Shown in pieces: positions 1 to 64,000 of a DNA stretch of 64,000 bases. Origin of the DNA: Parcubacteria group bacterium (GTDB lineage Bacteria > Patescibacteriota > Minisyncoccia > Minisyncoccales > UBA10102); NCBI GenBank assembly GCA_016203945.1, contig JACQLT010000002.1:181336-245335 (forward strand), read 5' to 3'. Below the pieces are notes generated by a model, which had not been told where the DNA came from, searched no databases, and saw only the letters and a program-made list of their open reading frames with translations. Position 1 is the stretch's first letter. Each line of letters starts with the position of its first letter. The translations under genes were made by a program, and so were the position numbers.

Positions 1-369
1 TTCGTTAGAAATTCTCCCGAGAGAGGGGTTTGCTTCCAGAGTTCCGACTATCTCAAACTCATCGATATCCTTTTCGTCCACCAAAATGGTGACCTTGGCG
101 CCCAAAGATACCAGTTTGCACCCCGCGGCTCGTGGCGGAACAATGAGTTTTGCGTTCCTGAGAATGGCTTCGTGTTCACTCAGGCGCACTTCGAGAAGCG
201 AAAGGTCTTCCTGGAATGCGAGGTACTCTGGATTGATTTCTTCTGAATGCAGTACACTCGGCACCTCGCCCCTGGTCTTTGCCTTCTTGAATTCTACGAG
301 AAGCTTGTACTCTTTCTTTATGCGCTCCAGCCCTTCTTTTGTGAGATAGTATGTTGTTTCTGTGGTCAT
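1..369 (-). CDS. greA: transcription elongation factor GreA (3' partial, continues beyond window start)
   Basis: Minus-strand translation from ATG at 367-369 gives MTTETTYYLTKEGLERIKKEYKLLVEFKKAKTRGEV...FQEDLSLLEVRLSEHEAILRNAKLIVPP...GAKVTIL...EFEIVG, a typical GreA N-terminal coiled-coil plus FKBP-like C-domain pattern; no stop before position 1. Not in ORF track because it is open-ended. Confidence 0.7.
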   Translation of the reverse strand, partial: MTTETTYYLTKEGLERIKKEYKLLVEFKKAKTRGEVPSVLHSEEINPEYLAFQEDLSLLEVRLSEHEAILRNAKLIVPPRAAGCKLVSLGAKVTILVDEKDIDEFEIVGTLEANPSLGRISNE

Positions 370-594
370 GGTGTTAAAAAATCTGGCGTGGGGACCAGAT
401 GTATTGATACTCGATGGATTCTTGAGAGAACTATTATTGAGAGTCAATAAATCTGGCTGTATGTGTAAACAAGACAACTTTCGTGGAAATGGGGAACATG
501 ATAAATAATTTGCAGTTCATATGCTTGGGAAATCAACGTAGCAAGAGCAAGAGATGCTGTCAAGGGGCATGATTACCTACCATAAACCCCACAC

Positions 595-1854
595 CTAAAA
601 CAACTGCTTTTGAGGAGTTGATGCTTCTGCCTGCTGCCGCACAATTGATATTTTTCCGTACTCCCCGTCGTATCCCGGCTCAATGCTGACCTTGCCTTCG
701 CGCACCTGTATGATGGCCTGAGCTATTTCCGGAAACGTGGCTGCCTGAAGTTCCCGTGCTTTGGCATCAAGAAGCACGGCGAATTCGTTTCCGAATGCCA
801 AAATGAGCTTTTCGTACTCTGCCCTGCACTGCTTGGCAACGACTCCCATGTGCAGCGCCTCTGCGATGATTTCCTGCAAAGGGATGAGGGACTTAAACGG
901 GATGGCTCCCTTGGGCTTGCCCCCCGTAGATTTATCGAAGGGGGGTCTGTCGGCTAACTCTTCCACCCGGTTGAGCACGCCTATGGTAAGCTCTCTGCCG
1001 CACGCGGGGCAGATGTTGTTCCTCTTGCGCGACTCTGCAGGAGCAAGGCTAACCGAGCAAAGCCGGTGGCCGTCGTAATGGTACTTCCCCTCTTCGGGAA
1101 AGAATTCAATGGTGGAGAGAAACTTCTTGAGGTCTTTGGTCACGATCGCGTCGCGTATCCCCCTATAGCTAAGTTCGACTTCAAATATATTTGCCTCTCT
1201 CCCCATCTTAGCCAAGCTGTGGCAGTCTGAATTGCTGATAAGGGCTATTTTGTCTAACACGGACAGGCGCCAATTCATCGCAGGATCGCTAGAAAGCCCC
1301 GTTTCAATCGCGTGAATATGTTTTGCGTACTCGTCAAAGCATTCTTCAAGCGAATCAAACCCTGACTTTGATCCGAATACGGAAAACCACGGGGTCCAGG
1401 CATGCGCGGGAACAACCAGTGCCTCTGGAGACGCTGCCAGCGCTATCTTCAGTACCTCAGTCGCGTCAATGCCAAGGATTGGACGACCGTCTGACTTGAG
1501 GTTCCCCCGGACACCGAGACGCGCATTGATGTATTCTACTGCCTGGAGCGAAGGAACGAGAAGAAGAAGGTGAATTCTCCTCACCTTTCCTTTCTTTGAG
1601 TATATGCAGCTGATTTCAGAAGAGAACACGAACCTCGTTTCTAAGTCCGATCCCCGCAACTTATACAACCCTTCCTCGGCTGGCTCTAACTTCTCCTGGA
1701 GCTCCTTTAACCACGCGGGGTGCGTGAAGTCGCCCGTGCCGAGAACTTTGATGCCTTTCTTCTTAGCCCAGATACCAAGATTTTCCGGCACCATGTCTTG
1801 AGAGGTGGCTCTCGCGTATTTTGAGTGGATGTGAAAATCGCCGATAAACTTCAT
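595..1854 (-). CDS. PHP-domain metal-dependent phosphoesterase with zinc-ribbon (endonuclease Q-like, TIGR00375-type)
   Basis: N-terminus MKFIGDFHIHSKYARATS (PHP DxHxHS motif); internal HRLCSVSL...ICPACGRELT Cys cluster; size 419 aa like EndoQ/YqxK family; 4-nt overlap with upstream nuclease ORF. Confidence 0.5.
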   Translation of the reverse strand: MKFIGDFHIHSKYARATSQDMVPENLGIWAKKKGIKVLGTGDFTHPAWLKELQEKLEPAEEGLYKLRGSDLETRFVFSSEISCIYSKKGKVRRIHLLLLVPSLQAVEYINARLGVRGNLKSDGRPILGIDATEVLKIALAASPEALVVPAHAWTPWFSVFGSKSGFDSLEECFDEYAKHIHAIETGLSSDPAMNWRLSVLDKIALISNSDCHSLAKMGREANIFEVELSYRGIRDAIVTKDLKKFLSTIEFFPEEGKYHYDGHRLCSVSLAPAESRKRNNICPACGRELTIGVLNRVEELADRPPFDKSTGGKPKGAIPFKSLIPLQEIIAEALHMGVVAKQCRAEYEKLILAFGNEFAVLLDAKARELQAATFPEIAQAIIQVREGKVSIEPGYDGEYGKISIVRQQAEASTPQKQLF

Positions 1855-2597
1855 ACGGCACGACGCTTTGGATAGTTGATGATCTTTCGCAAGTGAATCC
1901 TGTTAGTCCATTCCCAGAGTTCTTTGGCCGCAAAAAAGGCCCGCAGGTCCTGTTCGTATTCCGAGAGTTCCAGGAATTCAAAATCTGCCTTTGGTTGCCC
2001 CCACTGGTGATTGCATATATCCAAGCCACCGTCCAGAAATGAGGAATATCCTCTCCGTCTGCGCCTAGCTTCGCATCCTTCGCATTCCTCATACTGATCA
2101 ATGCGCAATATCCATCTGGCTTCGTATTCGTGGCCGGACGCATTGGCGCTCACCAGGGCGTTGAAGTAAGCGGCTGTCTGAAGAAAGTATTCTCCAACAA
2201 GCTGCTTTCCGGTCTTTATCTCAATGAGGCCCTTCCGGTCTCCTACTTGCGCCACCATGTCCACGGTACCGGCATACGCAAGCTCTTTGTCGTGGACGCG
2301 GCGCTCCACGTCGTGCTCGGGATCCAAAAGTTTCACTTCGTACTCTTGCTGCCAGATCATCAGAGACTCTGCGATAGGGATGAGCCGAGGGTCCTGTTCG
2401 GCATCCGTGGACCCCCGCATCATGCCTCCTACGAATTCGTGCACGTCCGTGCCCCATTCAAGGCGCTCTCGGATTCCTCTCCTACCCCTCATGGCAAACG
2501 GGAACTTAGATATTATGGAGGTGATCGCCGTCACTCGCGGCAACCACATGCCTTCAATCTCGTATCCGAACTTCTGCTTGAATAGATCTATCCCCAT
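1851..2597 (-). CDS. PD-(D/E)XK nuclease superfamily protein (RecB/Cas4-like fold) with C-terminal Cys cluster
   Basis: Motifs GTVDMV (D), LIEIKTGK (E-x-K), QTAAYFNAL (QxxxY) in canonical order; CEGCE...C cluster near C-terminus. Confidence 0.5.
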   Translation of the reverse strand: MGIDLFKQKFGYEIEGMWLPRVTAITSIISKFPFAMRGRRGIRERLEWGTDVHEFVGGMMRGSTDAEQDPRLIPIAESLMIWQQEYEVKLLDPEHDVERRVHDKELAYAGTVDMVAQVGDRKGLIEIKTGKQLVGEYFLQTAAYFNALVSANASGHEYEARWILRIDQYEECEGCEARRRRRGYSSFLDGGLDICNHQWGQPKADFEFLELSEYEQDLRAFFAAKELWEWTNRIHLRKIINYPKRRAV

Positions 2598-2884
2598 CAG
2601 GGTTTCTTGAGAACTATTTTCGCAAGGTTTTCAAGAACGTCGCCTCCCGCGTATCCCGTAACGAGCATGAGGGCGGGAGTGAAGCTTGAGAGTTCCGTTG
2701 CGGCAACCCCAAGCTCTTGCAAGCTGAATGCCGCAGCCAACCCGGCAAGACCTGATATGCCCACCGTAGAAAGAAAATATTCCCAGCTGAACTTCACGTC
2801 TTTATACGAGGCGCGGTGTTTGACGTATCCGACCAACCCTCGCAGCACTCCCCCTGCCAATCCCCAAAGCAAAAATAGTTCCAT
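2597..2884 (-). CDS. small integral membrane protein (2-3 TM), hypothetical
   Basis: 95 aa, hydrophobic segments GLAGGVLRGLVGY / VGISGLAGLAAAFSL / LMLVTGYAGG; 1-nt overlap with downstream nuclease gene suggests operon. Confidence 0.4.
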   Translation of the reverse strand: MELFLLWGLAGGVLRGLVGYVKHRASYKDVKFSWEYFLSTVGISGLAGLAAAFSLQELGVAATELSSFTPALMLVTGYAGGDVLENLAKIVLKKP

Positions 2885-2912
2885 ATGATATATTAAACGT
2901 TAGTGAAATATA

Positions 2913-3704
2913 TCATATAACGATCCCGAGCGCTTCTTTTATTCCCCATCCGATACCAAACGCTACCGCGGATGCCAACCCCCCCACCAGCAGAATTTCA
3001 ATTCCTCCTTTTATGGCGTTACCGCCGGTCACAAAGGTACGGCTCGCGCCGACCACAAAGAAAGCGGAGAGGGACAAGACGGAAGCTGTCAAAAATCGAG
3101 AAGGCACGCCTCCGAAGATATAGGGAATGAGCGGAAGGGCTCCTGCGACAACGAATGCCCCGAAGGTAGCTGCGCCGTGTGCCAACGGAGAACCGGGGGG
3201 AGCCTCCTGGAGCTGCAACTCTTCTTTCATCATGAGATCAATCCACTTTGTCTTGTCGCTGACAATAGATGCGCAGGCCTGCTCAATAAGGTTGCCTGGG
3301 ATTCCCCAGTTGCGCAGAATAGTGCGGATCTCCTCTCGTTCTATTTCCGGGAAATGCTCCACCTCCCACTCTTCCCGCTTTCTCTGCATTGCGATAAAGG
3401 CCCGCTGGCTCCGCAGAGAAAGGAAGTTGGAGGCTGCCATGGAAAATCCGTCTGCCAGGAGGTTCGCGACCCCGAGAATGATGACGATGCCAGGAGCGAG
3501 GGCGGCTCCCGCAGCTCCCGCAACCACGGCAAACGTGGTGACGATGCCGTCGTTTGCTCCGTATACAAAGTCGCCGATATACGTTCCCTGATGAAGCCGA
3601 TGCCAGGTTTCTTCCGCTTTCCGATATTGCCTGTTCTCCACGAGCCCGATGTACCGCTTCTTTTTTGCTTCTTCCGCTTCCAGAAGCTCTGGTATATTTG
3701 TCAT
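2913..3704 (-). CDS. VIT1/CCC1 family (iron/manganese transporter-like) membrane protein
   Basis: [19 protein letters not shown] signature of VIT family; multiple TM segments. Start trimmed from ORF-track 3848 to ATG giving [16 protein letters not shown], removing overlap with upstream ORF. Confidence 0.55.
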
Positions 3705-3706
3705 GG

Positions 3707-4075
3707 TTAAGAACGCCTCTTTTTGACGACGCTTTTCCAGTCGTCGTAATCTATAATGCCCTGCACGACAATGCCTCCAAGAAACCCGTATATGGCAGAA
3801 GGCACGCCGAATGCCGTCCTGCTGAGCACGAATACAAAGGCGAGGCATCCGAGAAACACGAGCCAGTGGTGAACGTGGATACGATATGATCGCACGTCAA
3901 AAATAAAAGGGTTGCGGATGCGTCCCTGCTGATTGGATTTCTTCCCTGCGACAAAGCCCGCGATCAAGTACCCCATAAACATGCTCAACCCCGCCTCAAG
4001 AGAAATGAGGAGGGGGGTGAGCCAGAATACGACTTTTGGCAATGCGGGCAAGCCCTTTTTTATCGCTTTCTTCAT
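3707..4075 (-). CDS. membrane protein, hypothetical (3 TM)
   Basis: 122 aa hydrophobic ORF; ATGA-type overlap with VIT gene start at 3704-3707. Confidence 0.35.
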
Positions 4076-4130
4076 AGATACCTGTGCCCCAGCATACTCT
4101 CAACTCCCCTGTTTTACAATGCGTCAAACT

Positions 4131-4412
4131 TTAAAAACCGGACTCTCGGATATAAAAATCTTCAAATTCCCCCCGATGCCTCTCCTCTTGAACTTTCACG
4201 TTTTTTACCTTGGCAAAAAACGGGCCTTTCTTTGCCCATGTTAAAAATTCTTGAGTGTTCTTCTCTTCTCCCTCGCAGAGCATCTCCACCCGACCGTCAA
4301 TAAGGTTGCGCGCCCATCCGGTGACGCCCAGCTTCCTGGCTTTTGCCTGGGCAGATCTACGATACCACACGCCCTGAACTCTTCCTGACGCAAAAATGCG
4401 CAACCTGGTCAT
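4131..4412 (-). CDS. acyP: acylphosphatase
   Basis: MTRLRIFASGRVQGVWYRRSAQAKARKLGVTGWARNLIDGRVE matches acylphosphatase signatures (V.G.VQGV.FR, GWV.N..DG.V); start trimmed to internal ATG for ~94 aa product. Confidence 0.65.
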   Translation of the reverse strand: MTRLRIFASGRVQGVWYRRSAQAKARKLGVTGWARNLIDGRVEMLCEGEEKNTQEFLTWAKKGPFFAKVKNVKVQEERHRGEFEDFYIRESGF

Positions 4413-4609
4413 AACAAGCTTTGCTTGATATATCGCATCGCTATGCGCTATTGAAGCCCAAACGCGGAAAGTACAAATGCGCCAAGGGAAACATGGTACC
4501 CCCACAGAGGAAGCGCCTTCTCAAAAAGCGCCCAAAAGCCCAACGCAACTACCCCTGCTACGAAGAAACGCGACTGCAATTCGTCTGACATATAGAAAAC
4601 TATAGAGAA

Positions 4610-5749
4610 TTAAAAAGAAAACGCAAGAGCTGCCGCGCCTCCCAAGACAAGGACAAGAACGATCCCTGCAGGAACCCATCGGGGCAAGCGCACCTCGTAT
4701 TCCGGCTTCAGTTGTCCCTTCTTTCTCGCCCGAAAGAACAGCGCTACGATTACCAGCCCTTCGGTTATCCCAACGATGATACCGACAGCGCTCAATACGG
4801 AAATGAACTCTCGAAATCCCAGCAGATACAAAAAGAGCGGAGCGAGAGAGGCAATGCCTATAGAAAGGATGTTTGGCACGCGCCAGTCGCGCACGAGAGA
4901 GTTCTTCAGATAGCTCCCTATGATTAGGAATGAATCCCCGATTGACACGAGTCCGAAGGCGGCCCCTAGGGCAATGACGCCTGTCCCAAGGAATGGTGCC
5001 AGCCCCGCCAATGCTTCGGGGGAAGTATGCTGTCCTGCAACGCCGACTACGGAAAGAGAAAACAGGAGATATAGCCCGATGGCGGCTGCGGAAGCCGCCA
5101 CAATAAGATTATTAAACCTTAGCTTATCGCGCTTTTTGTAAAATAGCTCGACTATTTCAGGGATCGCGTTCCATCCGATGAGAGAAAACAAAATGACTCC
5201 GAAGGCAATGAACGGATTCGCTCCGGGGGATAGGGGGAGGTTCGCAAACGAAATATGTGGGGCCGCAATGAGAAATATCAAAGCCATTACGAAGAAGAGT
5301 GCCGTGGTTGTGATAAACTCCACGCGAGCGATAAGCCGAATCCCGAATCCTATGAGAAGCGAAAAAGGGAGCCAAAAAAGAATGTGGTGCCACGGGGAGG
5401 GAATGGAAACAAGTGGAGATAGCAGGATCTCAAGAAAATCTCCTCCTATAATTAAAAACGCAAGGAGCGCGCCGACTGTTCCCGCAATCGTGGAGAACGT
5501 GACGAGCGCCTTTGCCCAGGGACCAAGATACAGGTCAGCGTATCCAATGAGCCGATGCTTGCCCGGAGTCCGCAGGCACACCTCCCAAAAAAAGAGGTGA
5601 AGGTACGTGACGCAAATTCCCAGGAGCAAGAAATAAAAGAGGCTGAGAAGAAGCCCGCTCTGAACAATCGCGTACGGAAGCCCGAACATTCCAGCTCCCA
5701 CAATAGTTCCAAGAAGCGTTGCCAACCCAAGCACGGAAGAGTTGTTCAT
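4610..5749 (-). CDS. amino-acid permease, HAAAP/aromatic amino acid permease-like family
   Basis: 379 aa, ~11 TM; N-terminal LGTIVGAGMFGLPYAI resembles TyrP/Mtr/SdaC consensus (IGAGMLALP). Confidence 0.5.
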   Translation of the reverse strand: MNNSSVLGLATLLGTIVGAGMFGLPYAIVQSGLLLSLFYFLLLGICVTYLHLFFWEVCLRTPGKHRLIGYADLYLGPWAKALVTFSTIAGTVGALLAFLIIGGDFLEILLSPLVSIPSPWHHILFWLPFSLLIGFGIRLIARVEFITTTALFFVMALIFLIAAPHISFANLPLSPGANPFIAFGVILFSLIGWNAIPEIVELFYKKRDKLRFNNLIVAASAAAIGLYLLFSLSVVGVAGQHTSPEALAGLAPFLGTGVIALGAAFGLVSIGDSFLIIGSYLKNSLVRDWRVPNILSIGIASLAPLFLYLLGFREFISVLSAVGIIVGITEGLVIVALFFRARKKGQLKPEYEVRLPRWVPAGIVLVLVLGGAAALAFSF

Positions 5750-5833
5750 TTAAGTTTAGTATACCTGGTTTTACTCCCAAAAAAAAACGGAGCGCAAGCA
5801 AGGCGCTCCTTGGGAAATCTATTTAAACAATGC

Positions 5834-6778
5834 TTAGATGACGTGTGTTGGCGCGCGGGTGTAGGCCTGCGTCGTGGAGATGCTGGCGTGGCCCAGCAAC
5901 TCTTGCACGCTGGTTAGCGACGCGCCTCCAGCCAGTTTGTGCTTGGCGAAGGAGTGGCGCAGGGTGTACGCCGTGACGGCGCCCTGGATATTGGCCAGGC
6001 GGGCATAGTCCTTGAGAATAAGCCAGAAGCCCTGGCGCGTTAGCCGCTCGCCGCGGCAGTTGATGAAGAGCGCCCGCGACCGGCGCAAGCGGGTCAAGTC
6101 GGGCCGCGCCTCCACCAGGTAGGCGTGCAGCGCGGCCACGGCCTGCTCGCGGATGGGGAGCAGGCGCTCCTTGCCCTGGCAGTGCACCCACGCCCGGTTA
6201 TTGTGCAACTTAATGGAGTCCAGGTCGAGCGCCACCAGTTCGCTCACGCGCATGCCGGTGCCGTAGAGTAACTCCAGCATGGCCTTGTCGCGCCGGGCCT
6301 TGGGCGTGAGGGCACAGGGCTGTTCCAGTAGTTCTCTCACCTCGGCTACTCTCAGCGCCTTGGGCAACAACTTACCCACGCGCGGGGACGATAACGCCTT
6401 GGCGGGATCGCTCGCCACGACTCCTTTGGCTGTGAGAAACCTGAAGAAGCTTTTCATCACCGTCACTTTGCGCGCTACGGTGGCGTTGGCATAGTCCTTG
6501 CCCTGCATAGTAGAGATGTAGGCCTGCAGGGTCTCGCGGTTGACGTCCTGCCAGCAGGACGTCTCCGCTCCGCGGTAGTCATTGCGGAACTTCTGGAGCT
6601 GGGTTAGATCGCTGCGGTAGGCAAAGATAGTGTTGGGGGCCACTCTCCTTTCCCTAAGCATGAACCCCAGAAACTGCTCTATCGTCGCGTCGCCAAATTC
6701 CAACTCTGCATTGGGCACGTCCATTCTCCTCCCTTGTGTTAGGTGCTGGCACTCAACAGGAATGCCCAACCATATCAA
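5834..6778 (-). CDS. xerC: tyrosine recombinase XerC/XerD family (site-specific integrase)
   Basis: ARRDKAMLELLYGTGMRVSELVALDLDSI, LRHSFAKHKLAGGASLTSVQELLGHASISTTQAYT: canonical R...HxxR...Y catalytic-domain motifs. Gene body is strongly GC-rich (~65-70%) versus ~50% flanks. Confidence 0.85.
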   Translation of the reverse strand: MIWLGIPVECQHLTQGRRMDVPNAELEFGDATIEQFLGFMLRERRVAPNTIFAYRSDLTQLQKFRNDYRGAETSCWQDVNRETLQAYISTMQGKDYANATVARKVTVMKSFFRFLTAKGVVASDPAKALSSPRVGKLLPKALRVAEVRELLEQPCALTPKARRDKAMLELLYGTGMRVSELVALDLDSIKLHNNRAWVHCQGKERLLPIREQAVAALHAYLVEARPDLTRLRRSRALFINCRGERLTRQGFWLILKDYARLANIQGAVTAYTLRHSFAKHKLAGGASLTSVQELLGHASISTTQAYTRAPTHVI

Positions 6779-6793
6779 AGAGTCCGAAGGGTG

Positions 6794-7111
6794 TCAATAA
6801 AAACCTGTTTTGAACACGCGATATCCTTCGCGCACCTGTTTTGTCACCTTCACCCCAACCTCCTGCCGCTTTTTAACGGCTACGATCTTCTTGTGGTCTT
6901 TCTCTATGGAACCGAGCGTCTGAGAGAACGATTTTCCTCCTCCTTCAAACCGAACTCTATCGCCCTTCTTTACCGGAACAGAAAACTTTACTACCGCAAC
7001 TTTGATCTTGTCGTAGTAATGAATAACTTTGCCCACGAGCTTGTCTTTCTGCTTCTTTTGACTAGCTCTTTTTACAGCAACCTTCTTTTTTGCCTTTTTC
7101 TTTGTCTCCAT
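6794..7111 (-). CDS. small Lys-rich protein with translation-factor domain-II-like beta-barrel
   Basis: METKKKAKKKVAVKRASQKKQKDK tail followed by GKVIHYYDKIKVAVVKFSVPVKKGDRVRFEGGGKSFSQTLGSIE...EVGVKV resembling EF-Tu/IF2 domain 2 pattern; function unknown. Confidence 0.35.
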   Translation of the reverse strand: METKKKAKKKVAVKRASQKKQKDKLVGKVIHYYDKIKVAVVKFSVPVKKGDRVRFEGGGKSFSQTLGSIEKDHKKIVAVKKRQEVGVKVTKQVREGYRVFKTGFY

Positions 7112-7150
7112 ATGGTTCTAGTATGGGGCGAACTTTCAATATGTGATATG

Positions 7151-7222
7151 TGTCCCCATCCAGACTCGAACTGGAATTTCAGCCTTCGGAGGGCTGCGCT
7201 CTATCCATTGAGCTATAAGGAC
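7151..7222 (-). tRNA. tRNA-Arg (anticodon CCG)
   Basis: Manual cloverleaf: acceptor GTCCTTA/TGGGGAC (two G-U), D arm GCTC-AATGGATA-GAGC, anticodon stem CAGCC/GGCTG loop CTCCGAA, T arm TCCAG-TTCGAGT-CTGGA. Confidence 0.75.
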
Positions 7223-7224
7223 AT

Positions 7225-8169
7225 TTATTTATTTCGCGAAACTCGAAACAAACCGCCGGCCTGGACGATTTCAGCGCCCTGTTTTGCAATCTCGTCTAAG
7301 ATGAGGTTCATGCCGATGGAATCAGAAGACATATGGCCTGCCACCACCACGTTTACATGAGCGGCTTCCGCTTCTTTTTTGTGGTCTTCTGAAATGTGCA
7401 TGCCAACGACGGTGCCGATGCCTGCCTGCGCCATACGCTCATAGATCTTTGGGGGGCCCTCTGTCCCTCCGGTCATATCCACGAGAACCTTGCCGCACCT
7501 GTTTTCCGGGCTTCCCGTAAAGATGCGGGGAGCGACTCCGAGCCGCTCTGCCTGCTGGTATTCTCCAATGCCAGAAAGAATCTCCATGAGATCTTCCACG
7601 CGCTCAGGGTTTCCTTTTGTAATCGCGTCACGCACAAACGAAGCAGAAATATTGTCGGCTGCGGTATGAATACACATGAGGTTGATTCCCAAAAGCTTTG
7701 CCGCGTCTACCGTTCTCCAGTGATTCCTTGGATTGATGCCTCGCGCAACCTCAGAAGTCCTCTCTTTCATCATGCCCTCTCCCACGTTGATGGGAACGCC
7801 GTACTGATGAAAAATATCTGCCTGCAATTCCATGACTTCGTGCATGTCTGCCAAAGCTCTTCCCATGGGGTGGTGGGAAATGACCAAATCAATATCTCCC
7901 AATTCCTTTGCGAGCAGGATCTCTCCCACTTCAATATCAATGCCGCACATCACTTTCTTGATTTCTCGGTCGTCCGCAACATGAAGAACCCTGGTGTCCG
8001 AATACGGGTTCGTGAGGGATTCTGCGTCAAACTCCGCTTTCTCGTGGCCGGAAAGCTTTTCGTACTTCTGCTTCCTGCGCTCTAAAAGCTTGGCAACGTA
8101 TTCGTTGCTGCGGAAATCAGCGTCAATCCCCATCTGGACGGCCTTCTTGTAGATGTCCGATATCTTCAT
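7225..8169 (-). CDS. Nif3-like dinuclear metal center protein (YqfO/YbgI family)
   Basis: DREIKKVMCGIDI...DLVISHHPM, CIHTAADN, VVAGHMSSD match NIF3 motifs (DREVKK..., ITHHP, AHTNLD, GHYASE). Confidence 0.5.
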   Translation of the reverse strand: MKISDIYKKAVQMGIDADFRSNEYVAKLLERRKQKYEKLSGHEKAEFDAESLTNPYSDTRVLHVADDREIKKVMCGIDIEVGEILLAKELGDIDLVISHHPMGRALADMHEVMELQADIFHQYGVPINVGEGMMKERTSEVARGINPRNHWRTVDAAKLLGINLMCIHTAADNISASFVRDAITKGNPERVEDLMEILSGIGEYQQAERLGVAPRIFTGSPENRCGKVLVDMTGGTEGPPKIYERMAQAGIGTVVGMHISEDHKKEAEAAHVNVVVAGHMSSDSIGMNLILDEIAKQGAEIVQAGGLFRVSRNK

Positions 8170-8179
8170 GTTGCTCTTT

Positions 8180-9550
8180 TTACCCTATGTGACCTGTTTT
8201 GTCCAGCTCTTCTTTTACAACTTCTCTGTCGTCCCATGGAGTTTTCTTCCCTTTGGCCCAGGCAATGGAGTCTTCGGAGCCCTTGCCGGTGATGACTATT
8301 GTGTCGCCGACCTCTGCTCGTTGAAGAGCTGCTGCTATCGCCTCTCTCCTGTCCGGAATTTTTAATACCGCGGATTTATGCGGATACTGCTGACTGATAT
8401 ATTCTGCTCCTGCGATGACTTCATCAATGATTTTTTGAGGGTCCTCGTCGTACGGGTCTTCGTTGGTGACAATGACGACGTCGCAATAAGTTCCGGCCAG
8501 CTTGCCGAGAATGGGGCGCTTCCATGCGTCTCTTCCCCCTCCCGCGGCTCCCAGTACGCAGATGAGTTTTCCATTGGAGGTTTTTGCTTGCAGGCGCTGC
8601 CGCAGCGTTTTGTATACTTTTTCTAAGGCGTCTGGCGTAAACGCGTAGTCAACGATTACTTCAACGGGCTCTGTTGCAACCTGCTCCATCCTTCCTGGCA
8701 CCTTCTCAATGCTCTCTAATGCCTTTTTGCATGTCTGCATGTTTACGCCCTGCGACAGCGCCGTGCAGATTGCCGCCAGCGCGTTTGAAACATTGAATGT
8801 TCCCAAAAGATTGAGGTGGAATTCTGTATCTCCAACAGAAAACCGCACCCCACTTGCCTGCCGCTCAGGTAGGCCTCTCTCGTCTGCAGAAAGCGTTGCC
8901 TCCACAATCCGGAGAACTTCTTCTCCTGCCTGCCTCGCCGAGTCAAGGCGGGCAATGGATGTGCGAGAGCGCAATCCTGGAATCCTGTATCCAAAAATAG
9001 TCTGTGCGCTGAACTGCAGAAAATATTCCGCGTGTTCGTCATCAAGATTTATCACGTGCACCTCTTTGGCCGCTTGGAATAATCTTCCCTTGGCTTCGCG
9101 GTATTTCTCAAATGATCCGTGGCGCTCGATATGCTCCGGGCTCAAATTGGTGAATACCGCGGTGTGAAAATTAATGAACCTATGGCGGTGCTGTAAAATG
9201 CCCTCGGAAGTTATTTCCAGCACGGCGTGCGTGCAGCCCTGTTTCACGGCCTGGCACAAGAATCGCTGCAGGAAGAAGCGCCCGGGCATGGTCATCTTTA
9301 GGGTGTTGCGCTGGTCTTTGCCCGCAACACGAAATCGCACAGAAGAAAGGGAGGCGGTTTTCTTCCCTTCCTGTTCTAGGATGCGAGAAATCATTTCTAC
9401 GGTTGTTGACTTTCCGTTGGTGCCCGTCACCCCGATCACCACGAGCTTTCTTGAGGGGAATCCGTATATGAGAGCTGCGACAAGGGCGAGGCAGAAATGA
9501 TACCAATCTATCAAAAATTTCGGCGCTAATCTTCTTGCGAGATTCAGCAT
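8180..9550 (-). CDS. murE: UDP-N-acetylmuramoyl-tripeptide synthetase (Mur ligase, MurE-type)
   Basis: GVTGTNGKSTTVEMISRIL P-loop of Mur ligases; DYAFTPDALEKV (MurE DYAHTPDAL motif). Confidence 0.65.
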   Translation of the reverse strand: MLNLARRLAPKFLIDWYHFCLALVAALIYGFPSRKLVVIGVTGTNGKSTTVEMISRILEQEGKKTASLSSVRFRVAGKDQRNTLKMTMPGRFFLQRFLCQAVKQGCTHAVLEITSEGILQHRHRFINFHTAVFTNLSPEHIERHGSFEKYREAKGRLFQAAKEVHVINLDDEHAEYFLQFSAQTIFGYRIPGLRSRTSIARLDSARQAGEEVLRIVEATLSADERGLPERQASGVRFSVGDTEFHLNLLGTFNVSNALAAICTALSQGVNMQTCKKALESIEKVPGRMEQVATEPVEVIVDYAFTPDALEKVYKTLRQRLQAKTSNGKLICVLGAAGGGRDAWKRPILGKLAGTYCDVVIVTNEDPYDEDPQKIIDEVIAGAEYISQQYPHKSAVLKIPDRREAIAAALQRAEVGDTIVITGKGSEDSIAWAKGKKTPWDDREVVKEELDKTGHIG

Positions 9551-9557
9551 AGGGCTT

Positions 9558-10121
9558 TTAGCTGCGCATCAGCTTCAGGGCTTTTTTCACACGCTCTTCC
9601 AGAGGACGAGAAGCATCTTCTGAAGAAAGCTGGGAAACGGCTTGCCGCGCCCGCTGCCTTGGAAATCCCAGGGCAACCAATGCGTCTATCATTTCTTTGT
9701 CTTCTTCCTGCTTTCCCAGAGTTTTGAGTTTCCCCGTCAGCTCCAGAATTATTTTCTGAATCTTTTTTTGTCCCAATCCGTGCACGCCCTTAAAATACGA
9801 GGCGTCTTCCTTTGAAATTGCTTCGTTCAGTCGCTCCCTGCTTCCCAAAGAAGTGATGGCAAGGGCTGCCTTGGGCCCGATGCCAGAAATGTCCGTGAGT
9901 TGCTCAAATAGCTCAAGGTTTGCCGGGGATTCCACGCCGTACAACTCCAGGGTTTCGTCCTTTCTGAGATAGAGGTAGCAATAGAACTCGGCCACCGAGC
10001 CCACACCCACCCGGGAGAGGAGCGCTCCTCCTAGGAATATTTTGTACCCTACCCCGCCTGCCTCTGATATGATATAGTCAGAACCCTTGGCAATAATCGT
10101 GCCCTTGAGATAGGAAATCAT
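9558..10121 (-). CDS. ruvA: Holliday junction branch migration protein RuvA
   Basis: MISYLKGTIIAKGSDYIISEAGGVGYKIF N-terminal OB domain; HhH region ISGIGPKAALAI; 187 aa. Confidence 0.85.
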   Translation of the reverse strand: MISYLKGTIIAKGSDYIISEAGGVGYKIFLGGALLSRVGVGSVAEFYCYLYLRKDETLELYGVESPANLELFEQLTDISGIGPKAALAITSLGSRERLNEAISKEDASYFKGVHGLGQKKIQKIILELTGKLKTLGKQEEDKEMIDALVALGFPRQRARQAVSQLSSEDASRPLEERVKKALKLMRS

Positions 10122-10135
10122 GGCTTTATTCTATC

Positions 10136-12217
10136 ATGGAATTCCGCCTTGTATCCAGCTACAAACCGACCGGAGATCAACCCGAGGCAATCCGTCAGCT
10201 CACAAAAAATCTTAAGATTGGGGCAAAACACCAGACGCTTTTGGGCGTGACAGGGTCTGGCAAGACATTCACTATGTCCAACGTCATCGCCCAGACCCAG
10301 CGCCCCACACTCGTCATCTCCCCCAACAAGACCCTGGCTGCCCAGCTCTACCAGGAGTTCAAAGAGTTCTTCCCCAACAGCGGGGTCCACTATTTCGTTT
10401 CCTATTACGACTACTATCAGCCAGAGGCCTACATTCCGCAAACAGACACCTATATTGAAAAAGACGCGAAAATAAATGAGGTGCTTGACCGCTTGCGCCA
10501 CGAGGCCGTTCAAGACGTGCTCTCGCGCAGAGACGTTATAGTGGTAGCTTCCATATCCTGCATCTATAGCATCGGGTCTCCTGAAGAATACCGGAGGGTC
10601 TCTCTTGGGCTGAAAGAGGGCCAGAAGATGACCCGCAAGGAACTTCTTTCAGCCCTGACTTCTCTCCAGTACCAGCGCAGCGACGCGGACTTAAAACCTG
10701 GAACGTTCCGGGTCAGGGGAGAAATCATTGACTTGTATTTGGTGACCGGCAAAGAAATCCTGAGGTTTGAAATGGCGGGGTCAACGATAGGGAAAATAAC
10801 GAAAAGCTACGCGGATCATGAAGAGCCGGGCACGGCTCTTTCTTCCTGCACCGTGTATCCCGGAAAATTCTGGGTTGCAGAAGAGGAACGCCTCAAGGTT
10901 GCCATGGCGAACATTCGCCTTGAACTCCAGGAACGGCTTCAAGAACTCAAAAAACAGGGAAAACTCCTGGAAGCGGAGCGCCTGGAACAGCGCACAAACT
11001 ATGATCTTGAGATGATAGCTGAATCCGGATACTGCCACGGCATTGAAAACTATTCTCGCCATCTTGAGTTCCGAAAGCAAGGAGACCCTCCGTTCACGCT
11101 TCTGGACTATTTCCCTGCCTCGCCAGCTCGCCTCGCTGAAGCTCCGGCGAAGCGGGCAGGCGGGCCCAAGGACCTCCTCGTATTCCTTGACGAAAGCCAT
11201 CTTACTCTTCCCCAGCTGCAGGCGATGTCCGCGCAGGACCGCATGCGCAAAGAATCTCTCGTGGAGCACGGATTCAGGCTGCCTTCTGCGATAGACAACC
11301 GGCCGCTGAGAAAAGAAGAGTTTTTTGCCAGGGCCCCTCAGGTAACATACGTGTCCGCGACTCCAGGGGCGTTTGAGAAACAGATGTCCGGCCCATTTGT
11401 GGCAGAACAGCTTATCCGCCCCACCCTGCTCTTAGAACCCGTCGTAGAAATAAGGACGACGAAGAACCAGCTCTCAGACCTTCTTAAGGAAATCCAGGGG
11501 CTCGCGCAGAAGAAACAGCGCACGCTCGTGGTCACGCTTACCAAACGCCTCGCAGAAGACATCGCAGACCATCTTGCAAAAGCAGGAGTCAGTGTGCAGT
11601 GGATGCACTCTGAAGTAAAGACGCTGGATCGTCCTCACATCCTAGAAAGCTTCAGGAGAGGAACATACGACGTACTCGTTGGCATCAACCTTCTGCGCGA
11701 GGGCTTGGATCTTCCCGAGGTCGCGCTTGTCGCGATTTTGGACGCCGACAAGGAGGGATTTCTGCGCAACGAAACAACGCTCATCCAGACCATGGGAAGG
11801 GCGGCCCGGCACCAAGAGGGCAGAGCCATTTTGTATGCCGACACGATTACGGGTTCCATGCAACGGGCACTCAAAGAAATCTCCAGGAGGAGAAAAATTC
11901 AGGAGGAGTACAACAAAGAGCATGGAGGGGTGCCACAGGCAATCGTGAAAGAAATCCGAAAGTGGGAACTCGGGACAAAAGAAAAAGCAACTCTGGCTGA
12001 GTTCGCGGCGGTCCAGGACGTTCAGGTCCTGCAACAAGAGATGAGGACGGCCGCCTCAAGCCTGGATTTTGAACGGGCTGCCGAAATTCGGGACTTGATA
12101 AAAAAAGTGAAGGGTGATACAAATACGGGGTATGGCAAATACAACATCGGCCCAGAAGGCGTTGCGGCAAAGCGTCAAAAGGAGAAAGATAAACCTGGCA
12201 AAAAAAGCCGGGGTTAA
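10136..12217 (+). CDS. uvrB: excinuclease ABC subunit B
   Basis: LLGVTGSGKTFTMSNVI Walker A; helicase motifs; C-terminal UVR domain LDFERAAEIRDLIKKVKG; 693 aa with an unusual 30-aa tail after the UVR motif. Confidence 0.9.
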   Translation: MEFRLVSSYKPTGDQPEAIRQLTKNLKIGAKHQTLLGVTGSGKTFTMSNVIAQTQRPTLVISPNKTLAAQLYQEFKEFFPNSGVHYFVSYYDYYQPEAYIPQTDTYIEKDAKINEVLDRLRHEAVQDVLSRRDVIVVASISCIYSIGSPEEYRRVSLGLKEGQKMTRKELLSALTSLQYQRSDADLKPGTFRVRGEIIDLYLVTGKEILRFEMAGSTIGKITKSYADHEEPGTALSSCTVYPGKFWVAEEERLKVAMANIRLELQERLQELKKQGKLLEAERLEQRTNYDLEMIAESGYCHGIENYSRHLEFRKQGDPPFTLLDYFPASPARLAEAPAKRAGGPKDLLVFLDESHLTLPQLQAMSAQDRMRKESLVEHGFRLPSAIDNRPLRKEEFFARAPQVTYVSATPGAFEKQMSGPFVAEQLIRPTLLLEPVVEIRTTKNQLSDLLKEIQGLAQKKQRTLVVTLTKRLAEDIADHLAKAGVSVQWMHSEVKTLDRPHILESFRRGTYDVLVGINLLREGLDLPEVALVAILDADKEGFLRNETTLIQTMGRAARHQEGRAILYADTITGSMQRALKEISRRRKIQEEYNKEHGGVPQAIVKEIRKWELGTKEKATLAEFAAVQDVQVLQQEMRTAASSLDFERAAEIRDLIKKVKGDTNTGYGKYNIGPEGVAAKRQKEKDKPGKKSRG

Positions 12218-12395
12218 AAGACTCAGAAAAGAATTGGAAGCTCTACTTCAAAAAAAAGAAATTCAGCAGGCCGAAGCTCTTCTCCAACAGGCCTACAAGT
12301 CGATTGATAAGGCGGCAAAAACCGGAGTACTTAAAAAGAATACTGCTGCGAGAAAAAAGTCTCGTCTGGCCCGCCTCCTGAAAACACGTTCGTAA
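12132..12395 (+). CDS. rpsT: 30S ribosomal protein S20
   Basis: MANTTSAQKALRQSVKRRKINLAKKAGVKRLRKEL...GVLKKNTAARKKSRLARLL matches S20 family; start placed at MANT; overlaps uvrB tail by ~85 nt in another frame. Confidence 0.7.
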   Translation: MANTTSAQKALRQSVKRRKINLAKKAGVKRLRKELEALLQKKEIQQAEALLQQAYKSIDKAAKTGVLKKNTAARKKSRLARLLKTRS

Positions 12396-13266
12396 GAAGG
12401 GTATCCAGGGCGGCTTCGGGTTCCATCTGGCCCGTCTTCATTGCGAAATCCGCTTGGAGTAAGAGCCCATGCATGTTCTTTAACTCTTCTGAAGAAAAGT
12501 TTGCGGCGTCTCTGGCTTTCCACCCCGAACCCTGTTCTTTCGCCTCTAAAAGGCTCCGAACCTGGAAGTGAAGCATGGAGAGAAGGTACACGGGCGACTC
12601 CCCCTTTGCAATGTGTCTGTGAAGAAGGCTGAACGCCTTCGTTTTGTTTTTTGCCGCAATCGAATTCAGCATAACGAAGATGTCTCCTACGAGAGCTGCT
12701 TCCGGAATAATCATAGCCACATCTTGCTTCTCTACGGTCTGGCCCTGCTTGAATGCGGCAAGCTTTGCCAATTCCTGGGACAGGCGCCAGAGATCATGTC
12801 CGGCTTCTTGCATCAAGAGAGTCCTCGCGTCTTTTGCAATCTCAACTCCGAGCGCCTTCCCCTCCCTCACAATCCACCGATCAAGTGCTGCAGCATCCAG
12901 TTCCTTATATTCGTGCACGGTTGCAACCTTCTGCAACGCTTTTAGCAAAGAATCTGATGCAAGGATTTTCCCCCGCTCAAGCAGCACAAGAATGAGGGAG
13001 GGGTTCTTGGCTAACGACTCGACCGAATTCGCAATGTGTTCCTTAAACTCCTTGATGCCGAATACATCCTCTAGGACGAGAAGTTTCTTCTCCTGGAAAA
13101 GCGAGTGGCTCTGCAGCTCATTTCTCAGCTCTTCTAAACTGATTTGTTCCACTCCCAACCTTTTTGCGCTAAACCCGGTCTTCCCGGAGGCTCCGTACGC
13201 TTCCCAGATCTCCCACAGCTTCTTTCGCGCCAAGTATTCTTCTTTCCCGTAGAGAAGGATAATCAT
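12331..13266 (-). CDS. holA: DNA polymerase III delta subunit
   Basis: 311 aa, MIILLYGKEEYLARKKL start and overall delta-subunit (clamp loader) pattern; convergent 65-nt overlap with rpsT. Confidence 0.55.
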   Translation of the reverse strand: MIILLYGKEEYLARKKLWEIWEAYGASGKTGFSAKRLGVEQISLEELRNELQSHSLFQEKKLLVLEDVFGIKEFKEHIANSVESLAKNPSLILVLLERGKILASDSLLKALQKVATVHEYKELDAAALDRWIVREGKALGVEIAKDARTLLMQEAGHDLWRLSQELAKLAAFKQGQTVEKQDVAMIIPEAALVGDIFVMLNSIAAKNKTKAFSLLHRHIAKGESPVYLLSMLHFQVRSLLEAKEQGSGWKARDAANFSSEELKNMHGLLLQADFAMKTGQMEPEAALDTLLTNVFSGGGPDETFFSQQYSF

Positions 13267-13270
13267 AGTA

Positions 13271-15484
13271 TTACAGCTCCGCCCAACTGGTCGCCTGCGA
13301 AACCCTTACCAGCAGCGGCGGATCAAACGATACCACCTCTTCCATCGCCTTCTTGATGGGAAGCATATAATTCTGCGCTTTTGTGTCCGGGCATTCCAGA
13401 AGCAGTTCGTCGTGCACCTGGAGCAGCATACGGCATTCTGAATTGGAGTTCAATACGAGCTCTTGAACCCGCACCATCGCCATTTTCATGATGTCGGCTG
13501 CCGTACCTTGCGCCGGCATGTTTATTGCCATGCGTTCAGCAGCCGCCCTTATTTGAGGGGTCGGGGAATTCACGTCGGGCAAAAATCGCTTTCTCCCAAA
13601 CATGGTTTCCACGTATCCATGCTTTCTCGCAAACTCTTTGGTCTCTTCCATATACCTCAAGATGCCGGGGAATCTGAGGAAGTACTGGTCAATGAAATCT
13701 TGGGCCTCTTGCAACGGAATGCCAGAAGACCTCGCAAATCCCCGAGCTCCCATGCCGTACAGCACTCCGAAGTTCAGGGCCTTTGCCCGAAAGCGCATCT
13801 CTTGAGAAACATCTCCGGGAGCGATGCCGAACACTTCGGCTGCCGTCATGGCGTGAATATCAAGGCCTTTCTCAAAAAACGTTTTCATTTTCTCTTCCTT
13901 TGCGAGGGCTGCTGCAATGCGAAGCTCCATTTGGGAGTAGTCAAAAGAAAGGAGGATATGATTTTTTTCTGCAATGAATCCTTTGCGGATTTTCTTTCCC
14001 CAGACGCCCTGCAAAGGAATATTTTGAAGATTTGGATTGGAGGAAGACAGACGGCCAGTCGCGGCCCCAAACTGATCGAAGCTGGTATGGATGCGGTCGT
14101 TCGCATCGGCTTTCTCCAGGAGCGGTAAGACATACGTGCTCAGGAGCTTCTTGAGTTCCCGGTATGCGACCACATGCGAGACGATCGGATGGAGATTATA
14201 GATTTTCTCCAGCTCGTCTGACGCCGTTGAAAACACGCCTCCCGGAGTTTTCTTCAACCCATTGGATGGGAGCCCCAGGGTTTGGAACAGCGCAACGGAG
14301 AGCTGTGCGGGGGAGTTCAGATTGAACTGCTGGCCGGCCATTGCGTATACTTCCTTCTCTATGCCTCGCATCTTCTCATCCATTTCTTGAGCGAGCTTCG
14401 TAAAGTACTTACGGTCTATCTTCATGCCCGCCTTCTCTATAGCTCCTAAGATTGGGATGAGTTTGCGCTCTAGTTCGGCTAACGCAGGAGGAAGCACTCC
14501 GCTCTCTTCTAATTGCTTAATTCTTGTTTCCAGGGTGGCTGAAGCATCTTCTTGCACCAAAAGAATCGGGGGTGCGGCGCCCTTATCCGCGATGAGCATA
14601 GGGAGCTTGTCCACGAGCGAAAAGAATTCCAGCTCTTTGAGCTTTTCCGCAGCTGCTCCCCTGTCGTATCCCTTCCACGCGCAATCCTTGAGCTGAAACT
14701 CCATGGGAACGTTCTGGTCTATGGTTCCCAGGTCTTTACTGATAAACGCGTCTTCTTTGGAGGCCAAGAGCGTTGTCCTGAGCCTTGGAGAAATATTTTC
14801 TGTTTCTTTTTTTTCTATCTTTTTATAGATGTTTTCTAGAGATCCAAATTGAGAAAGAAGTGTGATCGCTGTTTTTTCTCCCACTCCGCGAACCCCTGGA
14901 ATATTATCTGAAGGGTCTCCGTGCAATCCTTTGTAATCCGGAAGTTGAGAGGGGAGGAGACCCGAAAACCGTTCTTGCACGGCCTTCTTATTAAACAACG
15001 CTACGTCTTGCAATCCTCTGCGGGCGGCAAACACCTTTACTTGATCGTTCACCAGCTGGAGCGCGTCCATGTCCCCTGAGGCAATGATGATTCCCAGTTT
15101 TGGGTACGCCTGAGCTCTCTGCGCCTTCTTTGCGATTGTGCCGATGAGATCGTCCGCCTCAAATCCCTGCTTCTCATACACGGGAATGCCCAGCACGGCG
15201 AGCAGTTCTTTTACGCGCGGCATTTGGGCGTAGAGCTCATCCGGGGCTTTTACGCGTTTTGCCTTGTATCCCGCATACGCTCTGTGGCGTTTTGTGGGGC
15301 CCGGCATATCAAAAGTTGCCGCAATATATTCCGGATGGAATTCTTTGATTGCCTTGAAGAGCACAAGAAGAAATCCGTACGCGGCGTTGGTAAGCTCGCC
15401 TGTTCTTGTGCGAAACGGCGGCAACGCATGAAATGCCCGGTGGATAAGGGAGTTCGCGTCAATGATAAGAAGGCGTTGTTTCAT
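13271..15484 (-). CDS. polA: DNA polymerase I (5'-3' exonuclease + polymerase; short form, 737 aa)
   Basis: N-terminal 5' nuclease LLIIDANSLIHRAFHAL; polymerase motifs RFRAKALNFGVLYGMGARG (motif B), QVHDELLLE (motif C). Confidence 0.9.
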   Translation of the reverse strand: MKQRLLIIDANSLIHRAFHALPPFRTRTGELTNAAYGFLLVLFKAIKEFHPEYIAATFDMPGPTKRHRAYAGYKAKRVKAPDELYAQMPRVKELLAVLGIPVYEKQGFEADDLIGTIAKKAQRAQAYPKLGIIIASGDMDALQLVNDQVKVFAARRGLQDVALFNKKAVQERFSGLLPSQLPDYKGLHGDPSDNIPGVRGVGEKTAITLLSQFGSLENIYKKIEKKETENISPRLRTTLLASKEDAFISKDLGTIDQNVPMEFQLKDCAWKGYDRGAAAEKLKELEFFSLVDKLPMLIADKGAAPPILLVQEDASATLETRIKQLEESGVLPPALAELERKLIPILGAIEKAGMKIDRKYFTKLAQEMDEKMRGIEKEVYAMAGQQFNLNSPAQLSVALFQTLGLPSNGLKKTPGGVFSTASDELEKIYNLHPIVSHVVAYRELKKLLSTYVLPLLEKADANDRIHTSFDQFGAATGRLSSSNPNLQNIPLQGVWGKKIRKGFIAEKNHILLSFDYSQMELRIAAALAKEEKMKTFFEKGLDIHAMTAAEVFGIAPGDVSQEMRFRAKALNFGVLYGMGARGFARSSGIPLQEAQDFIDQYFLRFPGILRYMEETKEFARKHGYVETMFGRKRFLPDVNSPTPQIRAAAERMAINMPAQGTAADIMKMAMVRVQELVLNSNSECRMLLQVHDELLLECPDTKAQNYMLPIKKAMEEVVSFDPPLLVRVSQATSWAEL

Positions 15485-15924
15485 ATGCGTCTCTTTTTCT
15501 CTTTCTCTTTAAGAGCGATGGTCCTGGCGTTTTTCTTGGCTGCGTAAGAAAAGCGCAGAACAATGGCGTCTTTGGGAAGAAGCCGGGCTATGTGCCCTGG
15601 CCATTCAAGCACTACGATATTACTTGGGTCTTTCACGATATCCTTCCACCCGACAGAGAGCAAATCCGCGGGTTTACGAATCCTATAGCAGTCTATATGA
15701 AAGAACGATCTGAAATGAGATTGCTTGGGGATGACCGAGCGCCTGGATATGATAAATGTGGGGCTTAATATCCGCTCTCGTATCCCCAGGCCCTGGGCAA
15801 AGCCCTGGACAAAGGTGGTTTTTCCGGCTCCGAGCTCTCCTTGTAGCGCAAGAACAAGCGCACGGCCTGCCTGCCGGCCAGGTAGGCGCGAGGCGGGAGA
15901 CCCAAACACTGCTTTCGCAAACAT
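15481..15924 (-). CDS. tsaE: tRNA threonylcarbamoyladenosine biosynthesis protein TsaE
   Basis: LVLALQGELGAGKTTFVQGFAQGLGI P-loop typical of YjeE/TsaE; start trimmed to MFAKAVF (146 aa) because the 72-aa ORF-track N-extension is low-complexity; ATGA overlap with polA start. Confidence 0.6.
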   Translation of the reverse strand: MFAKAVFGSPASRLPGRQAGRALVLALQGELGAGKTTFVQGFAQGLGIRERILSPTFIISRRSVIPKQSHFRSFFHIDCYRIRKPADLLSVGWKDIVKDPSNIVVLEWPGHIARLLPKDAIVLRFSYAAKKNARTIALKEKEKKRRI

Positions 15925-16199
15925 TGTTCCGAGTTTTCGAGTCTTTGCAGCTGATGATGTCGTTGACTTTGCCACAAGGTGTGATAGCGTTAGCGATATA
16001 TGGCGGACCAAAAAGGAAAAACGTTCTCTATTATCCTCCGGGGACTGGCCCCTCACGTCTCGCAGGTCTCGTACGAACGGAATGCCGATGATTTGTCTCT
16101 CTATCTTGGGCTGAAAGAGGGGGATCTGAAGCCGGAGCACCTGGTCATCAAACGGGGGGGTTCTGACCTCACCATCATTCTAACGAAGCCCGAGGCAAA

Positions 16200-17513
16200 A
16201 TGAAAATAGGGGCGGGAGAAGAGCGACAACGTCTAACTGGGGAAGTTCGCGTGGAACCCGCATTCCTCGCAGAGCTTGAAGAAAAATTGAAGGGTGGGGA
16301 GTCCGTTCTGGACGTTCTTAATGAAGCATTTGGAAAGGGGACGAGCGAGGTGGTGCGCGTGCTTCTGGGGACCGCCCTCACGCAGCAGGCCTCCGATATC
16401 CACATTGAACCTGGGAAAGAACATGCCCAGGTTCGTTTTCGCATGGACGGCCTGCTTCACGATATGGCCGTCGTCTCCCCTGCCCAGTACCAAGGAATTC
16501 TTTCTCGCATCAAACTGCTCTCCGCCCTCAAGCTCAACATCACAGACCGCGCGCAAGACGGCAGGTTCACCGTCGCTGCAGAACAGCTCATGGAAATCAG
16601 GGTGTCCAGCCTGCCCTCAGAATACGGGGAATCCCTGGTGCTGCGCGTGCTCAACCCGAAAAATATCCTTTCTTTGGAGGAGCTGGGGCTCAGAAAAGAT
16701 CTTCTTGAGATATTCCGCAAAGAGATCGCGAAGCCCAACGGCATGATCATCGTCACGGGTCCCACGGGAGCCGGCAAAACCACGACGCTGTACGCGTTTC
16801 TGCGGGAAATCAACGACCCCGAAATTAAGATCATCACCATTGAGGACCCTATTGAATACCATCTGGAAGGGATTTCCCAAACCCAGGTGCATCCTGAAAA
16901 AGGGTATATGTTCGCCTCGGGGCTCCGGGCAATTGTGCGCCAAGATCCAGACGCTATCTTGGTGGGAGAAATCCGGGACGCGGAAACCGCAGACATCGCC
17001 CTGCAGGCCTCGCTCACCGGACACCTGGTGCTCACCACGCTTCATACGAATGACGCCGCAGGGACGATTACGAGATTGATAAGCTTGGGGGCAAAACCCG
17101 TGAACATAGCTCCGGCCCTGAACCTCGCCGTGGCTCAGCGGCTTGTGCGAAGAGTATGCAAGGGGTGCGCTTCGTTCAAAGAAATGACAAAAGAAGAGCT
17201 CGCTCAGGTCCGACAAGAGCTTGAGCATCTTCCTGCTGGAATGAAACCCAAGATTGGGAGTACAATTAAAATAGCCCGGGCAAAGGGCTGTAAAGAGTGC
17301 GGCAAGAGCGGCTACCTGGGGAGGGTGGGGCTGTTTGAAGCAATCGTCATGGATGACGAATTGCGGGAGCTCGTGCTGACATCTCCCTCCATCGCTCAAC
17401 TGAAAAAGAGGGCGATTGAAAAGGGTATGATCACGTTGCGCCAAGACGGGATCCTGCTCGTACTCCAGGGCGTCACGACCATGGAAGAAATAGAGCGGGT
17501 GACCGCAGAATGA
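16200..17513 (+). CDS. pilB: GspE/PilB-family secretion/pilus assembly ATPase (N-terminally short, 437 aa)
   Basis: GPTGAGKTTTLYAFL Walker A, DPIEYHL, tetracysteine CKGC...CKECGKSG zinc motif characteristic of PilB/GspE. Confidence 0.85.
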   Translation: MKIGAGEERQRLTGEVRVEPAFLAELEEKLKGGESVLDVLNEAFGKGTSEVVRVLLGTALTQQASDIHIEPGKEHAQVRFRMDGLLHDMAVVSPAQYQGILSRIKLLSALKLNITDRAQDGRFTVAAEQLMEIRVSSLPSEYGESLVLRVLNPKNILSLEELGLRKDLLEIFRKEIAKPNGMIIVTGPTGAGKTTTLYAFLREINDPEIKIITIEDPIEYHLEGISQTQVHPEKGYMFASGLRAIVRQDPDAILVGEIRDAETADIALQASLTGHLVLTTLHTNDAAGTITRLISLGAKPVNIAPALNLAVAQRLVRRVCKGCASFKEMTKEELAQVRQELEHLPAGMKPKIGSTIKIARAKGCKECGKSGYLGRVGLFEAIVMDDELRELVLTSPSIAQLKKRAIEKGMITLRQDGILLVLQGVTTMEEIERVTAE

Positions 17514-17650
17514 GAGGAAGTTTGTTGGGCTGGGGACCCATTTGGTTGTCGGAACACAAATTTAGGATTATTCCGGGGAATGGCTCAGCATGACCCGTGC
17601 CACCCGCCAAAATAAGAGATAACCCCAGGTCCCCAGCTCAGCAAACTTTC

Positions 17651-17682
17651 TTGACCTTTCAAGTAATTATTATACTATAATA
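17651..17682 (+). promoter_or_regulatory. putative sigma70-type promoter upstream of ruvB
   Basis: TTGACC at 17651-56 and TATAAT at 17676-81 (19-nt spacer), 6 nt before ruvB ATG at 17687. Confidence 0.35.
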
Positions 17683-17686
17683 AAAA

Positions 17687-18646
17687 ATGATTGTCAAGGA
17701 CCCTCCTCAACTCCGCCCTGCGACGTTCGCAGAGTACATAGGCCAAGAAAAACTCAAGAACCAGCTCCGGGTCATCCTGGAAGCCGCGAAAAAGCGCGGA
17801 GAGCCCTTAGAGCACTTGCTGTTTTACGGCAACTCAGGACTTGGCAAGACCACGCTCGCCCATGTGGTCGGAAACGACATAGGAGCTGCCCTGCACGCAG
17901 CAGCCGGCCCTTCGCTTGAGCGCACAGGAGACATTGCCTCTCTTCTTACCTCTCTTGAAGAAGGAGATATCCTCTTTCTGGACGAGTGCCACCGCGTGCC
18001 AAAGCCCGTACTGGAAATGCTCTACTCTGCCATGGAAGACTTCAAGCTCCATCTGGTGATCGGCAAGGGGCCCATGGCGCGCACCATGGAACTAGACATT
18101 CCCCGGTTCACGCTCATCGGAGCCACCACGCGCATGGCGCAGCTTCCGAGTCCGTTCCGAAACCGCTTTGGAGCAATATTCCATTTTTCCTTCTATACGC
18201 CAGACGATATGGAGCACATCGTAAAGCGCTCTGCATCCATTCTGGGCATGGAGTTGGGCAGCGAAGCTGTTCGCATGGTTGCCGCTTCCTCGCGCCTCAC
18301 GCCGCGCGTTGCAAATCGCCTCTTGCGCCGCATACGGGACTTCGCAAGCATTGAGGAGGCGAAGATTACGGCGGATCTCGTAAAAAAAGCGCTTGAGTTT
18401 TTGGAAATTGACGAATGGGGATTGGAGCGGACCGACAGGCGCATCTTGGAGGTGCTCGTGCAGAAGTTCAAAGGAGGTCCTGTCGGGATTCAAGCCTTAG
18501 CTTCCGCTCTCTCTGAGGAAGAGGAGACCATTCTGGACGTATACGAACCCTTCCTCATGCGCCTCGGATTCATTGAACGAACTCCGAAGGGCAGAATGGC
18601 TACTCCCCTCGTATACAAACATCTACAACTTCCATTATTGGGATGA
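17687..18646 (+). CDS. ruvB: Holliday junction DNA helicase RuvB
   Basis: LLFYGNSGLGKTTLAHVV Walker A, ILFLDECHRV Walker B, AAA+ and winged-helix regions. Confidence 0.9.
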   Translation: MIVKDPPQLRPATFAEYIGQEKLKNQLRVILEAAKKRGEPLEHLLFYGNSGLGKTTLAHVVGNDIGAALHAAAGPSLERTGDIASLLTSLEEGDILFLDECHRVPKPVLEMLYSAMEDFKLHLVIGKGPMARTMELDIPRFTLIGATTRMAQLPSPFRNRFGAIFHFSFYTPDDMEHIVKRSASILGMELGSEAVRMVAASSRLTPRVANRLLRRIRDFASIEEAKITADLVKKALEFLEIDEWGLERTDRRILEVLVQKFKGGPVGIQALASALSEEEETILDVYEPFLMRLGFIERTPKGRMATPLVYKHLQLPLLG

Positions 18647-19185
18647 GCGGACACAGCCACGCAAAAAAAGTAAAGCACCAGAAGGAAGCTACCGCAGCTG
18701 AGCGCAGCAAGATTTTTTCAAAACTCTCAAACGAGATTACTGTTGCCGCGCGCTCCGGAGGCAAAGACCCTGTAAGCAATCCCCGACTCAGAACCGCCAT
18801 TGAGAAGGCGAGGGACGTGAATATGCCTTCAGACAATGTCGAGAGGGCTGTGCGCCGGGGCACCGGAGAAGAAACGGGGCAGGTATTAGAAGAGCTTCTT
18901 TTGGAAGCGCTCGGCCCCAACAACACCGCCATTCTCATTGAGGTCATCACCGACAACCGGAACAGAACGCTTGGAGAGATGCGCCGCATCCTCCAGGAGC
19001 ATCAAGGAAAGCTCGTTAGCGAAGGAAATGTCAGGTGGATGTTTGAGCGGCAGGGAGGCGAATGGGTCCCGAAGAGCGATGTTGTCGTGGCGGCGGACGA
19101 ACCAACAACCCAGCTCTTAGACAAGCTCTTTGATGCGCTGGAGGAGAACGACTCTGTCCAGGAAATCTATTCAACCCTGCCTTGA
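18643..19185 (+). CDS. yebC: YebC/PmpR family DNA-binding regulator (short, 180 aa)
   Basis: MSGHSHAKKVKHQKEATAAERSKIFSKLSNEI matches YebC N-terminus (MAGHSKWANIKHRK...GKIF.KL); located between ruvB and ruvC as in many bacteria. Confidence 0.65.
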   Translation: MSGHSHAKKVKHQKEATAAERSKIFSKLSNEITVAARSGGKDPVSNPRLRTAIEKARDVNMPSDNVERAVRRGTGEETGQVLEELLLEALGPNNTAILIEVITDNRNRTLGEMRRILQEHQGKLVSEGNVRWMFERQGGEWVPKSDVVVAADEPTTQLLDKLFDALEENDSVQEIYSTLP

Positions 19186-19661
19186 ATATGCGCATCCTGG
19201 GGATTGATCCTGGAACCGCCATCACGGGATACGGAGTAATAGAGAAGAAGGGGCGTGGAGGCATTCACATAGCCCACGGCTGCATCACCACAAACAAAGA
19301 CGCCACAAAAGAAAGGCGCCTTCTTCTTCTTGAACGAGGAATGGCGGTGCTCTTCAAGCAATACAAGCCAGATGTTGTCGCGGTTGAATCCCTGTATTTC
19401 TTCAAGAATCTCAAGACGGCCCTCCCTGTTTCGGAAGCCAGGGGCGTCATCCTCCTCACCGTAGCGAAGCACAAGGTTCCCTTGTACGAGTTCACGCCTC
19501 CGCAAGTGAAGATGTCGGTGACGGGCTACGGAAGGGCGGAAAAGAAACAGATGCAAAAAATGGTGCAACTGCACCTGAAACTTGAGTCCCTCCCAAAGCC
19601 GGACGACGCAGCCGACGCCTTAGCGGTTGCTCTCGCCTGCTCATCTTTTATGCGCTCATAG
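19182..19661 (+). CDS. ruvC: crossover junction endodeoxyribonuclease RuvC
   Basis: MNMRILGIDPGTAITGYGVIE; catalytic D/E residues; C-terminal DAADALAVALAC. Confidence 0.85.
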   Translation: MNMRILGIDPGTAITGYGVIEKKGRGGIHIAHGCITTNKDATKERRLLLLERGMAVLFKQYKPDVVAVESLYFFKNLKTALPVSEARGVILLTVAKHKVPLYEFTPPQVKMSVTGYGRAEKKQMQKMVQLHLKLESLPKPDDAADALAVALACSSFMRS

Positions 19662-19738
19662 ACATCCCGCCTCCGCTCCGTCCGCCATGCCCACGGTCTA
19701 CCCGAACTTCGCTTCGGCGGGACGTCTCCTTGCTCTCG

Positions 19739-20878
19739 TTAGGCTATTCTCGCAAAACGCCTACCAACGCGAATTATCCCTCCCTCCAGAATATTTTTTT
19801 GGGGATTTGATACGGTCTCCCATTCGGATGCACCTGGCTTCTTGTACTGCACCCCTTTTTGCCCCACCAGCCTCCATGCCTGACTTTTGCTTGAGGCGAT
19901 CTTAGTTTCTATCAGAATAGAAACGATGTCTTTGGGCAAATCAATGTGAAACTCGGGGATTTCGCTTGGCATCTCTTTTTTTCTAAATACCCGCTCAAAC
20001 TCTTCTTCTGCTTCTTTCGCTTTCTTTTCGCCGTGATACATGCGCACGATTTCTCTGGCGAGCTGTGCTTTGAGGTCGCGTGGAGCCACGGCCGTCGGAG
20101 AAACGTCCGTACAAAGCTTGAAATACTGCGGGATAAGGTTGTCGTTCAAGCTCATGAGTTTCCCGTACATGTCTTCCGGAACATCGAGAAGGTTCACGGT
20201 ATTTCCATAGCTCTTACTCATCTTTCTTCCATCTAAACCGGGGAGTATGGGCACCATAACAACAAACTTTTCTTTCTTTTTCATGGATTCCAAGAGCCGA
20301 CGGCCAACCAGCATGTTAAAGGTTTGATCTGTGCCCCCAAGCTCTGCGTCCACATCCATTGCCACGGAATCATACCCCTGAAGGAGCGGGTACAAAAATT
20401 CGTGCAACCATATCTCCCGCCCTTCTTTGATCCTTTCTTGAAACATATCCCTCTCAAGAAGACGGGAAACGGTAAGGCGCGAAGCTATCTTTAATGTCTC
20501 GTCCAACTTCAGCTTTCCCAGCCACGCCCCGTTTTCTTTGTACACGGTTTTAGAATTGTTCAAAATAAGCCCTGCTTGTTTCTTGTAGGTCGCCATATTG
20601 GCGGCAATCTCTTTTGGCCCTAAGGGCTGGCGCATCTTGTCTCGTCCTGAAGGATCTCCGATTCGCGCGGTGAACGTCCCAAACAACAGCACCACCTCGT
20701 GCCCGAGGTCCTGAAACTGGCGCAGCTTGCGCAACGCTACCGCGTGTCCCAAATGCAAATTTGGAGACGTGGGGTCTACTCCCAAATATATCCGTATCTT
20801 GCGTTTTTGTATTAGGGCCTCAAGCCCCTCTTTGTTTGGAAGGACCTGGGCGACTCCTCGATCCAATAGTTTCTCCAT
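19739..20878 (-). CDS. tyrS: tyrosine--tRNA ligase
   Basis: YLGVDPTSPNLHLGHAVAL (HIGH), KMSKSYGNTV (KMSKS), C-terminal S4-like domain; 379 aa. Confidence 0.8.
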   Translation of the reverse strand: MEKLLDRGVAQVLPNKEGLEALIQKRKIRIYLGVDPTSPNLHLGHAVALRKLRQFQDLGHEVVLLFGTFTARIGDPSGRDKMRQPLGPKEIAANMATYKKQAGLILNNSKTVYKENGAWLGKLKLDETLKIASRLTVSRLLERDMFQERIKEGREIWLHEFLYPLLQGYDSVAMDVDAELGGTDQTFNMLVGRRLLESMKKKEKFVVMVPILPGLDGRKMSKSYGNTVNLLDVPEDMYGKLMSLNDNLIPQYFKLCTDVSPTAVAPRDLKAQLAREIVRMYHGEKKAKEAEEEFERVFRKKEMPSEIPEFHIDLPKDIVSILIETKIASSKSQAWRLVGQKGVQYKKPGASEWETVSNPQKNILEGGIIRVGRRFARIA

Positions 20879-20916
20879 TATTGATTCACTCTACCATAAA
20901 TGATATCTTTTGGGGT

Positions 20917-22824
20917 ATGCGCAAGAGAAAGCTTCTCGGGTTGCGACCCACCGCGCTTTTACAGTGGCTGCTCGCAATATTCTTTATCCTCTTTATCCTC
21001 GCTTCAGCCGTCTTTTTATATTATGCCAAAGACCTTCCTAGGCCGGAAAATTTTTCCGAGCTCTCGTTTGCAGAGCCGACTCGCATCTACGACAGGACTG
21101 GAGAACATCTTCTGTACGAACTATATGGCAAAGAGAAGCGCAAGACCGTAGCGTTGCAAGAGATCCCCGACTCCTTGAAACAAGCGATCGTCGCCACGGA
21201 GGACTCTTATTTCTATTCCCATTGGGGGCTGGACTGGCGCGGATTGGCGCGCGCCGTGTTTGCAAATATTCGACTTCTTTCTCCCTCGCAGGGCGGCAGC
21301 ACGCTTACCCAGCAGCTTGTACGCACGGCCTTTTTGTCTCGTACAAAAACAATTGACCGGAAAATCAAAGAGCTCGTGCTTACTTTAGAGGTGGAGCGCA
21401 GGTATTCAAAAGATCAAATCCTTGAGCTTTATCTTAATCAGGTACCCTTGGGTTCTAACGCATACGGAGTGGCAGAGGCCGCAAACGCCTACTTCGCAAA
21501 AGAAGTCGGCACGCTTACGCTTGAAGAATCTGCTGTTTTAGCTGCCATGATTAAGGCCCCAAGCTACTATTCGCCCTTTGGCTTACATCAAGAAGAGCTG
21601 TCTGGAAGAAAAGATTATGTGTTGGGCCGCATGGTGGATCGCAGATACATTTCTCAAGAGCAAGCTGACGAGGCAGAAAGTAGGCGCGTCCAGTTCGCGG
21701 ATTCCGTACAGGGCATCGAGGCCCCTCACTTCTCGCTCATGGTCACCGATGAACTCGTAACCCGGTACGGGGAGGATTTCGTGCGGGAGAACGGGCTTCG
21801 GGTCGTCACCACGCTTGATTGGGATCTTCAAAAGGCGGCCGAGGAAGCCGTGAATAAGTTTGCGGAGCAGAACATTGCGTACGGCGCGCACAACGCGGCG
21901 CTCACGGCGATTGATCCGCGCACGGGGGAGATATTGGCCATGGTGGGCTCACGCAACTGGTTTGGGGACTCAGAGCCCGCGAATTGCACATCGGGGTCCT
22001 CGTGCACCTTTGACCCGAAGCTGAATGTTGCAACGGCGCTTCCGGGCCGCCAGCCGGGATCCTCATTCAAGCCCTTCGTATACGCAGAGGCGTTCTTGAA
22101 GGGCGCCACTGACCAAACCGTCGTCGTTGACGAACCTACCAACTTTGGAATTTGGGGGGATGAGGAATACGCGCCCCAAAACTATGACGGAAAATTCCGC
22201 GGACCAGTCACGCTGAGATCCGCGCTCGCCCAATCATTAAACGTGCCCTCGGTAAAAGTATTGGCTGACATCGCAGGGCTCCAAGACAGCATTGAGCTCG
22301 CAAAGCGCATGGGCATCACAACGCTCACCAGAGAGCCCTCGTTCTACGGCCTGGCGCTCGTGCTGGGGGGCGGGGAAGCCCGACTCCTTGATATGGTTTC
22401 TGCCTACGGCGTTTTTGCCAACGCAGGGAAACGCGTCCCTCCGTTCGCCGTCTCGCGCGTTGAGGATTCCGGGGGGTCTGTGCTGGAAGAGCGCCAGAAC
22501 CTATCGCAAAGCATACTGCCTGTCGAAGTTGCGCAAACAATCACAGATATACTTTCTGACAACCTGGCGAGAACTTCCATATTCGGAGCCCGCTCTCCGC
22601 TCTACTTTGCAAATACCAGGGTCGCCGTAAAAACAGGGACGACCCAAAACTACAAAGACGGGTGGATCATCGGATACACCCCAGACATCGTTGCCGGGGT
22701 GTGGGTTGGCAACAATAACGGAGAAGAGATGGGGCAGGAGCCGGGCTCCGTGGTCGCCGGCCCCATGTGGCATCAATTCATGGAGTATGCAATATCCGCA
22801 AGAAGGAGCGCCTCGGGAAATTAG
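20917..22824 (+). CDS. class A penicillin-binding protein (glycosyltransferase + transpeptidase)
   Basis: ATEDSYFYSHWGLDWRG and GGSTLTQQL (GT51 motifs), SSFKPF (SxxK), SLN, KTGT; start trimmed to MRKRKLLGL (signal anchor) to avoid antisense overlap with tyrS. Confidence 0.85.
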   Translation: MRKRKLLGLRPTALLQWLLAIFFILFILASAVFLYYAKDLPRPENFSELSFAEPTRIYDRTGEHLLYELYGKEKRKTVALQEIPDSLKQAIVATEDSYFYSHWGLDWRGLARAVFANIRLLSPSQGGSTLTQQLVRTAFLSRTKTIDRKIKELVLTLEVERRYSKDQILELYLNQVPLGSNAYGVAEAANAYFAKEVGTLTLEESAVLAAMIKAPSYYSPFGLHQEELSGRKDYVLGRMVDRRYISQEQADEAESRRVQFADSVQGIEAPHFSLMVTDELVTRYGEDFVRENGLRVVTTLDWDLQKAAEEAVNKFAEQNIAYGAHNAALTAIDPRTGEILAMVGSRNWFGDSEPANCTSGSSCTFDPKLNVATALPGRQPGSSFKPFVYAEAFLKGATDQTVVVDEPTNFGIWGDEEYAPQNYDGKFRGPVTLRSALAQSLNVPSVKVLADIAGLQDSIELAKRMGITTLTREPSFYGLALVLGGGEARLLDMVSAYGVFANAGKRVPPFAVSRVEDSGGSVLEERQNLSQSILPVEVAQTITDILSDNLARTSIFGARSPLYFANTRVAVKTGTTQNYKDGWIIGYTPDIVAGVWVGNNNGEEMGQEPGSVVAGPMWHQFMEYAISARRSASGN

Positions 22825-23945
22825 GTCTTGAGAGGCATCACCACATACAGGCAGTCCTCTTCTTTTACGCCCTTCAACAGGGCGGGGCCGTCTTCCCCGC
22901 TCAGCGAGAACTCCACGACGTCGTCTCTAATGGATGCTAAGCCGTCGCTCAAGAACCTCCAACTGAAGGACGTTTCCTGGGGGGTCCCCTCTACCGCGGC
23001 AGCCATGAAAGAAATGTTCTCTCCGAGGTCCGGGCTCTGACTGCGGAACTCAACCCCTTTCTTTTTGGGGTCAATGACAAGCCGTACTTCGTTTATCCTG
23101 TTCGCAAACACGCTGGCCGCCTTGAGGTGGTTGAGAAACTCTGCGCGCTTGGCGCGGACGCTCACCTGAAACGTTTTTGGAATGATTTCTTGGTAATTCG
23201 GATATTCCCCGTCGATGAGCCTTGAGATCAGATGGATCTGGGGCTGGGAAGCGTCTTCTGGCGAAACGTGTTCAAATTCCACTTGAGTGGGGGACTTCGT
23301 GATTCGTATGGCCCCACTCTTTCCTCCGAATATTGCTGTGATCTCGCGAGCCGCTCTCTGGGGAAGGATAAACGAGGCGTCACTCCCCTTCTTCTGAAGA
23401 TTGATGACGCATTCTCCCAGCCGGAAGCTGTCTGTGGCAGCCGTCCGACACTCTTTTTGAGAGAAGCTGAACAACACTCCTGAAATTTCGGGCCTTGTGG
23501 TGCCAAAAGACGCGATCCCGGAAACCCTGTTCAGCGCCTCGCAGAGTTGAGCGGCGCCGATTTCAATCTCTTCTGTCTTGTTTTGAATACTTGGAATGAC
23601 CGGGAATTCTTCTCCTGGAAGCATCCGCAGTGTCGCCTTATTGTTTTCTCCCTCTACCACCAGCCCTTTTTCTTTGGCCTCAAGGGTCGCCTGCTCGCCA
23701 GGAAGAGTGCTGATGAGTTGGGATAGGATTTTTGCTGGCACCACAGCCTGCCATTCCCCCGTGTTTTTTGAAAGTATCTGATACATAATTGCGAACTCCA
23801 GGTTGGTGGCAGAAATCTCGAGAATATTTTTTGTTCCGCGTAATAATATATTTCCTAAAATTGGCAATGACGCAGATTTTCCAGAAATACGTTCTCCGGT
23901 TTGTAACCCTTGCCGCAAGTTTTCTTTCAACACGACAGACTTCAT
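22821..23945 (-). CDS. dnaN: DNA polymerase III beta subunit (sliding clamp)
   Basis: MKSVVLKENLRQGLQTGERISGKSASLPILGNILL, three-domain ~374 aa; adjacent to dnaA. Confidence 0.85.
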   Translation of the reverse strand: MKSVVLKENLRQGLQTGERISGKSASLPILGNILLRGTKNILEISATNLEFAIMYQILSKNTGEWQAVVPAKILSQLISTLPGEQATLEAKEKGLVVEGENNKATLRMLPGEEFPVIPSIQNKTEEIEIGAAQLCEALNRVSGIASFGTTRPEISGVLFSFSQKECRTAATDSFRLGECVINLQKKGSDASFILPQRAAREITAIFGGKSGAIRITKSPTQVEFEHVSPEDASQPQIHLISRLIDGEYPNYQEIIPKTFQVSVRAKRAEFLNHLKAASVFANRINEVRLVIDPKKKGVEFRSQSPDLGENISFMAAAVEGTPQETSFSWRFLSDGLASIRDDVVEFSLSGEDGPALLKGVKEEDCLYVVMPLKT

Positions 23946-24067
23946 AATAAATATTCTTATTTTTTAATACTACTTATTATATATTAGCGCTGTGGGAAAA
24001 ATACGTTTGTGTGTTATTTGTGCTCGTGTGGGCTCGTGGAAATCGTGTGGACGAACAAGGGAAAACA
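23946..24067. other. candidate chromosomal replication origin (oriC) between dnaN and dnaA
   Basis: AT-rich DUE-like tract ttcataataaatattcttattttttaatactacttattatatattag followed by clustered degenerate DnaA-box-like TGTGG repeats (ctgtgggaaaaa, cgtgtgggct, cgtgtggacgaa). Confidence 0.5.
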
Positions 24068-25462
24068 TTAGTTCCCATAAATACGCTGTCTTATCAACGA
24101 CATTTCATCAACCAAAAACTCAGAGGCAAGGAGCTCTTGGGCGACCCTTTGGCACGCATACATTGCGGTGGTGTGATCCTTCCCGCCGAAGCGCTCGCCA
24201 ATGAAAGGATACGAACTTTTCAGTTCTTCCCTGAGAAGATACATGGCGATTTGTCTGGGCTTCACCACTTCTTTCTTTCTGGAGGCGGTTATGAGTTCTT
24301 TCTCTTTGATGTCGTAGAACTCGGCGACCGCGCGGATGATTTTCTGGGGATTTGCCTGCCTTCCGTGGTTTTGGATAACAGTGCGGAGAAGGGTCCTCGC
24401 CTCAGTAAAGGAGGGCTCTTCCCCGTTGAGCCGTTGGAACGCCAAAATCCTGTTAAGCGCCCCTTCCAGCTCCCTCACATTTCTTTGGATATGGGAAGCG
24501 ATATATCCCAGCGTCTCTTCTGACGGAGAAACTCCGAGCTCCTGAGCCTTGGTTTTCAATATAGCCAGGCGCGTCTCAAAGTCGGGGACTCCGACGTCAG
24601 CTATCATTCCGCCCTCAAAGCGCGAACGCAGGCGTTCTTCAAGGGCGGGGATGGCCTTTGGTGGACGATCCGAAGAAAAGATAATTTGTTTACCCCGCTC
24701 ATAGAGCGTGTTGAAGGTATGGAATAATTCTTCCTGGGTTTTTTCTTTGCCCGCGAAAAACTGGACGTCGTCCATAACCAAGACGTCAATTTCTCGGTAG
24801 AGAGACCGTAGCTGCTCCATGGTCTTGTTGCGGATGGCTGCTACCACAGAGGAGGTGAAGCGCTCTGAAGACACATACCGTATCTTCTTGTCGGGCATCT
24901 CAGAGGAGATGGCGTTGCCCACCGCCTGCAGAAGATGGGTTTTCCCCAGCCCCACGCCTCCGTATACAAAGAGCGGGTTATAGACCTGGCCAGGATTCTT
25001 GATGATGGCCATGGACGCCGCGTGCGCGAGCTCGTTGAAGGGCCCCACGACGAAATTATCCAGGGAGTATCGGGGATTGAGGTTCGTTGATTTGCTTATC
25101 CTAAAGTCCGCAAGCGTAAGCTGCGCCTCGCCAGCCGCCTGTTCGCTCCGGCCGTTCGCCCCTTGGTCTGAGCGGCTCGAGGACGCAGAGGACCTCTCTA
25201 CCTCGTAGCGGATTTCCCGGACGCCCTTGGTAAGATCGTGTATGGCGTGGGACACAAGGCGATTATATTTGTTCTGCAGCCACTCTCGCGAGAACCCGTT
25301 TGGCACGGAAACAACAATCTCCCCGTCTTTTTGAGAGACAATAGAGGTGTTCTTGAACCAGGTCGCAAAGTTCGCCCTGGAGATCTGAAGCTGAATACTG
25401 GCAAGGGCGGCCTGCCAGAGCTCCTCATTGGTCATACGTGGATTATATGTAAGTAGGGGCAC
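24068..25462 (-). CDS. dnaA: chromosomal replication initiator protein DnaA
   Basis: NPLFVYGGVGLGKTHLLQAVGN Walker A, AAA+ motifs, C-terminal DNA-binding domain ...HTTAMYACQRV. Confidence 0.9.
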   Translation of the reverse strand: MPLLTYNPRMTNEELWQAALASIQLQISRANFATWFKNTSIVSQKDGEIVVSVPNGFSREWLQNKYNRLVSHAIHDLTKGVREIRYEVERSSASSSRSDQGANGRSEQAAGEAQLTLADFRISKSTNLNPRYSLDNFVVGPFNELAHAASMAIIKNPGQVYNPLFVYGGVGLGKTHLLQAVGNAISSEMPDKKIRYVSSERFTSSVVAAIRNKTMEQLRSLYREIDVLVMDDVQFFAGKEKTQEELFHTFNTLYERGKQIIFSSDRPPKAIPALEERLRSRFEGGMIADVGVPDFETRLAILKTKAQELGVSPSEETLGYIASHIQRNVRELEGALNRILAFQRLNGEEPSFTEARTLLRTVIQNHGRQANPQKIIRAVAEFYDIKEKELITASRKKEVVKPRQIAMYLLREELKSSYPFIGERFGGKDHTTAMYACQRVAQELLASEFLVDEMSLIRQRIYGN

Positions 25463-25636
25463 GCAGTCAAAACAAGCTCAATCTACGACCCCCTGTGTAC
25501 AGCTTGTGCAAAACATGGGGACAAAAGCAAAGACTTTTGCTTTTGTCGGGAGCATATCTATTAATCATCCGCCTTGGGCGGATGTATGGGTAGGAAATGC
25601 TCCCAGGGTCCGCCATAGGCGGGTACCTTATGTGGC

Positions 25637-25665
25637 TTGTAAAAACATCCGTTCGCATATATACT
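25637..25665 (+). promoter_or_regulatory. putative promoter for rpmH-rnpA-yidC-jag operon
   Basis: TTGTAA (25637-42), 17-nt spacer, TATACT (25660-65), 9 nt before rpmH ATG. Confidence 0.35.
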
Positions 25666-25674
25666 GTAAGCTAT

Positions 25675-25809
25675 ATGAGTTTCACCTACAAACCAAAAAG
25701 AAAGAAGAGAATGCGCACCCACGGATTCCTGAAACGAAAAAAAGATTCCGGGGGGAAAAACGTTCTGCGCAATAGGCGAAGGAAAGGAAGAAAGCGGCTA
25801 ACGGTGTAA
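25675..25809 (+). CDS. rpmH: 50S ribosomal protein L34
   Basis: [44 protein letters not shown], canonical L34 ending GRKRLTV; start trimmed within larger ORF-track frame. Confidence 0.85.
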
Positions 25810-25816
25810 CTCCCCC

Positions 25817-26155
25817 ATGTTTCCCAAACCAAACCGACTTACCAAGAGCAGAGAGATCCGGGAGGTACTGCGAAAAGGAGGGGGGGTGAAGCGAAGCACC
25901 CTTCTTCTGAAAGCGGGAGCTCCGGTATCGCCTCCGAAGTTCGCAGTCGTGGTGGGTCGCAAGGTTTCCAAACGCTCGACGGTGAGGAACAAGATTAGGC
26001 GACGGATTCGGGAAGCTCTCCGCCGCGAGCTGGGAACGACAAAAAGAGGGAGCTATGTAGTACTGGCCCTGCCGGGGTCCGCGAACCTCGGGTTCCAGGA
26101 CATATGCAACGCTCTCAGGCAAGCCCTTCAACAGATACGCAATTCTCATGATTAA
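25817..26155 (+). CDS. rnpA: ribonuclease P protein component
   Basis: MFPKPNRLTKSREIREVLRKGG...RNKIRRRIREALRR basic RnpA pattern; follows rpmH. Confidence 0.8.
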   Translation: MFPKPNRLTKSREIREVLRKGGGVKRSTLLLKAGAPVSPPKFAVVVGRKVSKRSTVRNKIRRRIREALRRELGTTKRGSYVVLALPGSANLGFQDICNALRQALQQIRNSHD

Positions 26156-26882
26156 TTTGATTGTTTCTCTGTATAATCTTTTTATCTATCAGCCGCTTTT
26201 GAACGGCCTGGTATTGTTGTATGAGCTTCTTCCGTGGCAAGACCTGGGGATAGCCGTCATCGCGCTCACGCTTCTCGTGCGCATCATTTTGTTCCCTCTT
26301 AATAGCCAGGCCTTTCAGGCCCAAAAGCGGCTTCAACTCTTGCAGCCCAAACTCCAGGAGCTGCAGAAAAGACTGCAGCATAACAAGGAAAAACAAGTTG
26401 CAGAAACCCTTGCTCTCTATAAAACAGAAGGGATCAGTCCTTTTGCGGGGCTTCTCCCTCTTCTCATCCAGATTCCCCTTCTCGTCGCGCTCTACCATCT
26501 CTTTTTTGCGTTCGGTGCAAAAGATGGGCTTCAGGCGTCTCAACTTCAGCTTCTCTACTCTTTTGTCTCTCCGCCGGGAGATGTCAACCCCATGTTTTTG
26601 GGGGTAGTGAATCTCAGTACTGGCTGGGTGGCTTCAGCCGCGCTCGCCGTTGTGGCAGGAGCCCTTCAATTCGTGCAGACGCGCCAAGCCCTTCCCAAGA
26701 AACCCTCGGCAAAAGAGGCCGCCTCTCCTTTCATGAAAGCGTTTCAGCGGCAGGCAACATACCTGTTCCCGCTGGTCACCGTATTCATTTTATTCCGGCT
26801 TCCGGCCGCCATTGGTCTCTACTGGGCGACGACTACGCTGTTCTCCATTTGGCAGCAGGGAAGAATATTGAAAAAATCATGA
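26148..26882 (+). CDS. yidC: membrane protein insertase YidC (short YidC/Oxa1 form)
   Basis: 244 aa, 5 TM, conserved YidC core; position rnpA-yidC-jag. Confidence 0.75.
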   Translation: MINLIVSLYNLFIYQPLLNGLVLLYELLPWQDLGIAVIALTLLVRIILFPLNSQAFQAQKRLQLLQPKLQELQKRLQHNKEKQVAETLALYKTEGISPFAGLLPLLIQIPLLVALYHLFFAFGAKDGLQASQLQLLYSFVSPPGDVNPMFLGVVNLSTGWVASAALAVVAGALQFVQTRQALPKKPSAKEAASPFMKAFQRQATYLFPLVTVFILFRLPAAIGLYWATTTLFSIWQQGRILKKS

Positions 26883-27346
26883 GCGCTGAACCAACAATTG
26901 AAATAGCAAAGCTGCTCGTCAAAGAGCTGTTCTCGCGCCTGGGGATCAAAGAAGCTCCGGCCGTGAGCATGCCAGACGGGCAGACCCTGCAGGTGACCCT
27001 GACAATAGAAGACCCCAAGACCCTTATTGGAGAACGCGGCCAGACGCTGTTTGAAATCCAGCATCTTCTGCGCGCTATGCTCAGAAAAAAACTTCAGCAA
27101 GACCCCCCCCGCGTATTCCTGGATATCAACGACTACCGCAAGAGCAAGGAAGAATATCTTCGGGACGCAGCCCGGCTGGCGGCCGACGAAGCGGTGCTGC
27201 TCAGTAAGCCCCGCGAGCTCGAGGCAATGTCGGCGGCTGACCGCAGGATCGTGCACATGGAATTAGCCCAGCGCTCAGACGTTGCCTCCGAGAGCATAGG
27301 AGAAGGAGAAGAGAGAAGGGTGGTGATAAAGCCGAGGGCATCCTAA
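26879..27346 (+). CDS. jag: RNA-binding protein Jag/KhpB (KH + R3H)
   Basis: KH-like TLIGERGQTLFEIQHLL and R3H RIVHMELAQRSDVASESIGEGEERRVVI; ATGA overlap with yidC. Confidence 0.7.
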   Translation: MSAEPTIEIAKLLVKELFSRLGIKEAPAVSMPDGQTLQVTLTIEDPKTLIGERGQTLFEIQHLLRAMLRKKLQQDPPRVFLDINDYRKSKEEYLRDAARLAADEAVLLSKPRELEAMSAADRRIVHMELAQRSDVASESIGEGEERRVVIKPRAS

Positions 27347-29136
27347 CCCCGGTCTTCTGCGGCGCGCTTCGCAGTTTCCCGCGCCAGGAGTTCTTTGGGA
27401 GACGTGGTGACAATCTCGTGTTCCGTTGGAGAGGCCACCACCTTAATGGCCACGTGTTTTTGTCCCGCAAAAAAGATTCCTTCCCCCAGCCCGGTCTCCA
27501 AGAGCAGCTGCTTTTCCGCTTCGGTAAGATTGAATGCTTTTTGTACAACATCAATGGTTGCAGGGCTTTGCTTGAGTAGAAGCTGCAAAGATGAGTTCGT
27601 GATAATCGGCCTGCCATAATCGGATCGCATAAAGTCACCAACATCTTGGGTGATGGTGGTCACGCCCAGGTAGTACTTCCTGGAGCGTTTCGCGATACCG
27701 TACAGAAAAGATGCTCCGTCTTCTGACTGCATAATCCACCAGGCCTCGTCCACCACGAGAATTCTTTTTTTAAGCACAGACCTCACTACGCTCCAGATGT
27801 AGCGCATGATGATGTACATTGCGAGGGGCCGCAAACCCTCTTCCATGTTGCGGATACCGAAAGAGACCAGGTTGGTGGTAAGAGAAATATTAGAATGCTG
27901 GTTGAAGAAGTTGGCGTAGGTTCCCTTGGTGAACTTTTGGAGTCTGCGCACCAGAGACTCCGCGCCCTCCATGGTAAGGAGCACTTCTTCTAAATCCTGC
28001 ATTAAGGGGATGTTCGCCTGCCAGTTCTTGGGGTCTGAAGTTACCGTAATGTCTTTTGCGGCATAGGTTTCCGTAACGGCTCTGTCCATAATAGAATCTT
28101 CTTCGGGAGTGAGCCCGCCCAGCATGAGGCGCATGAGGCCTACGAGGTTGATGACGTTGGATCGCAGGACGTCGTCTGGCCGCTCATCTTCTCTTGGGAG
28201 CGGCAAGTCAAAGGGATTGATGTGGTTTTCAGATCCCAGAGAAATATCAAAGAATGATCCTCCAGCGGCTTCGCAAAGCGGCTTGTATTCATTTTCAGGG
28301 TCTAACACGACGACGTCTACGCCCGTCATGAGCGACCTGAGAATCTCCAATTTTACTGCGTAGGATTTTCCAGAGCCCGACTTTGCGAATATGACCTCGT
28401 TGGCGTTTTCCAAAGAGAACCGGTCAAAAAGAATAAGAGAATTGTTGTGCCGGTTGATTCCATAGAGAATACCCTCGTTGGAGCTCAAGTCGAAAGACAG
28501 GAACGGAAAGAGCGAAGACAGGGGGCCGGTATTCATTGTGGTATGGGATTGGAGAAGGTCTTTCCCGTACGGGAGGCTGGAATTGAACCCCTCTTTCTGG
28601 CGATAGAGCGCCGGCTTCATATAGATGAGGCGCGACTCAAAAATGGAACGCAGTTCCGTCTTAATCCTCAACAACTCCTCTTGTGTTTCCCCGTATATGT
28701 TCAGGTATACGCCAACCTTGAACATCCTTTCCTGGGCCGTTTGCAGAGCATCCCGCAGGTTCTCAAGATCTGCGAATGCGGTTTCAAGAGAAGGATCTCG
28801 CACAAGGCCTCTTTCGGATTTCTCCATAAGCTCTGACTCAACCTCGGTAACTTTTCTGCGCAGCCGTTTGAGCACCAAGCCAGTGTCCACCGGATGGGCG
28901 AATAAGGCAACATCCATCGGAACCCCCATGTTAATGACCGGAGCTAACCAAGCTGAAGTGAGATACCGAGGGTAGGAGAAGATGAACATGGAAGTCGCCA
29001 GGCGTCCTGCCATGTCCAAATACTCGGAATCCACTTTCACCGTGGCCGGAGCTATGATATCTTTTGCGGTTAGGGTGTCCCTCTCAAAGAGCTTTTCGGA
29101 GACCGCCCCTGTTTTTTTTCCGAATAATGAAGCCAT
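27343..29136 (-). CDS. VirB4/TrbE/CagE-family T4SS ATPase, C-terminal NTPase portion (597 aa)
   Basis: Walker A FAKSGSGKSYAV, Walker B ILVVDEAWWIM, VirB4-like length/pattern; begins 5 nt after the stop of the VirB4 N-domain ORF. Confidence 0.6.
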   Translation of the reverse strand: MASLFGKKTGAVSEKLFERDTLTAKDIIAPATVKVDSEYLDMAGRLATSMFIFSYPRYLTSAWLAPVINMGVPMDVALFAHPVDTGLVLKRLRRKVTEVESELMEKSERGLVRDPSLETAFADLENLRDALQTAQERMFKVGVYLNIYGETQEELLRIKTELRSIFESRLIYMKPALYRQKEGFNSSLPYGKDLLQSHTTMNTGPLSSLFPFLSFDLSSNEGILYGINRHNNSLILFDRFSLENANEVIFAKSGSGKSYAVKLEILRSLMTGVDVVVLDPENEYKPLCEAAGGSFFDISLGSENHINPFDLPLPREDERPDDVLRSNVINLVGLMRLMLGGLTPEEDSIMDRAVTETYAAKDITVTSDPKNWQANIPLMQDLEEVLLTMEGAESLVRRLQKFTKGTYANFFNQHSNISLTTNLVSFGIRNMEEGLRPLAMYIIMRYIWSVVRSVLKKRILVVDEAWWIMQSEDGASFLYGIAKRSRKYYLGVTTITQDVGDFMRSDYGRPIITNSSLQLLLKQSPATIDVVQKAFNLTEAEKQLLLETGLGEGIFFAGQKHVAIKVVASPTEHEIVTTSPKELLARETAKRAAEDRG

Positions 29137-29141
29137 GTGCG

Positions 29142-29774
29142 TTACCGGATGATTTCCGGAGGAATCTCAGGATAGTAGCCGACTTCTGCTTCTTTTGGGT
29201 GATGCCACCCCCAAAACAATTCTATAAGTTCTTCTGAGTTCAAAGGAGCCACTTTTAGGCCCATGCGTCTCAATCCGAGCGCCACGAATTCCATGCGCTG
29301 CCAGAGCTGCGTCTTCATGCGCTGCAAGTCGTCATCGGAAAGCCCCCCCACAATCCTCGGCATGCGCTTCCGGTCGTCAAGCGGCAGGGTTTCTACGAGA
29401 GAAAACGGCACGACTACAAAGAAATTCTTGGTCATAATGGCAGACCCCGCAATGAGGCGCTCCACGAACGCATGGTAGTCCTTGGTGAGCCCCTTCAGCA
29501 GTTCATTCTTCTGATTTACCTCCAGCTCCTTGAGCTGGTCTAAGTAGCCGGTAAGGTTAAGCCTGCGGGATTGGACGACGATCTGCATCGAAAAATCCAG
29601 CGAGTTCAAGAGGGACTGGAACTGGGCAATAGTCGCATCCTGTTCTTCGCCCGACTTCAGGGCGAAATTCTGTGAAGAAACAAGCATGACGCCGCGCACG
29701 GTGCGGTCTTTGAGCACCGCCATTCCCTCTCGGATCTCGTCTAGCTCAAGGAATTCTTGTGTCGTGGCAGCCAT
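29142..29774 (-). CDS. VirB4 N-terminal domain protein (separate ORF, 210 aa)
   Basis: EIREGMAVLKDRTVRGVMLVSSQNFALKSGEEQDATIAQFQSLLNSLDFSMQIVVQSRR aligns in pattern with the VirB4/TrbE N-terminus (LLKDGS..a..G.aFEL.E.E.......N.LL..a.D.aSay.H.RH); combined with downstream ORF about 807 aa equals full VirB4 size. Confidence 0.55.
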   Translation of the reverse strand: MAATTQEFLELDEIREGMAVLKDRTVRGVMLVSSQNFALKSGEEQDATIAQFQSLLNSLDFSMQIVVQSRRLNLTGYLDQLKELEVNQKNELLKGLTKDYHAFVERLIAGSAIMTKNFFVVVPFSLVETLPLDDRKRMPRIVGGLSDDDLQRMKTQLWQRMEFVALGLRRMGLKVAPLNSEELIELFWGWHHPKEAEVGYYPEIPPEIIR

Positions 29775-29777
29775 TGT

Positions 29778-30179
29778 TTAAGATTCAATTTTTGTTGAGA
29801 GTTTGCTAATCTTACTTTCTTTAGAAAGCGTAATCTGGGTTGTGCGGGGTTCGGGCGCAGCTTCCGGGGCAGCAGCGCGAGCTGGCGCGCTGGCGAATAC
29901 GCGCTTCTTTTTCCAGTAGTAGATCTTGCCCCCCATCTGGAAACTCAAGAAATCTATGAATACAGCCGGAAGCGATTTCCCCCCAATCTGCACAAAGGCG
30001 GTGAGAAATCCAAATGCCGCAAGGCCGAGGCTTGCTACCGCAAAGACAAGCAGAGGCGCAAAGAAGTACAGAATAAAGGCGGCTCCGCCCGCGACCGCAA
30101 GAAAAGCGAATTGGCGGAAGGTGAGTGGCCCCACCACCAGCGCCTCTCGTTCAATAAATTGGGGAACTTGGAACTGCAT
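29778..30179 (-). CDS. VirB3/PrgI-like small membrane protein
   Basis: MQFQVPQFIEREALVVGPLTFRQFAFLAVAGGAAFILYFF: conserved G-L-(T/S)-x-RQF motif and 2 TM typical of PrgI/VirB3 family preceding VirB4; start trimmed to MQFQ. Confidence 0.5.
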   Translation of the reverse strand: MQFQVPQFIEREALVVGPLTFRQFAFLAVAGGAAFILYFFAPLLVFAVASLGLAAFGFLTAFVQIGGKSLPAVFIDFLSFQMGGKIYYWKKKRVFASAPARAAAPEAAPEPRTTQITLSKESKISKLSTKIES

Positions 30180-30192
30180 GATGTTTTTTACA

Positions 30193-30624
30193 TTATCTCG
30201 GAGCGCAGGGGATGCTGAAGATCCCGCCCCCAAGCCCGGTCCACTCCTGCACGCCAATGGCAACAAAGAACAGGTTAATGACGAGCCACGAGGCATAGAC
30301 AATGAGCAGCCCGAACATAACGCTTTTCAAAATGTCCCTGCCGCGCTGTATGTTTGCGGGACTTCCCTGCGAGAACAGAAAATACGCTCCCCCGACAACC
30401 ACCATGAGGACAGCCACGGCAGGCACGAAGGTGAATAAGATGAAGTCCAGAATGCGATCGACAAGGAGAAAGATGTGGCAAAATTGGCAGCCCTCTGTTT
30501 TTGCGTCGTATATGCCGTCTCCATCTATATCGTATCCGCAAGGCACCAGCCCCTGGGCAAGGGCAAAAGGAGCTGCGGAGAGCAGCAGGAGAAAGACGGC
30601 GACGAAAAGACATGCTCTTTTCAT
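30193..30624 (-). CDS. secreted two-helix hydrophobic protein, VirB2/TrbC-like pilin candidate (minimal paralog)
   Basis: Signal peptide MKRACLFVAVFLLLLSAAPFALAQG, then two hydrophobic helices separated by polar loop (VVGGAYFLFSQGSPANIQRGRDILKSVMFGLLIVYASWLVIN); shares GGxxY...G.P....R..I....GL....SWL...IN motif with ORFs 35916-37547 and 38895-40490. Confidence 0.45.
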   Translation of the reverse strand: MKRACLFVAVFLLLLSAAPFALAQGLVPCGYDIDGDGIYDAKTEGCQFCHIFLLVDRILDFILFTFVPAVAVLMVVVGGAYFLFSQGSPANIQRGRDILKSVMFGLLIVYASWLVINLFFVAIGVQEWTGLGGGIFSIPCAPR

Positions 30625-30627
30625 TTT

Positions 30628-31077
30628 TTATTCAAACGATTCCCGATACGTATCTTCTTTCTTTGGAGTGGCAGGAGATGGCGCTTCTTGCGCGAAAGCC
30701 GCAGCTGCGGGCGCCGCCTTCTTTACCTGGGGAGCAGCCGAGTTAGCTGCCTCTGTTATGTTATGAAGCTGGCGCAAGCTTTCTTTCACAGGAAAGAAGA
30801 CGAACCTGGTGATATCTCTTGCGATATTCGCAGCCGCGTCTTTTTTAAGCCCCACTTCTTTTTCCAGGGTTTTTTGGAAGTCCTCTGGAAGTAAAATGCC
30901 CATGAGCACTTGTCCCGTAAGCTCCGCAACCCTATTCCCCCGCTCGTCAGTCACGCCCTGCGACAGGCGTGCGTTATAAATCGCATCCGCGGTTTCCACG
31001 GAAAAGATCGCCTCTTGCAGCTCATCGGGAAGCTTTTCAAATATCTGATTAAACTGTTCTTGAGTATACTGTGGCAT
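30628..31077 (-). CDS. hypothetical soluble protein (149 aa, Ala/Pro-rich C-terminus)
   Basis: No TM; in T4SS-like operon between pilin candidate and VirB6-like gene. Confidence 0.3.
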   Translation of the reverse strand: MPQYTQEQFNQIFEKLPDELQEAIFSVETADAIYNARLSQGVTDERGNRVAELTGQVLMGILLPEDFQKTLEKEVGLKKDAAANIARDITRFVFFPVKESLRQLHNITEAANSAAPQVKKAAPAAAAFAQEAPSPATPKKEDTYRESFE

Positions 31078-31226
31078 AGATATAGTTTATCACCGCGAAA
31101 GAATACCACAAGCCTGCCTGCCGCAGGCAGGCGCCACTTGACACAGCCACTTTTTTGTTGTAGTATTGCTCCAGAAAAACTGAACCTTAAGAACAAAAAG
31201 AAAGCAGGCCAGAAAGGAGGTCGCGC

Positions 31227-31445
31227 ATGCCTAAGCTTTCAATGGAGCAGGTCGTTTGGATCGAGCTCATCGCAATCTGGGCCGTGATCGGCCTCCTGGT
31301 GGGCATCATGCTTTGGGAGCGGCTAAGGGAGTTTATTCGGAAGATGTTCCGCTCCCCAATATCTTCAGCAACGCTCCGGGGCAAGAGGAAAACGTTGCGG
31401 GGCCGCCCCGCATACGAAGGGAAATCGAAATCGGTACCCCAATAA
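31227..31445 (+). CDS. small single-TM membrane protein (72 aa)
   Basis: Strong SD aaaggaggt 6 nt upstream of ATG; TM WIELIAIWAVIGLLVGIMLW; precedes SPFH gene. Confidence 0.45.
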   Translation: MPKLSMEQVVWIELIAIWAVIGLLVGIMLWERLREFIRKMFRSPISSATLRGKRKTLRGRPAYEGKSKSVPQ

Positions 31446-31463
31446 AAGAAAGGAAGGTGTAGT

Positions 31464-32537
31464 ATGCAGTGGGCGGTGCTTGCAGGCGCTACGCCAGTTG
31501 TTCTGGGAATCGCATGTTTCCTGCTCGTGTGGTTCGTGCTCGCTCCCCGGAATCTGTTCTTCACGTTCGTTTCTGAGGGCACAGCAAAGATCGTCGTGAA
31601 GGCAGACCAATTTTCCAGGTGCCTCATCCAGTGGAAGGGGTATACCCTGGATGAAAACGGGAATGTGGTGTCGGGCAAAGACGGCTTCCACCCGTTTGGA
31701 GGCCTGCGGTTCGTAGGCATCTGGCCGATTTGGGACATCTTCGTTTACCTTCTGCGCTGGAATGACGTTCACAGGGCAGAAGAGCGAAACGGGAGGATAG
31801 AAGAAGTCAGGTTCCACGCCAAGTGGCTGGACTATATCCTTCTTCGCCCGGACGTCTACTGGACAAAGCTCACGGGAGCAGAGACCACACCAGGGACAGC
31901 GGAAACGCCAGAGGCCCAAGAGCGCATCCCACTGGACGTGGAGTTTAACATCACCATGCAGGTGATAAATCCGTACAAGGTAATGTTCGTAGCTCCCCCA
32001 AACTGGGTGGAAAATGTCCTCGTGCGGCTTGACGCGGTCCTTCGAGGATTTGTCGCCACCCACACCCTCGACGAGCTACTTGCTATGAGGGGAGGCGGCG
32101 GCGAACAAGCTGAAATAGTGACCTGGAACGAACTCGGTGCACATCCGTTCATCCAAGAAACCCTCGGGGAATGGGGCATTTCCATTCCTGAAAACGGGAT
32201 TCAGATGAAGAACATCGGGATCCCGGCCGACATCCAGCAGGCCGCTCAAGCAAGGCGCACGGAGCAGTTAAGGGCCGAAGGCGAGCGGCAGAGGGTGCAG
32301 ATCGGCGCCTCAGCAGAGGCGCAGAGAATCCACACGACCTATGGCGCCGTAGAACAACACGCCTCAGGCATGCTTATTCGGACTCTTGAGGCTGTCGAGA
32401 AGAGCCCATTGCCGGCAGCCTTGGCTGTCCAGGTCATCCCAGGTCTTTCAGATGTCCTTCGGGGCGTGCTCGAAAGGCCTGCAGCCGCAGTTGCTGCCGC
32501 TCCGGCAACAGATCAGGATCAGCCTGCTGCTCAGTAG
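31464..32537 (+). CDS. SPFH/band-7 (stomatin/HflKC-like) domain membrane protein
   Basis: N-terminal TM, SPFH-like core (DVEFNITMQVINPYKVMFVAPPNWVENVLVRLDAVLRGFVATHTLDELLAMRG) and coiled-coil AQARRTEQLRAEGERQRVQIGASAEAQRI; SD aaggaaggtg upstream. Confidence 0.55.
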   Translation: MQWAVLAGATPVVLGIACFLLVWFVLAPRNLFFTFVSEGTAKIVVKADQFSRCLIQWKGYTLDENGNVVSGKDGFHPFGGLRFVGIWPIWDIFVYLLRWNDVHRAEERNGRIEEVRFHAKWLDYILLRPDVYWTKLTGAETTPGTAETPEAQERIPLDVEFNITMQVINPYKVMFVAPPNWVENVLVRLDAVLRGFVATHTLDELLAMRGGGGEQAEIVTWNELGAHPFIQETLGEWGISIPENGIQMKNIGIPADIQQAAQARRTEQLRAEGERQRVQIGASAEAQRIHTTYGAVEQHASGMLIRTLEAVEKSPLPAALAVQVIPGLSDVLRGVLERPAAAVAAAPATDQDQPAAQ

Positions 32538-32586
32538 CAGCGGCAAAGCACAAAGGGGGTTTGCGAAAGCAGCCCCCTTTTTATTA

Positions 32587-34998
32587 TTACGCCAGAGAGC
32601 CAGGCCTTCCCCGAGGAAGTTTTTCTTGTCCGCCCTCTTTAGAAGATCCTGTTGCTCCTGGTCTTCCCCGAGGAGTCCGTTCCGGGCCGCCTTCTCCCGG
32701 AGGTGGCGGAGTTGTTGAAGGGGGCGTTGCAGAAGCTCCGCTGGCTCGGGAACGAGCGAGCTTCTCTTGCGTGCGCGTTTGGTCTTCTTCTAGTTCTCGA
32801 ATTTTTTGCAAGCTTTCCGGGGAAAGGTCTACGGCTCCTCCTGGCCGACGCCCCCTTTCTTGTACAAGTTCTTTTTGTATGTCGTCGAGACGGCGCTCTA
32901 ATCCCCGAATGTCTGCGGAACCAGGAACCCGATATCGTTCAATAATTTTTTCAGCGTCGTCTTGTGTGAGCCCTTTTCCTGTTTCAGGGTCTATATATGT
33001 AAAACCAAGATTGTGGGCGCCGGTACTCGAAACCCACTTCAACACATCTGGTGCGTTTTTCCCTAGCCAATCTTTATCAAGACTGCATATGTGATTAGTG
33101 ATTGCTGTTCGTTCTGCTTGTTCTCGCCTGCGAACCATTGGGCCGATAAATTCCGCTCCGCGCTCTATGAGCATCGAGTTAATAAATGCCGCGCCCGCTG
33201 GAGTGCTGGGATCATAGTTGCTCGGCGCATTCTCGTCGCCTTTTAAGTCTTCGGGCGTCATGCGGGCGGGAATCTTTGCTTTCATCCTCTCAAAATATTC
33301 TGCGTCAGAGCCCTTTCTTGAGAGAGCCCCCTCCGTGAACTTTACGCGCCCGGCATCGTCTTTTGCAAACTTGCCTTCAGCATCTCTTTCTAGGTCGTCG
33401 CTTCCGACATTGAAGCCCCATTTCGCTGGGTTAGTCATGATTTGTCCATAGAATGCCTTGAAAAGCGGACGCTCGCCATGGGGACCTATCCTGTCTCTCC
33501 CCAGTTTTATCAATTCTCCGATCTTTGCTTCTTTTCCTACCAACACCCCGTTTTTTTCAGGATCAAAAGCATCTTCAATATCATCTGCGTCTCCGCGGTT
33601 CCTTACTCCGGTCAGCAATCCCAAAATACGATTTTTATTTGGGACGGGCTTTAAGAGCTCGGCATTAACAGTAGCGAACACGTCTCGGGAGTCTCCCATC
33701 TTAGCGGTTTCTTTTACCGCCCTATCAAACGCAGCATAATCCCTAAAGTTAACCTGCTTGGAAAGTTCTCGCGCCCCGGCCTCTGTGACCCCCCAGCCTT
33801 TTCGCAAAGCCATTCCCGCAATAGTTGCCGGAATTCCGACTGCCCTGCCGGCCCCCCGTTTTTCAGCTCCCCATTGCTGCAATCCGCTTGCGAGCGATGT
33901 CATTTTTGTTGCAACTCCCGTAGCTTTGTTCCCGTACCTTCTCCAAAAAGCAGTACCCGCGGTTGCCCCGCCCCACTTGAGACCTTTCATGGCAAACGCC
34001 TTTGTGGCGGTGGCACCCATGGCGCCGCTTGTCTGCAAGGCGACAAAAAATCCCACCAAGAGCATGGCGAGCGCAATGCTGTAGGGTACGGTATCGTTGA
34101 GTATGCCGGCGACAAAGCCGTAAACCCCACCGCCCGAGGGCACTGACGCAGCAATCTCCCCCCGCGCCGCGAGGCTAATGATATGATCTCCCAGCCACAA
34201 GAAGAATGCGGCGAATATTCCAATGATAGACCATTGGAAGAATTGGTTCCACCACCAATTGAACAAGCCCCGCGTTCGCGGAAGGATAAAAGCAGCGAAC
34301 GCGATGGGGGAAAGAATAACCAAAATCCAAATAGCAATCCTCCTCACTATAAAGAGCGCGGCAAAAAGCATGAAAATAATGGCGGCGAAAACCTGAAAAG
34401 CCATGACGGCGAGCAATTGAAATATAAGAGAGATGTCGAAGATATTGCTATTGCCCGAAACAATATTGGTAAGATTTGTTAGAAGGTTCGTAACCAATCC
34501 GATGCCCGCCAATCCTTCCAGGAAAAAATTCATAAAGATGTTGGCGGTATCAACAATGAATCCGGTAATGACCGGGGTGAAGTTGATAAGAAGGGCTACT
34601 CCAATAAGCCGAGGCAGGGTTTTCTTTGCCTCGTATTGCCCAAGGCGCAGGGCGGTTGCCAGCCCAATAATGATTAAAAAGAACACGATAAGCATGTTCG
34701 CAAAATCGCGAACAACAGTCCACCCGGTCTCAACAATGGGACCCGTGGTATACGGAACCCGAATAAAAGAAGGATCAGTCGCAAGGCCAAGAATGATTCC
34801 TGCTATGGTGGCAGCGGCGGTTGTAAGGAAAAGCCCCGCAAGTAAAAATTGACCGATAACCAAAACCGCAATCGCATTTGCAATGCCGCCTAAAAATCCA
34901 CCAAATTGCGCCTGCGCAACGTTTGGAGAAAGGGCGATTCCCATCGAGGCAAAAAGAACAATCGCCAGCACTCCGCGTTTCCAGGCAAAAAATCTCAT
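32587..34998 (-). CDS. VirB6/TcpH-like polytopic membrane protein with ~400-aa C-terminal soluble extension
   Basis: About 10 predicted TM helices in N-terminal 400 aa (VirB6/TrbL-like), then hydrophilic domain ending in Pro-rich TPPSTTPPPPGEGG...PRGRPG; start placed at MRFFAWKRGVLAIV (signal-like). Confidence 0.5.
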   Translation of the reverse strand: MRFFAWKRGVLAIVLFASMGIALSPNVAQAQFGGFLGGIANAIAVLVIGQFLLAGLFLTTAAATIAGIILGLATDPSFIRVPYTTGPIVETGWTVVRDFANMLIVFFLIIIGLATALRLGQYEAKKTLPRLIGVALLINFTPVITGFIVDTANIFMNFFLEGLAGIGLVTNLLTNLTNIVSGNSNIFDISLIFQLLAVMAFQVFAAIIFMLFAALFIVRRIAIWILVILSPIAFAAFILPRTRGLFNWWWNQFFQWSIIGIFAAFFLWLGDHIISLAARGEIAASVPSGGGVYGFVAGILNDTVPYSIALAMLLVGFFVALQTSGAMGATATKAFAMKGLKWGGATAGTAFWRRYGNKATGVATKMTSLASGLQQWGAEKRGAGRAVGIPATIAGMALRKGWGVTEAGARELSKQVNFRDYAAFDRAVKETAKMGDSRDVFATVNAELLKPVPNKNRILGLLTGVRNRGDADDIEDAFDPEKNGVLVGKEAKIGELIKLGRDRIGPHGERPLFKAFYGQIMTNPAKWGFNVGSDDLERDAEGKFAKDDAGRVKFTEGALSRKGSDAEYFERMKAKIPARMTPEDLKGDENAPSNYDPSTPAGAAFINSMLIERGAEFIGPMVRRREQAERTAITNHICSLDKDWLGKNAPDVLKWVSSTGAHNLGFTYIDPETGKGLTQDDAEKIIERYRVPGSADIRGLERRLDDIQKELVQERGRRPGGAVDLSPESLQKIRELEEDQTRTQEKLARSRASGASATPPSTTPPPPGEGGPERTPRGRPGATGSSKEGGQEKLPRGRPGSLA

Positions 34999-35070
34999 TA
35001 CATTATTGTACCACCGCCAAAAGCCTGCGCAACAAGACGCCCCGCTCAATCAGGCGCAGAGGGGGTCGGG

Positions 35071-35099
35071 TTGACAAGTCCAGGGGAAAATTAGATACT
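35071..35099 (+). promoter_or_regulatory. putative promoter of DUF4352 gene
   Basis: TTGACA (35071-76), 17-nt spacer, GATACT; followed by SD AGAAGGAGGA (35155-64) 6 nt before ATG 35171. Confidence 0.4.
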
Positions 35100-35170
35100 A
35101 TATCCAGACATCCGCCACAGTGGTGGATTTGACATCTCAATAGCACACAAGTTCCAGAAGGAGGAACACG

Positions 35171-35848
35171 ATGGACAGAAGGCATACGGTGGGAAAGGGG
35201 GTCAGCCAACAGCCGACGCTGACCATCCCTACGCCATCCAAGAGATTGATCATCGGGATCGGGCTCGCAATCATCCTGATCGCGGCGATGGCGCTAATTG
35301 CGGTGACCATCGCGCTCACCACATCGTCGCCCGCAACCGACACAGCAGCCGTGGCCAACGTTCAGGAGCCGGCCGTTGCCAACACCGACCAGCAGGTCTC
35401 GCCAAATGGCGTTCAGGCACAGACGAGCGAGCCGACCGGCGACTTCACCCGTCCGGCAGACGCCGTCCGCATCGGCGAGTTCCTGATCACGGTGAACTCG
35501 GTGAGTACGCCGTCGGGCATCAACCCGCCGGAAGCCCACCTGAAGTACGTGGTCATCGAGCTCTCAGTGCAGAACGTCGGCACAAGCTCGAGTACGATTC
35601 GTGACATCGACGACTTCACGCTGTTTGATAGCGATGGGGTCAGGGCTAGCGCGCTGGTTGGAGGCGATGCGGAATCTGACGCCCTAGGAGAGCTTGGCAA
35701 GCGACTCCGTGGAGAATATCCGCGGGTTGAGCCTGGGCAGACCCTTGGCAGAGTCATGGTATTCAAGATCCTGAAGGATACCAAGCCCGCGCGTCTCGAG
35801 TTCTCGAGTCTCGACACCGGAGCCAGCGGCACTATTCCGCTCAAGTAG
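35171..35848 (+). CDS. DUF4352-like domain protein, membrane-anchored
   Basis: TM IIGIGLAIILIAAMALIAVTIAL, then RIGEFLITVNSVSTPSG...KYVVIELSVQNVGTSSSTI..DDFTLFDSDGVRAS matching DUF4352 beta-sandwich pattern; gene is about 60-63% GC versus ~50% surroundings. Confidence 0.5.
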   Translation: MDRRHTVGKGVSQQPTLTIPTPSKRLIIGIGLAIILIAAMALIAVTIALTTSSPATDTAAVANVQEPAVANTDQQVSPNGVQAQTSEPTGDFTRPADAVRIGEFLITVNSVSTPSGINPPEAHLKYVVIELSVQNVGTSSSTIRDIDDFTLFDSDGVRASALVGGDAESDALGELGKRLRGEYPRVEPGQTLGRVMVFKILKDTKPARLEFSSLDTGASGTIPLK

Positions 35849-35870
35849 TCTGCCCAGGGCGGATACATAA

Positions 35871-35905
35871 GGGCGTTCTCACATGAACGCCCTCCTTTTT
35901 ATTTC
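35871..35905 (+). terminator. rho-independent terminator after DUF4352 gene
   Basis: Perfect 8-bp inverted repeat GGGCGTTC-tcacat-GAACGCCC followed by TCCTTTTTATTT. Confidence 0.7.
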
Positions 35906-35915
35906 AGTTTTTTGG

Positions 35916-37547
35916 TTAGCGCGCTTTGATTGGAATTACCAAGAGGTATCTTGCCTCGTTGTCTCCGATATGATTATTTTTTAGGCGAATATCGTCCCCT
36001 TCAAACACCTCTGCTCTTCCGTCTTCCCTAAAGAGCACTGCGACATAGTCGCCATTAACCCTAATAGAAGAAGCGCGAGTCTTGCTTAGTACCCTATCGC
36101 AGCTCACCGTACTTTGATTGTCTCCGGATCCGATTGTTGTACCAAAATTTACGGAACCATTCACCCAGAGCGGTTTGCCCGATCTAAGAGCGCCAGTCGC
36201 GTCGGTCTGCGCGTTAATGGGGCCGCAGTGTTTTTGATCAGCCTCATTTCTGTCGCTCTTTGGCTGTTCGTTGAAGTCATAGTTTCCAAAGAGGGTGACG
36301 CCGTCTCCTGAAGGAGAATTGACAGGTATCGTATTGGTTATCGTTTGGTTAGAAACGATTTCATATGGCAAGTATTGATTAAATACCTTTACGGAAGATA
36401 CTTCGTTTGCCACAAATCCTTGGCAGTAGGGCTCTTGCGTCTGACTGCAGGACTCGGCGATTGGGATGCATTCGGCGCGTTGAGCAGGAATTTGGTTGAG
36501 ATCTTTCCCGCCCAAGAACACAGCGCCGTCTCCTTCAAACCTCTCTTTTTCAAACAGTACCACCCCCACCTTGTTTGTTATGGCGCTTATGAATTTGTCT
36601 GACTCGGGAGTGCCTTCTGGAAAGGGGCCAAAAAGAGGCAATCTGGTAATTGAAGGAATGATCTTGAGTGATTTTGCTCGGTTGTCAAAATCTCCGAGAG
36701 TCGCCGTGTTTCCCACATATGCCTGCACCTCGTCACCTGAACATTCTGCCCCGGCAAAAAGGTATACTCCGGGAGTTTTCCAGGTAAGCTGAACAGAGCC
36801 AATCTTTTGTTCCCCGCCAAGCGAAACACATGCGGCTCCGGCATTGTCAGTTTCTAAAGAAGCGGGGATCTCACCGCCCTGCTGCCGGACGCGGTCTGCA
36901 GAGCTGAATACTTTAATTCCCCGGCGATCCTTTTCTTTGTAAATAACAATGTCGAGTTCCGTGCTTGAGTTAAGAAACCTAATTGATCCAGCTTTGGGAA
37001 AATTTATGCTCACGCCAGGAATTTCGTTGGTGAGATCAGAGAGAGTGTTTTTTACCCGCAGAAAATCCACTCCTTCTCGCAGTCCTTTTGTGCTTCCGCA
37101 ATTGTCTCCCGCAAACAAGATAACTCCCTGTTTTGAAAAATTAGCATCTTTATCTATCTTAAGAATAACAAGCTGTGGGTTAATGGTAGTAAGCAAAAGC
37201 CATGAGCCAAGAAGTAGTACCAGCCCAAGAAGAGAGGCTTTGATCTGCTCCCTTGCGTCTGAAAGCGCCCCCGGATTTCCGGCAGAAGAGACATATCTGA
37301 ATCCTCCATAGACAAAAGAAACAAACGCGGCGAGTCCGGCAACCGCAATGCCAAGGTTGAACATGTACTTGATAAAGTTGGGAAGACTTCGCACCTCGTT
37401 GGGGGGCTGGGCTCCTCCCGGCACCTGCGGGTATTCGAGTTCCAGCTGCTGGGCAAACGCGACAGGCAAAACCAAAGAGAACACAAACGCAATCAACACG
37501 GCTGCTACGAGAATGGTAAATACAAGGCGTACTCGTTTTTGCTTCAT
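35916..37547 (-). CDS. pilin-like (VirB2-type N-terminal module) protein fused to large extracellular repeat domain (543 aa)
   Basis: Signal peptide, then LELEYPQVPG...FIKYMF...VYGGFRYVSSAGNPGALSDAREQIKASLLGLVLLLGSWLLLTTINPQL (paralogous to 30193-30624 and 38895-40490); C-terminal 400 aa with 5 internal G(V/I)xLF...G repeats. Confidence 0.45.
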   Translation of the reverse strand: MKQKRVRLVFTILVAAVLIAFVFSLVLPVAFAQQLELEYPQVPGGAQPPNEVRSLPNFIKYMFNLGIAVAGLAAFVSFVYGGFRYVSSAGNPGALSDAREQIKASLLGLVLLLGSWLLLTTINPQLVILKIDKDANFSKQGVILFAGDNCGSTKGLREGVDFLRVKNTLSDLTNEIPGVSINFPKAGSIRFLNSSTELDIVIYKEKDRRGIKVFSSADRVRQQGGEIPASLETDNAGAACVSLGGEQKIGSVQLTWKTPGVYLFAGAECSGDEVQAYVGNTATLGDFDNRAKSLKIIPSITRLPLFGPFPEGTPESDKFISAITNKVGVVLFEKERFEGDGAVFLGGKDLNQIPAQRAECIPIAESCSQTQEPYCQGFVANEVSSVKVFNQYLPYEIVSNQTITNTIPVNSPSGDGVTLFGNYDFNEQPKSDRNEADQKHCGPINAQTDATGALRSGKPLWVNGSVNFGTTIGSGDNQSTVSCDRVLSKTRASSIRVNGDYVAVLFREDGRAEVFEGDDIRLKNNHIGDNEARYLLVIPIKAR

Positions 37548-37557
37548 GATGATGCGA

Positions 37558-38388
37558 TTACCTTATAGTACAGCAGAAGAAGTTATTGTTAAAGCACTGC
37601 TCCTGTTTCTCGGACAAAACCTTCTCGAACCGTGCTTCCTGGCAGGAAATGAGAATATCCACGTCTTGTTCGGATTCTCCTGTGTCGTAGAAGTTTGCCG
37701 GAGTCACGCAGGCCTCTAGGCCCTGCCTTGCCTCTTTGAGGTTGAGAAGAATGTGTTCCCGCCAGGGTTGTTTCTGGCATTTTTGTTGGCAGCCAAAGGG
37801 GCCGTAATCTACAGCACATTGCTGGCTGCCGCAGTACTCTGCCGTCACAAAAGGAGAGGGTATTTTTTCTCCAAAAGGCGCTGCAATCATTCCGTTTGCT
37901 TGCACGGTGCTCTCGTGCGCAGCTATAATCTTTGCAACCTGGTCTTGAATTTCGGATGTTGGGCAGGGGCTTCCTGCGCACGCTGACGCTCGGCATGCGT
38001 ATATGGGAGTCGACGTGCCCTGACACTTCCCCTTCTCATCAGTCTTCCCGTCGCACTTACTCCCGACAACTTCAGGAGTACAAGAAGAGCGACACGCGTT
38101 TACATTGCATCTGTCTGGAAGCTCAAGAAGCTTGTCTACGGCGGTTTTCTGTCGAAGATAGTTAGTTCTCATAGAATGAAGCGCATTTCCAACCTGTCGC
38201 ACAAGATCTCCTGATTGCACCACGACTTCCCCAACGGGGATCTCTTTTTCTTGGCAGACGAGTTCATCCGAGAATTCTTGCGCAAGCGCTTCAGCAAGAG
38301 GCGAGGCCCGGAAAACGCCGTTGCCAAACAGAAAATATGCAAGTATTGCAAAGGAGATAGCGAAGAAAATAAGAAAAGATTGTTTCAT
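37558..38388 (-). CDS. secreted cysteine-rich protein (276 aa, about 25 Cys)
   Basis: N-terminal signal/TM MKQSFLIFFAISFAILAYFLF; numerous Cys in CxxxC/CxC patterns; ends FFCCTIR. Confidence 0.4.
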   Translation of the reverse strand: MKQSFLIFFAISFAILAYFLFGNGVFRASPLAEALAQEFSDELVCQEKEIPVGEVVVQSGDLVRQVGNALHSMRTNYLRQKTAVDKLLELPDRCNVNACRSSCTPEVVGSKCDGKTDEKGKCQGTSTPIYACRASACAGSPCPTSEIQDQVAKIIAAHESTVQANGMIAAPFGEKIPSPFVTAEYCGSQQCAVDYGPFGCQQKCQKQPWREHILLNLKEARQGLEACVTPANFYDTGESEQDVDILISCQEARFEKVLSEKQEQCFNNNFFCCTIR

Positions 38389-38400
38389 TGCGTTTTTATT

Positions 38401-38892
38401 TTATTGTATCACGCAGCCGGGCGGAAGCGGATCAAACTCTCCGCCAACCTGTTTGAAATAATTGAAGGCTTCGCCGCCTACGTAAAATACAACAGGCAGA
38501 CCACATATATCTTTAGAAGAAAACCCTTGCTCTTGAAACCACTGCATGACTTCTTGTTTTATCTGTTCTGTTTCTATGCCCCGAATTTCCACATAAAAAA
38601 TATCAGGACTTGGCAGATAAGAGATTCTGTAAGAAGTTGTTTCGTAAAGAGTCGCCGGCTCCCCGCGTATTGTTTGGAGCATGGCAGACCGCAGCGACCT
38701 TCCTTCGTTGCTTAGTTTTCCTCGTAGTTCTGCAATACGCTCTACGGTTCTGGGTGTGTTCCTGAAGACGGGGCGAACAACAGGGCTTTGTTTTGAGTAT
38801 ATTGAGTAAAAAAAGATCAAAAGGAACAATAGCCCGAGCGCCAAAGCGGTTTTCAAAAGAAGAATTTTTCTGAAACCTGAAAAATTAAACAT
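38401..38892 (-). CDS. N-terminally membrane-anchored hypothetical protein (163 aa)
   Basis: TM ILLLKTALALGLLFLLIFFYSIY then small soluble domain; 2-nt gap to next ORF. Confidence 0.35.
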   Translation of the reverse strand: MFNFSGFRKILLLKTALALGLLFLLIFFYSIYSKQSPVVRPVFRNTPRTVERIAELRGKLSNEGRSLRSAMLQTIRGEPATLYETTSYRISYLPSPDIFYVEIRGIETEQIKQEVMQWFQEQGFSSKDICGLPVVFYVGGEAFNYFKQVGGEFDPLPPGCVIQ

Positions 38893-38894
38893 AG

Positions 38895-40490
38895 TTATTC
38901 AATCCATCCCGCGCAAACCGGAACATGTTCCGTCTGTCCCCCCCCGAGCTCACAGGGATTACACGTCCAACGATTCCCGTATTGAGGATCAAGCACTTGC
39001 CAGTATTCCCATCCAGAGCAGACGTTTCCGTGGAGATCTTGTAGTCCTCTCACTCCTTTGAATTGCAATACCGGGTTTAATGTTTGTTCTGACCAAAGGG
39101 GTTCTGCTACCTGGTATCCATTTGGGTAACTGCCGGGCGGCGTATCTGGATCAGCGTCCACTCCTCCGCCAAGATCGAACTGATAAAATCCCGTTGCTGG
39201 CGGATGGGGAGAGCAGAAGTTTTGAGCTCCGGGGTTCCAGCCGCTTTCTGGCCCTATGACGTCGAGAAAAAAGATATTTGCCTCTTCTTCTGACAAACGG
39301 CTGCGTAGCTGTCCGTGGACCTCATCTTGAATTGTTTCCAAGGGAGCCCCTTCGGGATTAAACGAAGTGCCGCTTGCATAGTTTGGGGGAATAACGCTGC
39401 AAATACCATCTCCTCCTCCGCCGAACCCTTCTCCGGGAGGCCCAATAATGCGCCGATACGCGTCTTCTATAATGGTTTTATTCTGCTCTTCATCCACGTA
39501 AAACGTAAAAGGATCATTCCCCCGCGCCTCGACTGTTTTCCCAACAGCGATAAAGGGATTTATTTGGACGTTTTTGTACCCAGAATTTAACAATACCTGC
39601 TTGATTTCAAGAAAATTGTCATAGTTGACAGGGTCTGGAATTTCTTGGAGAAATTCGTTCGCGTAGAGAAGCCGCGAGCCGTCCCGGATAAATTCGGTAA
39701 ACGAACGATCTGGTTTTGACATAAAATCCGAAAACTCTTCCATTGCGTCGGCAAGTTCCAGCTTCTTCTTCTCGATTGTCCCCTGATCACATATCTGTCC
39801 TGTGCACTGAGTTGCCGGGGAACAAGATTGAGAACCGGAACATCCTCCACTGGGTTGCGCGCGAGAACAACTGCATTTTTTGGTTTCTTCTTGCAGGGCA
39901 AGCGCCGCATCCCGCACCTTCTTTGAAAGTTGCACAGTTTTATTCCCTTTTTCTTGTAAGGCATTGATGCGGCGCGGTTCAAGAGCGTCTTCAAGCAAGG
40001 TCCCCAAAGGCACTTCAAGCGCCGAAGCAGTCAGCCCTTCTTTTTCACACTGTTCCTTGCATTGATCCGTGACGGGGTTAAAGCAGTCGCACGTGTCTCT
40101 GGTTGGGATTTGAGCTATGGGTTTGTCAATCCTGAAAACAGCAAGCTGAGGGTTAATGGTGGCGAGAAGAATATAGGCTCCTAACAGAATAAGAGATCCC
40201 AGCACTCCTTCAGTAATCTGGGCCCGGGCTTCACTTCTTGCGCCAGGACTTCCTCCGGAGGCCATGTACTTGAATCCTCCGTATACGGCAGACCCCACGG
40301 CAAGAAATCCCGCGGAAATCACAGAAAAAATATATATATATCTGACAAATTCCGGCAGAGCCGGCTTTGTAGAAAGCTGGGATCCGGGAAGGGCAGGATA
40401 GTTCAGTTCAAGCCCTTGCGCAAACACTGCGGCTCCGCTAACGGTTGCTACTGCAAGCAGAAGGGTGATAAAAATAAGAAAAGTGCGCAT
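38895..40490 (-). CDS. pilin-like (VirB2-type N-terminal module) protein fused to large Cys-rich extracellular domain (531 aa)
   Basis: Start at MRTFLIFITLLLAVATVSGAAVFAQG (TAATG overlap with upstream ORF stop); GLELNYPALPG...FVRYIYIF...VYGGFKYMASGGSPGARSEARAQITEGVLGSLILLGAYILLATINPQL; downstream CDCFNPVTDQCKEQCEKEG and KKCSCSRAQPSGGCSGSQSCSPATQCTGQICDQG clusters. Confidence 0.45.
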   Translation of the reverse strand: MRTFLIFITLLLAVATVSGAAVFAQGLELNYPALPGSQLSTKPALPEFVRYIYIFSVISAGFLAVGSAVYGGFKYMASGGSPGARSEARAQITEGVLGSLILLGAYILLATINPQLAVFRIDKPIAQIPTRDTCDCFNPVTDQCKEQCEKEGLTASALEVPLGTLLEDALEPRRINALQEKGNKTVQLSKKVRDAALALQEETKKCSCSRAQPSGGCSGSQSCSPATQCTGQICDQGTIEKKKLELADAMEEFSDFMSKPDRSFTEFIRDGSRLLYANEFLQEIPDPVNYDNFLEIKQVLLNSGYKNVQINPFIAVGKTVEARGNDPFTFYVDEEQNKTIIEDAYRRIIGPPGEGFGGGGDGICSVIPPNYASGTSFNPEGAPLETIQDEVHGQLRSRLSEEEANIFFLDVIGPESGWNPGAQNFCSPHPPATGFYQFDLGGGVDADPDTPPGSYPNGYQVAEPLWSEQTLNPVLQFKGVRGLQDLHGNVCSGWEYWQVLDPQYGNRWTCNPCELGGGQTEHVPVCAGWIE

Positions 40491-40921
40491 TATGTTTGAA
40501 GCTCGGAGTATACCATAAAGGTCCAGAGGGGGAGCGCTCCTACGTAGGGGATGACTTCTCCAATAAAGGCAACAGGTCGAAGCCACTTGGACCGGCCTGC
40601 CATTTTTGCGGTTCTTGCCTCTGCTTGCGCGCCTCTCGTCTCCATTTGGGGACGACTTCCCCTGAACAGCATCCAAAGCCCTATGGTGCAGTAGGCTATA
40701 AAATCGGTAATGAAAAAATCGTCTAGCCCAAAAAGAACCAAGCCAATCCCAATGATGTCTATTATTCCTGCAATGGACATCATTATAAACCCCTCGGGAC
40801 TCAAGAGAGAGGCGCCCCCGCCTTCATCTGCCGTTTGCTCTTGGCTGCCAGTTTGGTCTTGGGGAGCTTCTTCTGTCTGCGCAGGCGCTCCTTCTTGCTC
40901 CTGTACTTCTTCGTCTGCCAT
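40490..40921 (-). CDS. small membrane protein with acidic N-terminus (143 aa)
   Basis: MADEEVQEQEGAPAQTEEAPQDQTGSQEQTADEGG then 3-4 TM; translationally coupled (TAATG) to pilin-fusion gene; first gene of minus-strand cluster. Confidence 0.4.
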   Translation of the reverse strand: MADEEVQEQEGAPAQTEEAPQDQTGSQEQTADEGGGASLLSPEGFIMMSIAGIIDIIGIGLVLFGLDDFFITDFIAYCTIGLWMLFRGSRPQMETRGAQAEARTAKMAGRSKWLRPVAFIGEVIPYVGALPLWTFMVYSELQT

Positions 40922-40940
40922 TACCCCATTGTAGATGAAA

Positions 40941-40990
40941 TCCTTAACTAAGTTAAGGATACATCACTCTATCCTTAGCTAAGCTAAGGA
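40941..40990. promoter_or_regulatory. pair of 19-bp palindromes (TCCTTAACTAAGTTAAGGA ... TCCTTAGCTAAGCTAAGGA) between ksgA 3' end and pilin-cluster start
   Basis: Perfect inverted repeats at 40941-40959 and 40972-40990; first followed by ATACAT as at 52933-52954; candidate operator and/or ksgA terminator. Confidence 0.4.
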
Positions 40991-41831
40991 AATTGGAGGC
41001 GAGGCGGGTCCAGTCGGGGATGGAGAGGGTTTCGGCGCGCTGGGTGGGCGAGATGGAGCTTCTGGCGAGAAGGTGGGTCGCCTGTTCTTTGGAAAGCCTC
41101 AGGCCTTCTTTTACATTATTCAAAAGCTGTTTTCTCGGGTGCAAGAATCCCGCTTTGACTACGCGAAAGAACGATGCAGGGTCAATGCCTGATTTTTTCT
41201 CAAAAGGCACTATTTTAATAATTCCGGCATCCACTTTGGGCGGCGGCCAAAAAGACCCTTTTTTGATGGTTCCTACGAATTTTGGCTGGGCATAAAACTG
41301 CACAGATACCGCAAGGAGGTTCATGCGAGGCGGCTGGGCGCAGATGCGCTGGGCAACCTCTTTCTGCACCAAGAGCACCAAGAGCGAGGGAGGTCCGCCA
41401 GCTGGCGGGGTTGCCTCCAGGAACTTTCTAATGAGGGGCGAGGCAATAGCAAACGGAAGATTTGCCACCACCTTATACCCTTTCTGGAGATTGAGCCCGC
41501 TTTTCCCCAGTGGGATTATGAGCATATCTCCCTGTACGATCTTTATATTTGGATATCCTGAGAACTCTTTTCGCAGGGCCTCTACCAGATTTCTGTCTTT
41601 TTCTACCGCAACCACCTGGTTTGCAGCCAAGCTGAGCTCTCTGGTGATGGCTCCCAAGCCAGGACCTACCTCCAAGACCGTGTCTGCCCTTGAAAGCCCA
41701 GCGGCAGCTGTCATTTTGGAGGCGACCCCCATATTGATCAGGAAGTTCTGCCCAAAACGTTTTTTTGGAGCCAGTCCCTGGCTGTGCAAAATCTTCCTGG
41801 GGCTGCCTTGACGAGGGGGTTGCGATACCAT
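40953..41831 (-). CDS. rsmA: 16S rRNA (adenine1518-N6/adenine1519-N6)-dimethyltransferase
   Basis: KKRFGQNFLINMGVASKM...VLEVGPGLGAITREL SAM-binding motif and KsgA-family layout; 292 aa. Confidence 0.8.
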   Translation of the reverse strand: MVSQPPRQGSPRKILHSQGLAPKKRFGQNFLINMGVASKMTAAAGLSRADTVLEVGPGLGAITRELSLAANQVVAVEKDRNLVEALRKEFSGYPNIKIVQGDMLIIPLGKSGLNLQKGYKVVANLPFAIASPLIRKFLEATPPAGGPPSLLVLLVQKEVAQRICAQPPRMNLLAVSVQFYAQPKFVGTIKKGSFWPPPKVDAGIIKIVPFEKKSGIDPASFFRVVKAGFLHPRKQLLNNVKEGLRLSKEQATHLLARSSISPTQRAETLSIPDWTRLASNFLSLAKDRVMYP

Positions 41832-41838
41832 ATACTAT

Positions 41839-42876
41839 TTGTTGTACGCTATGAAGCCTAATTTACGGAAGTTCGTAGCTTTTTTGAAGAAATATATTAG
41901 ATTCCTTGCCCCCGGGGGAGCCATCCTCCTTCTTTTGTTTATAGGGATTGTTCTCGGGTCTCGACAGGGAGCCCTGCAGAGCAGCTTTCTGACGGCACCG
42001 GCAAGTGCAATTTCTTCTTTTTCTGCCGCCCTGGATTCGACTCGACGGGCAACCATCTTTCCGGAAAGTCCGGAACTTTTGGTATTTGAGGGCAGCACGT
42101 TGGCCGCGGCAACCCCTCCTGTTACCGTAACACCAAAGGTATTGGGTGCGATAGTGGGCACGCTTGACGGAGAGGGAGGAGCCGAAATTGCCCACTATGT
42201 CGTAGAAGAGGGAGACACCGTGGCCTCTTTAGCAGAGAAGTTTGAAATCTCCACGAACACGATCCTTTGGGCAAACGACATTCCCAAGGGCGCGGAGCTC
42301 AAGCTAAATCAAGAGCTCACCCTGCTCCCGGTTTCTGGAGTGCTTCATGCCATACGCCCAAACGAGACCCTGGGATCCATCGCATCCCTCTACCAGGTAA
42401 AGGCGCAAAAGATTGCAGCTGCCAACAATCTGGACTCGGCAGATGACATTTTCGCAGGAGACCTGCTCGTTATTCCCGGGGGCTCGCCCCTTCCTGTCAG
42501 CAGCTATATCCCTTTGGCAAACTCCTACTTCATCTATCCCATTCCAGTTCCTCACTACATCACCCAGGGCCTGCATCCTTTCAACGCCATAGACTTTAGC
42601 AATGGATCATGCGGAGAGTCGGTATTTGCGGCTGCCGGCGGCATTGTTCAAAAGATCGGCTACAGCTCCATTGGCGGAAACTATGTCCGTATCCTCCATC
42701 CCAACGGAGTCGTAACCTACTACGGCCACCTTTCCAGCATCGGGGTAAGCCCCGGGCTGCAGATTTCTCAGGGAGGGATCGTCGGATACACCGGAAACAC
42801 CGGATATACCATAGGGCCCACGGGATGCCACGTGCACTTTGAAGTACGAGGTGCAGAGAACCCGTTCAGGAGATAA
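41839..42876 (+). CDS. LysM-domain peptidoglycan metalloendopeptidase (peptidase M23 family)
   Basis: N-terminal TM; two LysM-like segments (YVVEEGDTVASLAEKFEISTNTILWANDI; HAIRPNETLGSIASLYQVKAQKIAAANNL); C-terminal M23 motifs GNYVRILHPNG...YGHLSS...GYTGNTGYTIGPTGCHVHFEV. Confidence 0.75.
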   Translation: MLYAMKPNLRKFVAFLKKYIRFLAPGGAILLLLFIGIVLGSRQGALQSSFLTAPASAISSFSAALDSTRRATIFPESPELLVFEGSTLAAATPPVTVTPKVLGAIVGTLDGEGGAEIAHYVVEEGDTVASLAEKFEISTNTILWANDIPKGAELKLNQELTLLPVSGVLHAIRPNETLGSIASLYQVKAQKIAAANNLDSADDIFAGDLLVIPGGSPLPVSSYIPLANSYFIYPIPVPHYITQGLHPFNAIDFSNGSCGESVFAAAGGIVQKIGYSSIGGNYVRILHPNGVVTYYGHLSSIGVSPGLQISQGGIVGYTGNTGYTIGPTGCHVHFEVRGAENPFRR

Positions 42877-43231
42877 TTGACATGCACCGCTCGCAGGTGC
42901 GAGCCGAAGGAATGGCAAGAAGCCGTTCTTTTTGTATCGGCTCCCCGCACTTTTCGCAGGTTCCGTATGTTCCCTTTGCTATGCGGTCCAGGGCAGACGT
43001 CACTTCCTTGAGCTTGAGTTCTAGCTCCTGCTCAACAGAGATGTTGCTTTCGTATTCCTCTACCTCGTCAGCCGCTTCTTCCTCGTTGCCTTCTGGCACG
43101 CGGGGATGCTGGGTGTCCCAGTCTCCGGGCAGCTTGGTATCTTTTTTTGCAAAGCTCGAAAGCTCCTGTTCTACAAGGGAACGCTCTTTCTCCAATACTT
43201 CTTTGAGTTGCAAGAGAAGTTCTTTATCCAT
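42866..43231 (-). CDS. TraR/DksA-family C4 zinc-finger protein
   Basis: Coiled-coil N-terminus, C-terminal GTYGTCEKCGEPIQKERLLAIPSARTCERC (CxxC-x17-CxxC DksA/TraR signature). Confidence 0.6.
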   Translation of the reverse strand: MDKELLLQLKEVLEKERSLVEQELSSFAKKDTKLPGDWDTQHPRVPEGNEEEAADEVEEYESNISVEQELELKLKEVTSALDRIAKGTYGTCEKCGEPIQKERLLAIPSARTCERCMSIIS

Positions 43232-43248
43232 ATGAATCCCACCATATC

Positions 43249-43638
43249 TTATATCCCCCGATTTTTCCAGAATGAGTACGCAAGCGCAACTATGTTGACT
43301 GCAATGAAGAGGACGAGCAGCGTAATCACAATACGCACAAAGATTTTCTTTGTCCGCGAAGGAGGCCTGGGAAGCTCCCCCCCGATAGCTTCAACAGAAA
43401 GCCTGCCTGCCGGCGAGGCAGGCCCGCCTGCAGACGCCTGCGGCTCAGGCTGCTGGCGGGCAGGCATGAGAGGGACTCTGGCCGCTTCCTGCCCGCCCTT
43501 TGGCGAGGTCTGAAGCTGGATGATTCTCTCCCGTTCTTTCTTTGATTCTTCCTCGCGAAGCCGTGCCATATCTTTTGCCATGGTGCGGATGTCTTCTCTG
43601 CGCAGAAACTCCAGTTGTTCTTTCGGCTCTTCTGGCAT
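43249..43638 (-). CDS. hypothetical protein with C-terminal TM anchor (129 aa)
   Basis: Charged N-terminus (EESKKERERIIQ), Pro/Ala-rich linker, C-terminal TM IFVRIVITLLVLFIAVNIVALAY. Confidence 0.3.
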   Translation of the reverse strand: MPEEPKEQLEFLRREDIRTMAKDMARLREEESKKERERIIQLQTSPKGGQEAARVPLMPARQQPEPQASAGGPASPAGRLSVEAIGGELPRPPSRTKKIFVRIVITLLVLFIAVNIVALAYSFWKNRGI

Positions 43639-43643
43639 AAATG

Positions 43644-45755
43644 TTATTGCGCTTGCTTAAGAGAAAGCCCTATTTTCCCCTGGTCGTCAATCTTGATGAC
43701 CTTCACCCTGATCATGTCTCCGACATGCGTCACATCCTCCACCCTTTCAACGCGTCTGGGAGCAAGCTCTGAAATATGAACCATTCCTTCCTGTCCTGGG
43801 AACAGCTCAACAAACGCTCCAAAAGCCGCGGTTTTCACGACCCGCCCCGTAAACGTTTCCCCTATCATTACCTCTCTGGTAATGTTTTTGATCCATGCAA
43901 GCGCCTTTTGGGCGGCCTCTTCTTTGGTTGCTGTTACAAACACTTCGCCGGAATCCTCAACGTCAATCTCAACCTCGCATTCCTCAATGATCCTGCGGAT
44001 CGTCTTGCCTCCGGGACCAATAAGCTCTCCGATTTTCTCTTTGTTGATCGTAAGCGTGTAAATGCGGGGTGCCCAGGGAGAAAGCTCGCTCCGCGGCGTT
44101 GCCAGCACAGGAGCCATGGCGTCTTTTAATATTTTGAGCCGCGCTTCTTTGGCCGCTTTTAAAGCTTCTGCAAAGACGCGGGACGGGATGCCTTTTGTCT
44201 TCACATCCATTTGAGCTGCGGTAATGCCTTCTGTGGTTCCCGCTACCTTGAAATCCATGTCTCCGTGGTGATCTTCGGGCCCCTGGATGTCTACCAAGAG
44301 GCGATGCTCTTTTCTCTGCTCGTCTGCGACAAGGCCGATGGAGATGCCAGCCACCGGACGCTTGATGGGAACTCCCGCGTCCATGAGGGCAAGGGATGAG
44401 GAGCACGCGGAAGCCATGGAGGTGGACCCGTTGGAAGATACCGCTTCCGTAACGATGCGTATGGTGTAGGGAAAGTCTGCGACCTCTGGAATGACCGGGA
44501 GCAGGGCTTTTTCAGCCAACATGCCGTGCCCGATCTCCCTTCTTCCAGGACCGCGCATGGGCTTTGCCTCTCCGGTAGAATATGGAGGAAAGTTGTAGTG
44601 GTGCATGAACCGTTTCTTGCCGATAAACTCCATTCCCTCCAGGAGCTTTTGGTCTCCCGGGGTTCCGAGTGTAAGAATGGAGAGCGTTTTGGTTTGTCCT
44701 CGTACAAACAGGGCAGACCCATGGGTGCGGGGAAGCAAGGAGACTTCGGCCGCCAGCTCCCTGACTTCGTTCAGGCCGCGGTCATCCACGCGTTTTCCTT
44801 CTTTCAGGATACGATTGCGCATGAGGCGATCAAGCTCTTTTTCAAAAAAATCTTTTGCGTAGTCGCTCTTGCCGGTTTTAGGATATCTGCCCTCAATAGT
44901 GGCTGCCATTTCGCGTTTCAACTCATTGACCTCGTCCATGCGAGCTTGCTTGTTCCCTTGGAACAGCGCTTGTTCCAAGCGGCTGCCAAGCAATTCTCGG
45001 ACTTCCCGTTCTATCTGGTCGTCGTGCAAGGGGTCCGGAAGCACAACCTTCTGCTTTCCGTGGTCCCGTATGATTGTTTGCTGAAGGTCCAGTATGCCGC
45101 GCAAAATAGGCGCAGCAAAGCTGAGCACTTCTTCAAATGCCTTCTCTTCTACTTCCTCTGCCGCAGCTTCAATCATGTTGACCAGCAGCTCGTCTTCCTC
45201 CGCCGGCTGGCGGACCACAGAGAACAAAAAGTCAATGTCGCTCCCCCGGCGCTCTTCATAGGTTGGATTGAGGATGAATTTTCCGCCCTTTCTTCCTACG
45301 CGCACAACTCCCAAGGGGCCTGACCACGGAGTATTAGAGATTCCAAGCGCCAGAGAAGCTCCTATGAGGCCGAGCACGTCAGGGTCATTTTCTCCGTCCC
45401 ACGAGAGACACGTGACCACCACCTGTATCTCGTTCGACAAGTGCCCGGGAAAGAGCGGGCGTATGGCGCGGTCAATAAGGCGAGCGGTGATAATGGCTTC
45501 GTCAGCAGGCCTGCCCTCTCTTCTCATATATCTGGACCCGAGAATCTTCCCTGCGGCATAGAACTTCTCTTCGTATTCCACGGTCAAAGGAAAAAAACCC
45601 AAATTTGCCCGGGGCGAAGCCATGACGGCGTTCACCATGACGAGCGTGTCTCCCATGCGGCAGAGCACGGAGCCTGAAGCCTGCTCTGCCCAGTCGCTCA
45701 CCCTGAGGCTCAACTTCTTGCCTCCTACGTCTATTTGATAATCTTTATCGGCCAT
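43644..45755 (-). CDS. pnp: polyribonucleotide nucleotidyltransferase (PNPase)
   Basis: [17 protein letters not shown]..., two RNase PH-like domains, KH (IGPGGKTIRRI) and S1 (GETFTGRVVKTAAFGAFVELFPGQEGMVHISEL) domains; 703 aa. Confidence 0.9.
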   Translation of the reverse strand: MADKDYQIDVGGKKLSLRVSDWAEQASGSVLCRMGDTLVMVNAVMASPRANLGFFPLTVEYEEKFYAAGKILGSRYMRREGRPADEAIITARLIDRAIRPLFPGHLSNEIQVVVTCLSWDGENDPDVLGLIGASLALGISNTPWSGPLGVVRVGRKGGKFILNPTYEERRGSDIDFLFSVVRQPAEEDELLVNMIEAAAEEVEEKAFEEVLSFAAPILRGILDLQQTIIRDHGKQKVVLPDPLHDDQIEREVRELLGSRLEQALFQGNKQARMDEVNELKREMAATIEGRYPKTGKSDYAKDFFEKELDRLMRNRILKEGKRVDDRGLNEVRELAAEVSLLPRTHGSALFVRGQTKTLSILTLGTPGDQKLLEGMEFIGKKRFMHHYNFPPYSTGEAKPMRGPGRREIGHGMLAEKALLPVIPEVADFPYTIRIVTEAVSSNGSTSMASACSSSLALMDAGVPIKRPVAGISIGLVADEQRKEHRLLVDIQGPEDHHGDMDFKVAGTTEGITAAQMDVKTKGIPSRVFAEALKAAKEARLKILKDAMAPVLATPRSELSPWAPRIYTLTINKEKIGELIGPGGKTIRRIIEECEVEIDVEDSGEVFVTATKEEAAQKALAWIKNITREVMIGETFTGRVVKTAAFGAFVELFPGQEGMVHISELAPRRVERVEDVTHVGDMIRVKVIKIDDQGKIGLSLKQAQ

Positions 45756-46267
45756 CGGGGCGCTTTCAACAGATATTTGTCCGGAGATCCTTCCAGGTCA
45801 ATGAATTCGTCCACCGCCTCCCTGAGTTTTGTTGAGGTGGAGCGGCCGAATGCCATGGCTTCCACGAGCTTGCCGTGGTTCTGGAGATATTCCACGAGCG
45901 GCACATAGTCCCCGTCTCCTGAAACAATGACGACTGCTTCAACGCTGTCTGAGATTTTGATTGCGTCAACCGCCAAACCAACATCCCAGTCAGCTTTCTT
46001 CAATCCGCCGTAGTACTCTTGCAGATCTTTGACCCTGGTCTCAATGCCCACTGCCGTCAGGGCGTCAAAAAACGCCCGTTCTTCTCCTGTCTTGGTGCGG
46101 ACAACGTACGCGAATGCTCGGATGAGCTTGCGGCTGCTCACCGCCATGCGAAGAATCTCCCTGAAATTTACGCGGGACTGGTAGAGGTGTTTTGCGGAGT
46201 GATAGAGATTTTGGACGTCAATGAAGACGGCAACTCTCTGCTCTTTGTTTTTTTGGGGGAGAGTCAT
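45731..46267 (-). CDS. NYN (LabA-like) domain protein
   Basis: [15 protein letters not shown] and [12 protein letters not shown]...[17 protein letters not shown] match NYN/LabA ribonuclease-fold motifs; overlaps pnp start by 25 nt and rpsO end by 4 nt. Confidence 0.6.
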
Positions 46268-46539
46268 TCCTTGGTTTGTTTCAGGCCGAGCTTCTTTGAG
46301 ATTGCCGAGTAGCGCTTCATGCTTTCTTCTTTGAGATAGCTGAGAAGCCGCCTGCGCCGGGCTACCATGCGCAAGAGCCCGCGCTTTGAATGCATGTCTT
46401 TCTTGTGTTTCTTGAGGTGTAAAAGCAGCCGCCCTATTTCGGCTGTCAGGAGGCCAATCTGCGCCTCGGGAGATCCCGTATCTTTTTCGTGGATGCGGAC
46501 TTCTTCCAATACCCCCTCCTTTTCTTTTTTAGGAATCAT
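46264..46539 (-). CDS. rpsO: 30S ribosomal protein S15
   Basis: [49 protein letters not shown] matches S15 (HKKDHHSRRGLL..V.RR.LL.YL). Confidence 0.85.
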
Positions 46540-46591
46540 CGCGTGTATAGTAGCTCAAAAACAAAAAAAGCGCAACCCCGCTTCTTTTCTG

Positions 46592-46858
46592 TTATTTGAA
46601 GCGCTCCTTGATGCGTTCTGTTTCTTCTGGGGTGATTGGGTCATTCGGATTTTTTGCCATCTCGTCTAATCCCTGAAAGAACTCTTCTCGTGTAATGCCC
46701 ATGCTGTATGTGGGTATGTCAAAACGCTCCATCACGCGTTTTACATATTCTCGCTCTTCAGGGAGCAGGGTAACGGTGTTGATATATTGCTCAAACTGCT
46801 GACGGGACATCCTCCCTCCATATCTGCTGAATGTGTCTTGGGGTTCGTTTGCCATCAC
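46592..46858 (-). CDS. hypothetical small protein (88 aa)
   Basis: No recognisable motif; adjacent (no gap) to Glu/Leu/Phe/Val dehydrogenase gene. Confidence 0.3.
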   Translation of the reverse strand: MMANEPQDTFSRYGGRMSRQQFEQYINTVTLLPEEREYVKRVMERFDIPTYSMGITREEFFQGLDEMAKNPNDPITPEETERIKERFK

Positions 46859-47977
46859 TTACACACTACCACGTTTATGGGATAGCCGCTTTGCGGCAAG
46901 TTCCATTGCGATGTGCCGCGGATTCTTCTTCGTCCTCAGCGCTTCTTTGAGCACCAAACGAGTCGTTTTCTTTATTTTCCGTTCTACCAATTCAAACATG
47001 CGTTTTGGGTTGTATCCTCGGTATTCCGCATACGAAGAAATGACCCCGCCCGCGTTTGCCACAAAGTCTGGCACGATGAGAACTCCTTTGTTCCAGAGCC
47101 ATGCTTCTACGGATTCTGACATGGGGATATTTGCTCCTTCAACAACGATGTTTGCCCGTATGTTTTTTTTGTTCTTCTCGTTGATAACGTCGGTGACCGA
47201 GGCCGGGATGAGGATGTCTACGGGCAGTTCAAAGATGGCGTCATGGCTGAGTCGTTTGCCGTGAGGATATTCTTTCACCGATTTCTTTTGACCCTTGAGT
47301 TTCAAGAGAATATCTTCTCGCAGCCCATCTTTATTATAGATAGCTCCCTCTTGGTCGGCGACCGCAACAATGCGGGCCTCCATTTCTTTGAGATACTTGA
47401 ACGCAAAACTTCCCACGTTGCCAAATCCTTCAATGGCAACCGTAGCTTTTGCGATATCAAGCCCCTTCAATTCTGCGGCTACCTTTGCTGCTTGAGCCAC
47501 CCCAAACCCGGTGCTCCCGAACTCGTGGGGGATGCCGCATTTCTCTCCCGGCTTGCCAAAGAGCTTCATGCACAGGTTTGCCGGTTTGCCCGTGGCAGAC
47601 CTCCAGATGCCGGTTGCCTCCACGAACCATTGCATCTCCCGCTCCCCGGTATTCACATCCGGACCCGCGATATATTTCTTTGGCACGAATGGCTTGATTG
47701 CCTTAGCGTAGCTCTGGACGTATTGTTTCTTGAGTTCGTCAGATCCGCCAGGCCATATAATGCCTCCTTTTGCTCCTCCAAAGGGAATGTCTGCCAGCGC
47801 ATTCTTGAATGTCATAGTTCTGGCCAATCTTGCCACCTCTTCCTCTGTTATATCGGGAGTCATACGAATGCCACCCTTGCCCGGCCCCAGGGTCGTATTA
47901 TCAATGACCAAAAACCCCCGCATCCCTGTTTTCGGATTATATACCCCTATTGAATATTCCGGCTTTTGCAGATTCAT
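46859..47977 (-). CDS. Glu/Leu/Phe/Val dehydrogenase family (glutamate dehydrogenase-like)
   Basis: GPGKGGIRMTPDITEEEVARLARTMTFKNALADIPFGGAKGGI catalytic-Lys glycine-rich region; NAD(P) Rossmann GFGNVG; start trimmed to MNLQKPEY. Confidence 0.7.
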   Translation of the reverse strand: MNLQKPEYSIGVYNPKTGMRGFLVIDNTTLGPGKGGIRMTPDITEEEVARLARTMTFKNALADIPFGGAKGGIIWPGGSDELKKQYVQSYAKAIKPFVPKKYIAGPDVNTGEREMQWFVEATGIWRSATGKPANLCMKLFGKPGEKCGIPHEFGSTGFGVAQAAKVAAELKGLDIAKATVAIEGFGNVGSFAFKYLKEMEARIVAVADQEGAIYNKDGLREDILLKLKGQKKSVKEYPHGKRLSHDAIFELPVDILIPASVTDVINEKNKKNIRANIVVEGANIPMSESVEAWLWNKGVLIVPDFVANAGGVISSYAEYRGYNPKRMFELVERKIKKTTRLVLKEALRTKKNPRHIAMELAAKRLSHKRGSV

Positions 47978-48065
47978 TGATTTTGGTGCCCCCAGAAGGA
48001 ATCGGACCCTCATCCACGGCTTAAGAGGCCGCTGCTTTACCATTAAGCTACGGGGGCGAACTCGG

Positions 48066-48137
48066 TGCCCTCGGAGGGACTCGAACCCCCAATAACAGGT
48101 TCGAAGCCTGTCGTGATATCCATTTCACCACGAGGGC
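48066..48137 (-). tRNA. tRNA-Arg (anticodon TCG)
   Basis: Manual fold: acceptor GCCCTCG/CGAGGGC, anticodon stem ACAGG/CCTGT loop CTTCGAA, T arm GGGGG-TTCGAGT-CCCTC. Confidence 0.65.
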
Positions 48138-48221
48138 GCGCAAGGTGATAGTATCAGAAAAATCGAATATTTCAATGCCGCGGGGCTCGCCGCAGGCAAC
48201 TACATTTGATAGGATAAGTCA

Positions 48222-49679
48222 ATGAAAGAAATCCCGCAAGAAGTTGTCCAGGTGGCTCAGAAGCTGGAACAGCACGGCTTTGCCGCGTACGTGGTGGGCG
48301 GATGCGTGCGGGATTTGCTGCTGGGCAAGGAGCCAGAGGACTGGGATATTGCTACAGATGCGACCCCAGAACAGGTGCAGAAGATATTTCCTCGCACCTT
48401 TTACGAGAACAGGTTTTTTACGGTTACCGTGCTTACAGAGAGTTCGGATGCGAAGCTCAGCCAGATTGAAGTCACCACGTTCCGGTCCGAGTTTGAGTAT
48501 GAGGACCGGCGCAGGCCCTCAAAGGTGGAGCCCGCACAGACCATTGAAGAGGACTTGAGCCGCAGGGACTTTACTGTTAATGCCATGGCTTTGCGCGTTG
48601 GGACCGGGAAGCCGTCTTTGGTTGACCCGTATGACGGCCAGAAGGACTTGAAGAAAAGGATCATTCGCTGCGTCGGAAACCCAAAAGAGCGCTTTGCAGA
48701 AGATGCCCTGCGCCTCATGCGAGCGGTGCGGTTTGCTGCGACCCTCGGGTTTGCCATAGAAAAAGACACGCTTGAGGTCTTGAAGTCCCAAGCGGTCCTT
48801 CTGAGAGACATCTCACAAGAGCGCATTCGCGACGAGTTTTGCAAAATTCTCATGGCAGACAAGGCGGCAGAAGGTATAGAGCAGCTGCGCGAGACAAAAC
48901 TATTAGAGCACATTGTTCCAGAGCTTCTGGAAGGATACGGAGTTGGTCAGAACAAGCATCATATATATACGGTATGGGAGCATAACGTGCGCGCTTTTGC
49001 GTATGCGGCAAAGCAGAAGTGGTCTTTGGAGGTGCGCTTAGCTTCTCTACTTCACGACGTTGCCAAGCCCCGCGTGAAACAGGGAGAGGGTCCTGACTCT
49101 ACTTTTTACGGCCACGACGTGGTCGGAGGCCGCATGGCAGGGGAAATCCTAACCCGACTGAAGTTTTCCAGAAACACGACGGATTACGTGGCCATGCTCG
49201 TGCGCTATCACCTGTTCTACTATAACGTAGGCGAGGTTTCAGAATCTTCGGTGCGACGGCTGCTCCGCAAGGTTGGGCCAGAGCACATGGAGGATCTCCT
49301 GCAGGTTCGCATGGCAGACCGCATCGGCTCCGGAGTTCCCAAGGCAGAGCCCTACAAGCTGAGACACCTGAGGTATGCCATAGAGAAGGTTTCAAAAGAC
49401 CCGCTCTCTCCCAAGATGCTCGTCCTGAAGGGCGACGACATCATGAAACTCCTCAACATTTCTCCTGGTCCCAAGGTGGGGCAGATTCTTGCTGTCGTAT
49501 TGGCCGAAGTTATTGAGGATCCCGCACAGAACTCAAAAGAAACTTTGGAAGAGAGAATTCAAGAGCTCGGAAAACTGGATGACGAGGCATTGGTTCGCCT
49601 TGCCAAGGATTCTGAGAAAGTCGTGGAGGCCGTGGAGACAAAGCTAGATACCATGGTAAAACAGAAATACTGGCTTTGA
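48222..49679 (+). CDS. cca: CCA-adding tRNA nucleotidyltransferase with HD domain
   Basis: Pol-beta NTase head AYVVGGCVRDLLLGKEPEDWDIATDA, RFAATLGF, HD motif HHIYTVWEHNV...LLHDVAKP; 485 aa. Confidence 0.8.
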   Translation: MKEIPQEVVQVAQKLEQHGFAAYVVGGCVRDLLLGKEPEDWDIATDATPEQVQKIFPRTFYENRFFTVTVLTESSDAKLSQIEVTTFRSEFEYEDRRRPSKVEPAQTIEEDLSRRDFTVNAMALRVGTGKPSLVDPYDGQKDLKKRIIRCVGNPKERFAEDALRLMRAVRFAATLGFAIEKDTLEVLKSQAVLLRDISQERIRDEFCKILMADKAAEGIEQLRETKLLEHIVPELLEGYGVGQNKHHIYTVWEHNVRAFAYAAKQKWSLEVRLASLLHDVAKPRVKQGEGPDSTFYGHDVVGGRMAGEILTRLKFSRNTTDYVAMLVRYHLFYYNVGEVSESSVRRLLRKVGPEHMEDLLQVRMADRIGSGVPKAEPYKLRHLRYAIEKVSKDPLSPKMLVLKGDDIMKLLNISPGPKVGQILAVVLAEVIEDPAQNSKETLEERIQELGKLDDEALVRLAKDSEKVVEAVETKLDTMVKQKYWL

Positions 49680-49682
49680 ACC

Positions 49683-50270
49683 ATGGCGTACACGTCCAAA
49701 ACCTATGCGCTGATAAACAAGAAGGATAAACGACATCTGCAAGAGGTGCTCAAGTACCTCGTGCCGAGGCGCGAAGAAAAGATTCTGGAAATCGGATGCG
49801 GCCGCGGATTCGTGGTGCGCGAGCTTCAGAACGTCACCCCGGACGTATACGGTATTGACCTGAACCCGAATTCCATTGAGCATGGCGTCACCCATAACCT
49901 GCGCGTGATGAACGCGGAGCGCCTGGAGTTTGACGACGCCACCTTTGACAAGCTATATTCGTTTCACGTCATAGAGCATATTTCGAACATCAAGAAGGCC
50001 TTAGAAGAGATGGACCGGGTGCTGCGTCCGGGAGGCAGAATACTCCTGGTGTATCCGGCAGAGCCCATTCGCGGACTTTTTTCCATTCCGGCGGCTATAA
50101 TCCTTTTTAAGAATCCGTTTCGGACCCGCGACGTCCACCTCCACAAGTTGAATCCTCGGCGCATACAAGAATTGATATCCGGCACGAAGTTGGAGCACAA
50201 AGAAAGCAAGTTCTCTTTCTTCAGCTCTCCGCAGCACTTCACGGTTCTGCAAAAGCGCCTAGGTTTATAA
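49683..50270 (+). CDS. class I SAM-dependent methyltransferase
   Basis: ILEIGCGRGFVVRELQ (motif I), VLRPGGRILLVYP (post-II). Confidence 0.6.
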   Translation: MAYTSKTYALINKKDKRHLQEVLKYLVPRREEKILEIGCGRGFVVRELQNVTPDVYGIDLNPNSIEHGVTHNLRVMNAERLEFDDATFDKLYSFHVIEHISNIKKALEEMDRVLRPGGRILLVYPAEPIRGLFSIPAAIILFKNPFRTRDVHLHKLNPRRIQELISGTKLEHKESKFSFFSSPQHFTVLQKRLGL

Positions 50271-50280
50271 ATAATAATGA

Positions 50281-50354
50281 CGGGCTGTAGTGTAGCGGTA
50301 GCACGAGTCCTTCGGGAGGATTTAGCCCCAGTTCGAATCTGGGCAGCCCGACCA
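50281..50354 (+). tRNA. tRNA-Pro (anticodon CGG), CCA encoded
   Basis: Acceptor CGGGCTG/CAGCCCG, D arm GTGT-AGCGGTA-GCAC, anticodon stem AGTCC/GGATT loop TTCGGGA, T arm CCCAG-TTCGAAT-CTGGG, ACCA 3' end. Confidence 0.75.
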
Positions 50355-50360
50355 ACTTTT

Positions 50361-51149
50361 TTACGCAGTATTTTTTTTGAACAGCAGCGAGACGAAGAAG
50401 ATAGAGCCGAGCAACAGAATGAACGTGGGGCCGGGAGCAAGGCCTGTTGCGGTTGCGATGATGACGCCGGCCACGGTGCCAGCCCCGCCAAGGAGCGCGC
50501 TTAGAAAGACGTAAGTTTTCATGCTCCCCGTAAGATTCCGTGATATCGCAGCAGGAATAATAATAAGGGATCCTGTAAGGAGCACTCCTGCAAACTGAAT
50601 GCCGACAGACGTGATGAGCGCAAAAAGCGTGAGAAAGAGAAACTCAAGGAGATGGGGCCGCAATCTGGCGGTTTGCGCAAGGTCCGCGGAAAGCAGAGAA
50701 AGCGTTATTTTGGACTTGAGGAATAGAAGCAAGGCAATGATGAGCAGGGAAAGAGAGGCCCCCCACACAATTTGAGCGAGAGAAACATCGGTAATGTCTC
50801 CGAAGAGCGCTTCCAAGAGCTCAACGTCAGGAGTGAGAAGAGTCCCTATCGCCAGGGCAACCACGAACAACACGCCAACGAGAGTGTCTACGGGAATGCG
50901 CGTACGGTGTTCTATCGCCCAAATGACCGTGGTCCCAAAAAGAAGAAACGCAAGAGCGCCAATCAGAGGATTGAAATGAAACAGCAAGGCCAAGGCCAGG
51001 CCGGGAAGCGCAACATGAGAAAGCGCGTCTCCCACGAGCGCCATTCTTCGCAAGAGAGCAAATGAGCCCAGCATTCCGCCGGCTGCTCCCATAAGGGCGA
51101 CTGCGACGAGCTGGAATATGAAGAGTGGTTCTGCAAAGAAATTATTCAT
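50361..51149 (-). CDS. znuB: metal (Zn/Mn) ABC transporter permease (ABC-3 family)
   Basis: MALVGDALSHVALPGLALALL conserved ABC-3 permease motif; about 8 TM; 262 aa. Confidence 0.7.
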   Translation of the reverse strand: MNNFFAEPLFIFQLVAVALMGAAGGMLGSFALLRRMALVGDALSHVALPGLALALLFHFNPLIGALAFLLFGTTVIWAIEHRTRIPVDTLVGVLFVVALAIGTLLTPDVELLEALFGDITDVSLAQIVWGASLSLLIIALLLFLKSKITLSLLSADLAQTARLRPHLLEFLFLTLFALITSVGIQFAGVLLTGSLIIIPAAISRNLTGSMKTYVFLSALLGGAGTVAGVIIATATGLAPGPTFILLLGSIFFVSLLFKKNTA

Positions 51150-51837
51150 GAAGATGGTGATAGAATCTGCGGCCTCCTCCGTACAGCTTTTCTAATTCTT
51201 GAGGAGTCAGGACTTCTTGAGGAGGGCCGAAGCATATCTGTGTCTTATTGAGGCACAAGACTTTTGTTGCGTACCGATAGACCGTTGTAAGGTCGTGCGA
51301 AACAAGGATCGTGGCGAATTGTTCTTTGTCTTGGAGACGATGAAGGAGGTCATATATCGTTTCCTGCCCGCCTACGTCTACGGAAGCGGTCGGTTCGTCA
51401 AAGAGAAGAAGAGAGGGCCGTGTTCTTAGCGCAAAACCCATGAGCAACTTTTGAAACTCTCCGGCAGAGAACGTGCTCAGGGATTTGCGCATATGCTGCG
51501 GTAGCAGCCCGACCATCTGGATCATTTCCTTTGGAGTATAGGGAGTTTTTTCTTTGTCGGTTTGCGCTAAATTTAAAAACTCTTGTCCTGTGAGCGGGAG
51601 ATTCCGTTCCACGTCAAGCTTTTGAGGCACGTATCCCATAGATATCTCTTTCTCCGTTTTTATCTCGCCCTCGGAAGGGAGCGCGCCGATAAGAGCTTTC
51701 AGGAGCGTCGTCTTGCCAGAACCATTCGGGCCGATGACCGCGATTGTCTCCCCCTTGTTTATGCTAAAAGAAACGTTTTCAAGCGCTTTTTCTTTTCCGT
51801 AGAATACTGAGAGATCTTTCACTTCTAATATTGGCAT
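51142..51837 (-). CDS. znuC: metal ABC transporter ATP-binding protein
   Basis: MPILEVKDLSVFYGKEKALENVSFSINKGETIAVIGPNGSGKTTLLKAL, LSGGQ-like FSAGEFQKLL, Walker B LLLFDEP; start trimmed from ORF-track 52020 because that extension overlaps tRNA-Ala. Confidence 0.7.
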   Translation of the reverse strand: MPILEVKDLSVFYGKEKALENVSFSINKGETIAVIGPNGSGKTTLLKALIGALPSEGEIKTEKEISMGYVPQKLDVERNLPLTGQEFLNLAQTDKEKTPYTPKEMIQMVGLLPQHMRKSLSTFSAGEFQKLLMGFALRTRPSLLLFDEPTASVDVGGQETIYDLLHRLQDKEQFATILVSHDLTTVYRYATKVLCLNKTQICFGPPQEVLTPQELEKLYGGGRRFYHHLHE

Positions 51838-51850
51838 ATCTGTTTTTATC

Positions 51851-51924
51851 TGGTGGACCTGGCGAGAATCGAACTCGCGACTCGGCAATGCGAATGCCGC
51901 GTAATGCCACTTTACTACAGGCCC
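51851..51924 (-). tRNA. tRNA-Ala (anticodon CGC), CCA encoded
   Basis: Acceptor GGGCCTG/CAGGTCC with G3-U70, anticodon stem CGGCA/TGCCG loop TTCGCAT, T arm GCGAG-TTCGATT-CTCGC, ACCA end. Confidence 0.75.
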
Positions 51925-52005
51925 TGGTTGCAAATGAAATGTATCAAAATCGGGCGGTTGGAGCAAATACTTCCCGCGCCCAATACCGCGAGGTAGAATA
52001 ACAAA

Positions 52006-52854
52006 ATGGATACTCAACAAAAGGAAATGCTCGTGAAGAAGGCGTCGGGAGAAGTAGAGCCCTTTTCCGACGCCAAGCTGCGCCGTTCGCTTGAACGGGT
52101 AAAAGCTTCTTCAGCGATAATTGAAGATATTGTTGCCCACATCAGGCAGGAGTTCACGAGTGGCGCCAAGACGCAGGATATTTACCGGCGCGCGTTTTCG
52201 CTATTGCGCAAGCATGAGCGCCCTGCCGCAGCCCGCTACTCTTTAAAACGAGCCATCATGGAGTTGGGGCCGACGGGGCACCCCTTTGAGAATCTCGTCG
52301 GAGAGCTTTTGAAGCTGCAGGGATTTTCGGTTGAGGTGGCGACCATCGTGCAAGGGATGTGCGTTTCCCATGAGGTGGACGTGGTGGCAGAACGCCAGGG
52401 CCGCCTTCTCATGGTTGAGTCCAAGTTCCATAACGCGCAGGGCCTCAAGTCAGACGTGAAAGTCGCGCTCTACGTGCAAGCCCGTTTTGAAGATATTCAC
52501 AAGCGATGGCAGAAAGAACCTCATGCAAGCCGCGAGTTTCATGAGGTCTGGCTAGTCACCAATACCAAGCTTACGTCCGACGCCATTGCCTATGCCTCAT
52601 GCATGAAGATGAAAGCCATTGGCTGGAACTATCCTGGGCAAGGCAGCCTGCAAGACCTCATTGAGCAAACGGGCCTTCACCCGCTGACGTGTCTTACGAC
52701 TTTGAGTAGGTCTAATAAAAGAGTGCTTTTGGACAAGGGGCTGGTGCTCTGCAAGGACGTGGTCGCGCACAAGAACGTGCTGCAGTCCATCGGCTTCAAT
52801 CAGCAGAAGATCGATCAGGTTGAGAAAGAGATTGTGCGGCTTTGTGGCGCTTGA
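52006..52854 (+). CDS. ATP-cone domain fused to Mrr-like restriction-endonuclease (PD-(D/E)XK) domain
   Basis: N-terminal ATP-cone-like (VEPFSDAKLRRSLERV...IEDIVAHI), C-terminal Mrr_cat-like FENLVGELLKLQGFSVEVATIVQGMCVSHEVDVVAE...LLMVESKFH (D...E-x-K). Confidence 0.5.
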   Translation: MDTQQKEMLVKKASGEVEPFSDAKLRRSLERVKASSAIIEDIVAHIRQEFTSGAKTQDIYRRAFSLLRKHERPAAARYSLKRAIMELGPTGHPFENLVGELLKLQGFSVEVATIVQGMCVSHEVDVVAERQGRLLMVESKFHNAQGLKSDVKVALYVQARFEDIHKRWQKEPHASREFHEVWLVTNTKLTSDAIAYASCMKMKAIGWNYPGQGSLQDLIEQTGLHPLTCLTTLSRSNKRVLLDKGLVLCKDVVAHKNVLQSIGFNQQKIDQVEKEIVRLCGA

Positions 52855-52932
52855 CGCGATAGTTGCTTTCTCGCTTTATTTTTGGTAGCTGCCCCTTTTC
52901 TTTATTTCTTAACGTGGTTTAGCTGTGGATAA

Positions 52933-52954
52933 CTTAACCTGGTTAAGGATACAT
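52933..52954. promoter_or_regulatory. palindrome CTTAACC-T-GGTTAAG followed by GATACAT, upstream of FMN reductase gene
   Basis: Shares GTTAAGGATACAT with the site at 40941-40966; 15 nt upstream of ATG at 52969. Confidence 0.35.
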
Positions 52955-52968
52955 GATACATTGGGTAT

Positions 52969-53508
52969 ATGGAGAAATTATTTATCCCAGTTATTTTAGG
53001 AACTGCCAGAGAAGGAAGGCGCTCTGAAGCAGCCGCCAAGTTTATGCTTGCCCAAGTCAAACAAGCCGGATTGGAAACCGAGCTCATTGACGTTCGCGAT
53101 TTTCTCCACAAGGCAACAGAAGAAACGTTTCCGGGCCAGGAAAAGCTCGGAGCAAAGCTCAAGAGGGCGGACGGATATGTTATCGTCTCGCCAGAATACA
53201 ATCACGGATATCCTGGGGAGCTCAAGCTTTTCCTGGATACGTTCTATCAGGAGTACGCGAGAAAGCCCTTTGGCATCTGCGGGGTATCTATAGGCCCGAA
53301 CGGAGGAGTGCGCGCCGTAGAACAGCTGCGGCTTGTGGCGAATGAGTTTCATGCGGTTCCCATCAGGGAAGCGGTGTATTTTAGAAATGCCGCGGATCTG
53401 TTTGACAGCCAGGGGCAAATCAAGGATCAGGGGTATGAAAAGTTCGCCAAAACGTTTTTGGACGAGCTCACATGGTTCGCCACCGCATTGAAGGCGGCTC
53501 GCGATTGA
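52969..53508 (+). CDS. NADPH-dependent FMN reductase family protein
   Basis: MEKLFIPVILGTAREGRRSE...ADGYVIVSPEYNHGYPGELKLFLD flavodoxin-like NADPH-dependent FMN reductase pattern. Confidence 0.65.
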   Translation: MEKLFIPVILGTAREGRRSEAAAKFMLAQVKQAGLETELIDVRDFLHKATEETFPGQEKLGAKLKRADGYVIVSPEYNHGYPGELKLFLDTFYQEYARKPFGICGVSIGPNGGVRAVEQLRLVANEFHAVPIREAVYFRNAADLFDSQGQIKDQGYEKFAKTFLDELTWFATALKAARD

Positions 53509-53598
53509 CATAAAAGTGGGGGTTTGCTAGAGTATAAATATGGAAAGCGTGATGTCCGTTAGAAGCGGACATTCTTTTCTAAAATATTAAAAACCGAA

Positions 53599-54831
53599 GT
53601 GAACGGTATGATAGATATCAAAAACTTAACGGTACTGCTCGATCAGATCGCAGAAGAAAAAGGGTTGAAGAAAGAGCGCGTGATGGAGGCCATTGAGCAG
53701 GCCATTGCAGCCGCCTACAAAAAGGAGTACGGCCAGCGCGGGCAAGCCATTAAAGCGAAGCTGAATACCAAAACCGGCAATGTTGAGTTTTGGCAAGAGA
53801 AGCTCGTGGTGGCAAAAGACATGATCTATTCGGATGAAGAGCTGGAGCAGATGAAGGAAGCCCGGGAGAAGGGAGAGCCGCGACAGGAACCCTCAGAGGA
53901 AAAGGAGAAGATTAGGTTTAACCCGGAGCGCCACATCATGCTGGCTGACGCAAAGAAAGAGAAGGCAGGAGTCGACGTGGGAGACGAGCTGGAGTTTAAG
54001 CTGGAACCTAAAGAAGATTACGGCCGCATCGCAGCTCAAACCGCAAAACAAGTTGTACTGCAGAAGATTCGGGAGGCGGAACGGGAGACCGTACTCGCGG
54101 AGTTTCGGTCCAAGGAAGGGGAACTCATCTCGGGCCTGGTGCAGCGCGTGGAACCACGCATGGTATTCTTTGACCTTGGCAAGACCGTTGGTATCCTTCC
54201 CCGGGAAGAGCAGGTTCCCGGTGAATTCTACCGTCCGGGACAGCGGCTGAAGCTGTATGTCATGCGGGTTGAAGACAGCCCGAAGGGCCCCACCATTTTT
54301 ATCTCACGGGCGCATCCGAAACTCGTCACAAAACTTTTTGAACTAGAGGTGCCCGAAATCGGAGTAGGCTCAGTTGAAATCAAAGCCATTGCAAGAGAGC
54401 CGGGATCCAGGTCCAAGGTTGCGGTGGATTCCCATGCAGACGGCGTGGACCCGGTGGGCTCCATGGTGGGCCAGCGGGGAACAAGGGTGTCGGCTGTCAT
54501 CAACGAGCTCGGCGGAGAAAAGATTGATATTATTGAATGGGCGGACGACCCCGACGACTTTATCAGCCACGCGCTTTCCCCTGCCAAGGTGCTCCAGGTG
54601 GAGCTGCAGGACAAGAACAGGGCGAAGGCCGTGGTGGCAGAGGACCAGCTTTCCCTCGCAATCGGCAGGGAGGGGCAGAACGTGAGGCTGGCAGCCAAGC
54701 TTACCGGCTGGAAGATTGACGTTCGCACGCCAGAAGGGAAGGGTATAGGAGCAGACCTGCCTGCGCAGGCAGGAGAGAAGAAACCGGAAGAGGAGGAGTC
54801 CGAAGAAATTGAAAAAGAGTCAGGCCGGTGA
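53599..54831 (+). CDS. nusA: transcription termination/antitermination factor NusA
   Basis: N-terminal domain, S1 (GELISGLVQRVEPRMVFFDLGKTVGILP), two KH domains (SRAHPKLVTKLFELEVPEI; GQRGTRVSAVINELGGEKIDII). GTG start per ORF track; ATG at 53608 is an alternative. Confidence 0.85.
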   Translation: MNGMIDIKNLTVLLDQIAEEKGLKKERVMEAIEQAIAAAYKKEYGQRGQAIKAKLNTKTGNVEFWQEKLVVAKDMIYSDEELEQMKEAREKGEPRQEPSEEKEKIRFNPERHIMLADAKKEKAGVDVGDELEFKLEPKEDYGRIAAQTAKQVVLQKIREAERETVLAEFRSKEGELISGLVQRVEPRMVFFDLGKTVGILPREEQVPGEFYRPGQRLKLYVMRVEDSPKGPTIFISRAHPKLVTKLFELEVPEIGVGSVEIKAIAREPGSRSKVAVDSHADGVDPVGSMVGQRGTRVSAVINELGGEKIDIIEWADDPDDFISHALSPAKVLQVELQDKNRAKAVVAEDQLSLAIGREGQNVRLAAKLTGWKIDVRTPEGKGIGADLPAQAGEKKPEEEESEEIEKESGR

Positions 54832-54845
54832 TATGATATACCCAT

Positions 54846-55436
54846 ATGAATCTCGTCCCAACCGTCATTGAAAAAACGCAGTACGGAGAGCGGGCCTACG
54901 ACATCTATTCCCGCCTTCTGAAGGACCGCATCATTTTTTTGGGAAGTCCCATTAATGACGTGGTTGCAAACTCCATTATCGCCCAGATGCTGTTTTTGGC
55001 GTCGCAGGATTCCAAGAAGGGCATCCAGTTTTACATCAACAGCCCAGGAGGATCGGTCACAGCCGGGCTCGCCGTATACGATACCATGCAATACATCAAG
55101 TGCCCGGTGTCCACCGTGTGTGTCGGCATGGCAGCTTCTTTTGGAGCAGTGCTCTTGGCCGCAGGAGAGAAGGGAAAACGATTTGCGCTCCCCAATTCCC
55201 AGATCATGCTGCACCAGCCCATGGGAGGAGCGCAAGGACAGGCGAGCGAGATTGAGATCACCGCAAAACAGATCGTGAAGATTAAGGAACGCTTGAACAC
55301 CATCCTGTCCAAGCACACCAAGCAGCCGTACGAAAAGATAGAGCGCGATACGGATCGGGATTTCTATCTGGATGTCAAAGAGGCGAAGGCCTACGGCATC
55401 ATTGACGAAGTCGTTGAGCAAAAAGAAAGCTCATAG
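54846..55436 (+). CDS. clpP: ATP-dependent Clp protease proteolytic subunit
   Basis: Catalytic triad context [11 protein letters not shown] (Ser), MLHQPMGG (His), characteristic [24 protein letters not shown]. Confidence 0.9.
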
Positions 55437-55517
55437 CCGCTTCTTTTGACTTTTCCTTTCACTTCTGATATATTCAAGATGTGAGATTTTTGAATTATCA
55501 ACTATTGTTCCCATCAT

Positions 55518-57047
55518 ATGAACACACAAATCCTACTTGCAGTAGGCGCGTTTTCGCTTGCGGCAGGAATCGTTCTCGGGTACTTCGTACGTCAGTCCAT
55601 TGCGAGACAGAGAGCTGATACGGTCGAGCAGAAGCTTCACCAGCGTTTAGAACAGGCAAAGACGGAAGCCGACCAGCTTCTCAATCAAGCAAAAGAAAAA
55701 GTAAAGCAGGTTGTTTCGGGAGCCGAGACAGACCAAGAGCAGCGCAGGAAACAGCTCTTGGAAACCGAGCAGATTCTTTTGAAGCGCGAAAGCGCGCTGG
55801 ACGCCAAAGTCTCTTCTTTAGACGAGAAAGAAAAATCTCTTGAGCGCGAGGTAGCCGAGGTAAAGCACAAAGAAAAGGCCCTTGAAGAGGTCCGTCTTCA
55901 GGCGTTGGAGAAACTGGAACGGGTGGCCAGCCTCAGCAAAGAAGACGCAAAAAAAGAACTGTTTGAGCTCACGCAACAGCAGTATGAGGGAGACCTTTTG
56001 GCCAGAATGCGCAAGCTTGAACAAGAGGGAGAGGAACGTTTTGACAAGCGCGCTCGGGAAATCGTTTCATATGCGGTGCAGAAAGTGGCGGTTTCTCAGG
56101 CCCAAGAGATCACCACAACCACGGTCATCCTTCCGTCAGAAGACCTGAAGGGAAAGATTATCGGCAAAGAAGGAAGAAACATCCGCGCCTTGGAGAGATC
56201 TGCCGGCGTTGAGATTGTCGTAGATGAGGCCCCAGAGACCGTCGTCATTTCCGGTTTCGACCCCTTGAGAAGGCATGTGGCAAAGCTGGCGCTAGAGCGC
56301 CTCATCAAAGACGGAAGGATTCATCCAGCCCGCGTGGAGGAGCAGGTGGAAAAGGCCCAGCAGGAAATTGACGCTCAAATTAAAGAAGCCGGGGAAGCCG
56401 TGGTGTTTGAACTCGGCATCGTGGGCCTGGACCCCAAGCTCTTGCAGATTCTGGGACGTCTCAAGTTCAGGACGTCGTACGGTCAGAACGTTTTGCTGCA
56501 CTCCCTGGAAGTCGCCTATTTGTCCGCGGCATTGGCGGCAGAATTGGGCGCAAATATTGCAGTGGCCAAGAAGGCAGGATTGTTCCATGACATCGGGAAA
56601 GCCCTGGACCATCAGGTGGAAGGGTCCCACGTTGATATCGGCATACGCATTTTAGAGAAGTTCGGCGTTGAGAAAGAAGTTATTGACGCCATGAAGTCCC
56701 ACCACGAGGATTATCCATACGAATCCGTGGAAGCCGTGCTCATCCAGACGGCTGACGCCATTTCTGCCTCAAGGCCGGGAGCAAGAAAAGACACGCTAGA
56801 AAACTATCTTAGGCGCATCGGAGAACTGGAGAATCTTGCGGCCTCCTTCCCCGGGGTTGAGAAGGCATACGCTATTCAGGCGGGTCGCGAGGTGAGGGTA
56901 TTCGTGAAGCCCAAGGAGATTGACGACTTGGCGGCGCAGCAGCTCGCGCGGGAGATCGCAAACCGCGTTGAGCAGGACCTGAGGTATCCCGGAGAGATCA
57001 AGGTAACCCTTGTGCGGGAGAACAGATTCGTGGAATACGCGAGATAG
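55518..57047 (+). CDS. rny: ribonuclease Y
   Basis: N-terminal TM, long coiled-coil, KH (IIGKEGRNIRALE), HD domain (LLHSLEVAYLSAALAAELG...LFHDIGKA); 509 aa. Confidence 0.85.
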   Translation: MNTQILLAVGAFSLAAGIVLGYFVRQSIARQRADTVEQKLHQRLEQAKTEADQLLNQAKEKVKQVVSGAETDQEQRRKQLLETEQILLKRESALDAKVSSLDEKEKSLEREVAEVKHKEKALEEVRLQALEKLERVASLSKEDAKKELFELTQQQYEGDLLARMRKLEQEGEERFDKRAREIVSYAVQKVAVSQAQEITTTTVILPSEDLKGKIIGKEGRNIRALERSAGVEIVVDEAPETVVISGFDPLRRHVAKLALERLIKDGRIHPARVEEQVEKAQQEIDAQIKEAGEAVVFELGIVGLDPKLLQILGRLKFRTSYGQNVLLHSLEVAYLSAALAAELGANIAVAKKAGLFHDIGKALDHQVEGSHVDIGIRILEKFGVEKEVIDAMKSHHEDYPYESVEAVLIQTADAISASRPGARKDTLENYLRRIGELENLAASFPGVEKAYAIQAGREVRVFVKPKEIDDLAAQQLAREIANRVEQDLRYPGEIKVTLVRENRFVEYAR

Positions 57048-57056
57048 TGAAACTTG

Positions 57057-57127
57057 AGCGGGTGACGGGGATCGAACCCGTGTGGCGAGTTTGGAAAACT
57101 CGTGCACTACCACTGTGCTACACCCGC
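57057..57127 (-). tRNA. tRNA-Gly (anticodon TCC)
   Basis: Acceptor GCGGGTG/CACCCGC, anticodon stem CGAGT/ACTCG loop TTTCCAA, T arm ACGGG-TTCGATC-CCCGT, discriminator U. Confidence 0.75.
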
Positions 57128-57141
57128 ATATGCCAAGCTTG

Positions 57142-57212
57142 TCGGGCCGCTGGGAATCGAACCCAGTCTACCTGCTCCCAAAGCAGGCGTACTACCGGTA
57201 TACTACGGCCCG
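57142..57212 (-). tRNA. tRNA-Pro (anticodon TGG)
   Basis: Acceptor CGGGCCG/CGGCCCG, anticodon stem CCTGC/GCAGG loop TTTGGGA, T arm CTGGG-TTCGATT-CCCAG. Confidence 0.75.
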
Positions 57213-57280
57213 CCTTTTTATACTAATGTTCGCCTCCTTTCTGTACCATTTTTTTTACGCTGGGTCAATCTGTGATAGAA

Positions 57281-57309
57281 TTGACTAGCCTCATATTTTC
57301 TGGTATGTT
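57281..57309 (+). promoter_or_regulatory. putative promoter for tRNA-Arg(TCT)/tRNA-His transcript
   Basis: TTGACT (57281-86), 17-nt spacer, TATGTT (57304-09). Confidence 0.35.
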
Positions 57310-57442
57310 TTGGACGCATCTGTGCATTGTACCGCTCTTGCGCAGATATACTTCTCGCCTTCGGCTCAATCAAAAAACTGAAGGCGCAAGAGCGGCCCCG
57401 CCAGCTTTTGCTGGCCTTCAATGCTCACTTGCTCGCATTGAA

Positions 57443-57514
57443 GCCCTCATAGCTCAATGGATAGAGCACGGGTCTTCTAAGCCTGGGATCGAGGTTCGAC
57501 TCCTCGTGGGGGCA
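57443..57514 (+). tRNA. tRNA-Arg (anticodon TCT)
   Basis: Acceptor GCCCTCA/TGGGGGC, D arm GCTC-AATGGATA-GAGC, anticodon stem CGGGT/GCCTG loop CTTCTAA, T arm CGAGG-TTCGACT-CCTCG. Confidence 0.7.
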
Positions 57515-57529
57515 CAATATGAATCATAT

Positions 57530-57601
57530 GGGGGCATTGGTGTATCGGCAGCACAAGAGTTTGTGGAACTCTCAGAAGGGGTTCAAATCCCCTATGCCCC
57601 C
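57530..57601 (+). tRNA. tRNA-His (anticodon GTG) with genomically encoded G-1
   Basis: Extra 5' G pairing with discriminator C; acceptor GGGGCAT/ATGCCCC; anticodon stem AGAGT/ACTCT loop TTGTGGA; T arm AGGGG-TTCAAAT-CCCCT. Confidence 0.7.
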
Positions 57602-57611
57602 CAGCAAAACG

Positions 57612-57647
57612 AAACCCCGTCCCGCTTAGCGGGACGGGGTTTGTATA
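57612..57647. terminator. bidirectional rho-independent terminator
   Basis: Perfect 11-bp inverted repeat CCCCGTCCCGC-ttag-GCGGGACGGGG flanked by AAA on the left and TTTGTAT on the right; lies after tRNA-His (+) and after a small acidic ORF (-). Confidence 0.7.
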
Positions 57648-57952
57648 TTCACCCATCACTCCATTTCGGAGTCTTCGTCATCGGGCGTGTCGTCATCCGC
57701 GGATTCTTTTTCCTCTTCTGTTTCCGCGTCGTCGTCCGCGCCCTCTTCTTGATTTTCAATTAAAGAATCAAACTCGTCGTAGATCATGCAAAAAATGTAA
57801 TGAGTTGAGCGACCTTTTCAACCCCCATCATACGTACCCAATACCCCTTGTCAACCCTGCGTGGAGGTTCGTTTTCCACAATTGCGAACAAGAGAATATT
57901 GTGGTAGGGTAACTACGATTCTTACACACCGCCGTAGTCTTGAAAGAAGCGG

Positions 57953-58029
57953 GCTCCCGTAGCTCAATTGGACAGAGCAGCTCACTCCTAACGAGCAGGT
58001 TAGAGGTTCGACTCCTCTCGGGGGCACCA
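57953..58029 (+). tRNA. tRNA-Arg (anticodon CCT), CCA encoded
   Basis: Acceptor GCTCCCG/CGGGGGC, D arm GCTC-AATTGGACA-GAGC, anticodon stem GCTCA/CGAGC (A31-C39 mismatch) loop CTCCTAA, T arm AGAGG-TTCGACT-CCTCT, ACCA end. Confidence 0.65.
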
Positions 58030-58036
58030 GAAAGAT

Positions 58037-58112
58037 GGGCCGTTGGCGCAGTTGGTAGCGCGCCTCGATGGCATCGAGGAGGTCACCGGTTCGAGTCCGG
58101 TACGGTCCACCA
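58037..58112 (+). tRNA. tRNA-Ala (anticodon GGC), CCA encoded
   Basis: Acceptor GGGCCGT/ACGGTCC with G3-U70 identity pair, D arm GCGC-AGTTGGTA-GCGC, anticodon stem CCTCG/CGAGG loop ATGGCAT, T arm CACCGG-TTCGAGT-CCGGT region, ACCA end. Confidence 0.7.
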
Positions 58113-58198
58113 GGAGGGTTGGCAGAACGGCTAATGCGCTGGTTTCGAAAACCAGTGGGAGCAATCCCTTGCAGGTTCGAATCCTGCACCCTCCGCCA
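58113..58198 (+). tRNA. tRNA-Ser (anticodon CGA), long variable arm, CCA encoded
   Basis: Acceptor GGAGGGT/ACCCTCC, anticodon stem CTGGT/ACCAG loop TTCGAAA, 16-nt variable arm TGGGAGCAATCCCTTG, T arm CAGG-TTCGAAT-CCTG, discriminator G, CCA; starts immediately after previous tRNA. Confidence 0.7.
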
Positions 58199-58274
58199 AT
58201 TTACAACTTTTTATCGGTATGACCCGAGTAATCGACGCTGCAGTGCGACCCACATACCCGACAACGAACCGGAC

Positions 58275-58330
58275 TTGACATAGATCTATCCACAGCTATA
58301 TACTTAAATAGTTGCTTAACTACTTAAGTA
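58275..58330 (+). promoter_or_regulatory. promoter plus imperfect inverted-repeat operator upstream of ArsR-family regulator
   Basis: TTGACA (58275-80), 16-nt spacer, TATATA (58297-302); overlapping inverted repeat TACTTAAATAG ... CTACTTAAGTA (58301-311 / 58320-330, 1 mismatch). Confidence 0.45.
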
Positions 58331-58349
58331 GTAATATACTAATAAACAT

Positions 58350-58673
58350 ATGTTGGATAAGAAACAAATAGCAAATATTAAAGCTGAATTAGCCACCGAG
58401 GAAGCGGCTTTCCCGCTGGTGTTTCAGGCCCTTGGCGACCCCTGCCGATTTAAAGTTTTTAAGGTGCTTATGCAGTATCACGATATATGCGTTACCGATA
58501 TTGCTAATATCTTCGGCATTACCCTGTCCGCCGCATCCCAGCAATTGCGGGTTCTTGAACGCCTAGGGCTTGTTCAAAAAATGAGGATGGGACAAATGGT
58601 TTGCTATGAGATTAACGTCGAAAATTCCATTGCAAAACAATTATTCAAGTTATTTAAAGGGTCGAACAAATAA
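58350..58673 (+). CDS. ArsR/SmtB-family HTH transcriptional regulator
   Basis: FQALGDPCRFKVFKVLMQYHDICVTDIANIFGITLSAASQQLRVLERLGLVQ: wHTH with ArsR-type CxF/C motif region. Confidence 0.7.
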   Translation: MLDKKQIANIKAELATEEAAFPLVFQALGDPCRFKVFKVLMQYHDICVTDIANIFGITLSAASQQLRVLERLGLVQKMRMGQMVCYEINVENSIAKQLFKLFKGSNK

Positions 58674-58699
58674 TTAATAAAAATTAACAAAATACATTT

Positions 58700-58936
58700 A
58701 TGTCTAAAGTTACTATCTACACCACCCCTTCTTGCGTCTACTGCAAAATGACCAAAGAGTTCTTTAAAGAAAACAATGTTCAGTATGAGGAAAAAGATGT
58801 ATCGCAGGATGCAGCGGCACGAGACGAAATGATCGCAAAATCCAATCAAATGGGCGTGCCGGTTATTGATGTGGACGGCCAGCTGACCGTTGGCTTCGAC
58901 AAGGAGCGGCTCTCCCAATTATTAAATATAAAATAA
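58700..58936 (+). CDS. glutaredoxin-like / NrdH-type small redoxin
   Basis: 78 aa, TIYTTPSCVYCKMTKEFF (CxxC), GVPVIDVDG. Confidence 0.7.
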   Translation: MSKVTIYTTPSCVYCKMTKEFFKENNVQYEEKDVSQDAAARDEMIAKSNQMGVPVIDVDGQLTVGFDKERLSQLLNIK

Positions 58937-58946
58937 CCCAGGAACC

Positions 58947-59477
58947 ATGAGCAGTAAACTTTTGATTGGCGGCGTTGTTCTTGTTGTAGCGGGTCTATTG
59001 ATATTCGGAAGATTCAACAGCAATAACACGCCTTCAGCCGGCACAGCATCCGTCCAGAACAGTATATCCGCCGGTTCTATTCATACCGCTCCCGACTTTA
59101 CTCTCCAGAAGCTTGGCGGCGGAACTATTTCGCTTTCCGAATTCAAGGGCAAAAAGCCGGTTGTGGTTGATTTCTGGGCTTCTTGGTGTCCGAATTGCCG
59201 CCGCGACATGCCGAATCTCAATCGCTTTTATGAAAAATATAAAGATAGGGTCGAGGTTATCGGCGTTAACTTACAAGAACGAGAGTCGACCGTTGCAGAT
59301 TTTATTAAATCGCGTGATATAAATTTCCCGATCGCGCTCGATCCTTCGGGACAGGCATCAAATGCTTTTGGAATTCAGTATACCAATACACATTTTTTAA
59401 TAGATAAAGAGGGCAATCTTGTCCGCACTATCCCGGGAGATATACGAGAATCTGATATTCTCTCGCTTATTCAATAA
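58947..59477 (+). CDS. TlpA/ResA-like membrane-anchored thiol-disulfide oxidoreductase
   Basis: N-terminal TM, VVDFWASWCPNCRRDMPNL thioredoxin-fold CxxC. Confidence 0.7.
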   Translation: MSSKLLIGGVVLVVAGLLIFGRFNSNNTPSAGTASVQNSISAGSIHTAPDFTLQKLGGGTISLSEFKGKKPVVVDFWASWCPNCRRDMPNLNRFYEKYKDRVEVIGVNLQERESTVADFIKSRDINFPIALDPSGQASNAFGIQYTNTHFLIDKEGNLVRTIPGDIRESDILSLIQ

Positions 59478-59479
59478 TT

Positions 59480-60562
59480 ATGGGTTTTTCAAAACCGACA
59501 ATAATTATAGGTATAATAATAATTGCGGCTTTGGGGTATTTAGTTTTGTCGCGTACAATATTCCGCAACGATTTTCAACTGCCCCGCGGCGGGGGAACAA
59601 AAACGGAAACGATATCCATTCCCGATGGCGAGGCAGATGGCAATACTTCATTTTTAACAAAAGAAATTATGATTACTGACGGTGTAAAACATAGCGTTCC
59701 CTTAAGTGAAATTATCGGCGGGGGACCGCCTAAAGACGGAATTCCTTCTATTGATAGTCCGAAATTTATTTCGGTTGCGGATGCAAGCAAGGTTTTAAAC
59801 GACAGCGAGCCCGGCATTGCCTTAGATATAAATGGCACCGCCCGATTTTATCCATTTCAAATTTTGGTCTGGCATGAAATTGTAAACGATACCATCAATG
59901 GCCAGCGCGTGCTTGTTACCTACTGTCCGCTTTGCCTTTCCGGAATTGTGTTTGATCCGGTGGTGCCCTTCCCCGCCGAGGCTTCGGCGGGCAAGCAGGG
60001 CGAGCGCGTGGAATTCGGAACGTCCGGAAAATTGTGGAATTCCAATTTGGTGATGTACGATCGCAAAACCGATTCGTTGTGGTCGCAAATTCTAGGCGAA
60101 GCAATTGTGGGCGAGCTTACAGGCACAAAACTTAAAGTTCTTTCCTCTGATATGGTACGCTTTGGCGATTTTAAAAAGCTACATCCTGACGGATCGGTAC
60201 TTTCCCGTGATACGGGAACAACGCGATTCTATGGTCAAGATCCCTATGGTGATTACTACACTAGCCCCGGAACCTATTTCCCTGTCAGCAAGAAAGACAA
60301 TCGTTTGGGAGATAAGGATTTTATTCTCGGTATCGTGGTAAACGGAAAAGCGAAAGCATATTGGCCGGAAGCGGTGAAGAAAGCGGGCGAGATATCGGAT
60401 CGGTTCGAAGGAAAAGATATAATCGCGCAGTATGAAAAAGACATTGATGCGGTGCGGCTTTTTGAGAAAAAAGTCGACGGAACGGTCGAACGCATCAATC
60501 CGTTCGGCTCGTTCTGGTTTTCCTGGGTTGCCGCGCATCCCGATACGGAATTGTTAAAATAA
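59480..60562 (+). CDS. DUF3179-family protein (membrane-anchored)
   Basis: ARFYPFQILVWHEIVNDTINGQRVLVTYCPLC matches DUF3179 signature (YCPLC). Confidence 0.55.
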   Translation: MGFSKPTIIIGIIIIAALGYLVLSRTIFRNDFQLPRGGGTKTETISIPDGEADGNTSFLTKEIMITDGVKHSVPLSEIIGGGPPKDGIPSIDSPKFISVADASKVLNDSEPGIALDINGTARFYPFQILVWHEIVNDTINGQRVLVTYCPLCLSGIVFDPVVPFPAEASAGKQGERVEFGTSGKLWNSNLVMYDRKTDSLWSQILGEAIVGELTGTKLKVLSSDMVRFGDFKKLHPDGSVLSRDTGTTRFYGQDPYGDYYTSPGTYFPVSKKDNRLGDKDFILGIVVNGKAKAYWPEAVKKAGEISDRFEGKDIIAQYEKDIDAVRLFEKKVDGTVERINPFGSFWFSWVAAHPDTELLK

Positions 60563-60564
60563 GT

Positions 60565-61905
60565 ATGGCTCAAGAAGAAAAATACAATGTTATAATTATC
60601 GGCGGCGGTGTTACCGGTACCGCTCTCCTGTATGTTCTTTCGCGCTATACGAATATATCCCGTATTGCCATTTTTGAAAAATATAATGAAGCGGCAATGG
60701 TAAATTCACATTACGACAACAACAGTCAAACGCTGCATTTTGGAGATATTGAAACCAACTATACTCTTGAAAAGGCGAAAAGAGTAAAGGAGGCGGCTGA
60801 TATTTTAGTGCGATATCTTAAATCTTACGCTCCAAATGCTTTTACAAAAGGAAGCAAAATGGTTTTAGCCATCGGCAAAAAAGAAACGCGCGAGCTTGAG
60901 AAACGATATGAAGAATTTCACACGCTGTTTCCAAAGCTGAAAAAAATTGAACGCGATCAAATCTCTAAACTTGAGCCGAATGTTGTAAAGGGACGAGACT
61001 ATCGCGAGAATCTGCTTGCTCTCGTGACCGAAGATGGTTACGCGGTCAATTATAAAGCGCTTTCCGAATCATTTATCCGGGAATCGCGCGTAACCGATAA
61101 AGAGATTGACATTTTTTTTGGCACGGAGGTAAAAGAAATTAAGAGAAAAAATGAAATATACGCTGTAAATACCTCTAAGAGCTCATTTTCTGCCGATGTC
61201 GTTGCAGTCATGGCCGGACCGCATAGCCTTATTTTTGCTCATTCGCTGGGATATGGGAAACATTTTGGAATTTTGCCTGTAGCCGGAAGTTTTTACTGCG
61301 CCGATAATCTTCTGAATGGAAAGGTTTACACGATGCAAATCAAAAAATTGCCATTCGCGGCGATTCACGGCGACCCCGATGTAAATAATCGCGCCGAAAC
61401 TCGTTTTGGTCCCACGGCAAAAGTGCTTCCTCTTTTTGAGCGGCACAATTATCGCACTATAGCCGATTTTATAAAAACATCGATTTGGAATTTAAGCGGA
61501 GTTTTTAGTCTGATTAAGATTATTGCCGACCCAACTCTCTTTAGGTATGTTTTTAAAAATCTGGCTTACGACATTCCGATAATCGGCAAACGGTTTTTTC
61601 TGCGAAGTGTCCGAAAAATCGTACCGATGGCGAAATATAGCTCCCTCCATTACGGCAAAGGCATTGGCGGTATACGCCCGCAAATTGTGAATACAAAAAC
61701 AATGAAACTTGAAATGGGTGAGGCGGAAATCGTAGGAGACAAAATTCTTTTCAATATTACGCCATCGCCTGGAGCTTCGGTGAGTCTTAAAAACGCCGAA
61801 CAAGACGCGTTAAAAATCATTAATTTCTTGGGCGATCTTTTTTCATTTGACCAGCAAAAATGGTGTCTAGATACCGGATCAACAATGCTTGAATGCAGAG
61901 AATAG
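60565..61905 (+). CDS. FAD-dependent oxidoreductase (malate:quinone / 2-hydroxyglutarate oxidase-like)
   Basis: YNVIIIGGGVTGTALLYVLSRY dinucleotide-binding motif; 446 aa. Confidence 0.45.
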   Translation: MAQEEKYNVIIIGGGVTGTALLYVLSRYTNISRIAIFEKYNEAAMVNSHYDNNSQTLHFGDIETNYTLEKAKRVKEAADILVRYLKSYAPNAFTKGSKMVLAIGKKETRELEKRYEEFHTLFPKLKKIERDQISKLEPNVVKGRDYRENLLALVTEDGYAVNYKALSESFIRESRVTDKEIDIFFGTEVKEIKRKNEIYAVNTSKSSFSADVVAVMAGPHSLIFAHSLGYGKHFGILPVAGSFYCADNLLNGKVYTMQIKKLPFAAIHGDPDVNNRAETRFGPTAKVLPLFERHNYRTIADFIKTSIWNLSGVFSLIKIIADPTLFRYVFKNLAYDIPIIGKRFFLRSVRKIVPMAKYSSLHYGKGIGGIRPQIVNTKTMKLEMGEAEIVGDKILFNITPSPGASVSLKNAEQDALKIINFLGDLFSFDQQKWCLDTGSTMLECRE

Positions 61906-61956
61906 ATAGTTCATAATAATTAAAGGTCGATGAATTAATAATTTAATTTAAAAAAT

Positions 61957-62340
61957 ATGTTTGAACAACTGATACAATACAACGACATCGGGCTTCTGAT
62001 CCTACGCTTTGCGGTGGCAATAATCTTTATCTATCATGCATTGCCAAAGCTGAAGAATGCCAAAGGCATGGCGCAAATGGTGGGCATGCCCGCGGGCATG
62101 GTGTTGATGCTAGGTATGATGGAAATGATTGGGTCGCTGGCGCTAGTCTTTGGTTTCTACGTACAGCTTGTGGCATTGGTTCTCGCCATCATAATGATTG
62201 GCGCAATTGGGATGAAGACGATGAAATGGCATGTTCCGTTTGCGGCAATGGATAAAACCGGCTGGGAGTTTGATTTGATTCTTCTTGCCGCCAACATCAT
62301 CCTTCTTGTGATCGGCGGCGGATCGATTGGAGTTCAATAA
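61957..62340 (+). CDS. DoxX-family membrane protein
   Basis: 127 aa, 4 TM, LLILRFAVAIIFIYHALPKL DoxX-like start. Confidence 0.55.
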   Translation: MFEQLIQYNDIGLLILRFAVAIIFIYHALPKLKNAKGMAQMVGMPAGMVLMLGMMEMIGSLALVFGFYVQLVALVLAIIMIGAIGMKTMKWHVPFAAMDKTGWEFDLILLAANIILLVIGGGSIGVQ

Positions 62341-62367
62341 AGGGTCAATGGTAATAATTGTTAATTA

Positions 62368-62640
62368 TTGAAATTTACCATTATGCTCATAGAGTTTTAC
62401 GGGAAAGAATGCCCGCATTGCATCAAAATGATGCCGCTCGCAGAGCGTCTTGAAAAAGATACCGGACTTAAAGTTGAGAAATACGAAGTGTGGCACAACG
62501 AGGAAAACGCAAAAAAAATGGAAGGGCACAACAAAGGCCGGTGCGGCGGCGTTCCGTTTTTCATTAATACGGATACCGACGCCATAATCTGCGGCGAGGC
62601 TCCTTATGAAGAACTAAAAAAATGGGCTGGGGTGGAATAA
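62368..62640 (+). CDS. thioredoxin-fold protein (CPHC active site)
   Basis: IEFYGKECPHCIKMMPLAERL; about 85-90 aa; alternative start at MLIEFY (62383). Confidence 0.6.
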   Translation: MKFTIMLIEFYGKECPHCIKMMPLAERLEKDTGLKVEKYEVWHNEENAKKMEGHNKGRCGGVPFFINTDTDAIICGEAPYEELKKWAGVE

Positions 62641-62688
62641 GGTCGACCACCTCAAGGAAAAATTAATAAATTAACAATCCAAAAATAT

Positions 62689-63057
62689 ATGCAAAACATG
62701 AAATCAATGATGATGCCAATGCTGATTCTTCTTGTCCTCGTGATCGCTTCTCTGACGTTCGTGTGGCAAGGAATTGGCATGCAAAGCCAGGTGGCAATTG
62801 AGGAAGCGAAGTTCCACGCGTTGCAACAGGATTACTTCATTATGAGTAAGGTGGAGCGTGAAGCAGCGGTAACAGGATCGGAGCTGAATCAAAAACTGGT
62901 TCAAATTCAGAATTATCCTTCCGAACTTCTGCGATTGAAGCTTGTCGGCGCTGGGAAAATCCTTACTGGTATTTTCCTTTCGCTTTTGGCGATTGTCTTC
63001 CTGCTCTTCATGGTGCCAATTCGCTTGGCAAAATTAATGAAAGAAAATAGGCAATAA
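62689..63057 (+). CDS. hypothetical membrane protein (2 TM)
   Basis: N- and C-terminal TM segments flanking a polar central region. Confidence 0.3.
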   Translation: MQNMKSMMMPMLILLVLVIASLTFVWQGIGMQSQVAIEEAKFHALQQDYFIMSKVEREAAVTGSELNQKLVQIQNYPSELLRLKLVGAGKILTGIFLSLLAIVFLLFMVPIRLAKLMKENRQ

Positions 63058-63096
63058 AGATCGGAAATAGTAATAATCAACTAAGCAATAAAAAAT

Positions 63097-63267
63097 GTGA
63101 ACAATCAAAACGATCAAAAAAAGTTTGTCTGCAAGAGCTGTGGTTCGGAGTCGCAAGAAAAAACTGGAACATGCTGTGGCGGGGAGCGAGAAGAAAAGAA
63201 AGAAGCAGGCGTATGCCTGGCGTGCAGCTGTCCGTGTGACGAGCACAAAGAACACGCCCACAAATAA
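63097..63267 (+). CDS. candidate small Cys/His-rich metal-binding protein (56 aa, GTG start; not in ORF track)
   Basis: In-frame translation (V/M)NNQNDQKKFVCKSCGSESQEKTGTCCGGEREEKKEAGVCLACSCPCDEHKEHAHK: 10 Cys in CxxC/CC/CxC/CxCxC patterns plus His-rich tail; upstream in-frame stop at 63082; no ATG start. Confidence 0.3.
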   Translation: MNNQNDQKKFVCKSCGSESQEKTGTCCGGEREEKKEAGVCLACSCPCDEHKEHAHK

Positions 63268-63453
63268 AGTGGGTGTGTTCCAGAGATGGTAAGATACGGC
63301 ATAATGTCAGACATAAATATAAAACAGTTGAATAATGCCCAGAATTGAAGTCGGCGGTATTGATCAACAACGGATTAAGGACTTCATCTCTCGTTATCAG
63401 AACAGAGGCCCGGAAAACGTAAATGTCCCACAGGGTCATTTAAGATAATTACC

Positions 63454-64000
63454 ATGAAGAAAACTTATCTTTTTATAATCATTGCAGTAATTGTTGTGGC
63501 CATCGGCTGGTTGGCAGTTTCAAGAACGGGGCAAAGTCCGAGCACATCTTCAACTGGAGATACAGCCACGCCAAACAAACAAGAAGCTCAATTAGAAAAG
63601 GCGCCAAATTTCAGCCTGCAAGATTACAACGGCAAAACGGTAAATCTCTCAGATTTTGCCGGCAAACCGCTCGTGATAAATTCCTGGGCCGCGTGGTGTC
63701 CGTTTTGCAAAAAAGAATTGCCTGATTTTGCTGCCGCTCAAAAAGAATTCGACGACAAAGTTGTCATTATTGCCATTGATCGGTCAGAATCGCTCGCAGT
63801 CGCGAAGGGCTATACCGATCAGCAAAGCATTACAGATAATCTGATTTTCCTGCTTGATCCGTCCGATTCGTTCTATCGGTCTATCGGAGGATTTTCCATG
63901 CCAGAAAGTATCTTTGTGGATAAAAATGGTAATATTGTTGACCATAAGCGCGGACCGATGGATATAAATGAAATGCGCGAAAGAATTAATAAACTTCTGG
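63454..64000 (+). CDS. TlpA-like thiol-disulfide oxidoreductase (3' partial, runs off window end)
   Basis: ATG at 63454; TM KKTYLFIIIAVIVVAIGWLAV; LVINSWAAWCPFCKKELPDF thioredoxin-fold CxxC; no stop before 64000. Confidence 0.65.
   Translation, partial: MKKTYLFIIIAVIVVAIGWLAVSRTGQSPSTSSTGDTATPNKQEAQLEKAPNFSLQDYNGKTVNLSDFAGKPLVINSWAAWCPFCKKELPDFAAAQKEFDDKVVIIAIDRSESLAVAKGYTDQQSITDNLIFLLDPSDSFYRSIGGFSMPESIFVDKNGNIVDHKRGPMDINEMRERINKLL

Follow-up and report, generated by a model that had tools for sequence, protein, structure and literature searches.

Type IV secretion systems (T4SSs) with arrays of VirB2-like pilins have been described in Patescibacteria (Wang et al., 2023, PMC10633639; Quinonero-Coronel et al., 2025, PMC12102498). 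The arrays lie near virB4 and dnaA (PMC12102498), and in a Saccharibacterium the predicted T4SS pilins are essential (PMC10633639). The locus analyzed here resembles these systems in its pilin family (Pfam PF18895), in a cluster near dnaA, rnpA, yidC and ksgA that includes VirB4, PrgI/VirB3 and VirB6, and in carrying several divergent pilin paralogs. By contrast, the published pilins are treated as small and the VirB1-like hydrolases as a separate component, whereas two of the three paralogs here are 530-540 aa long, and the module in Parcubacteria typically continues into hydrolase or crystallin-type domains, in a conserved pair of proteins that we call C-type and B-type. In the searchable literature we found no description of fused pilin-module proteins, and no earlier description of a crystallin-type fold fused to a T4SS pilin module.

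The canonical VirB2/TrbC pilins (PF04956) have in common with the three proteins, named A, B and C below, a signal peptide, a two-helix hydrophobic hairpin with a short polar loop and a position beside VirB3/VirB4 homologues. VirB2 has about 100-120 aa without an appended domain; A (143 aa) is within the small-pilin size of TrbC/VirB2, in contrast to B (543 aa) and C (531 aa). The canonical virB2 gene adjoins that of the VirB1 lytic transglycosylase, whereas the C-type family unites both functions in one protein. Moreover, the host here is a monoderm, and the polymerisation into an extracellular helical pilus, usually with bound phospholipid, that marks TrbC/VirB2 pilins would be putative for this family, as would cyclisation. 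Pfam TrbC scored A at 15.5 bits against a cut-off of 27.9 and did not match B or C, the comparison with six genuine VirB2/TrbC proteins by hhalign gave P=0.028 and a probability of 1.7%, and a profile search of the PDB matched no pilin. The label "VirB2-like" of the preliminary description is thus apt for architecture and context but not for profile similarity, and homology of the three modules to canonical VirB2/TrbC is not demonstrable at the sequence level.

A modular design is known from the type IV pilins PilB and PilC of Streptococcus sanguinis (PMC8179133, PMC9934059), in which a polymerisation module is joined to a functional domain and the filament shows an adhesin or lectin. Type IV pili are however unrelated to T4SSs, and these pilins have one long N-terminal helix and a class III signal peptide. 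A type IV pilin identity of A, B and C was rejected, as neither a class III signal peptide/prepilin-peptidase motif (G/F-x-x-x-E) nor a single long N-terminal helix was found. In Gram-positive T4SSs, PrgK, TraG of pIP501 and TcpG are membrane-anchored multidomain wall hydrolases, PrgK and TraG with no more than a membrane anchor. The C-type proteins resemble them in an N-terminal membrane segment and M23 and lysozyme-like domains, but they are anchored by a conserved hairpin of the pilin family, to which a specific helical middle domain is joined, and C of the window has no recognisable hydrolase domain.

A pilin-family module in a dnaA-linked cluster

The window, i.e. the whole stretch of 64,000 nucleotides that was analyzed, comes from a Parcubacteria MAG and contains a chromosomal T4SS-like cluster adjoining dnaA, in which A, B and C accompany VirB4, PrgI/VirB3 and a VirB6/TrbL-like protein. 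The three ORFs lie where they had been placed, on the minus strand, and the NCBI annotations of B (HY458_01880, 543 aa) and C (HY458_01895, 531 aa) agree with them in length. The features are as follows.

27343..29136, minus strand: VirB4-type ATPase (PF19044 P-loop_TraG, E=1e-23)
29142..29774, minus strand: free-standing VirB4 N-terminal (TraC-like) domain protein (NCBIfam VirB4_plasma positions 121-232, E=2.6e-7)
29778..30302, minus strand: PrgI/VirB3-like protein (PF12666, E=8e-7)
30193..30624, minus strand: A, "A-type" T4SS pilin, 143 aa
32587..35049, minus strand: VirB6/TrbL-like polytopic membrane protein, 820 aa (45% identity over 411 aa to an L001 protein)
35916..37547, minus strand: B, modular pilin ("B-type"), 543 aa (25 full-length orthologs, 34-60% identity)
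35919..37136, minus strand: extracellular region of B, aa 138-543, with several predicted beta/gamma-crystallin-type domains
37161..37451, minus strand: pilin module of B, aa 33-129
37558..38388, minus strand: D, Cys-rich exported protein between C and B, 276 aa
38401..38892, minus strand: single-pass membrane protein between C and D, 163 aa (positional counterparts in L001 and L003)
38895..40490, minus strand: C, modular pilin ("C-type"), 531 aa
38898..39428, minus strand: lineage-specific tail of C, aa 355-531
39435..40097, minus strand: middle domain of C, aa 132-352
40128..40421, minus strand: pilin module of C, aa 24-121
40490..40921, minus strand: small membrane protein directly upstream of the C-type gene, 143 aa (orthologs in L001 and L003)

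The same gene set (VirB4, TraC-like, PrgI, VirB6/TrbL, a ~145-aa protein, C-type, a ~130-aa protein, D and B-type) was seen again beside dnaA/rnpA/yidC/jag in other Parcubacteria. The VirB4 of the window is 66-67% identical to those of loci L001 and L003, orthologs of the TraC-like protein contain PF26593, and the L001 counterpart of the 820-aa protein carries PF19590 TrbL_3. We also observed that the 820-aa protein has a long and hydrophilic C-terminal extension. The PrgI/VirB3-like protein probably starts near 30179, because its orthologs align only from residue 42 on. D matches the C-terminal part of P0029 (BLASTP E=5e-8); L001 and L003 have its orthologs in the same place, flanked by the C-type and B-type genes, and in other genomes its domain is fused to pilin-module proteins. 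Family searches (Pfam, NCBIfam) gave no assignment for the 163-aa protein. Orthologs of the 143-aa protein upstream of C (E=1e-16 in L001, E=2e-25 in L003) lie between VirB4 and the C-type gene.

The common N-terminal architecture proposed earlier was confirmed by hydrophobicity profiles, with a signal-type hydrophobic stretch and two more hydrophobic helices in each protein; each begins with a classical Sec signal peptide whose last residues are AFA, VFA or ALA, followed by Q. In AlphaFold models of the monomers (mean pLDDT of 77.5 for B and 67.7 for C), the hairpin helices span residues 57-87 and 92-122 in B, and 45-77 and 82-112 in C (pLDDT 80-90). All the motifs that had been listed were present, i.e. 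VYGGFRY, VYGGFKY and VVGGAYF at the end of helix 1, LELEYPQVPG and LELNYPALPG for LEL(E/N)YPxxPG, and the quoted SAGNPGALSDAREQI and SGGSPGARSEARAQI; TINPQL, however, is restricted to B and C and does not extend to A. The module of B runs from the mature N-segment LELEYPxxPG through helix 1 and a SAGNPxxxSDAREQI loop to helix 2, which ends in TINPQL. A, a bare pilin as had been described, consists of a signal peptide, a Cys-containing N-segment, the hairpin and a short Cys-containing tail, and its conserved orthologs in L032, L041 and L054 keep the four Cys. The outer regions are Cys-rich. Since a signal peptide precedes two transmembrane helices, the appended domains lie outside the cell.

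The shared N-terminus is significant for B against C (BLASTP, 44% identity over 123 aa, E=2e-28), while the relation of A is marginal in pairwise comparison (E=0.22 with B, E=8e-4 with C) and becomes evident in profile searches. When the window was translated in all six frames, a profile of B/C-type modules matched three ORFs and no others, namely B (2e-57), C (2e-44) and A (1.5e-7). PF18895 T4SS_pilin scored A at 26.8 bits, B at 24.3 and C at 16.3, the last two below the gathering score of 26.6, and a profile built from short stand-alone array pilins (from L052, L020 and others, each 49-54 bits to PF18895) matched B at 1e-35 and C at 3e-26. These Pfam and profile matches support the proposal that the modules are paralogous, as three members of the T4SS pilin family PF18895. 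Their division into three subfamilies of this Patescibacterial family would belong to the explanation given below and share its roughly even chances.

Outer regions of B and C

By BLASTP, B and C show no relationship to each other over their C-terminal ~400 aa. Foldseek comparison of the B model with the PDB returned gamma-crystallins, Protein S and nitrollin (best E=1.6e-4, probability up to 1.0), and almost all of the top 34 matches were crystallins, Protein S or nitrollin. As modelled, the C-terminal 400 aa of B are beta/gamma-crystallin-type repeats with the double Greek-key fold, as in the microbial Protein S, nitrollin and clostrillin. Unlike these proteins, B itself reaches no Pfam crystallin model (PF00030, no match even at E<=10), whereas P0028, a close relative aligning along the full length of B, matches Crystall at 5.8e-7 and Inhibitor_I36 at 1e-4. 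By eye, the segment FDNRAKSLKI of B resembles the Ca2+-binding motif N/D-N/D-x-x-S/T-S in a non-canonical form. Judging from the model, the crystallin-type region is likely a binding or structural arm.

In C, the middle domain is modelled with a pLDDT above 90 and defines the C-type family. It combines a helical bundle, a Cys-rich knob (CxC...CxGxxC) and an alpha/beta subdomain, and has ~30 homologous clusters among 1.84 billion representatives. Its fold comparison gave no specific or informative match. In particular, no VirB5/TraC-like helical fold was found, which speaks against a VirB5-type tip adhesin; the pilus-tip location suggested at the outset would be hypothetical. The tail (pLDDT <50) contains one segment similar to an Ig-like surface-protein repeat of P0064 (BLASTP E=8e-6, phmmer E=1.3e-5). 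No Pfam or PDB match was obtained for the tail and no Pfam match at E<=10 for the whole of C, and in comparisons with the lysozyme-like domains of its relatives the tail scored lower than shuffled sequences did, with no significant match. A catalytic wall hydrolase (SLT/lysozyme-like, M23 or CHAP/NlpC) was rejected for C, as no such domain was recognisable.

Among the 33 members of the C family, we observed PF18895 in 20, Peptidase_M23 in 19, SLT_3 in 3 and Peptidase_C39_2 in 2. The domain assignments show a C-type architecture of pilin module, conserved helical middle domain and, usually, a cell-wall hydrolase. The idea that the appended domains are adhesins therefore fits B, with its plausible binding domain of crystallin-type repeats, but not the C family, whose members mostly carry cell-wall hydrolases.

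Spread across Patescibacteria and possible roles of the module

A census of GTDB genomes returned 50 loci with the module, nearly all in Patescibacteria. Of the complete module-bearing ORFs, 86 of 96 exceed 300 aa, a share biased upward by seeding with patterns from the long forms, and 94 of 96 carry the module N-terminally; PF18895 matched 79 of the 86 long proteins at E<=1e-3. Among 104 classified ORFs, 35 were C-type and 30 were B-type; the two types mostly lie side by side, and the order C-type then B-type recurs across Patescibacteria. Thus, what the preliminary description had treated as particular to this window is a conserved gene pair.

The most likely reading, in our view with about an even chance of being right, is that A, B and C form a modular T4SS pilin system in which B/C-type proteins display binding or wall-cutting domains. 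The proteins, whose genes lie in the cluster beside the replication origin, would be exported by Sec, with the signal peptide removed probably after AFA, VFA or ALA, and the hairpin would hold the mature protein in the membrane with both ends outside, which would leave everything C-terminal of helix 2 extracellular. A would be a plain structural pilin and B and C modular pilins, whose module would serve as a handle for the T4SS (VirB4, VirB3/PrgI, VirB6) by recognition, docking or co-assembly with A. The appended domains would end up outside the T4SS surface structure: B would show a rod of beta/gamma-crystallin-type domains, and the C family would normally show peptidoglycan hydrolases on a helical stalk, so corresponding in function to VirB1 or PrgK. 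The C of this genome may have the tail, with its Ig-like repeat signature, in place of the enzyme. We infer co-assembly of A, B and C into a filament, i.e. polymerisation into a pilus, as well as the binding role of B and the targets of the hydrolases.

The conservation of the module argues that it does more than anchor. Mean pairwise identity among B proteins is highest in the module (64%), against 43% in the C-terminal region and 38% in the signal peptide; in 15 of 17 loci, the B-type and C-type modules of one genome resemble each other more closely than those of different genomes do (Wilcoxon p=8e-4); and a bare 134-aa version of the B/C-type module occurs in L020. On the other hand, no pilus of this pilin family has been observed, and a domain of 400-1400 aa on each subunit of a T4SS-type helical fibre would be sterically difficult, so that modular pilins would be minor subunits at best. 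The mere membrane anchoring of PrgK and TraG, the undemonstrable homology to pilus-forming VirB2/TrbC, the lack of a recognisable enzyme domain in C and the uninformative fold comparison of its middle domain also count against the modular pilin reading.

The main rival, less probable but a real possibility, is that the hairpin of B and C is a membrane anchor, possibly docked beside the T4SS and never extracted or polymerised. C-type proteins would then be tethered wall hydrolases equivalent to PrgK/VirB1, and B a tethered surface adhesin equivalent to PrgB. Gene order agrees with this, as the C-type gene in L001 and L003 lies downstream of VirB4 with one small (~145-165 aa) membrane-protein gene between, roughly as prgK follows prgJ in pCF10; in the window, C is in the same cluster as VirB4, 9.8 kb apart. 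Neither L001 nor L003 has a short pilin less than 10 kb away from its B/C pair. The dominance of M23, lysozyme-like and papain-like domains in the C family, the poor packing of large ectodomains on a thin fibre and the undemonstrable homology to VirB2 point the same way. However, a plain anchor tends to be conserved less than any other part of its protein, whereas here the hairpin, loop and mature N-segment are the most conserved; the modules are also homogenised within genomes, and the same module forms stand-alone small proteins in tandem arrays.

Cleavage after TINPQL, which would make the hairpin an ordinary pilin and free the C-terminal domain as an enzyme or binding protein, appears unlikely. 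The junction motif [IVL][NDT]P[QEKNSR][LFI] occurs in 75 of the 86 long proteins (exact INPQL in 60) and is absent from short array pilins, and the natural L020 protein stops a few residues past INPQL. P-type pilins such as TrbC and VirB2 do lose C-terminal residues during maturation. This processing is summarised in PMC6362355. Nevertheless, family searches found no candidate maturation protease in the cluster, and INPQL can equally be read as a helix-capping or membrane-exit motif. Finally, a generic signal-peptide or hydrophobic effect behind the shared N-termini, or assembly or annotation fusions behind the long ORFs, could draw on the weak pairwise similarity of A to B and C, but was rejected as highly improbable given the B/C alignment with its conserved polar motifs outside the hydrophobic stretches, profile matches specific to three ORFs in the whole window, and a fused architecture that recurs in about 45 independent genomes (86 complete ORFs).

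The pilin family PF18895 comprises, besides small subunits, a conserved pair of large modular proteins, one class with wall hydrolases and the other with crystallin-type repeats, so that the "modular pilin" principle, known from type IV pili, reaches a pilin family of T4SSs as well. Some or all of the hydrolase function in this lineage appears to be joined to a pilin module. Patescibacterial T4SSs have been noted as the only monoderm T4SSs with pilin genes (PMC12857230); they are essential in the one species tested, and their role has been described as completely unknown (PMC11665869). The B/C-type proteins offer specific candidates, open to experiment, for the components that contact and breach the envelope of the host, and their conserved fused design may help to explain host contact by these ultra-small cells. 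More tentatively, and with considerable doubt, Parcubacteria might build an "armed" T4SS filament or stalk, C-type proteins bearing hydrolases on a helical stalk and B-type proteins crystallin-type binding rods. If so, modular or enzymatic subunits would be seen for the first time in a T4SS pilus, the secretion apparatus would both attach to and cut through the host cell wall, and the essentiality of the T4SS and its pilins in epibiotic Patescibacteria would gain a mechanistic handle.

Shared module of A, B and C

The three pilin-like ORFs A, B and C are encoded on the minus strand of the window, within a T4SS-like cluster extending from 27.3 to 40.9 kb. Its genes are given below.

Genes of the T4SS-like cluster, in coordinate order
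First gene of the cluster, minus strand: VirB4 (PF19044, E=1e-23)
29142-29774, minus strand: free-standing VirB4 N-domain, TraC-like, 210 aa (NCBIfam VirB4_plasma positions 121-232, E=2.6e-7; orthologs PF26593)
29778-30302 (longest ORF), minus strand: PrgI/VirB3 (PF12666), overlapping A by 110 nt
30193-30624, minus strand: A, 143 aa
Between A and the VirB6/TrbL-like gene, minus strand: conserved 149-aa protein
32587-35049, minus strand: VirB6/TrbL-like protein, 820 aa, 45% identical to a TrbL_3 protein
35916-37547, minus strand: B, 543 aa (NCBI HY458_01880, 'Parcubacteria group bacterium' MAG)
37558-38388, minus strand: D, Cys-rich exported protein, 276 aa
38401-38892, minus strand: 163-aa single-pass membrane protein between D and C, with one N-terminal TM helix and a ~125-aa ectodomain
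38895-40490, minus strand: C, 531 aa (NCBI HY458_01895)
Upstream of C, last of the cluster, minus strand: conserved 143-aa membrane protein
Interspersed, plus strand: Band_7/SPFH and DUF4352 genes

The preliminary description had attributed one N-terminal architecture to A, B and C, and this observation was confirmed, with exact coordinates. In hydrophobicity profiles, each protein presents a signal-type N-terminal stretch and two more hydrophobic helices, and in the AlphaFold models a helical hairpin spans residues 57-87/92-122 of B and 45-77/82-112 of C. At its longest, C can be read from 40676; NCBI annotates the 531-aa form, which opens with the signal peptide. Over 123 residues, B and C share 44% identity (BLASTP, E=2e-28), with common polar motifs outside the hydrophobic parts (LELxYPxxPG, LPxF(I/V)(K/R)Y, VYGGF(R/K)Y, S(A/G)GxPGAxS(D/E)AR and TINPQL), and are unrelated downstream of this module. 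In pairwise BLAST, A was marginally similar to B (E=0.22) and C (E=8e-4). Despite these weak values, a profile of the B/C-type module matched A at 1.5e-7, and nothing beyond A, B and C in a six-frame translation of the window, which makes A a distant third member. A is part of a conserved subfamily in which four Cys are invariant; these four are kept in orthologs from the related loci L032, L041 and L054, and A also has a DIDGDG (DxDxDG-like) stretch. Near either terminus of the mature protein there is one such Cys. VirB2 and TrbC undergo head-to-tail cyclisation, and a disulfide tying both ends of A and mimicking this cyclisation is conceivable.

Against PF18895 (T4SS_pilin), A scored 26.8 bits, just above the cut-off of 26.6, while B (24.3 bits) and C (16.3 bits) fell under it. 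A profile of short stand-alone pilins from tandem arrays matched B at 1e-35 and C at 3e-26, and these short pilins score 49-54 bits against PF18895; on this sequence evidence, we regard the membership of A, B and C in PF18895 as secure. The term 'VirB2-like', also proposed in the preliminary description, holds for architecture and gene context, without demonstrable homology. Pfam TrbC gave 15.5 bits for A, the module profile matched no pilin in the PDB, and PDB searches by sequence and by profile, run with B, C and the module, likewise gave no meaningful match. Homology of the module to six genuine VirB2/TrbC proteins from plasmids was set aside, as the hhalign comparison was weak (P=0.028, probability 1.7%), with helices and loop in register. 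The B module also gave a weak, sub-threshold NCBIfam match to a 'pilin-like conjugal transfer protein' of a Mycoplasma ICE.

The surrounding T4SS genes

The window is chromosomal and lies near the replication origin, with dnaN, dnaA, rnpA, yidC and jag at ~22.8-27.3 kb and synteny with other genomes. A Patescibacterial T4SS has been described near dnaA and ksgA, often without relaxase and with arrays of 2-11 divergent VirB2-like pilins (Wang et al. 2023, PMC10633639; Quinonero-Coronel et al. 2025, PMC12102498). The cluster of the window is this system, which means that both the system and its pilin paralogs were already known.

This lineage appears to encode VirB4 as two separate genes, since the 29142-29774 product corresponds to the VirB4 N-terminal domain and its orthologs carry the TraC-like PF26593. 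The true start of PrgI is probably near 30179, without overlap with A, since its orthologs align from residue 42 onward only. In the VirB6/TrbL-like protein, only the first ~390 residues align to the ortholog of the related locus L001; a ~430-aa hydrophilic C-terminal extension ends in a Pro/Gly/Arg-rich tail, and the protein looks like an 'extended VirB6'. The 163-aa protein matched no family and occupies the position of PrgL/VirB8 in Gram-positive T4SS operons. VirB8 has been reported as mostly undetected in Patescibacteria. Further along the window, a seven-tRNA cluster (57056-58198) is followed by a block (58200-64000) with a G+C of 0.42-0.45, compared to 0.50-0.54 elsewhere, which encodes small redox and ArsR-like proteins and may be an acquired island.

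Outer regions and spread of the fused proteins

Full-length orthologs of B number 25, at 34-60% identity. From residue 140 on, the B model (pLDDT 77.5) consists largely of beta structure, and nearly all of its top 34 Foldseek matches in the PDB were gamma-/beta-crystallins, Protein S and nitrollin (E from 1.6e-4, probability up to 1.0). P0028, a relative aligned along the whole of B, matches Pfam Crystall and Inhibitor_I36. The outer region of B thus consists of a string of beta/gamma-crystallin-type domains.

The middle domain of C (aa 132-352) was modelled as a helical bundle with a Cys-rich knob (pLDDT >90) and gave no informative fold match. It defines a family of ~30 clusters, recovered by exhaustive phmmer search of 1.84 billion representatives, word-indexed protein searches having returned only 2-3 relatives. 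Among 33 members scanned, we observed PF18895 in 20, Peptidase_M23 in 19, SLT_3 (lysozyme-like) in 3 and Peptidase_C39_2 in 2. In the C-type family, the pilin module is therefore joined to a helical stalk and usually also to a hydrolase of the cell wall, an arrangement similar to that of the membrane-anchored multidomain hydrolases in Gram-positive T4SSs. C of the window departs from this pattern: the final 176 residues were modelled at low confidence and matched nothing in Pfam or the PDB. A candidate lysozyme/transglycosylase motif in this tail (ESGWNP...GFYQF) was rejected, since against profiles of the lysozyme-like domains found in relatives the tail scored lower than shuffled sequences did. 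A better match for this segment is one unit of an Ig-like repeat of surface proteins (phmmer E=1.3e-5, BLASTP E=8e-6), the sole signal in the tail. At the cluster edge, a LysM and Peptidase_M23 protein (41839-42876, plus strand) adjoins rsmA, as it does in L001; it could supply wall-hydrolase activity where the C-type protein carries no enzyme domain.

In another genome, a homologue of D forms the C-terminal part of a 751-aa pilin-module fusion, P0029 (E=5e-8), and this Rosetta-stone link ties D functionally to the fusions. A relationship of D to the C middle domain was discarded, direct comparison being not significant. Two further proteins, P0046 (818 aa) and P0054 (769 aa), hold the pilin module, the C-type middle domain and hydrolase domains in one chain, together with a B-type crystallin-like segment recognised by eye; the B and C architectures can thus be merged.

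A census of one genome per GTDB species with two module peptide patterns yielded 50 loci, nearly all in Patescibacteria and including Nealsonbacteria, Wildermuthbacteria, Jorgensenbacteria, Kaiserbacteria, Staskawiczbacteria and Paceibacterota. Long fused pilins recur in these loci: 86 of the 96 complete module-bearing ORFs exceed 300 aa (median 488, maximum 1477), a share biased upward by seeding the census with the narrower alignment A7 and long-form patterns. The module is N-terminal in 94/96, and Pfam recognised PF18895 in 79 of the 86 long proteins. Their C-terminal parts include M23, C39-type, C70 papain-like, SLT_3, NlpC/P60, Crystall, beta-helix and LTD domains; in the majority, Pfam recognised no domain. 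By our own profiles, 35 of 104 module-bearing ORFs were C-type and 30 B-type. Both types occur at at least 18 loci, and 12 further loci pair a C-type gene with another long pilin-module protein whose C-terminal region is matched by neither profile. In two longer contigs (L001 and L003), the order is VirB6, PrgI, TraC-like, VirB4, ~145-aa, C-type, ~130-aa, D and B-type, adjoining jag, yidC, rnpA and dnaA, with no short pilin within 10 kb of the B/C pair. At another locus, L052, nine short pilins form the classical type of array.

Anchor or assembly module

We give about an even chance to the reading that B and C are docked or co-assembled with A through the pilin module. The main rival, in which the hairpin serves as an anchor only, is rather unlikely in our view. 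In the B family, mean pairwise identity reached 64% in the hairpin module, compared to 43% in the outer domain and 38% in the signal peptide. At the 17 loci with both B-type and C-type proteins (among L001-L041), the two modules were more alike within than between genomes in 15 cases (Wilcoxon p=8e-4), some same-genome pairs reaching 65-79% identity. This likeness suggests gene conversion or co-evolution of the modules, and would follow if they had to match one shared partner or one another. Small free-standing proteins made of the module also occur, among them a bare 134-aa form that stops just past INPQL. Taken together, these three observations speak for a role of the hairpin beyond membrane anchoring.

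Polymerisation, for its part, is argued against by the unproven homology to pilus-forming pilins and by the steric difficulty of a large domain on each subunit. Two further points weigh against it: to our knowledge, no pilus of this kind has ever been seen, and the hydrolases of Gram-positive T4SSs act as simple membrane-anchored proteins. Cleavage at the INPQL junction, which would release a normal pilin and a free domain, is improbable, and chance or artefact is refuted.

The T4SS and its pilin family are known already; the fused modular architecture and the conserved C-type/B-type pair were not found described in the searchable literature. Conceptually, the nearest parallel is found in Streptococcus sanguinis, with its modular type IV pilin from an unrelated filament system (PMC8179133, PMC9934059). 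If B and C are indeed docked or co-assembled, Sec would export the proteins, the signal peptide would be cleaved, and the hairpin would insert N-out/C-out. Through the pilin module, the T4SS would then bring B and C together with the plain pilin A, by docking or by co-assembly, and the outer domains would come to lie on the outer face of the T4SS surface structure. There, B would form an arm with a binding or structural role, and members of the C-type family would carry wall-cutting enzymes, C of the window bearing another tail instead.

Follow-up and report, generated by a model that had tools for sequence, protein, structure and literature searches.

We suggest that positions 58199 to at least 64000 of the window (the whole 64,000-nt stretch of DNA that was analysed) represent the opening section of a thiol-redox operon under ArsR control. 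A ~52% GC Parcubacterium probably acquired it horizontally from a Parcubacterium of ~43-45% GC, and it begins immediately behind tRNA-Ser(cga), at the 3′ end of that gene. The window shows only the operon's first part and the right end of the block falls beyond 64000, with no return to host GC before that point, so the block is ~6 kb or longer. The host is a small groundwater bacterium.

The block stands out in composition, with 43.0% GC for 58199-64000 against 52.1% for 1-58198. Compared with 524 sliding windows of equal length, where the minimum was 49.0%, its GC content gave z = -9.9, and its tetranucleotide distance gave z = 18. At the gene level, GC1/2/3 were 0.50/0.36/0.45 in the island and 0.58/0.41/0.59 in the host, and island and host genes differed in Mann-Whitney tests (GC, p = 8e-7; GC3, p = 3e-4). 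The earlier note had described a sharp drop past the tRNAs and proposed GC and codon-usage segmentation as a check; the drop is large by formal tests, and a maximum-likelihood GC change point was placed at 58274. The same note's figure of ~40% GC for the block was too low, as 40.5% is reached in the lowest 1-kb bin alone.

The left junction is formed by a run of tRNA genes, followed by a short non-coding leader:

57953-58029, + strand: tRNA-Arg(cct), a host tRNA (ARAGORN; Rfam agrees)
58037-58112, + strand: tRNA-Ala(ggc), a host tRNA (ARAGORN; Rfam agrees)
58113-58198, + strand: tRNA-Ser(cga), whose 3′ end marks the block's left junction (ARAGORN; Rfam agrees)
58199-58256, + strand: remnant of the leader, consisting of the 5′ half of a conserved hairpin (ATTTACAACTTTTTATCGG...GCGACCCAC; blastn block 58174/58191-58256, alignment, pattern search and RNAalifold)

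The three tRNAs end at base 58198, and homology to other operons begins at the very next base, in agreement with the claim that the block starts exactly at the tRNA-Ser(cga) 3′ end. Alignment and pattern search put the first base of the leader right behind tRNA-Ser(cga) in the window, L018 and L019; in L015 it directly follows tRNA-Ser(gga), and in L016 tRNA-Trp. The leader element matched no Rfam family, and the 3′ half of its hairpin and the terminator found in other loci are deleted in the window. At least eight different tRNAs precede the same operon elsewhere; a tRNA lies within 800 bp upstream of the operon in ~11 of 19 contexts, whereas 6.6% of genes at these loci have one that close (binomial p = 5e-9; 1.6e-4 under conservative counting).

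To ask whether the block is present in relatives, we compared one informative genome, L013 (50% GC; RNase Y 89% identical in amino acids), the closest relative, L012, being rearranged on the upstream side of the site. In L013 the seven tRNAs come in the same order, Gly-Pro-Arg-His-Arg-Ala-Ser(cga), but 20 bp past tRNA-Ser(cga) this genome carries, instead of the block, DUF4446 and a gene for a GTPase with a GTP_EFTU domain, which is probably infB. The block is therefore not ancestral in L013, which keeps the tRNA cluster.

A break in composition that coincides with a tRNA gene could also arise from a chimeric assembly, in which two genomes, one of 52% GC and the other that of a 43% GC Parcubacterium, were joined in one metagenomic contig through a shared tRNA-Ser(cga), and the 'island' would then be part of another organism. 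The low-GC genomes L018 and L019 do have tRNA-Ser(cga) followed by the same operon, the sequence in view stops at 64000, and lineage-specific substitutions in the window copy lack an AT-to-GC bias (71 vs 63, like controls), and therefore offer no positive evidence for evolution of the block within a genome of 52% GC. The lack of such bias fits a very recent transfer as well as a chimeric contig. Against a chimera, the tRNA-Ser(cga) genes of the lineages concerned are 63-87% identical and the window copy is unlike all others, so a long exact repeat common to two distant genomes is unlikely; at 86 nt, the tRNA would also be below the final k of many assemblers. Moreover, the window contains no Ns, RNase Y and ArsR, encoded on the same 248,619-bp contig, carry the successive accessions MBI4123116.1 and MBI4123117.1, and L013 has tRNA-Ser(cga) in exactly this place behind Arg and Ala, which makes the tRNA part of the host context. 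We consider a chimeric assembly unlikely.

The relatives of the block point to a probable source of the operon. The host clade has 50-54% GC, and the closest homologues of the block are operons of 38-47% GC Parcubacteria, to which nucleotide identity is 80-89%. ArsR, the glutaredoxin-like protein and the first TlpA-like protein share 85-97% amino acid and 84-89% nucleotide identity with L014-L022 (38-45% GC), the FAD enzyme and DoxX genes share 87% nucleotide identity with L009, and the 90% cluster of ArsR includes proteins from Brennerbacteria and Liptonbacteria MAGs. The operon copy of the 50% GC genomes L033-L035 is more distant, with 58% identity for ArsR (~91% to the low-GC lineages) and 70% for the first TlpA-like protein.

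It is quite improbable that the operon is instead ancestral, always behind tRNA-Ser(cga) in this lineage, lost in L013 and AT-rich for functional reasons. The operon is widespread in Parcubacteria, its linkage to tRNA-Ser(cga) recurs in L018 and L019, and L022 can be inferred to have had this linkage until a 9.4-kb element entered; with the operon at tRNA-Ser(cga) in several other lineages, an old linkage to this tRNA is possible. However, operon GC elsewhere tracks the genome (47-54% in the 50.7% GC L033-L035 and 40-46% in 38-45% GC genomes), whereas the window copy lies 9 points below its host; since the GC of the L033-L035 operon matches that of its genome, AT-richness is not intrinsic to the operon. 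The proteins are also nearer to those of low-GC lineages than to the L033-L035 copy, and the genomes compared share 80-89% identity in the non-coding leader and promoter while their tRNAs differ by 13-37%, the tRNAs flanking homologous operons having only 63-87% identity among themselves. The proposal of a horizontally acquired island is thus supported by the composition break, the empty site in L013, the low-GC closest homologues, the junction at the tRNA 3′ end and the enrichment of tRNAs.

Classical islands at tRNA 3′ ends are associated with P4-type tyrosine or serine integrases. The operon resembles such islands in its place directly behind a tRNA 3′ end, in its atypical composition, in its absence from a relative that shares the tRNA cluster and in its patchy, phylogenetically incongruent distribution, and also in that an integrative element occupies the same tRNA-Ser(cga) in L022. 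It differs in that an integrase, an excisionase and a flanking repeat were not seen for the redox block or homologous loci, that one cargo lies behind at least eight tRNA species and that the visible part is a single operon. Neither an integrase or recombinase nor a direct repeat of the tRNA-Ser 3′ end (att) was found in 58215-64000 or in the homologous locus L011, and the homologous operons examined contain no integrase. The block may have entered through site-specific recombination at the 3′ end of the tRNA, with a recombinase that would be encoded beyond the window, lost, or acting in trans. In L022, the 9.4-kb element between tRNA-Ser(cga) and the operon is flanked by a 10-bp direct repeat, CTCCGCCAAT, and bears a serine-recombinase remnant, and is a true integrative element.

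The operon opens with a regulator gene and its control region, where the earlier note had placed a promoter and an operator:

58275-58304, + strand: sigma-70-type promoter, TTGACA-18-TATACT
58301-58330, + strand: 13-4-13 inverted repeat, TACTTAAATAGTT / AACTACTTAAGTA, overlapping the -10 element; candidate ArsR operator
58350-58673, + strand: ArsR/SmtB-family repressor, 107 aa (MBI4123117.1; Pfam HTH_5; NCBIfam NF033788 above cutoff)

The start of the promoter coincides with the GC change point and with the start of strong nucleotide homology to other loci. In a pattern search allowing ≤3 mismatches, an operator-like 22-mer occurred in 12 related loci, and 10 of these had ≤2. As in other ArsR/SmtB repressors, the regulator is the operon's first gene, with a candidate inverted-repeat operator over its own promoter. 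Alignment showed that Cys47 and Cys85 are invariant while Cys32 is variable, and the Cys47/Cys85 pair matched none of the sensing sites compared.

Downstream of the regulator, every family named earlier was recovered by Pfam, NCBIfam and CxxC motifs, together with two features (TM122 and a DUF3105 remnant) absent from the earlier gene list:

58700-58936, + strand: YruB-type glutaredoxin-like protein, cytoplasmic, CVYC (Pfam Glutaredoxin 1.3e-20; TIGR02196 97 bits, cutoff 88.55)
58947-59477, + strand: TlpA/ResA-like thiol-disulfide oxidoreductase 1, membrane-anchored, WCPNC (AhpC-TSA/Redoxin; hydrophobic N-terminus)
59480-60562, + strand: DUF3179 protein, N-terminal TM helix, one invariant YCPLC motif (PF11376 1.1e-88)
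60565-61905, + strand: FAD-dependent oxidoreductase of the Mqo / L-2-hydroxyglutarate dehydrogenase superfamily (Pfam Mqo and DAO, full length)
61957-62340, + strand: DoxX-family integral membrane protein (PF07681 5.6e-13)
62368-62640, + strand: small thioredoxin-like protein, CPHC (PF00085 23.6 bits at a cutoff of 23.5)
62689-63057, + strand: TM122, a conserved 122-aa two-TM protein
63097-63267, + strand: Cys/His-rich 56-aa micro-protein, CxxC-x10-CC-x12-CxxC with a His-rich tail
63344-63445, + strand: DUF3105 remnant, the last 34 aa (tblastn 76% over aa 179-211 of 211)
63454 to beyond 64000, + strand: TlpA/ResA-like oxidoreductase 2, membrane-anchored, WCPFC (NCBIfam ResA/TlpA; motif)

The first TlpA-like protein matched the NCBIfam ResA subfamily at 2.4e-34, yet below the cutoff. 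The YCPLC motif of DUF3179 lies at nt 59921-59935; alignment revealed a 10-aa insertion at 59966-59995 in the window copy only, and the sole confident part of its AF2 model is the TM helix. The FAD enzyme resembles Mqo and L2HGDH flavoenzymes in that Pfam Mqo and DAO cover it end to end, and its PDB relatives are 8w75 (deposited as 'FI05204p', which we take to be Drosophila L2HGDH) and 9dm1 (probable Mqo). Unlike these enzymes, it scores far below every curated NCBIfam equivalog cutoff, belongs to no curated equivalog and forms a separate clade common to CPR bacteria, DPANN archaea and some cyanobacteria. It is paired with DoxX in seven distinct arrangements (L001, L002, L003, L008, L009/L010, L011 and L036/L037). 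The CPHC thioredoxin-like protein has homologues in L030 and L031 that are 82-85% identical, and both loci have an intact DUF3105 gene at the position of the remnant (Pfam DUF3105 in L030). TM122 matched no Pfam or NCBIfam family and has 308 homologues (64-100% identity), all named sources being CPR lineages; P0273, the homologue on the L033-L035 contigs, is labelled Wildermuthbacteria by NCBI. The micro-protein, called as a gene in L011, L030, L031 and L032, follows TM122 in 5 of the 8 TM122-bearing arrangements seen, and its six Cys are invariant across five aligned loci. The Mqo-like/DoxX pair, DUF3179, TM122 and the Cys-rich micro-protein are conserved, uncharacterised operon partners.

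The suggestion that the operon provides extracytoplasmic disulfide management is well supported by its domain content and by the genes of homologous loci, which add TrxR, G6PD/6PGD or glutamate dehydrogenase (GDH), and CcdA. In six homologous arrangements, the operon ends with CcdA (DsbD_TM) or has it close to the end, directly behind the second TlpA-like gene in L008 and L011 and past intervening genes in L032-L037. The TrxR, G6PD/6PGD or GDH genes would fit an operon that also supplies NADPH as a source of reducing power. Within the window itself, neither TrxR nor a known substrate (Msr, cytochrome c, Sco) was found.

Extracytoplasmic reducing pathways that depend on CcdA include CcdA-ResA/StoA of Bacillus and TlpA of Bradyrhizobium. 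A further such pathway, and a functional analogue, is CcdA-Etrx1/2-MsrAB2 of Streptococcus pneumoniae (PMC3914529). The operon shares with these systems membrane-anchored, thioredoxin-fold CxxC proteins of the ResA/TlpA type, the CcdA of homologous arrangements, and cytoplasmic redoxins and TrxR encoded alongside. Unlike them, it lacks an Msr, cytochrome c or Sco-type client, adds DUF3179, the Mqo-like/DoxX pair, TM122 and the micro-protein, includes NADPH-generating enzymes in some versions and has no CcdA in the window. M. tuberculosis has a DoxX-containing thiol homeostasis complex, DoxX-SseA-SodA; the window DoxX likewise sits among thiol-redox genes, and the L011 variant has a rhodanese, but the partner here is the Mqo-like flavoprotein and there is no SodA. 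The window also differs from Cu-binding RiPP operons with DoxX (HvfX), having no MNIO/RiPP genes and 22 bits to the HvfX model against a cutoff of 80.

The operon could instead be mainly a module for metal or metalloid (Cd/Hg/Cu/As-type) or reactive-sulfur/electrophile resistance rather than general extracytoplasmic disulfide upkeep, a reading that we regard as possible but doubtful. ArsR matches an NCBIfam metalloregulator subfamily, and its closest solved structure is the Cd/Pb sensor CadC of S. aureus pI258 (1u2w), whose winged-helix fold it matches over ~90 residues. Unlike in CadC, however, the alpha3N ligand set is down to one Cys (CVC reads CVT, with no N-terminal Cys) and the alpha5 site is absent, without its His/Asp. 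The Cys/His-rich micro-protein, a MerC-like membrane protein in L033 (below cutoff), a DSPc phosphatase-like gene in four loci, an HMA P-type ATPase adjoining the operon in L037, the rhodanese in L011 and FMN reductases in several operon variants are all in keeping with resistance. In addition, a selenoprotein list that includes selenocysteine forms of DUF3179 (UxxC/T) has this family beside metal-related families (PMC9312934). On the other hand, Pfam and NCBIfam searches of the window returned neither an efflux pump nor MerA or ArsB/C, and the constant core consists of thioredoxin-fold reductases. Of the metal handling proposed earlier, weak hints remain in the CadC-nearest ArsR, the micro-protein and the MerC-like and HMA genes of some homologous loci, while the ligand set of CadC itself is absent.

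From family knowledge and gene neighbourhoods, we infer that the block is an operon of the CcdA/TlpA type, repressed by ArsR, which would export reducing power. The ArsR-type repressor would occupy the inverted repeat overlapping the -10 element and would be released once Cys47 and Cys85 are oxidised or bind a thiophilic ligand. The derepressed operon would supply cytoplasmic redoxins, the glutaredoxin-like and CPHC thioredoxin-like proteins, which may hand reducing equivalents through a CcdA-type membrane transporter, presumably encoded just past 64000 in the host as at or near the operon end in homologous loci, to extracytoplasmic membrane-anchored CxxC proteins. The recipients, the two TlpA-like proteins and DUF3179, would keep or repair surface thiols. 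The probable transfer is of a fairly ordinary kind; the operon itself is widespread and unstudied.

The composition of the DNA changes abruptly beside a tRNA cluster. GC content is 52.1% upstream of 58198 and 43.0% in 58199-64000 (z = -9.9), the lowest value of any 5.8-kb window in the first 58 kb being 49.0%, and the maximum likelihood change point lies at 58274. Codon-position GC (1/2/3) is 0.50/0.36/0.45 for genes of the segment, compared with 0.58/0.41/0.59 for 54 upstream ORFs, a difference significant for both GC and GC3 (Mann-Whitney p = 8e-7 and 3e-4, respectively), and the tetranucleotide distance of the segment from the host profile reaches z = 18. By all three measures the block has the deviant composition and codon usage of a tRNA island. 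The formal segmentation of GC and codon usage that the earlier note had asked for therefore bears out its sharp drop into an AT-rich segment, but its figure of ~40% GC was too low (43% measured).

The break falls at the last of 12 tRNA genes in the window, the final three of which are:

57953-58029, + strand, tRNA-Arg(cct), confirmed by Rfam
58037-58112, + strand, tRNA-Ala(ggc), confirmed by Rfam
58113-58198, + strand, tRNA-Ser(cga), confirmed by Rfam

The island starts exactly at the 3′ end of tRNA-Ser(cga), as had been claimed: position 58199, the first base past the tRNA, is the first base of a leader, a conserved non-coding element that separates the tRNA from the operon promoter. Nucleotide homology to other loci is weaker over 58174/58191-58256 and becomes strong, to a dozen loci, from 58266-58275 on, coincident with the GC change point. 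Alignment of the upstream regions gave a shared order of ATTGACAACTTTTTATCG...GCGACCCAC, a bidirectional terminator and the promoter; the window leader keeps only the 5′ half (58199-58256), without the 3′ half and the terminator. Full leaders of ~110 nt lie between tRNA and promoter at L015:9789-9905, L016:503-619, L018:3990-4106 and other homologous loci.

We compared the site with host relatives. RNase Y (MBI4123116.1) and the ArsR-family regulator of the block (MBI4123117.1) carry successive accession numbers and lie on a single contig of 248,619 bp, and RNase Y relatives at 87-96% identity come from sources named Paceibacterota or Wildermuthbacteria, on contigs of 50-54% GC. One of these, L013, shares 89% amino acid identity in RNase Y and about 80% nucleotide identity over the shared genes, and its seven-tRNA cluster matches that of the window in order and orientation (Gly, Pro, Arg, His, Arg, Ala, Ser(cga)). 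Its DUF4446 gene and a GTP_EFTU-domain GTPase gene, probably infB, begin 20 bases past tRNA-Ser(cga) with no redox block, and neither gene was found anywhere in the window. The comparison of presence and absence thus found the block missing from this site in L013, the one informative relative. The closest relative, L012 (RNase Y 95%), is rearranged just past tRNA-Pro and hence uninformative for the site; at L012:8880-10565 synteny stops right after tRNA-Pro(tgg), at ~57285 of the window, and a PilB/GspE-type ATPase gene occupies the place of the Arg-His-Arg-Ala-Ser tRNAs. A 6.1-kb insertion of L013's own (L013:6177-12301) separates RNase Y from the tRNA-Gly(tcc) 3′ end and encodes an ABC transporter, an HMBD P-type ATPase, a DsbD_TM-like protein and DUF1573. 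Both the window and L012 lack it, indicating that both sides of the tRNA cluster are variable. The tRNA regions also differ in detail. Encoded CCA is mixed among the host tRNAs. In the window tRNA-Ala(ggc) encodes it and directly abuts tRNA-Ser(cga) at 58112/58113; in L013 the CCA is absent and 5 nt separate the two genes. The window and L013 both have a very acidic ORF of 43-44 aa between tRNA-His and tRNA-Arg(cct) (window 57656-57787, - strand; L013:12856-12990, - strand).

Every gene family previously named in the block was recovered with Pfam, NCBIfam and CxxC motifs, and two further features were added:

58350-58673, ArsR/HTH_5 regulator (Pfam, NCBIfam)
58700-58936, glutaredoxin-like protein, YruB-type, CVYC (Pfam, NCBIfam, motif)
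58947-59477, first of two TlpA/ResA-like proteins, WCPNC, hydrophobic N-terminus
next, DUF3179 protein with a transmembrane anchor and YCPLC
60565-61905, flavoprotein, Mqo/DAO-type
next, DoxX
next, small thioredoxin-like protein, CPHC
62689-63057, 122-aa protein with two transmembrane segments (TM122), absent from the earlier gene list
63097-63267, Cys/His-rich ORF of 56 aa
63344-63445, remnant of a DUF3105 gene (last 34 codons), between the Cys/His-rich ORF and the second TlpA gene, absent from the earlier gene list
63454 to beyond the window end, second TlpA/ResA-like protein, WCPFC, hydrophobic N-terminus

The Cys/His-rich micro-ORF is real, being conserved at five loci with six invariant Cys in the pattern CxxC...CC...CxxC. 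TM122 belongs to no Pfam or NCBIfam family and has 308 homologues, all named sources of which are candidate-phyla-radiation (CPR) lineages. DUF3105 is intact in the homologous loci L030 and L031, indicating that the window copy of the operon has suffered deletions, and the part seen here has no TrxR, DUF2703 or intact DUF3105. The proposed arsR promoter was located at 58275-58304 and is near-consensus. The candidate operator is a 13-4-13 inverted repeat at 58301-58330, over the promoter -10 and upstream of arsR, which was matched in 12 related loci at ≤3 mismatches (10 of the 12 at ≤2).

Where the block came from is indicated by its homologues. An ArsR-anchored scan of metagenomes yielded 15 loci, and in ArsR, glutaredoxin and the first TlpA the window shares 85-97% protein identity and 84-89% DNA identity with those at 38-45% GC. 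The FAD-DoxX portion is 87% identical in nucleotides to L009, the Trx-TM122-micro-ORF portion is 82-84% identical to L029-L031, and the 90%-identity cluster of the ArsR protein includes proteins from Brennerbacteria and Liptonbacteria MAGs. A more distant copy (ArsR 58%, first TlpA 70%) is found on L033-L035, contigs of 50.7% GC with a TM122 homologue that NCBI labels Wildermuthbacteria. There the operon is 47-54% GC, so it is not intrinsically AT-rich; in low-GC genomes its GC equals or exceeds that of the flanks. Descent of the block from a common ancestor followed by loss in L013 is contradicted both by composition and by this identity pattern, in which the window copy is closer to the 38-45% GC loci than to L033-L035, and we regard it as very unlikely. 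The window's first 58 kb contain no paralogues of the island genes, and no relative of the FAD gene was found in viral contigs.

Substitutions private to the window copy (71 AT-to-GC vs 63 GC-to-AT) have no GC bias, like controls, and give no sign of amelioration. This is consistent with a recent transfer but also with a chimeric contig in which the tRNA marks the join to an island from another genome; against the latter the substitution test provides no argument. However, the tRNA-Ser genes are very divergent and the window copy resembles none of the others, tRNA-Ser(cga) sits where L013 predicts it, and the window has no gaps; on these three grounds we consider an assembly artifact unlikely.

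The association with tRNAs extends to the homologous operons. About 11 of 19 distinct contexts have a same-strand tRNA within 800 bp upstream, against 6.6% for the background of genes in these loci (binomial p = 5e-9; 1.6e-4 with a conservative count). The tRNAs preceding arsR are Ser-cga, Ser-gga, Trp, Asn, Ile, Ala and Thr, and Gly precedes the FAD gene. In five cases the leader directly follows the tRNA: the window, L018 and L019 (Ser cga), L015 (Ser gga) and L016 (Trp). The adjoining tRNAs are only 63-87% identical between genomes that carry the leader and generally less conserved than this non-coding neighbor, which argues for recent spread of the block. The fast divergence of tRNAs in these lineages makes their identities uninformative on tRNA-Ser as a host/donor chimera or as an import with the block. 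In L011 an intact tRNA-Ser(gga) is separated from the operon leader by a 5′-truncated pseudogene resembling tRNA-Ser(gga) (L011:1015-1178), in which the anticodon arm, variable arm, T-arm and acceptor 3′ strand survive and ~100 nt have been inserted.

In L022 a 9.4-kb element (L022:223-9790), also present in L017 and L021, separates tRNA-Ser(cga) from the redox operon. It carries a frameshifted remnant of a large serine recombinase, along with an ABC transporter and a TaqI restriction-modification system whose methylase is fused to LexA, is bounded by the 10-bp direct repeat CTCCGCCAAT, and a displaced 9-nt tRNA end is common to the three loci. The recombinase remnant and the flanking repeat identify a true integrative element at the same tRNA, and we conclude that the tRNA-Ser(cga) site is a hotspot used by other mobile elements too. 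Three of five features of a tRNA island are present in our block (position at a tRNA 3′ end, composition and absence in a relative). Pfam and NCBIfam searches found no integrase or recombinase in 58199-64000, and neither the tRNA-Ser 3′ end nor the leader recurs as a direct repeat in the visible island or in the 15-kb L011. The homologous operons contain no recombinase either, only a polymorphic IS630-type insertion in L033. This transposase (DDE_3 + HTH; L033:11450-12500) interrupts the operon downstream of the second TlpA and ahead of the DSPc gene and is missing from the otherwise near-identical contigs L034 and L035.

Taken together, composition, the empty site in L013, the low-GC closest homologues, the junction and the tRNA association support the suggestion of a horizontally acquired island, and we conclude that the block was probably acquired in this way. 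As an event it is a tRNA-adjacent acquired gene block of an ordinary kind.

The leader contains a hairpin with a 17-bp stem, which shows a few compensatory changes and is followed by a perfect bidirectional terminator. An Rfam search matched it to no family, returning only sub-threshold Leu_leader-like matches caused by the terminator. The leader could be a tRNA 3′-trailer sRNA or a recombination site. In the latter case, the operon and leader might form a small integrase-less mobile cassette, placed at the 3′ ends of different Parcubacteria tRNAs by a trans-acting recombinase, with the hairpin as the recombination site, folded like an integron attC. This proposal is a long shot. If true, it would represent a hitherto undescribed route for operon transfer between CPR genomes, with an undescribed extracytoplasmic thiol system as cargo (DUF3179, the Mqo-like/DoxX pair, TM122 and the Cys-rich micro-protein).

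Longer loci show that the homologous operon is modular, and the window covers the stretch that runs from ArsR through the second TlpA.

Gene order of the homologous operon (optional genes in parentheses)
Start: ArsR - Grx - (FMN reductase) - TlpA - (MerC-like) - DUF3179 - (Mqo-like) - DoxX
After DoxX: (DUF2703) - (glutamate dehydrogenase) - TrxR-like - (small Trx) - TM122 - Cys-rich micro-protein - (DUF3105)
After DUF3105: TlpA - (G6PD/6PGD fusion) - (DSPc phosphatase-like) - (DsbA-like) - CcdA

The two TlpA-like proteins match Redoxin/AhpC-TSA and, below curated cutoffs, ResA/TlpA models, and have the form of membrane-anchored CxxC proteins with a Trx fold. A DsbD_TM gene directly follows the second TlpA in L008 and L011 and comes after intervening genes in L032, L033, L034 and L036; the 64-kb window contains no CcdA/DsbD-type transporter. 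A fused G6PD/6PGD, an NADPH source of the oxidative pentose-phosphate pathway, lies in or ends the operon at L036:11382-13772 and L011:12446-15032, and glutamate dehydrogenase occupies a similar place in L027 and L033. From this gene content we infer a pathway in which NADPH-generating enzymes would feed TrxR and TrxR the Trx/Grx-type redoxins; these would pass electrons to CcdA and across the membrane to the anchored extracytoplasmic CxxC proteins (the TlpA-like pair and DUF3179), with the ArsR-type repressor presumably controlling the whole operon. Extracytoplasmic disulfide management, as the earlier note had proposed, is in line with a thiol-redox function that is well supported at the level of protein families; the link to the metal handling it had paired with this is weak. 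The CcdA-Etrx1/2-MsrAB2 surface system of S. pneumoniae (PMC3914529) offers the nearest characterised parallel. The operon would be a variant of such CcdA/TlpA reducing pathways that has several additional conserved partners without an assigned function and lacks a known client: no apocytochrome c, MsrAB, Sco/CuA or similar domain was found in the window or the homologous operons.

The ArsR protein is a winged-helix HTH_5 protein (PF01022, 1.2e-8; NF033788, 68 bits against a cutoff of 55) that aligns best with CadC. Compared with CadC, CVT replaces CVC, the N-terminal Cys and alpha5 ligands are missing, and Cys47 and Cys85 are the only invariant Cys; neither known type of metal site (alpha3/alpha3N Cys cluster or alpha5 His/Asp/Glu) appears in the alignment. 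Judged from these residues, a thiol-based or otherwise novel sensing mode would be as likely as metal sensing.

The DUF3179 protein matches PF11376 over its full length (298 bits vs a cutoff of 27), with YCPLC, invariant in 8 homologues, as its only Cys pair. The family includes selenocysteine forms, UxxC/T (PMC9312934, PMC13188914), which mark the motif as redox-active or metal-binding. AlphaFold2 run without an alignment gave a pLDDT of 33, the TM helix being the sole usable part. The window copy has an in-frame 30-nt insertion (59966-59995, 73% GC, PFPAEASAGK) with the palindrome CCGCCGAGGCTTCGGCGG inside, which is missing from 7 homologues; with no second copy in the window, it was rejected as a host repeat tying the island to the host.

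The flavoprotein scored 107.6 bits with its best Mqo model (cutoff 499) and 93 with LhgO (cutoff 299). Below the curated cutoff it is not an Mqo equivalog, and its sequence places it in the Mqo/L2HGDH superfamily, in no curated equivalog. Across loci, seven distinct arrangements pair it with DoxX. Its homologues P0060, P0078, P0098, P0107, P0110 and P0116, at 54-60% identity, come from DPANN archaea (Nanoarchaeota, Woesearchaeota) and cyanobacteria, which suggests inter-domain exchange among groundwater episymbionts.

The genomes of CPR bacteria are tiny, and their ways of coping with oxidants and exchanging genes are poorly understood. We found no paper describing this operon in these bacteria, and DUF3179 is scarcely covered in the literature, chiefly as a listed selenoprotein family. 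The locus probably records a transfer, with no sign of amelioration, in which an entire regulated operon passed between Parcubacteria lineages ~9% apart in GC and landed at a tRNA hotspot that other mobile elements share. It points to a widespread, unstudied CPR operon that apparently supplies NADPH-derived reducing power to the cell surface and includes four conserved components of unknown role, namely DUF3179, the Mqo-like flavoprotein with DoxX, TM122 and the Cys-rich micro-protein. Ordinary as a genomic island, the locus is of value as a well-defined entry point into the surface redox biology and gene flow of CPR bacteria.
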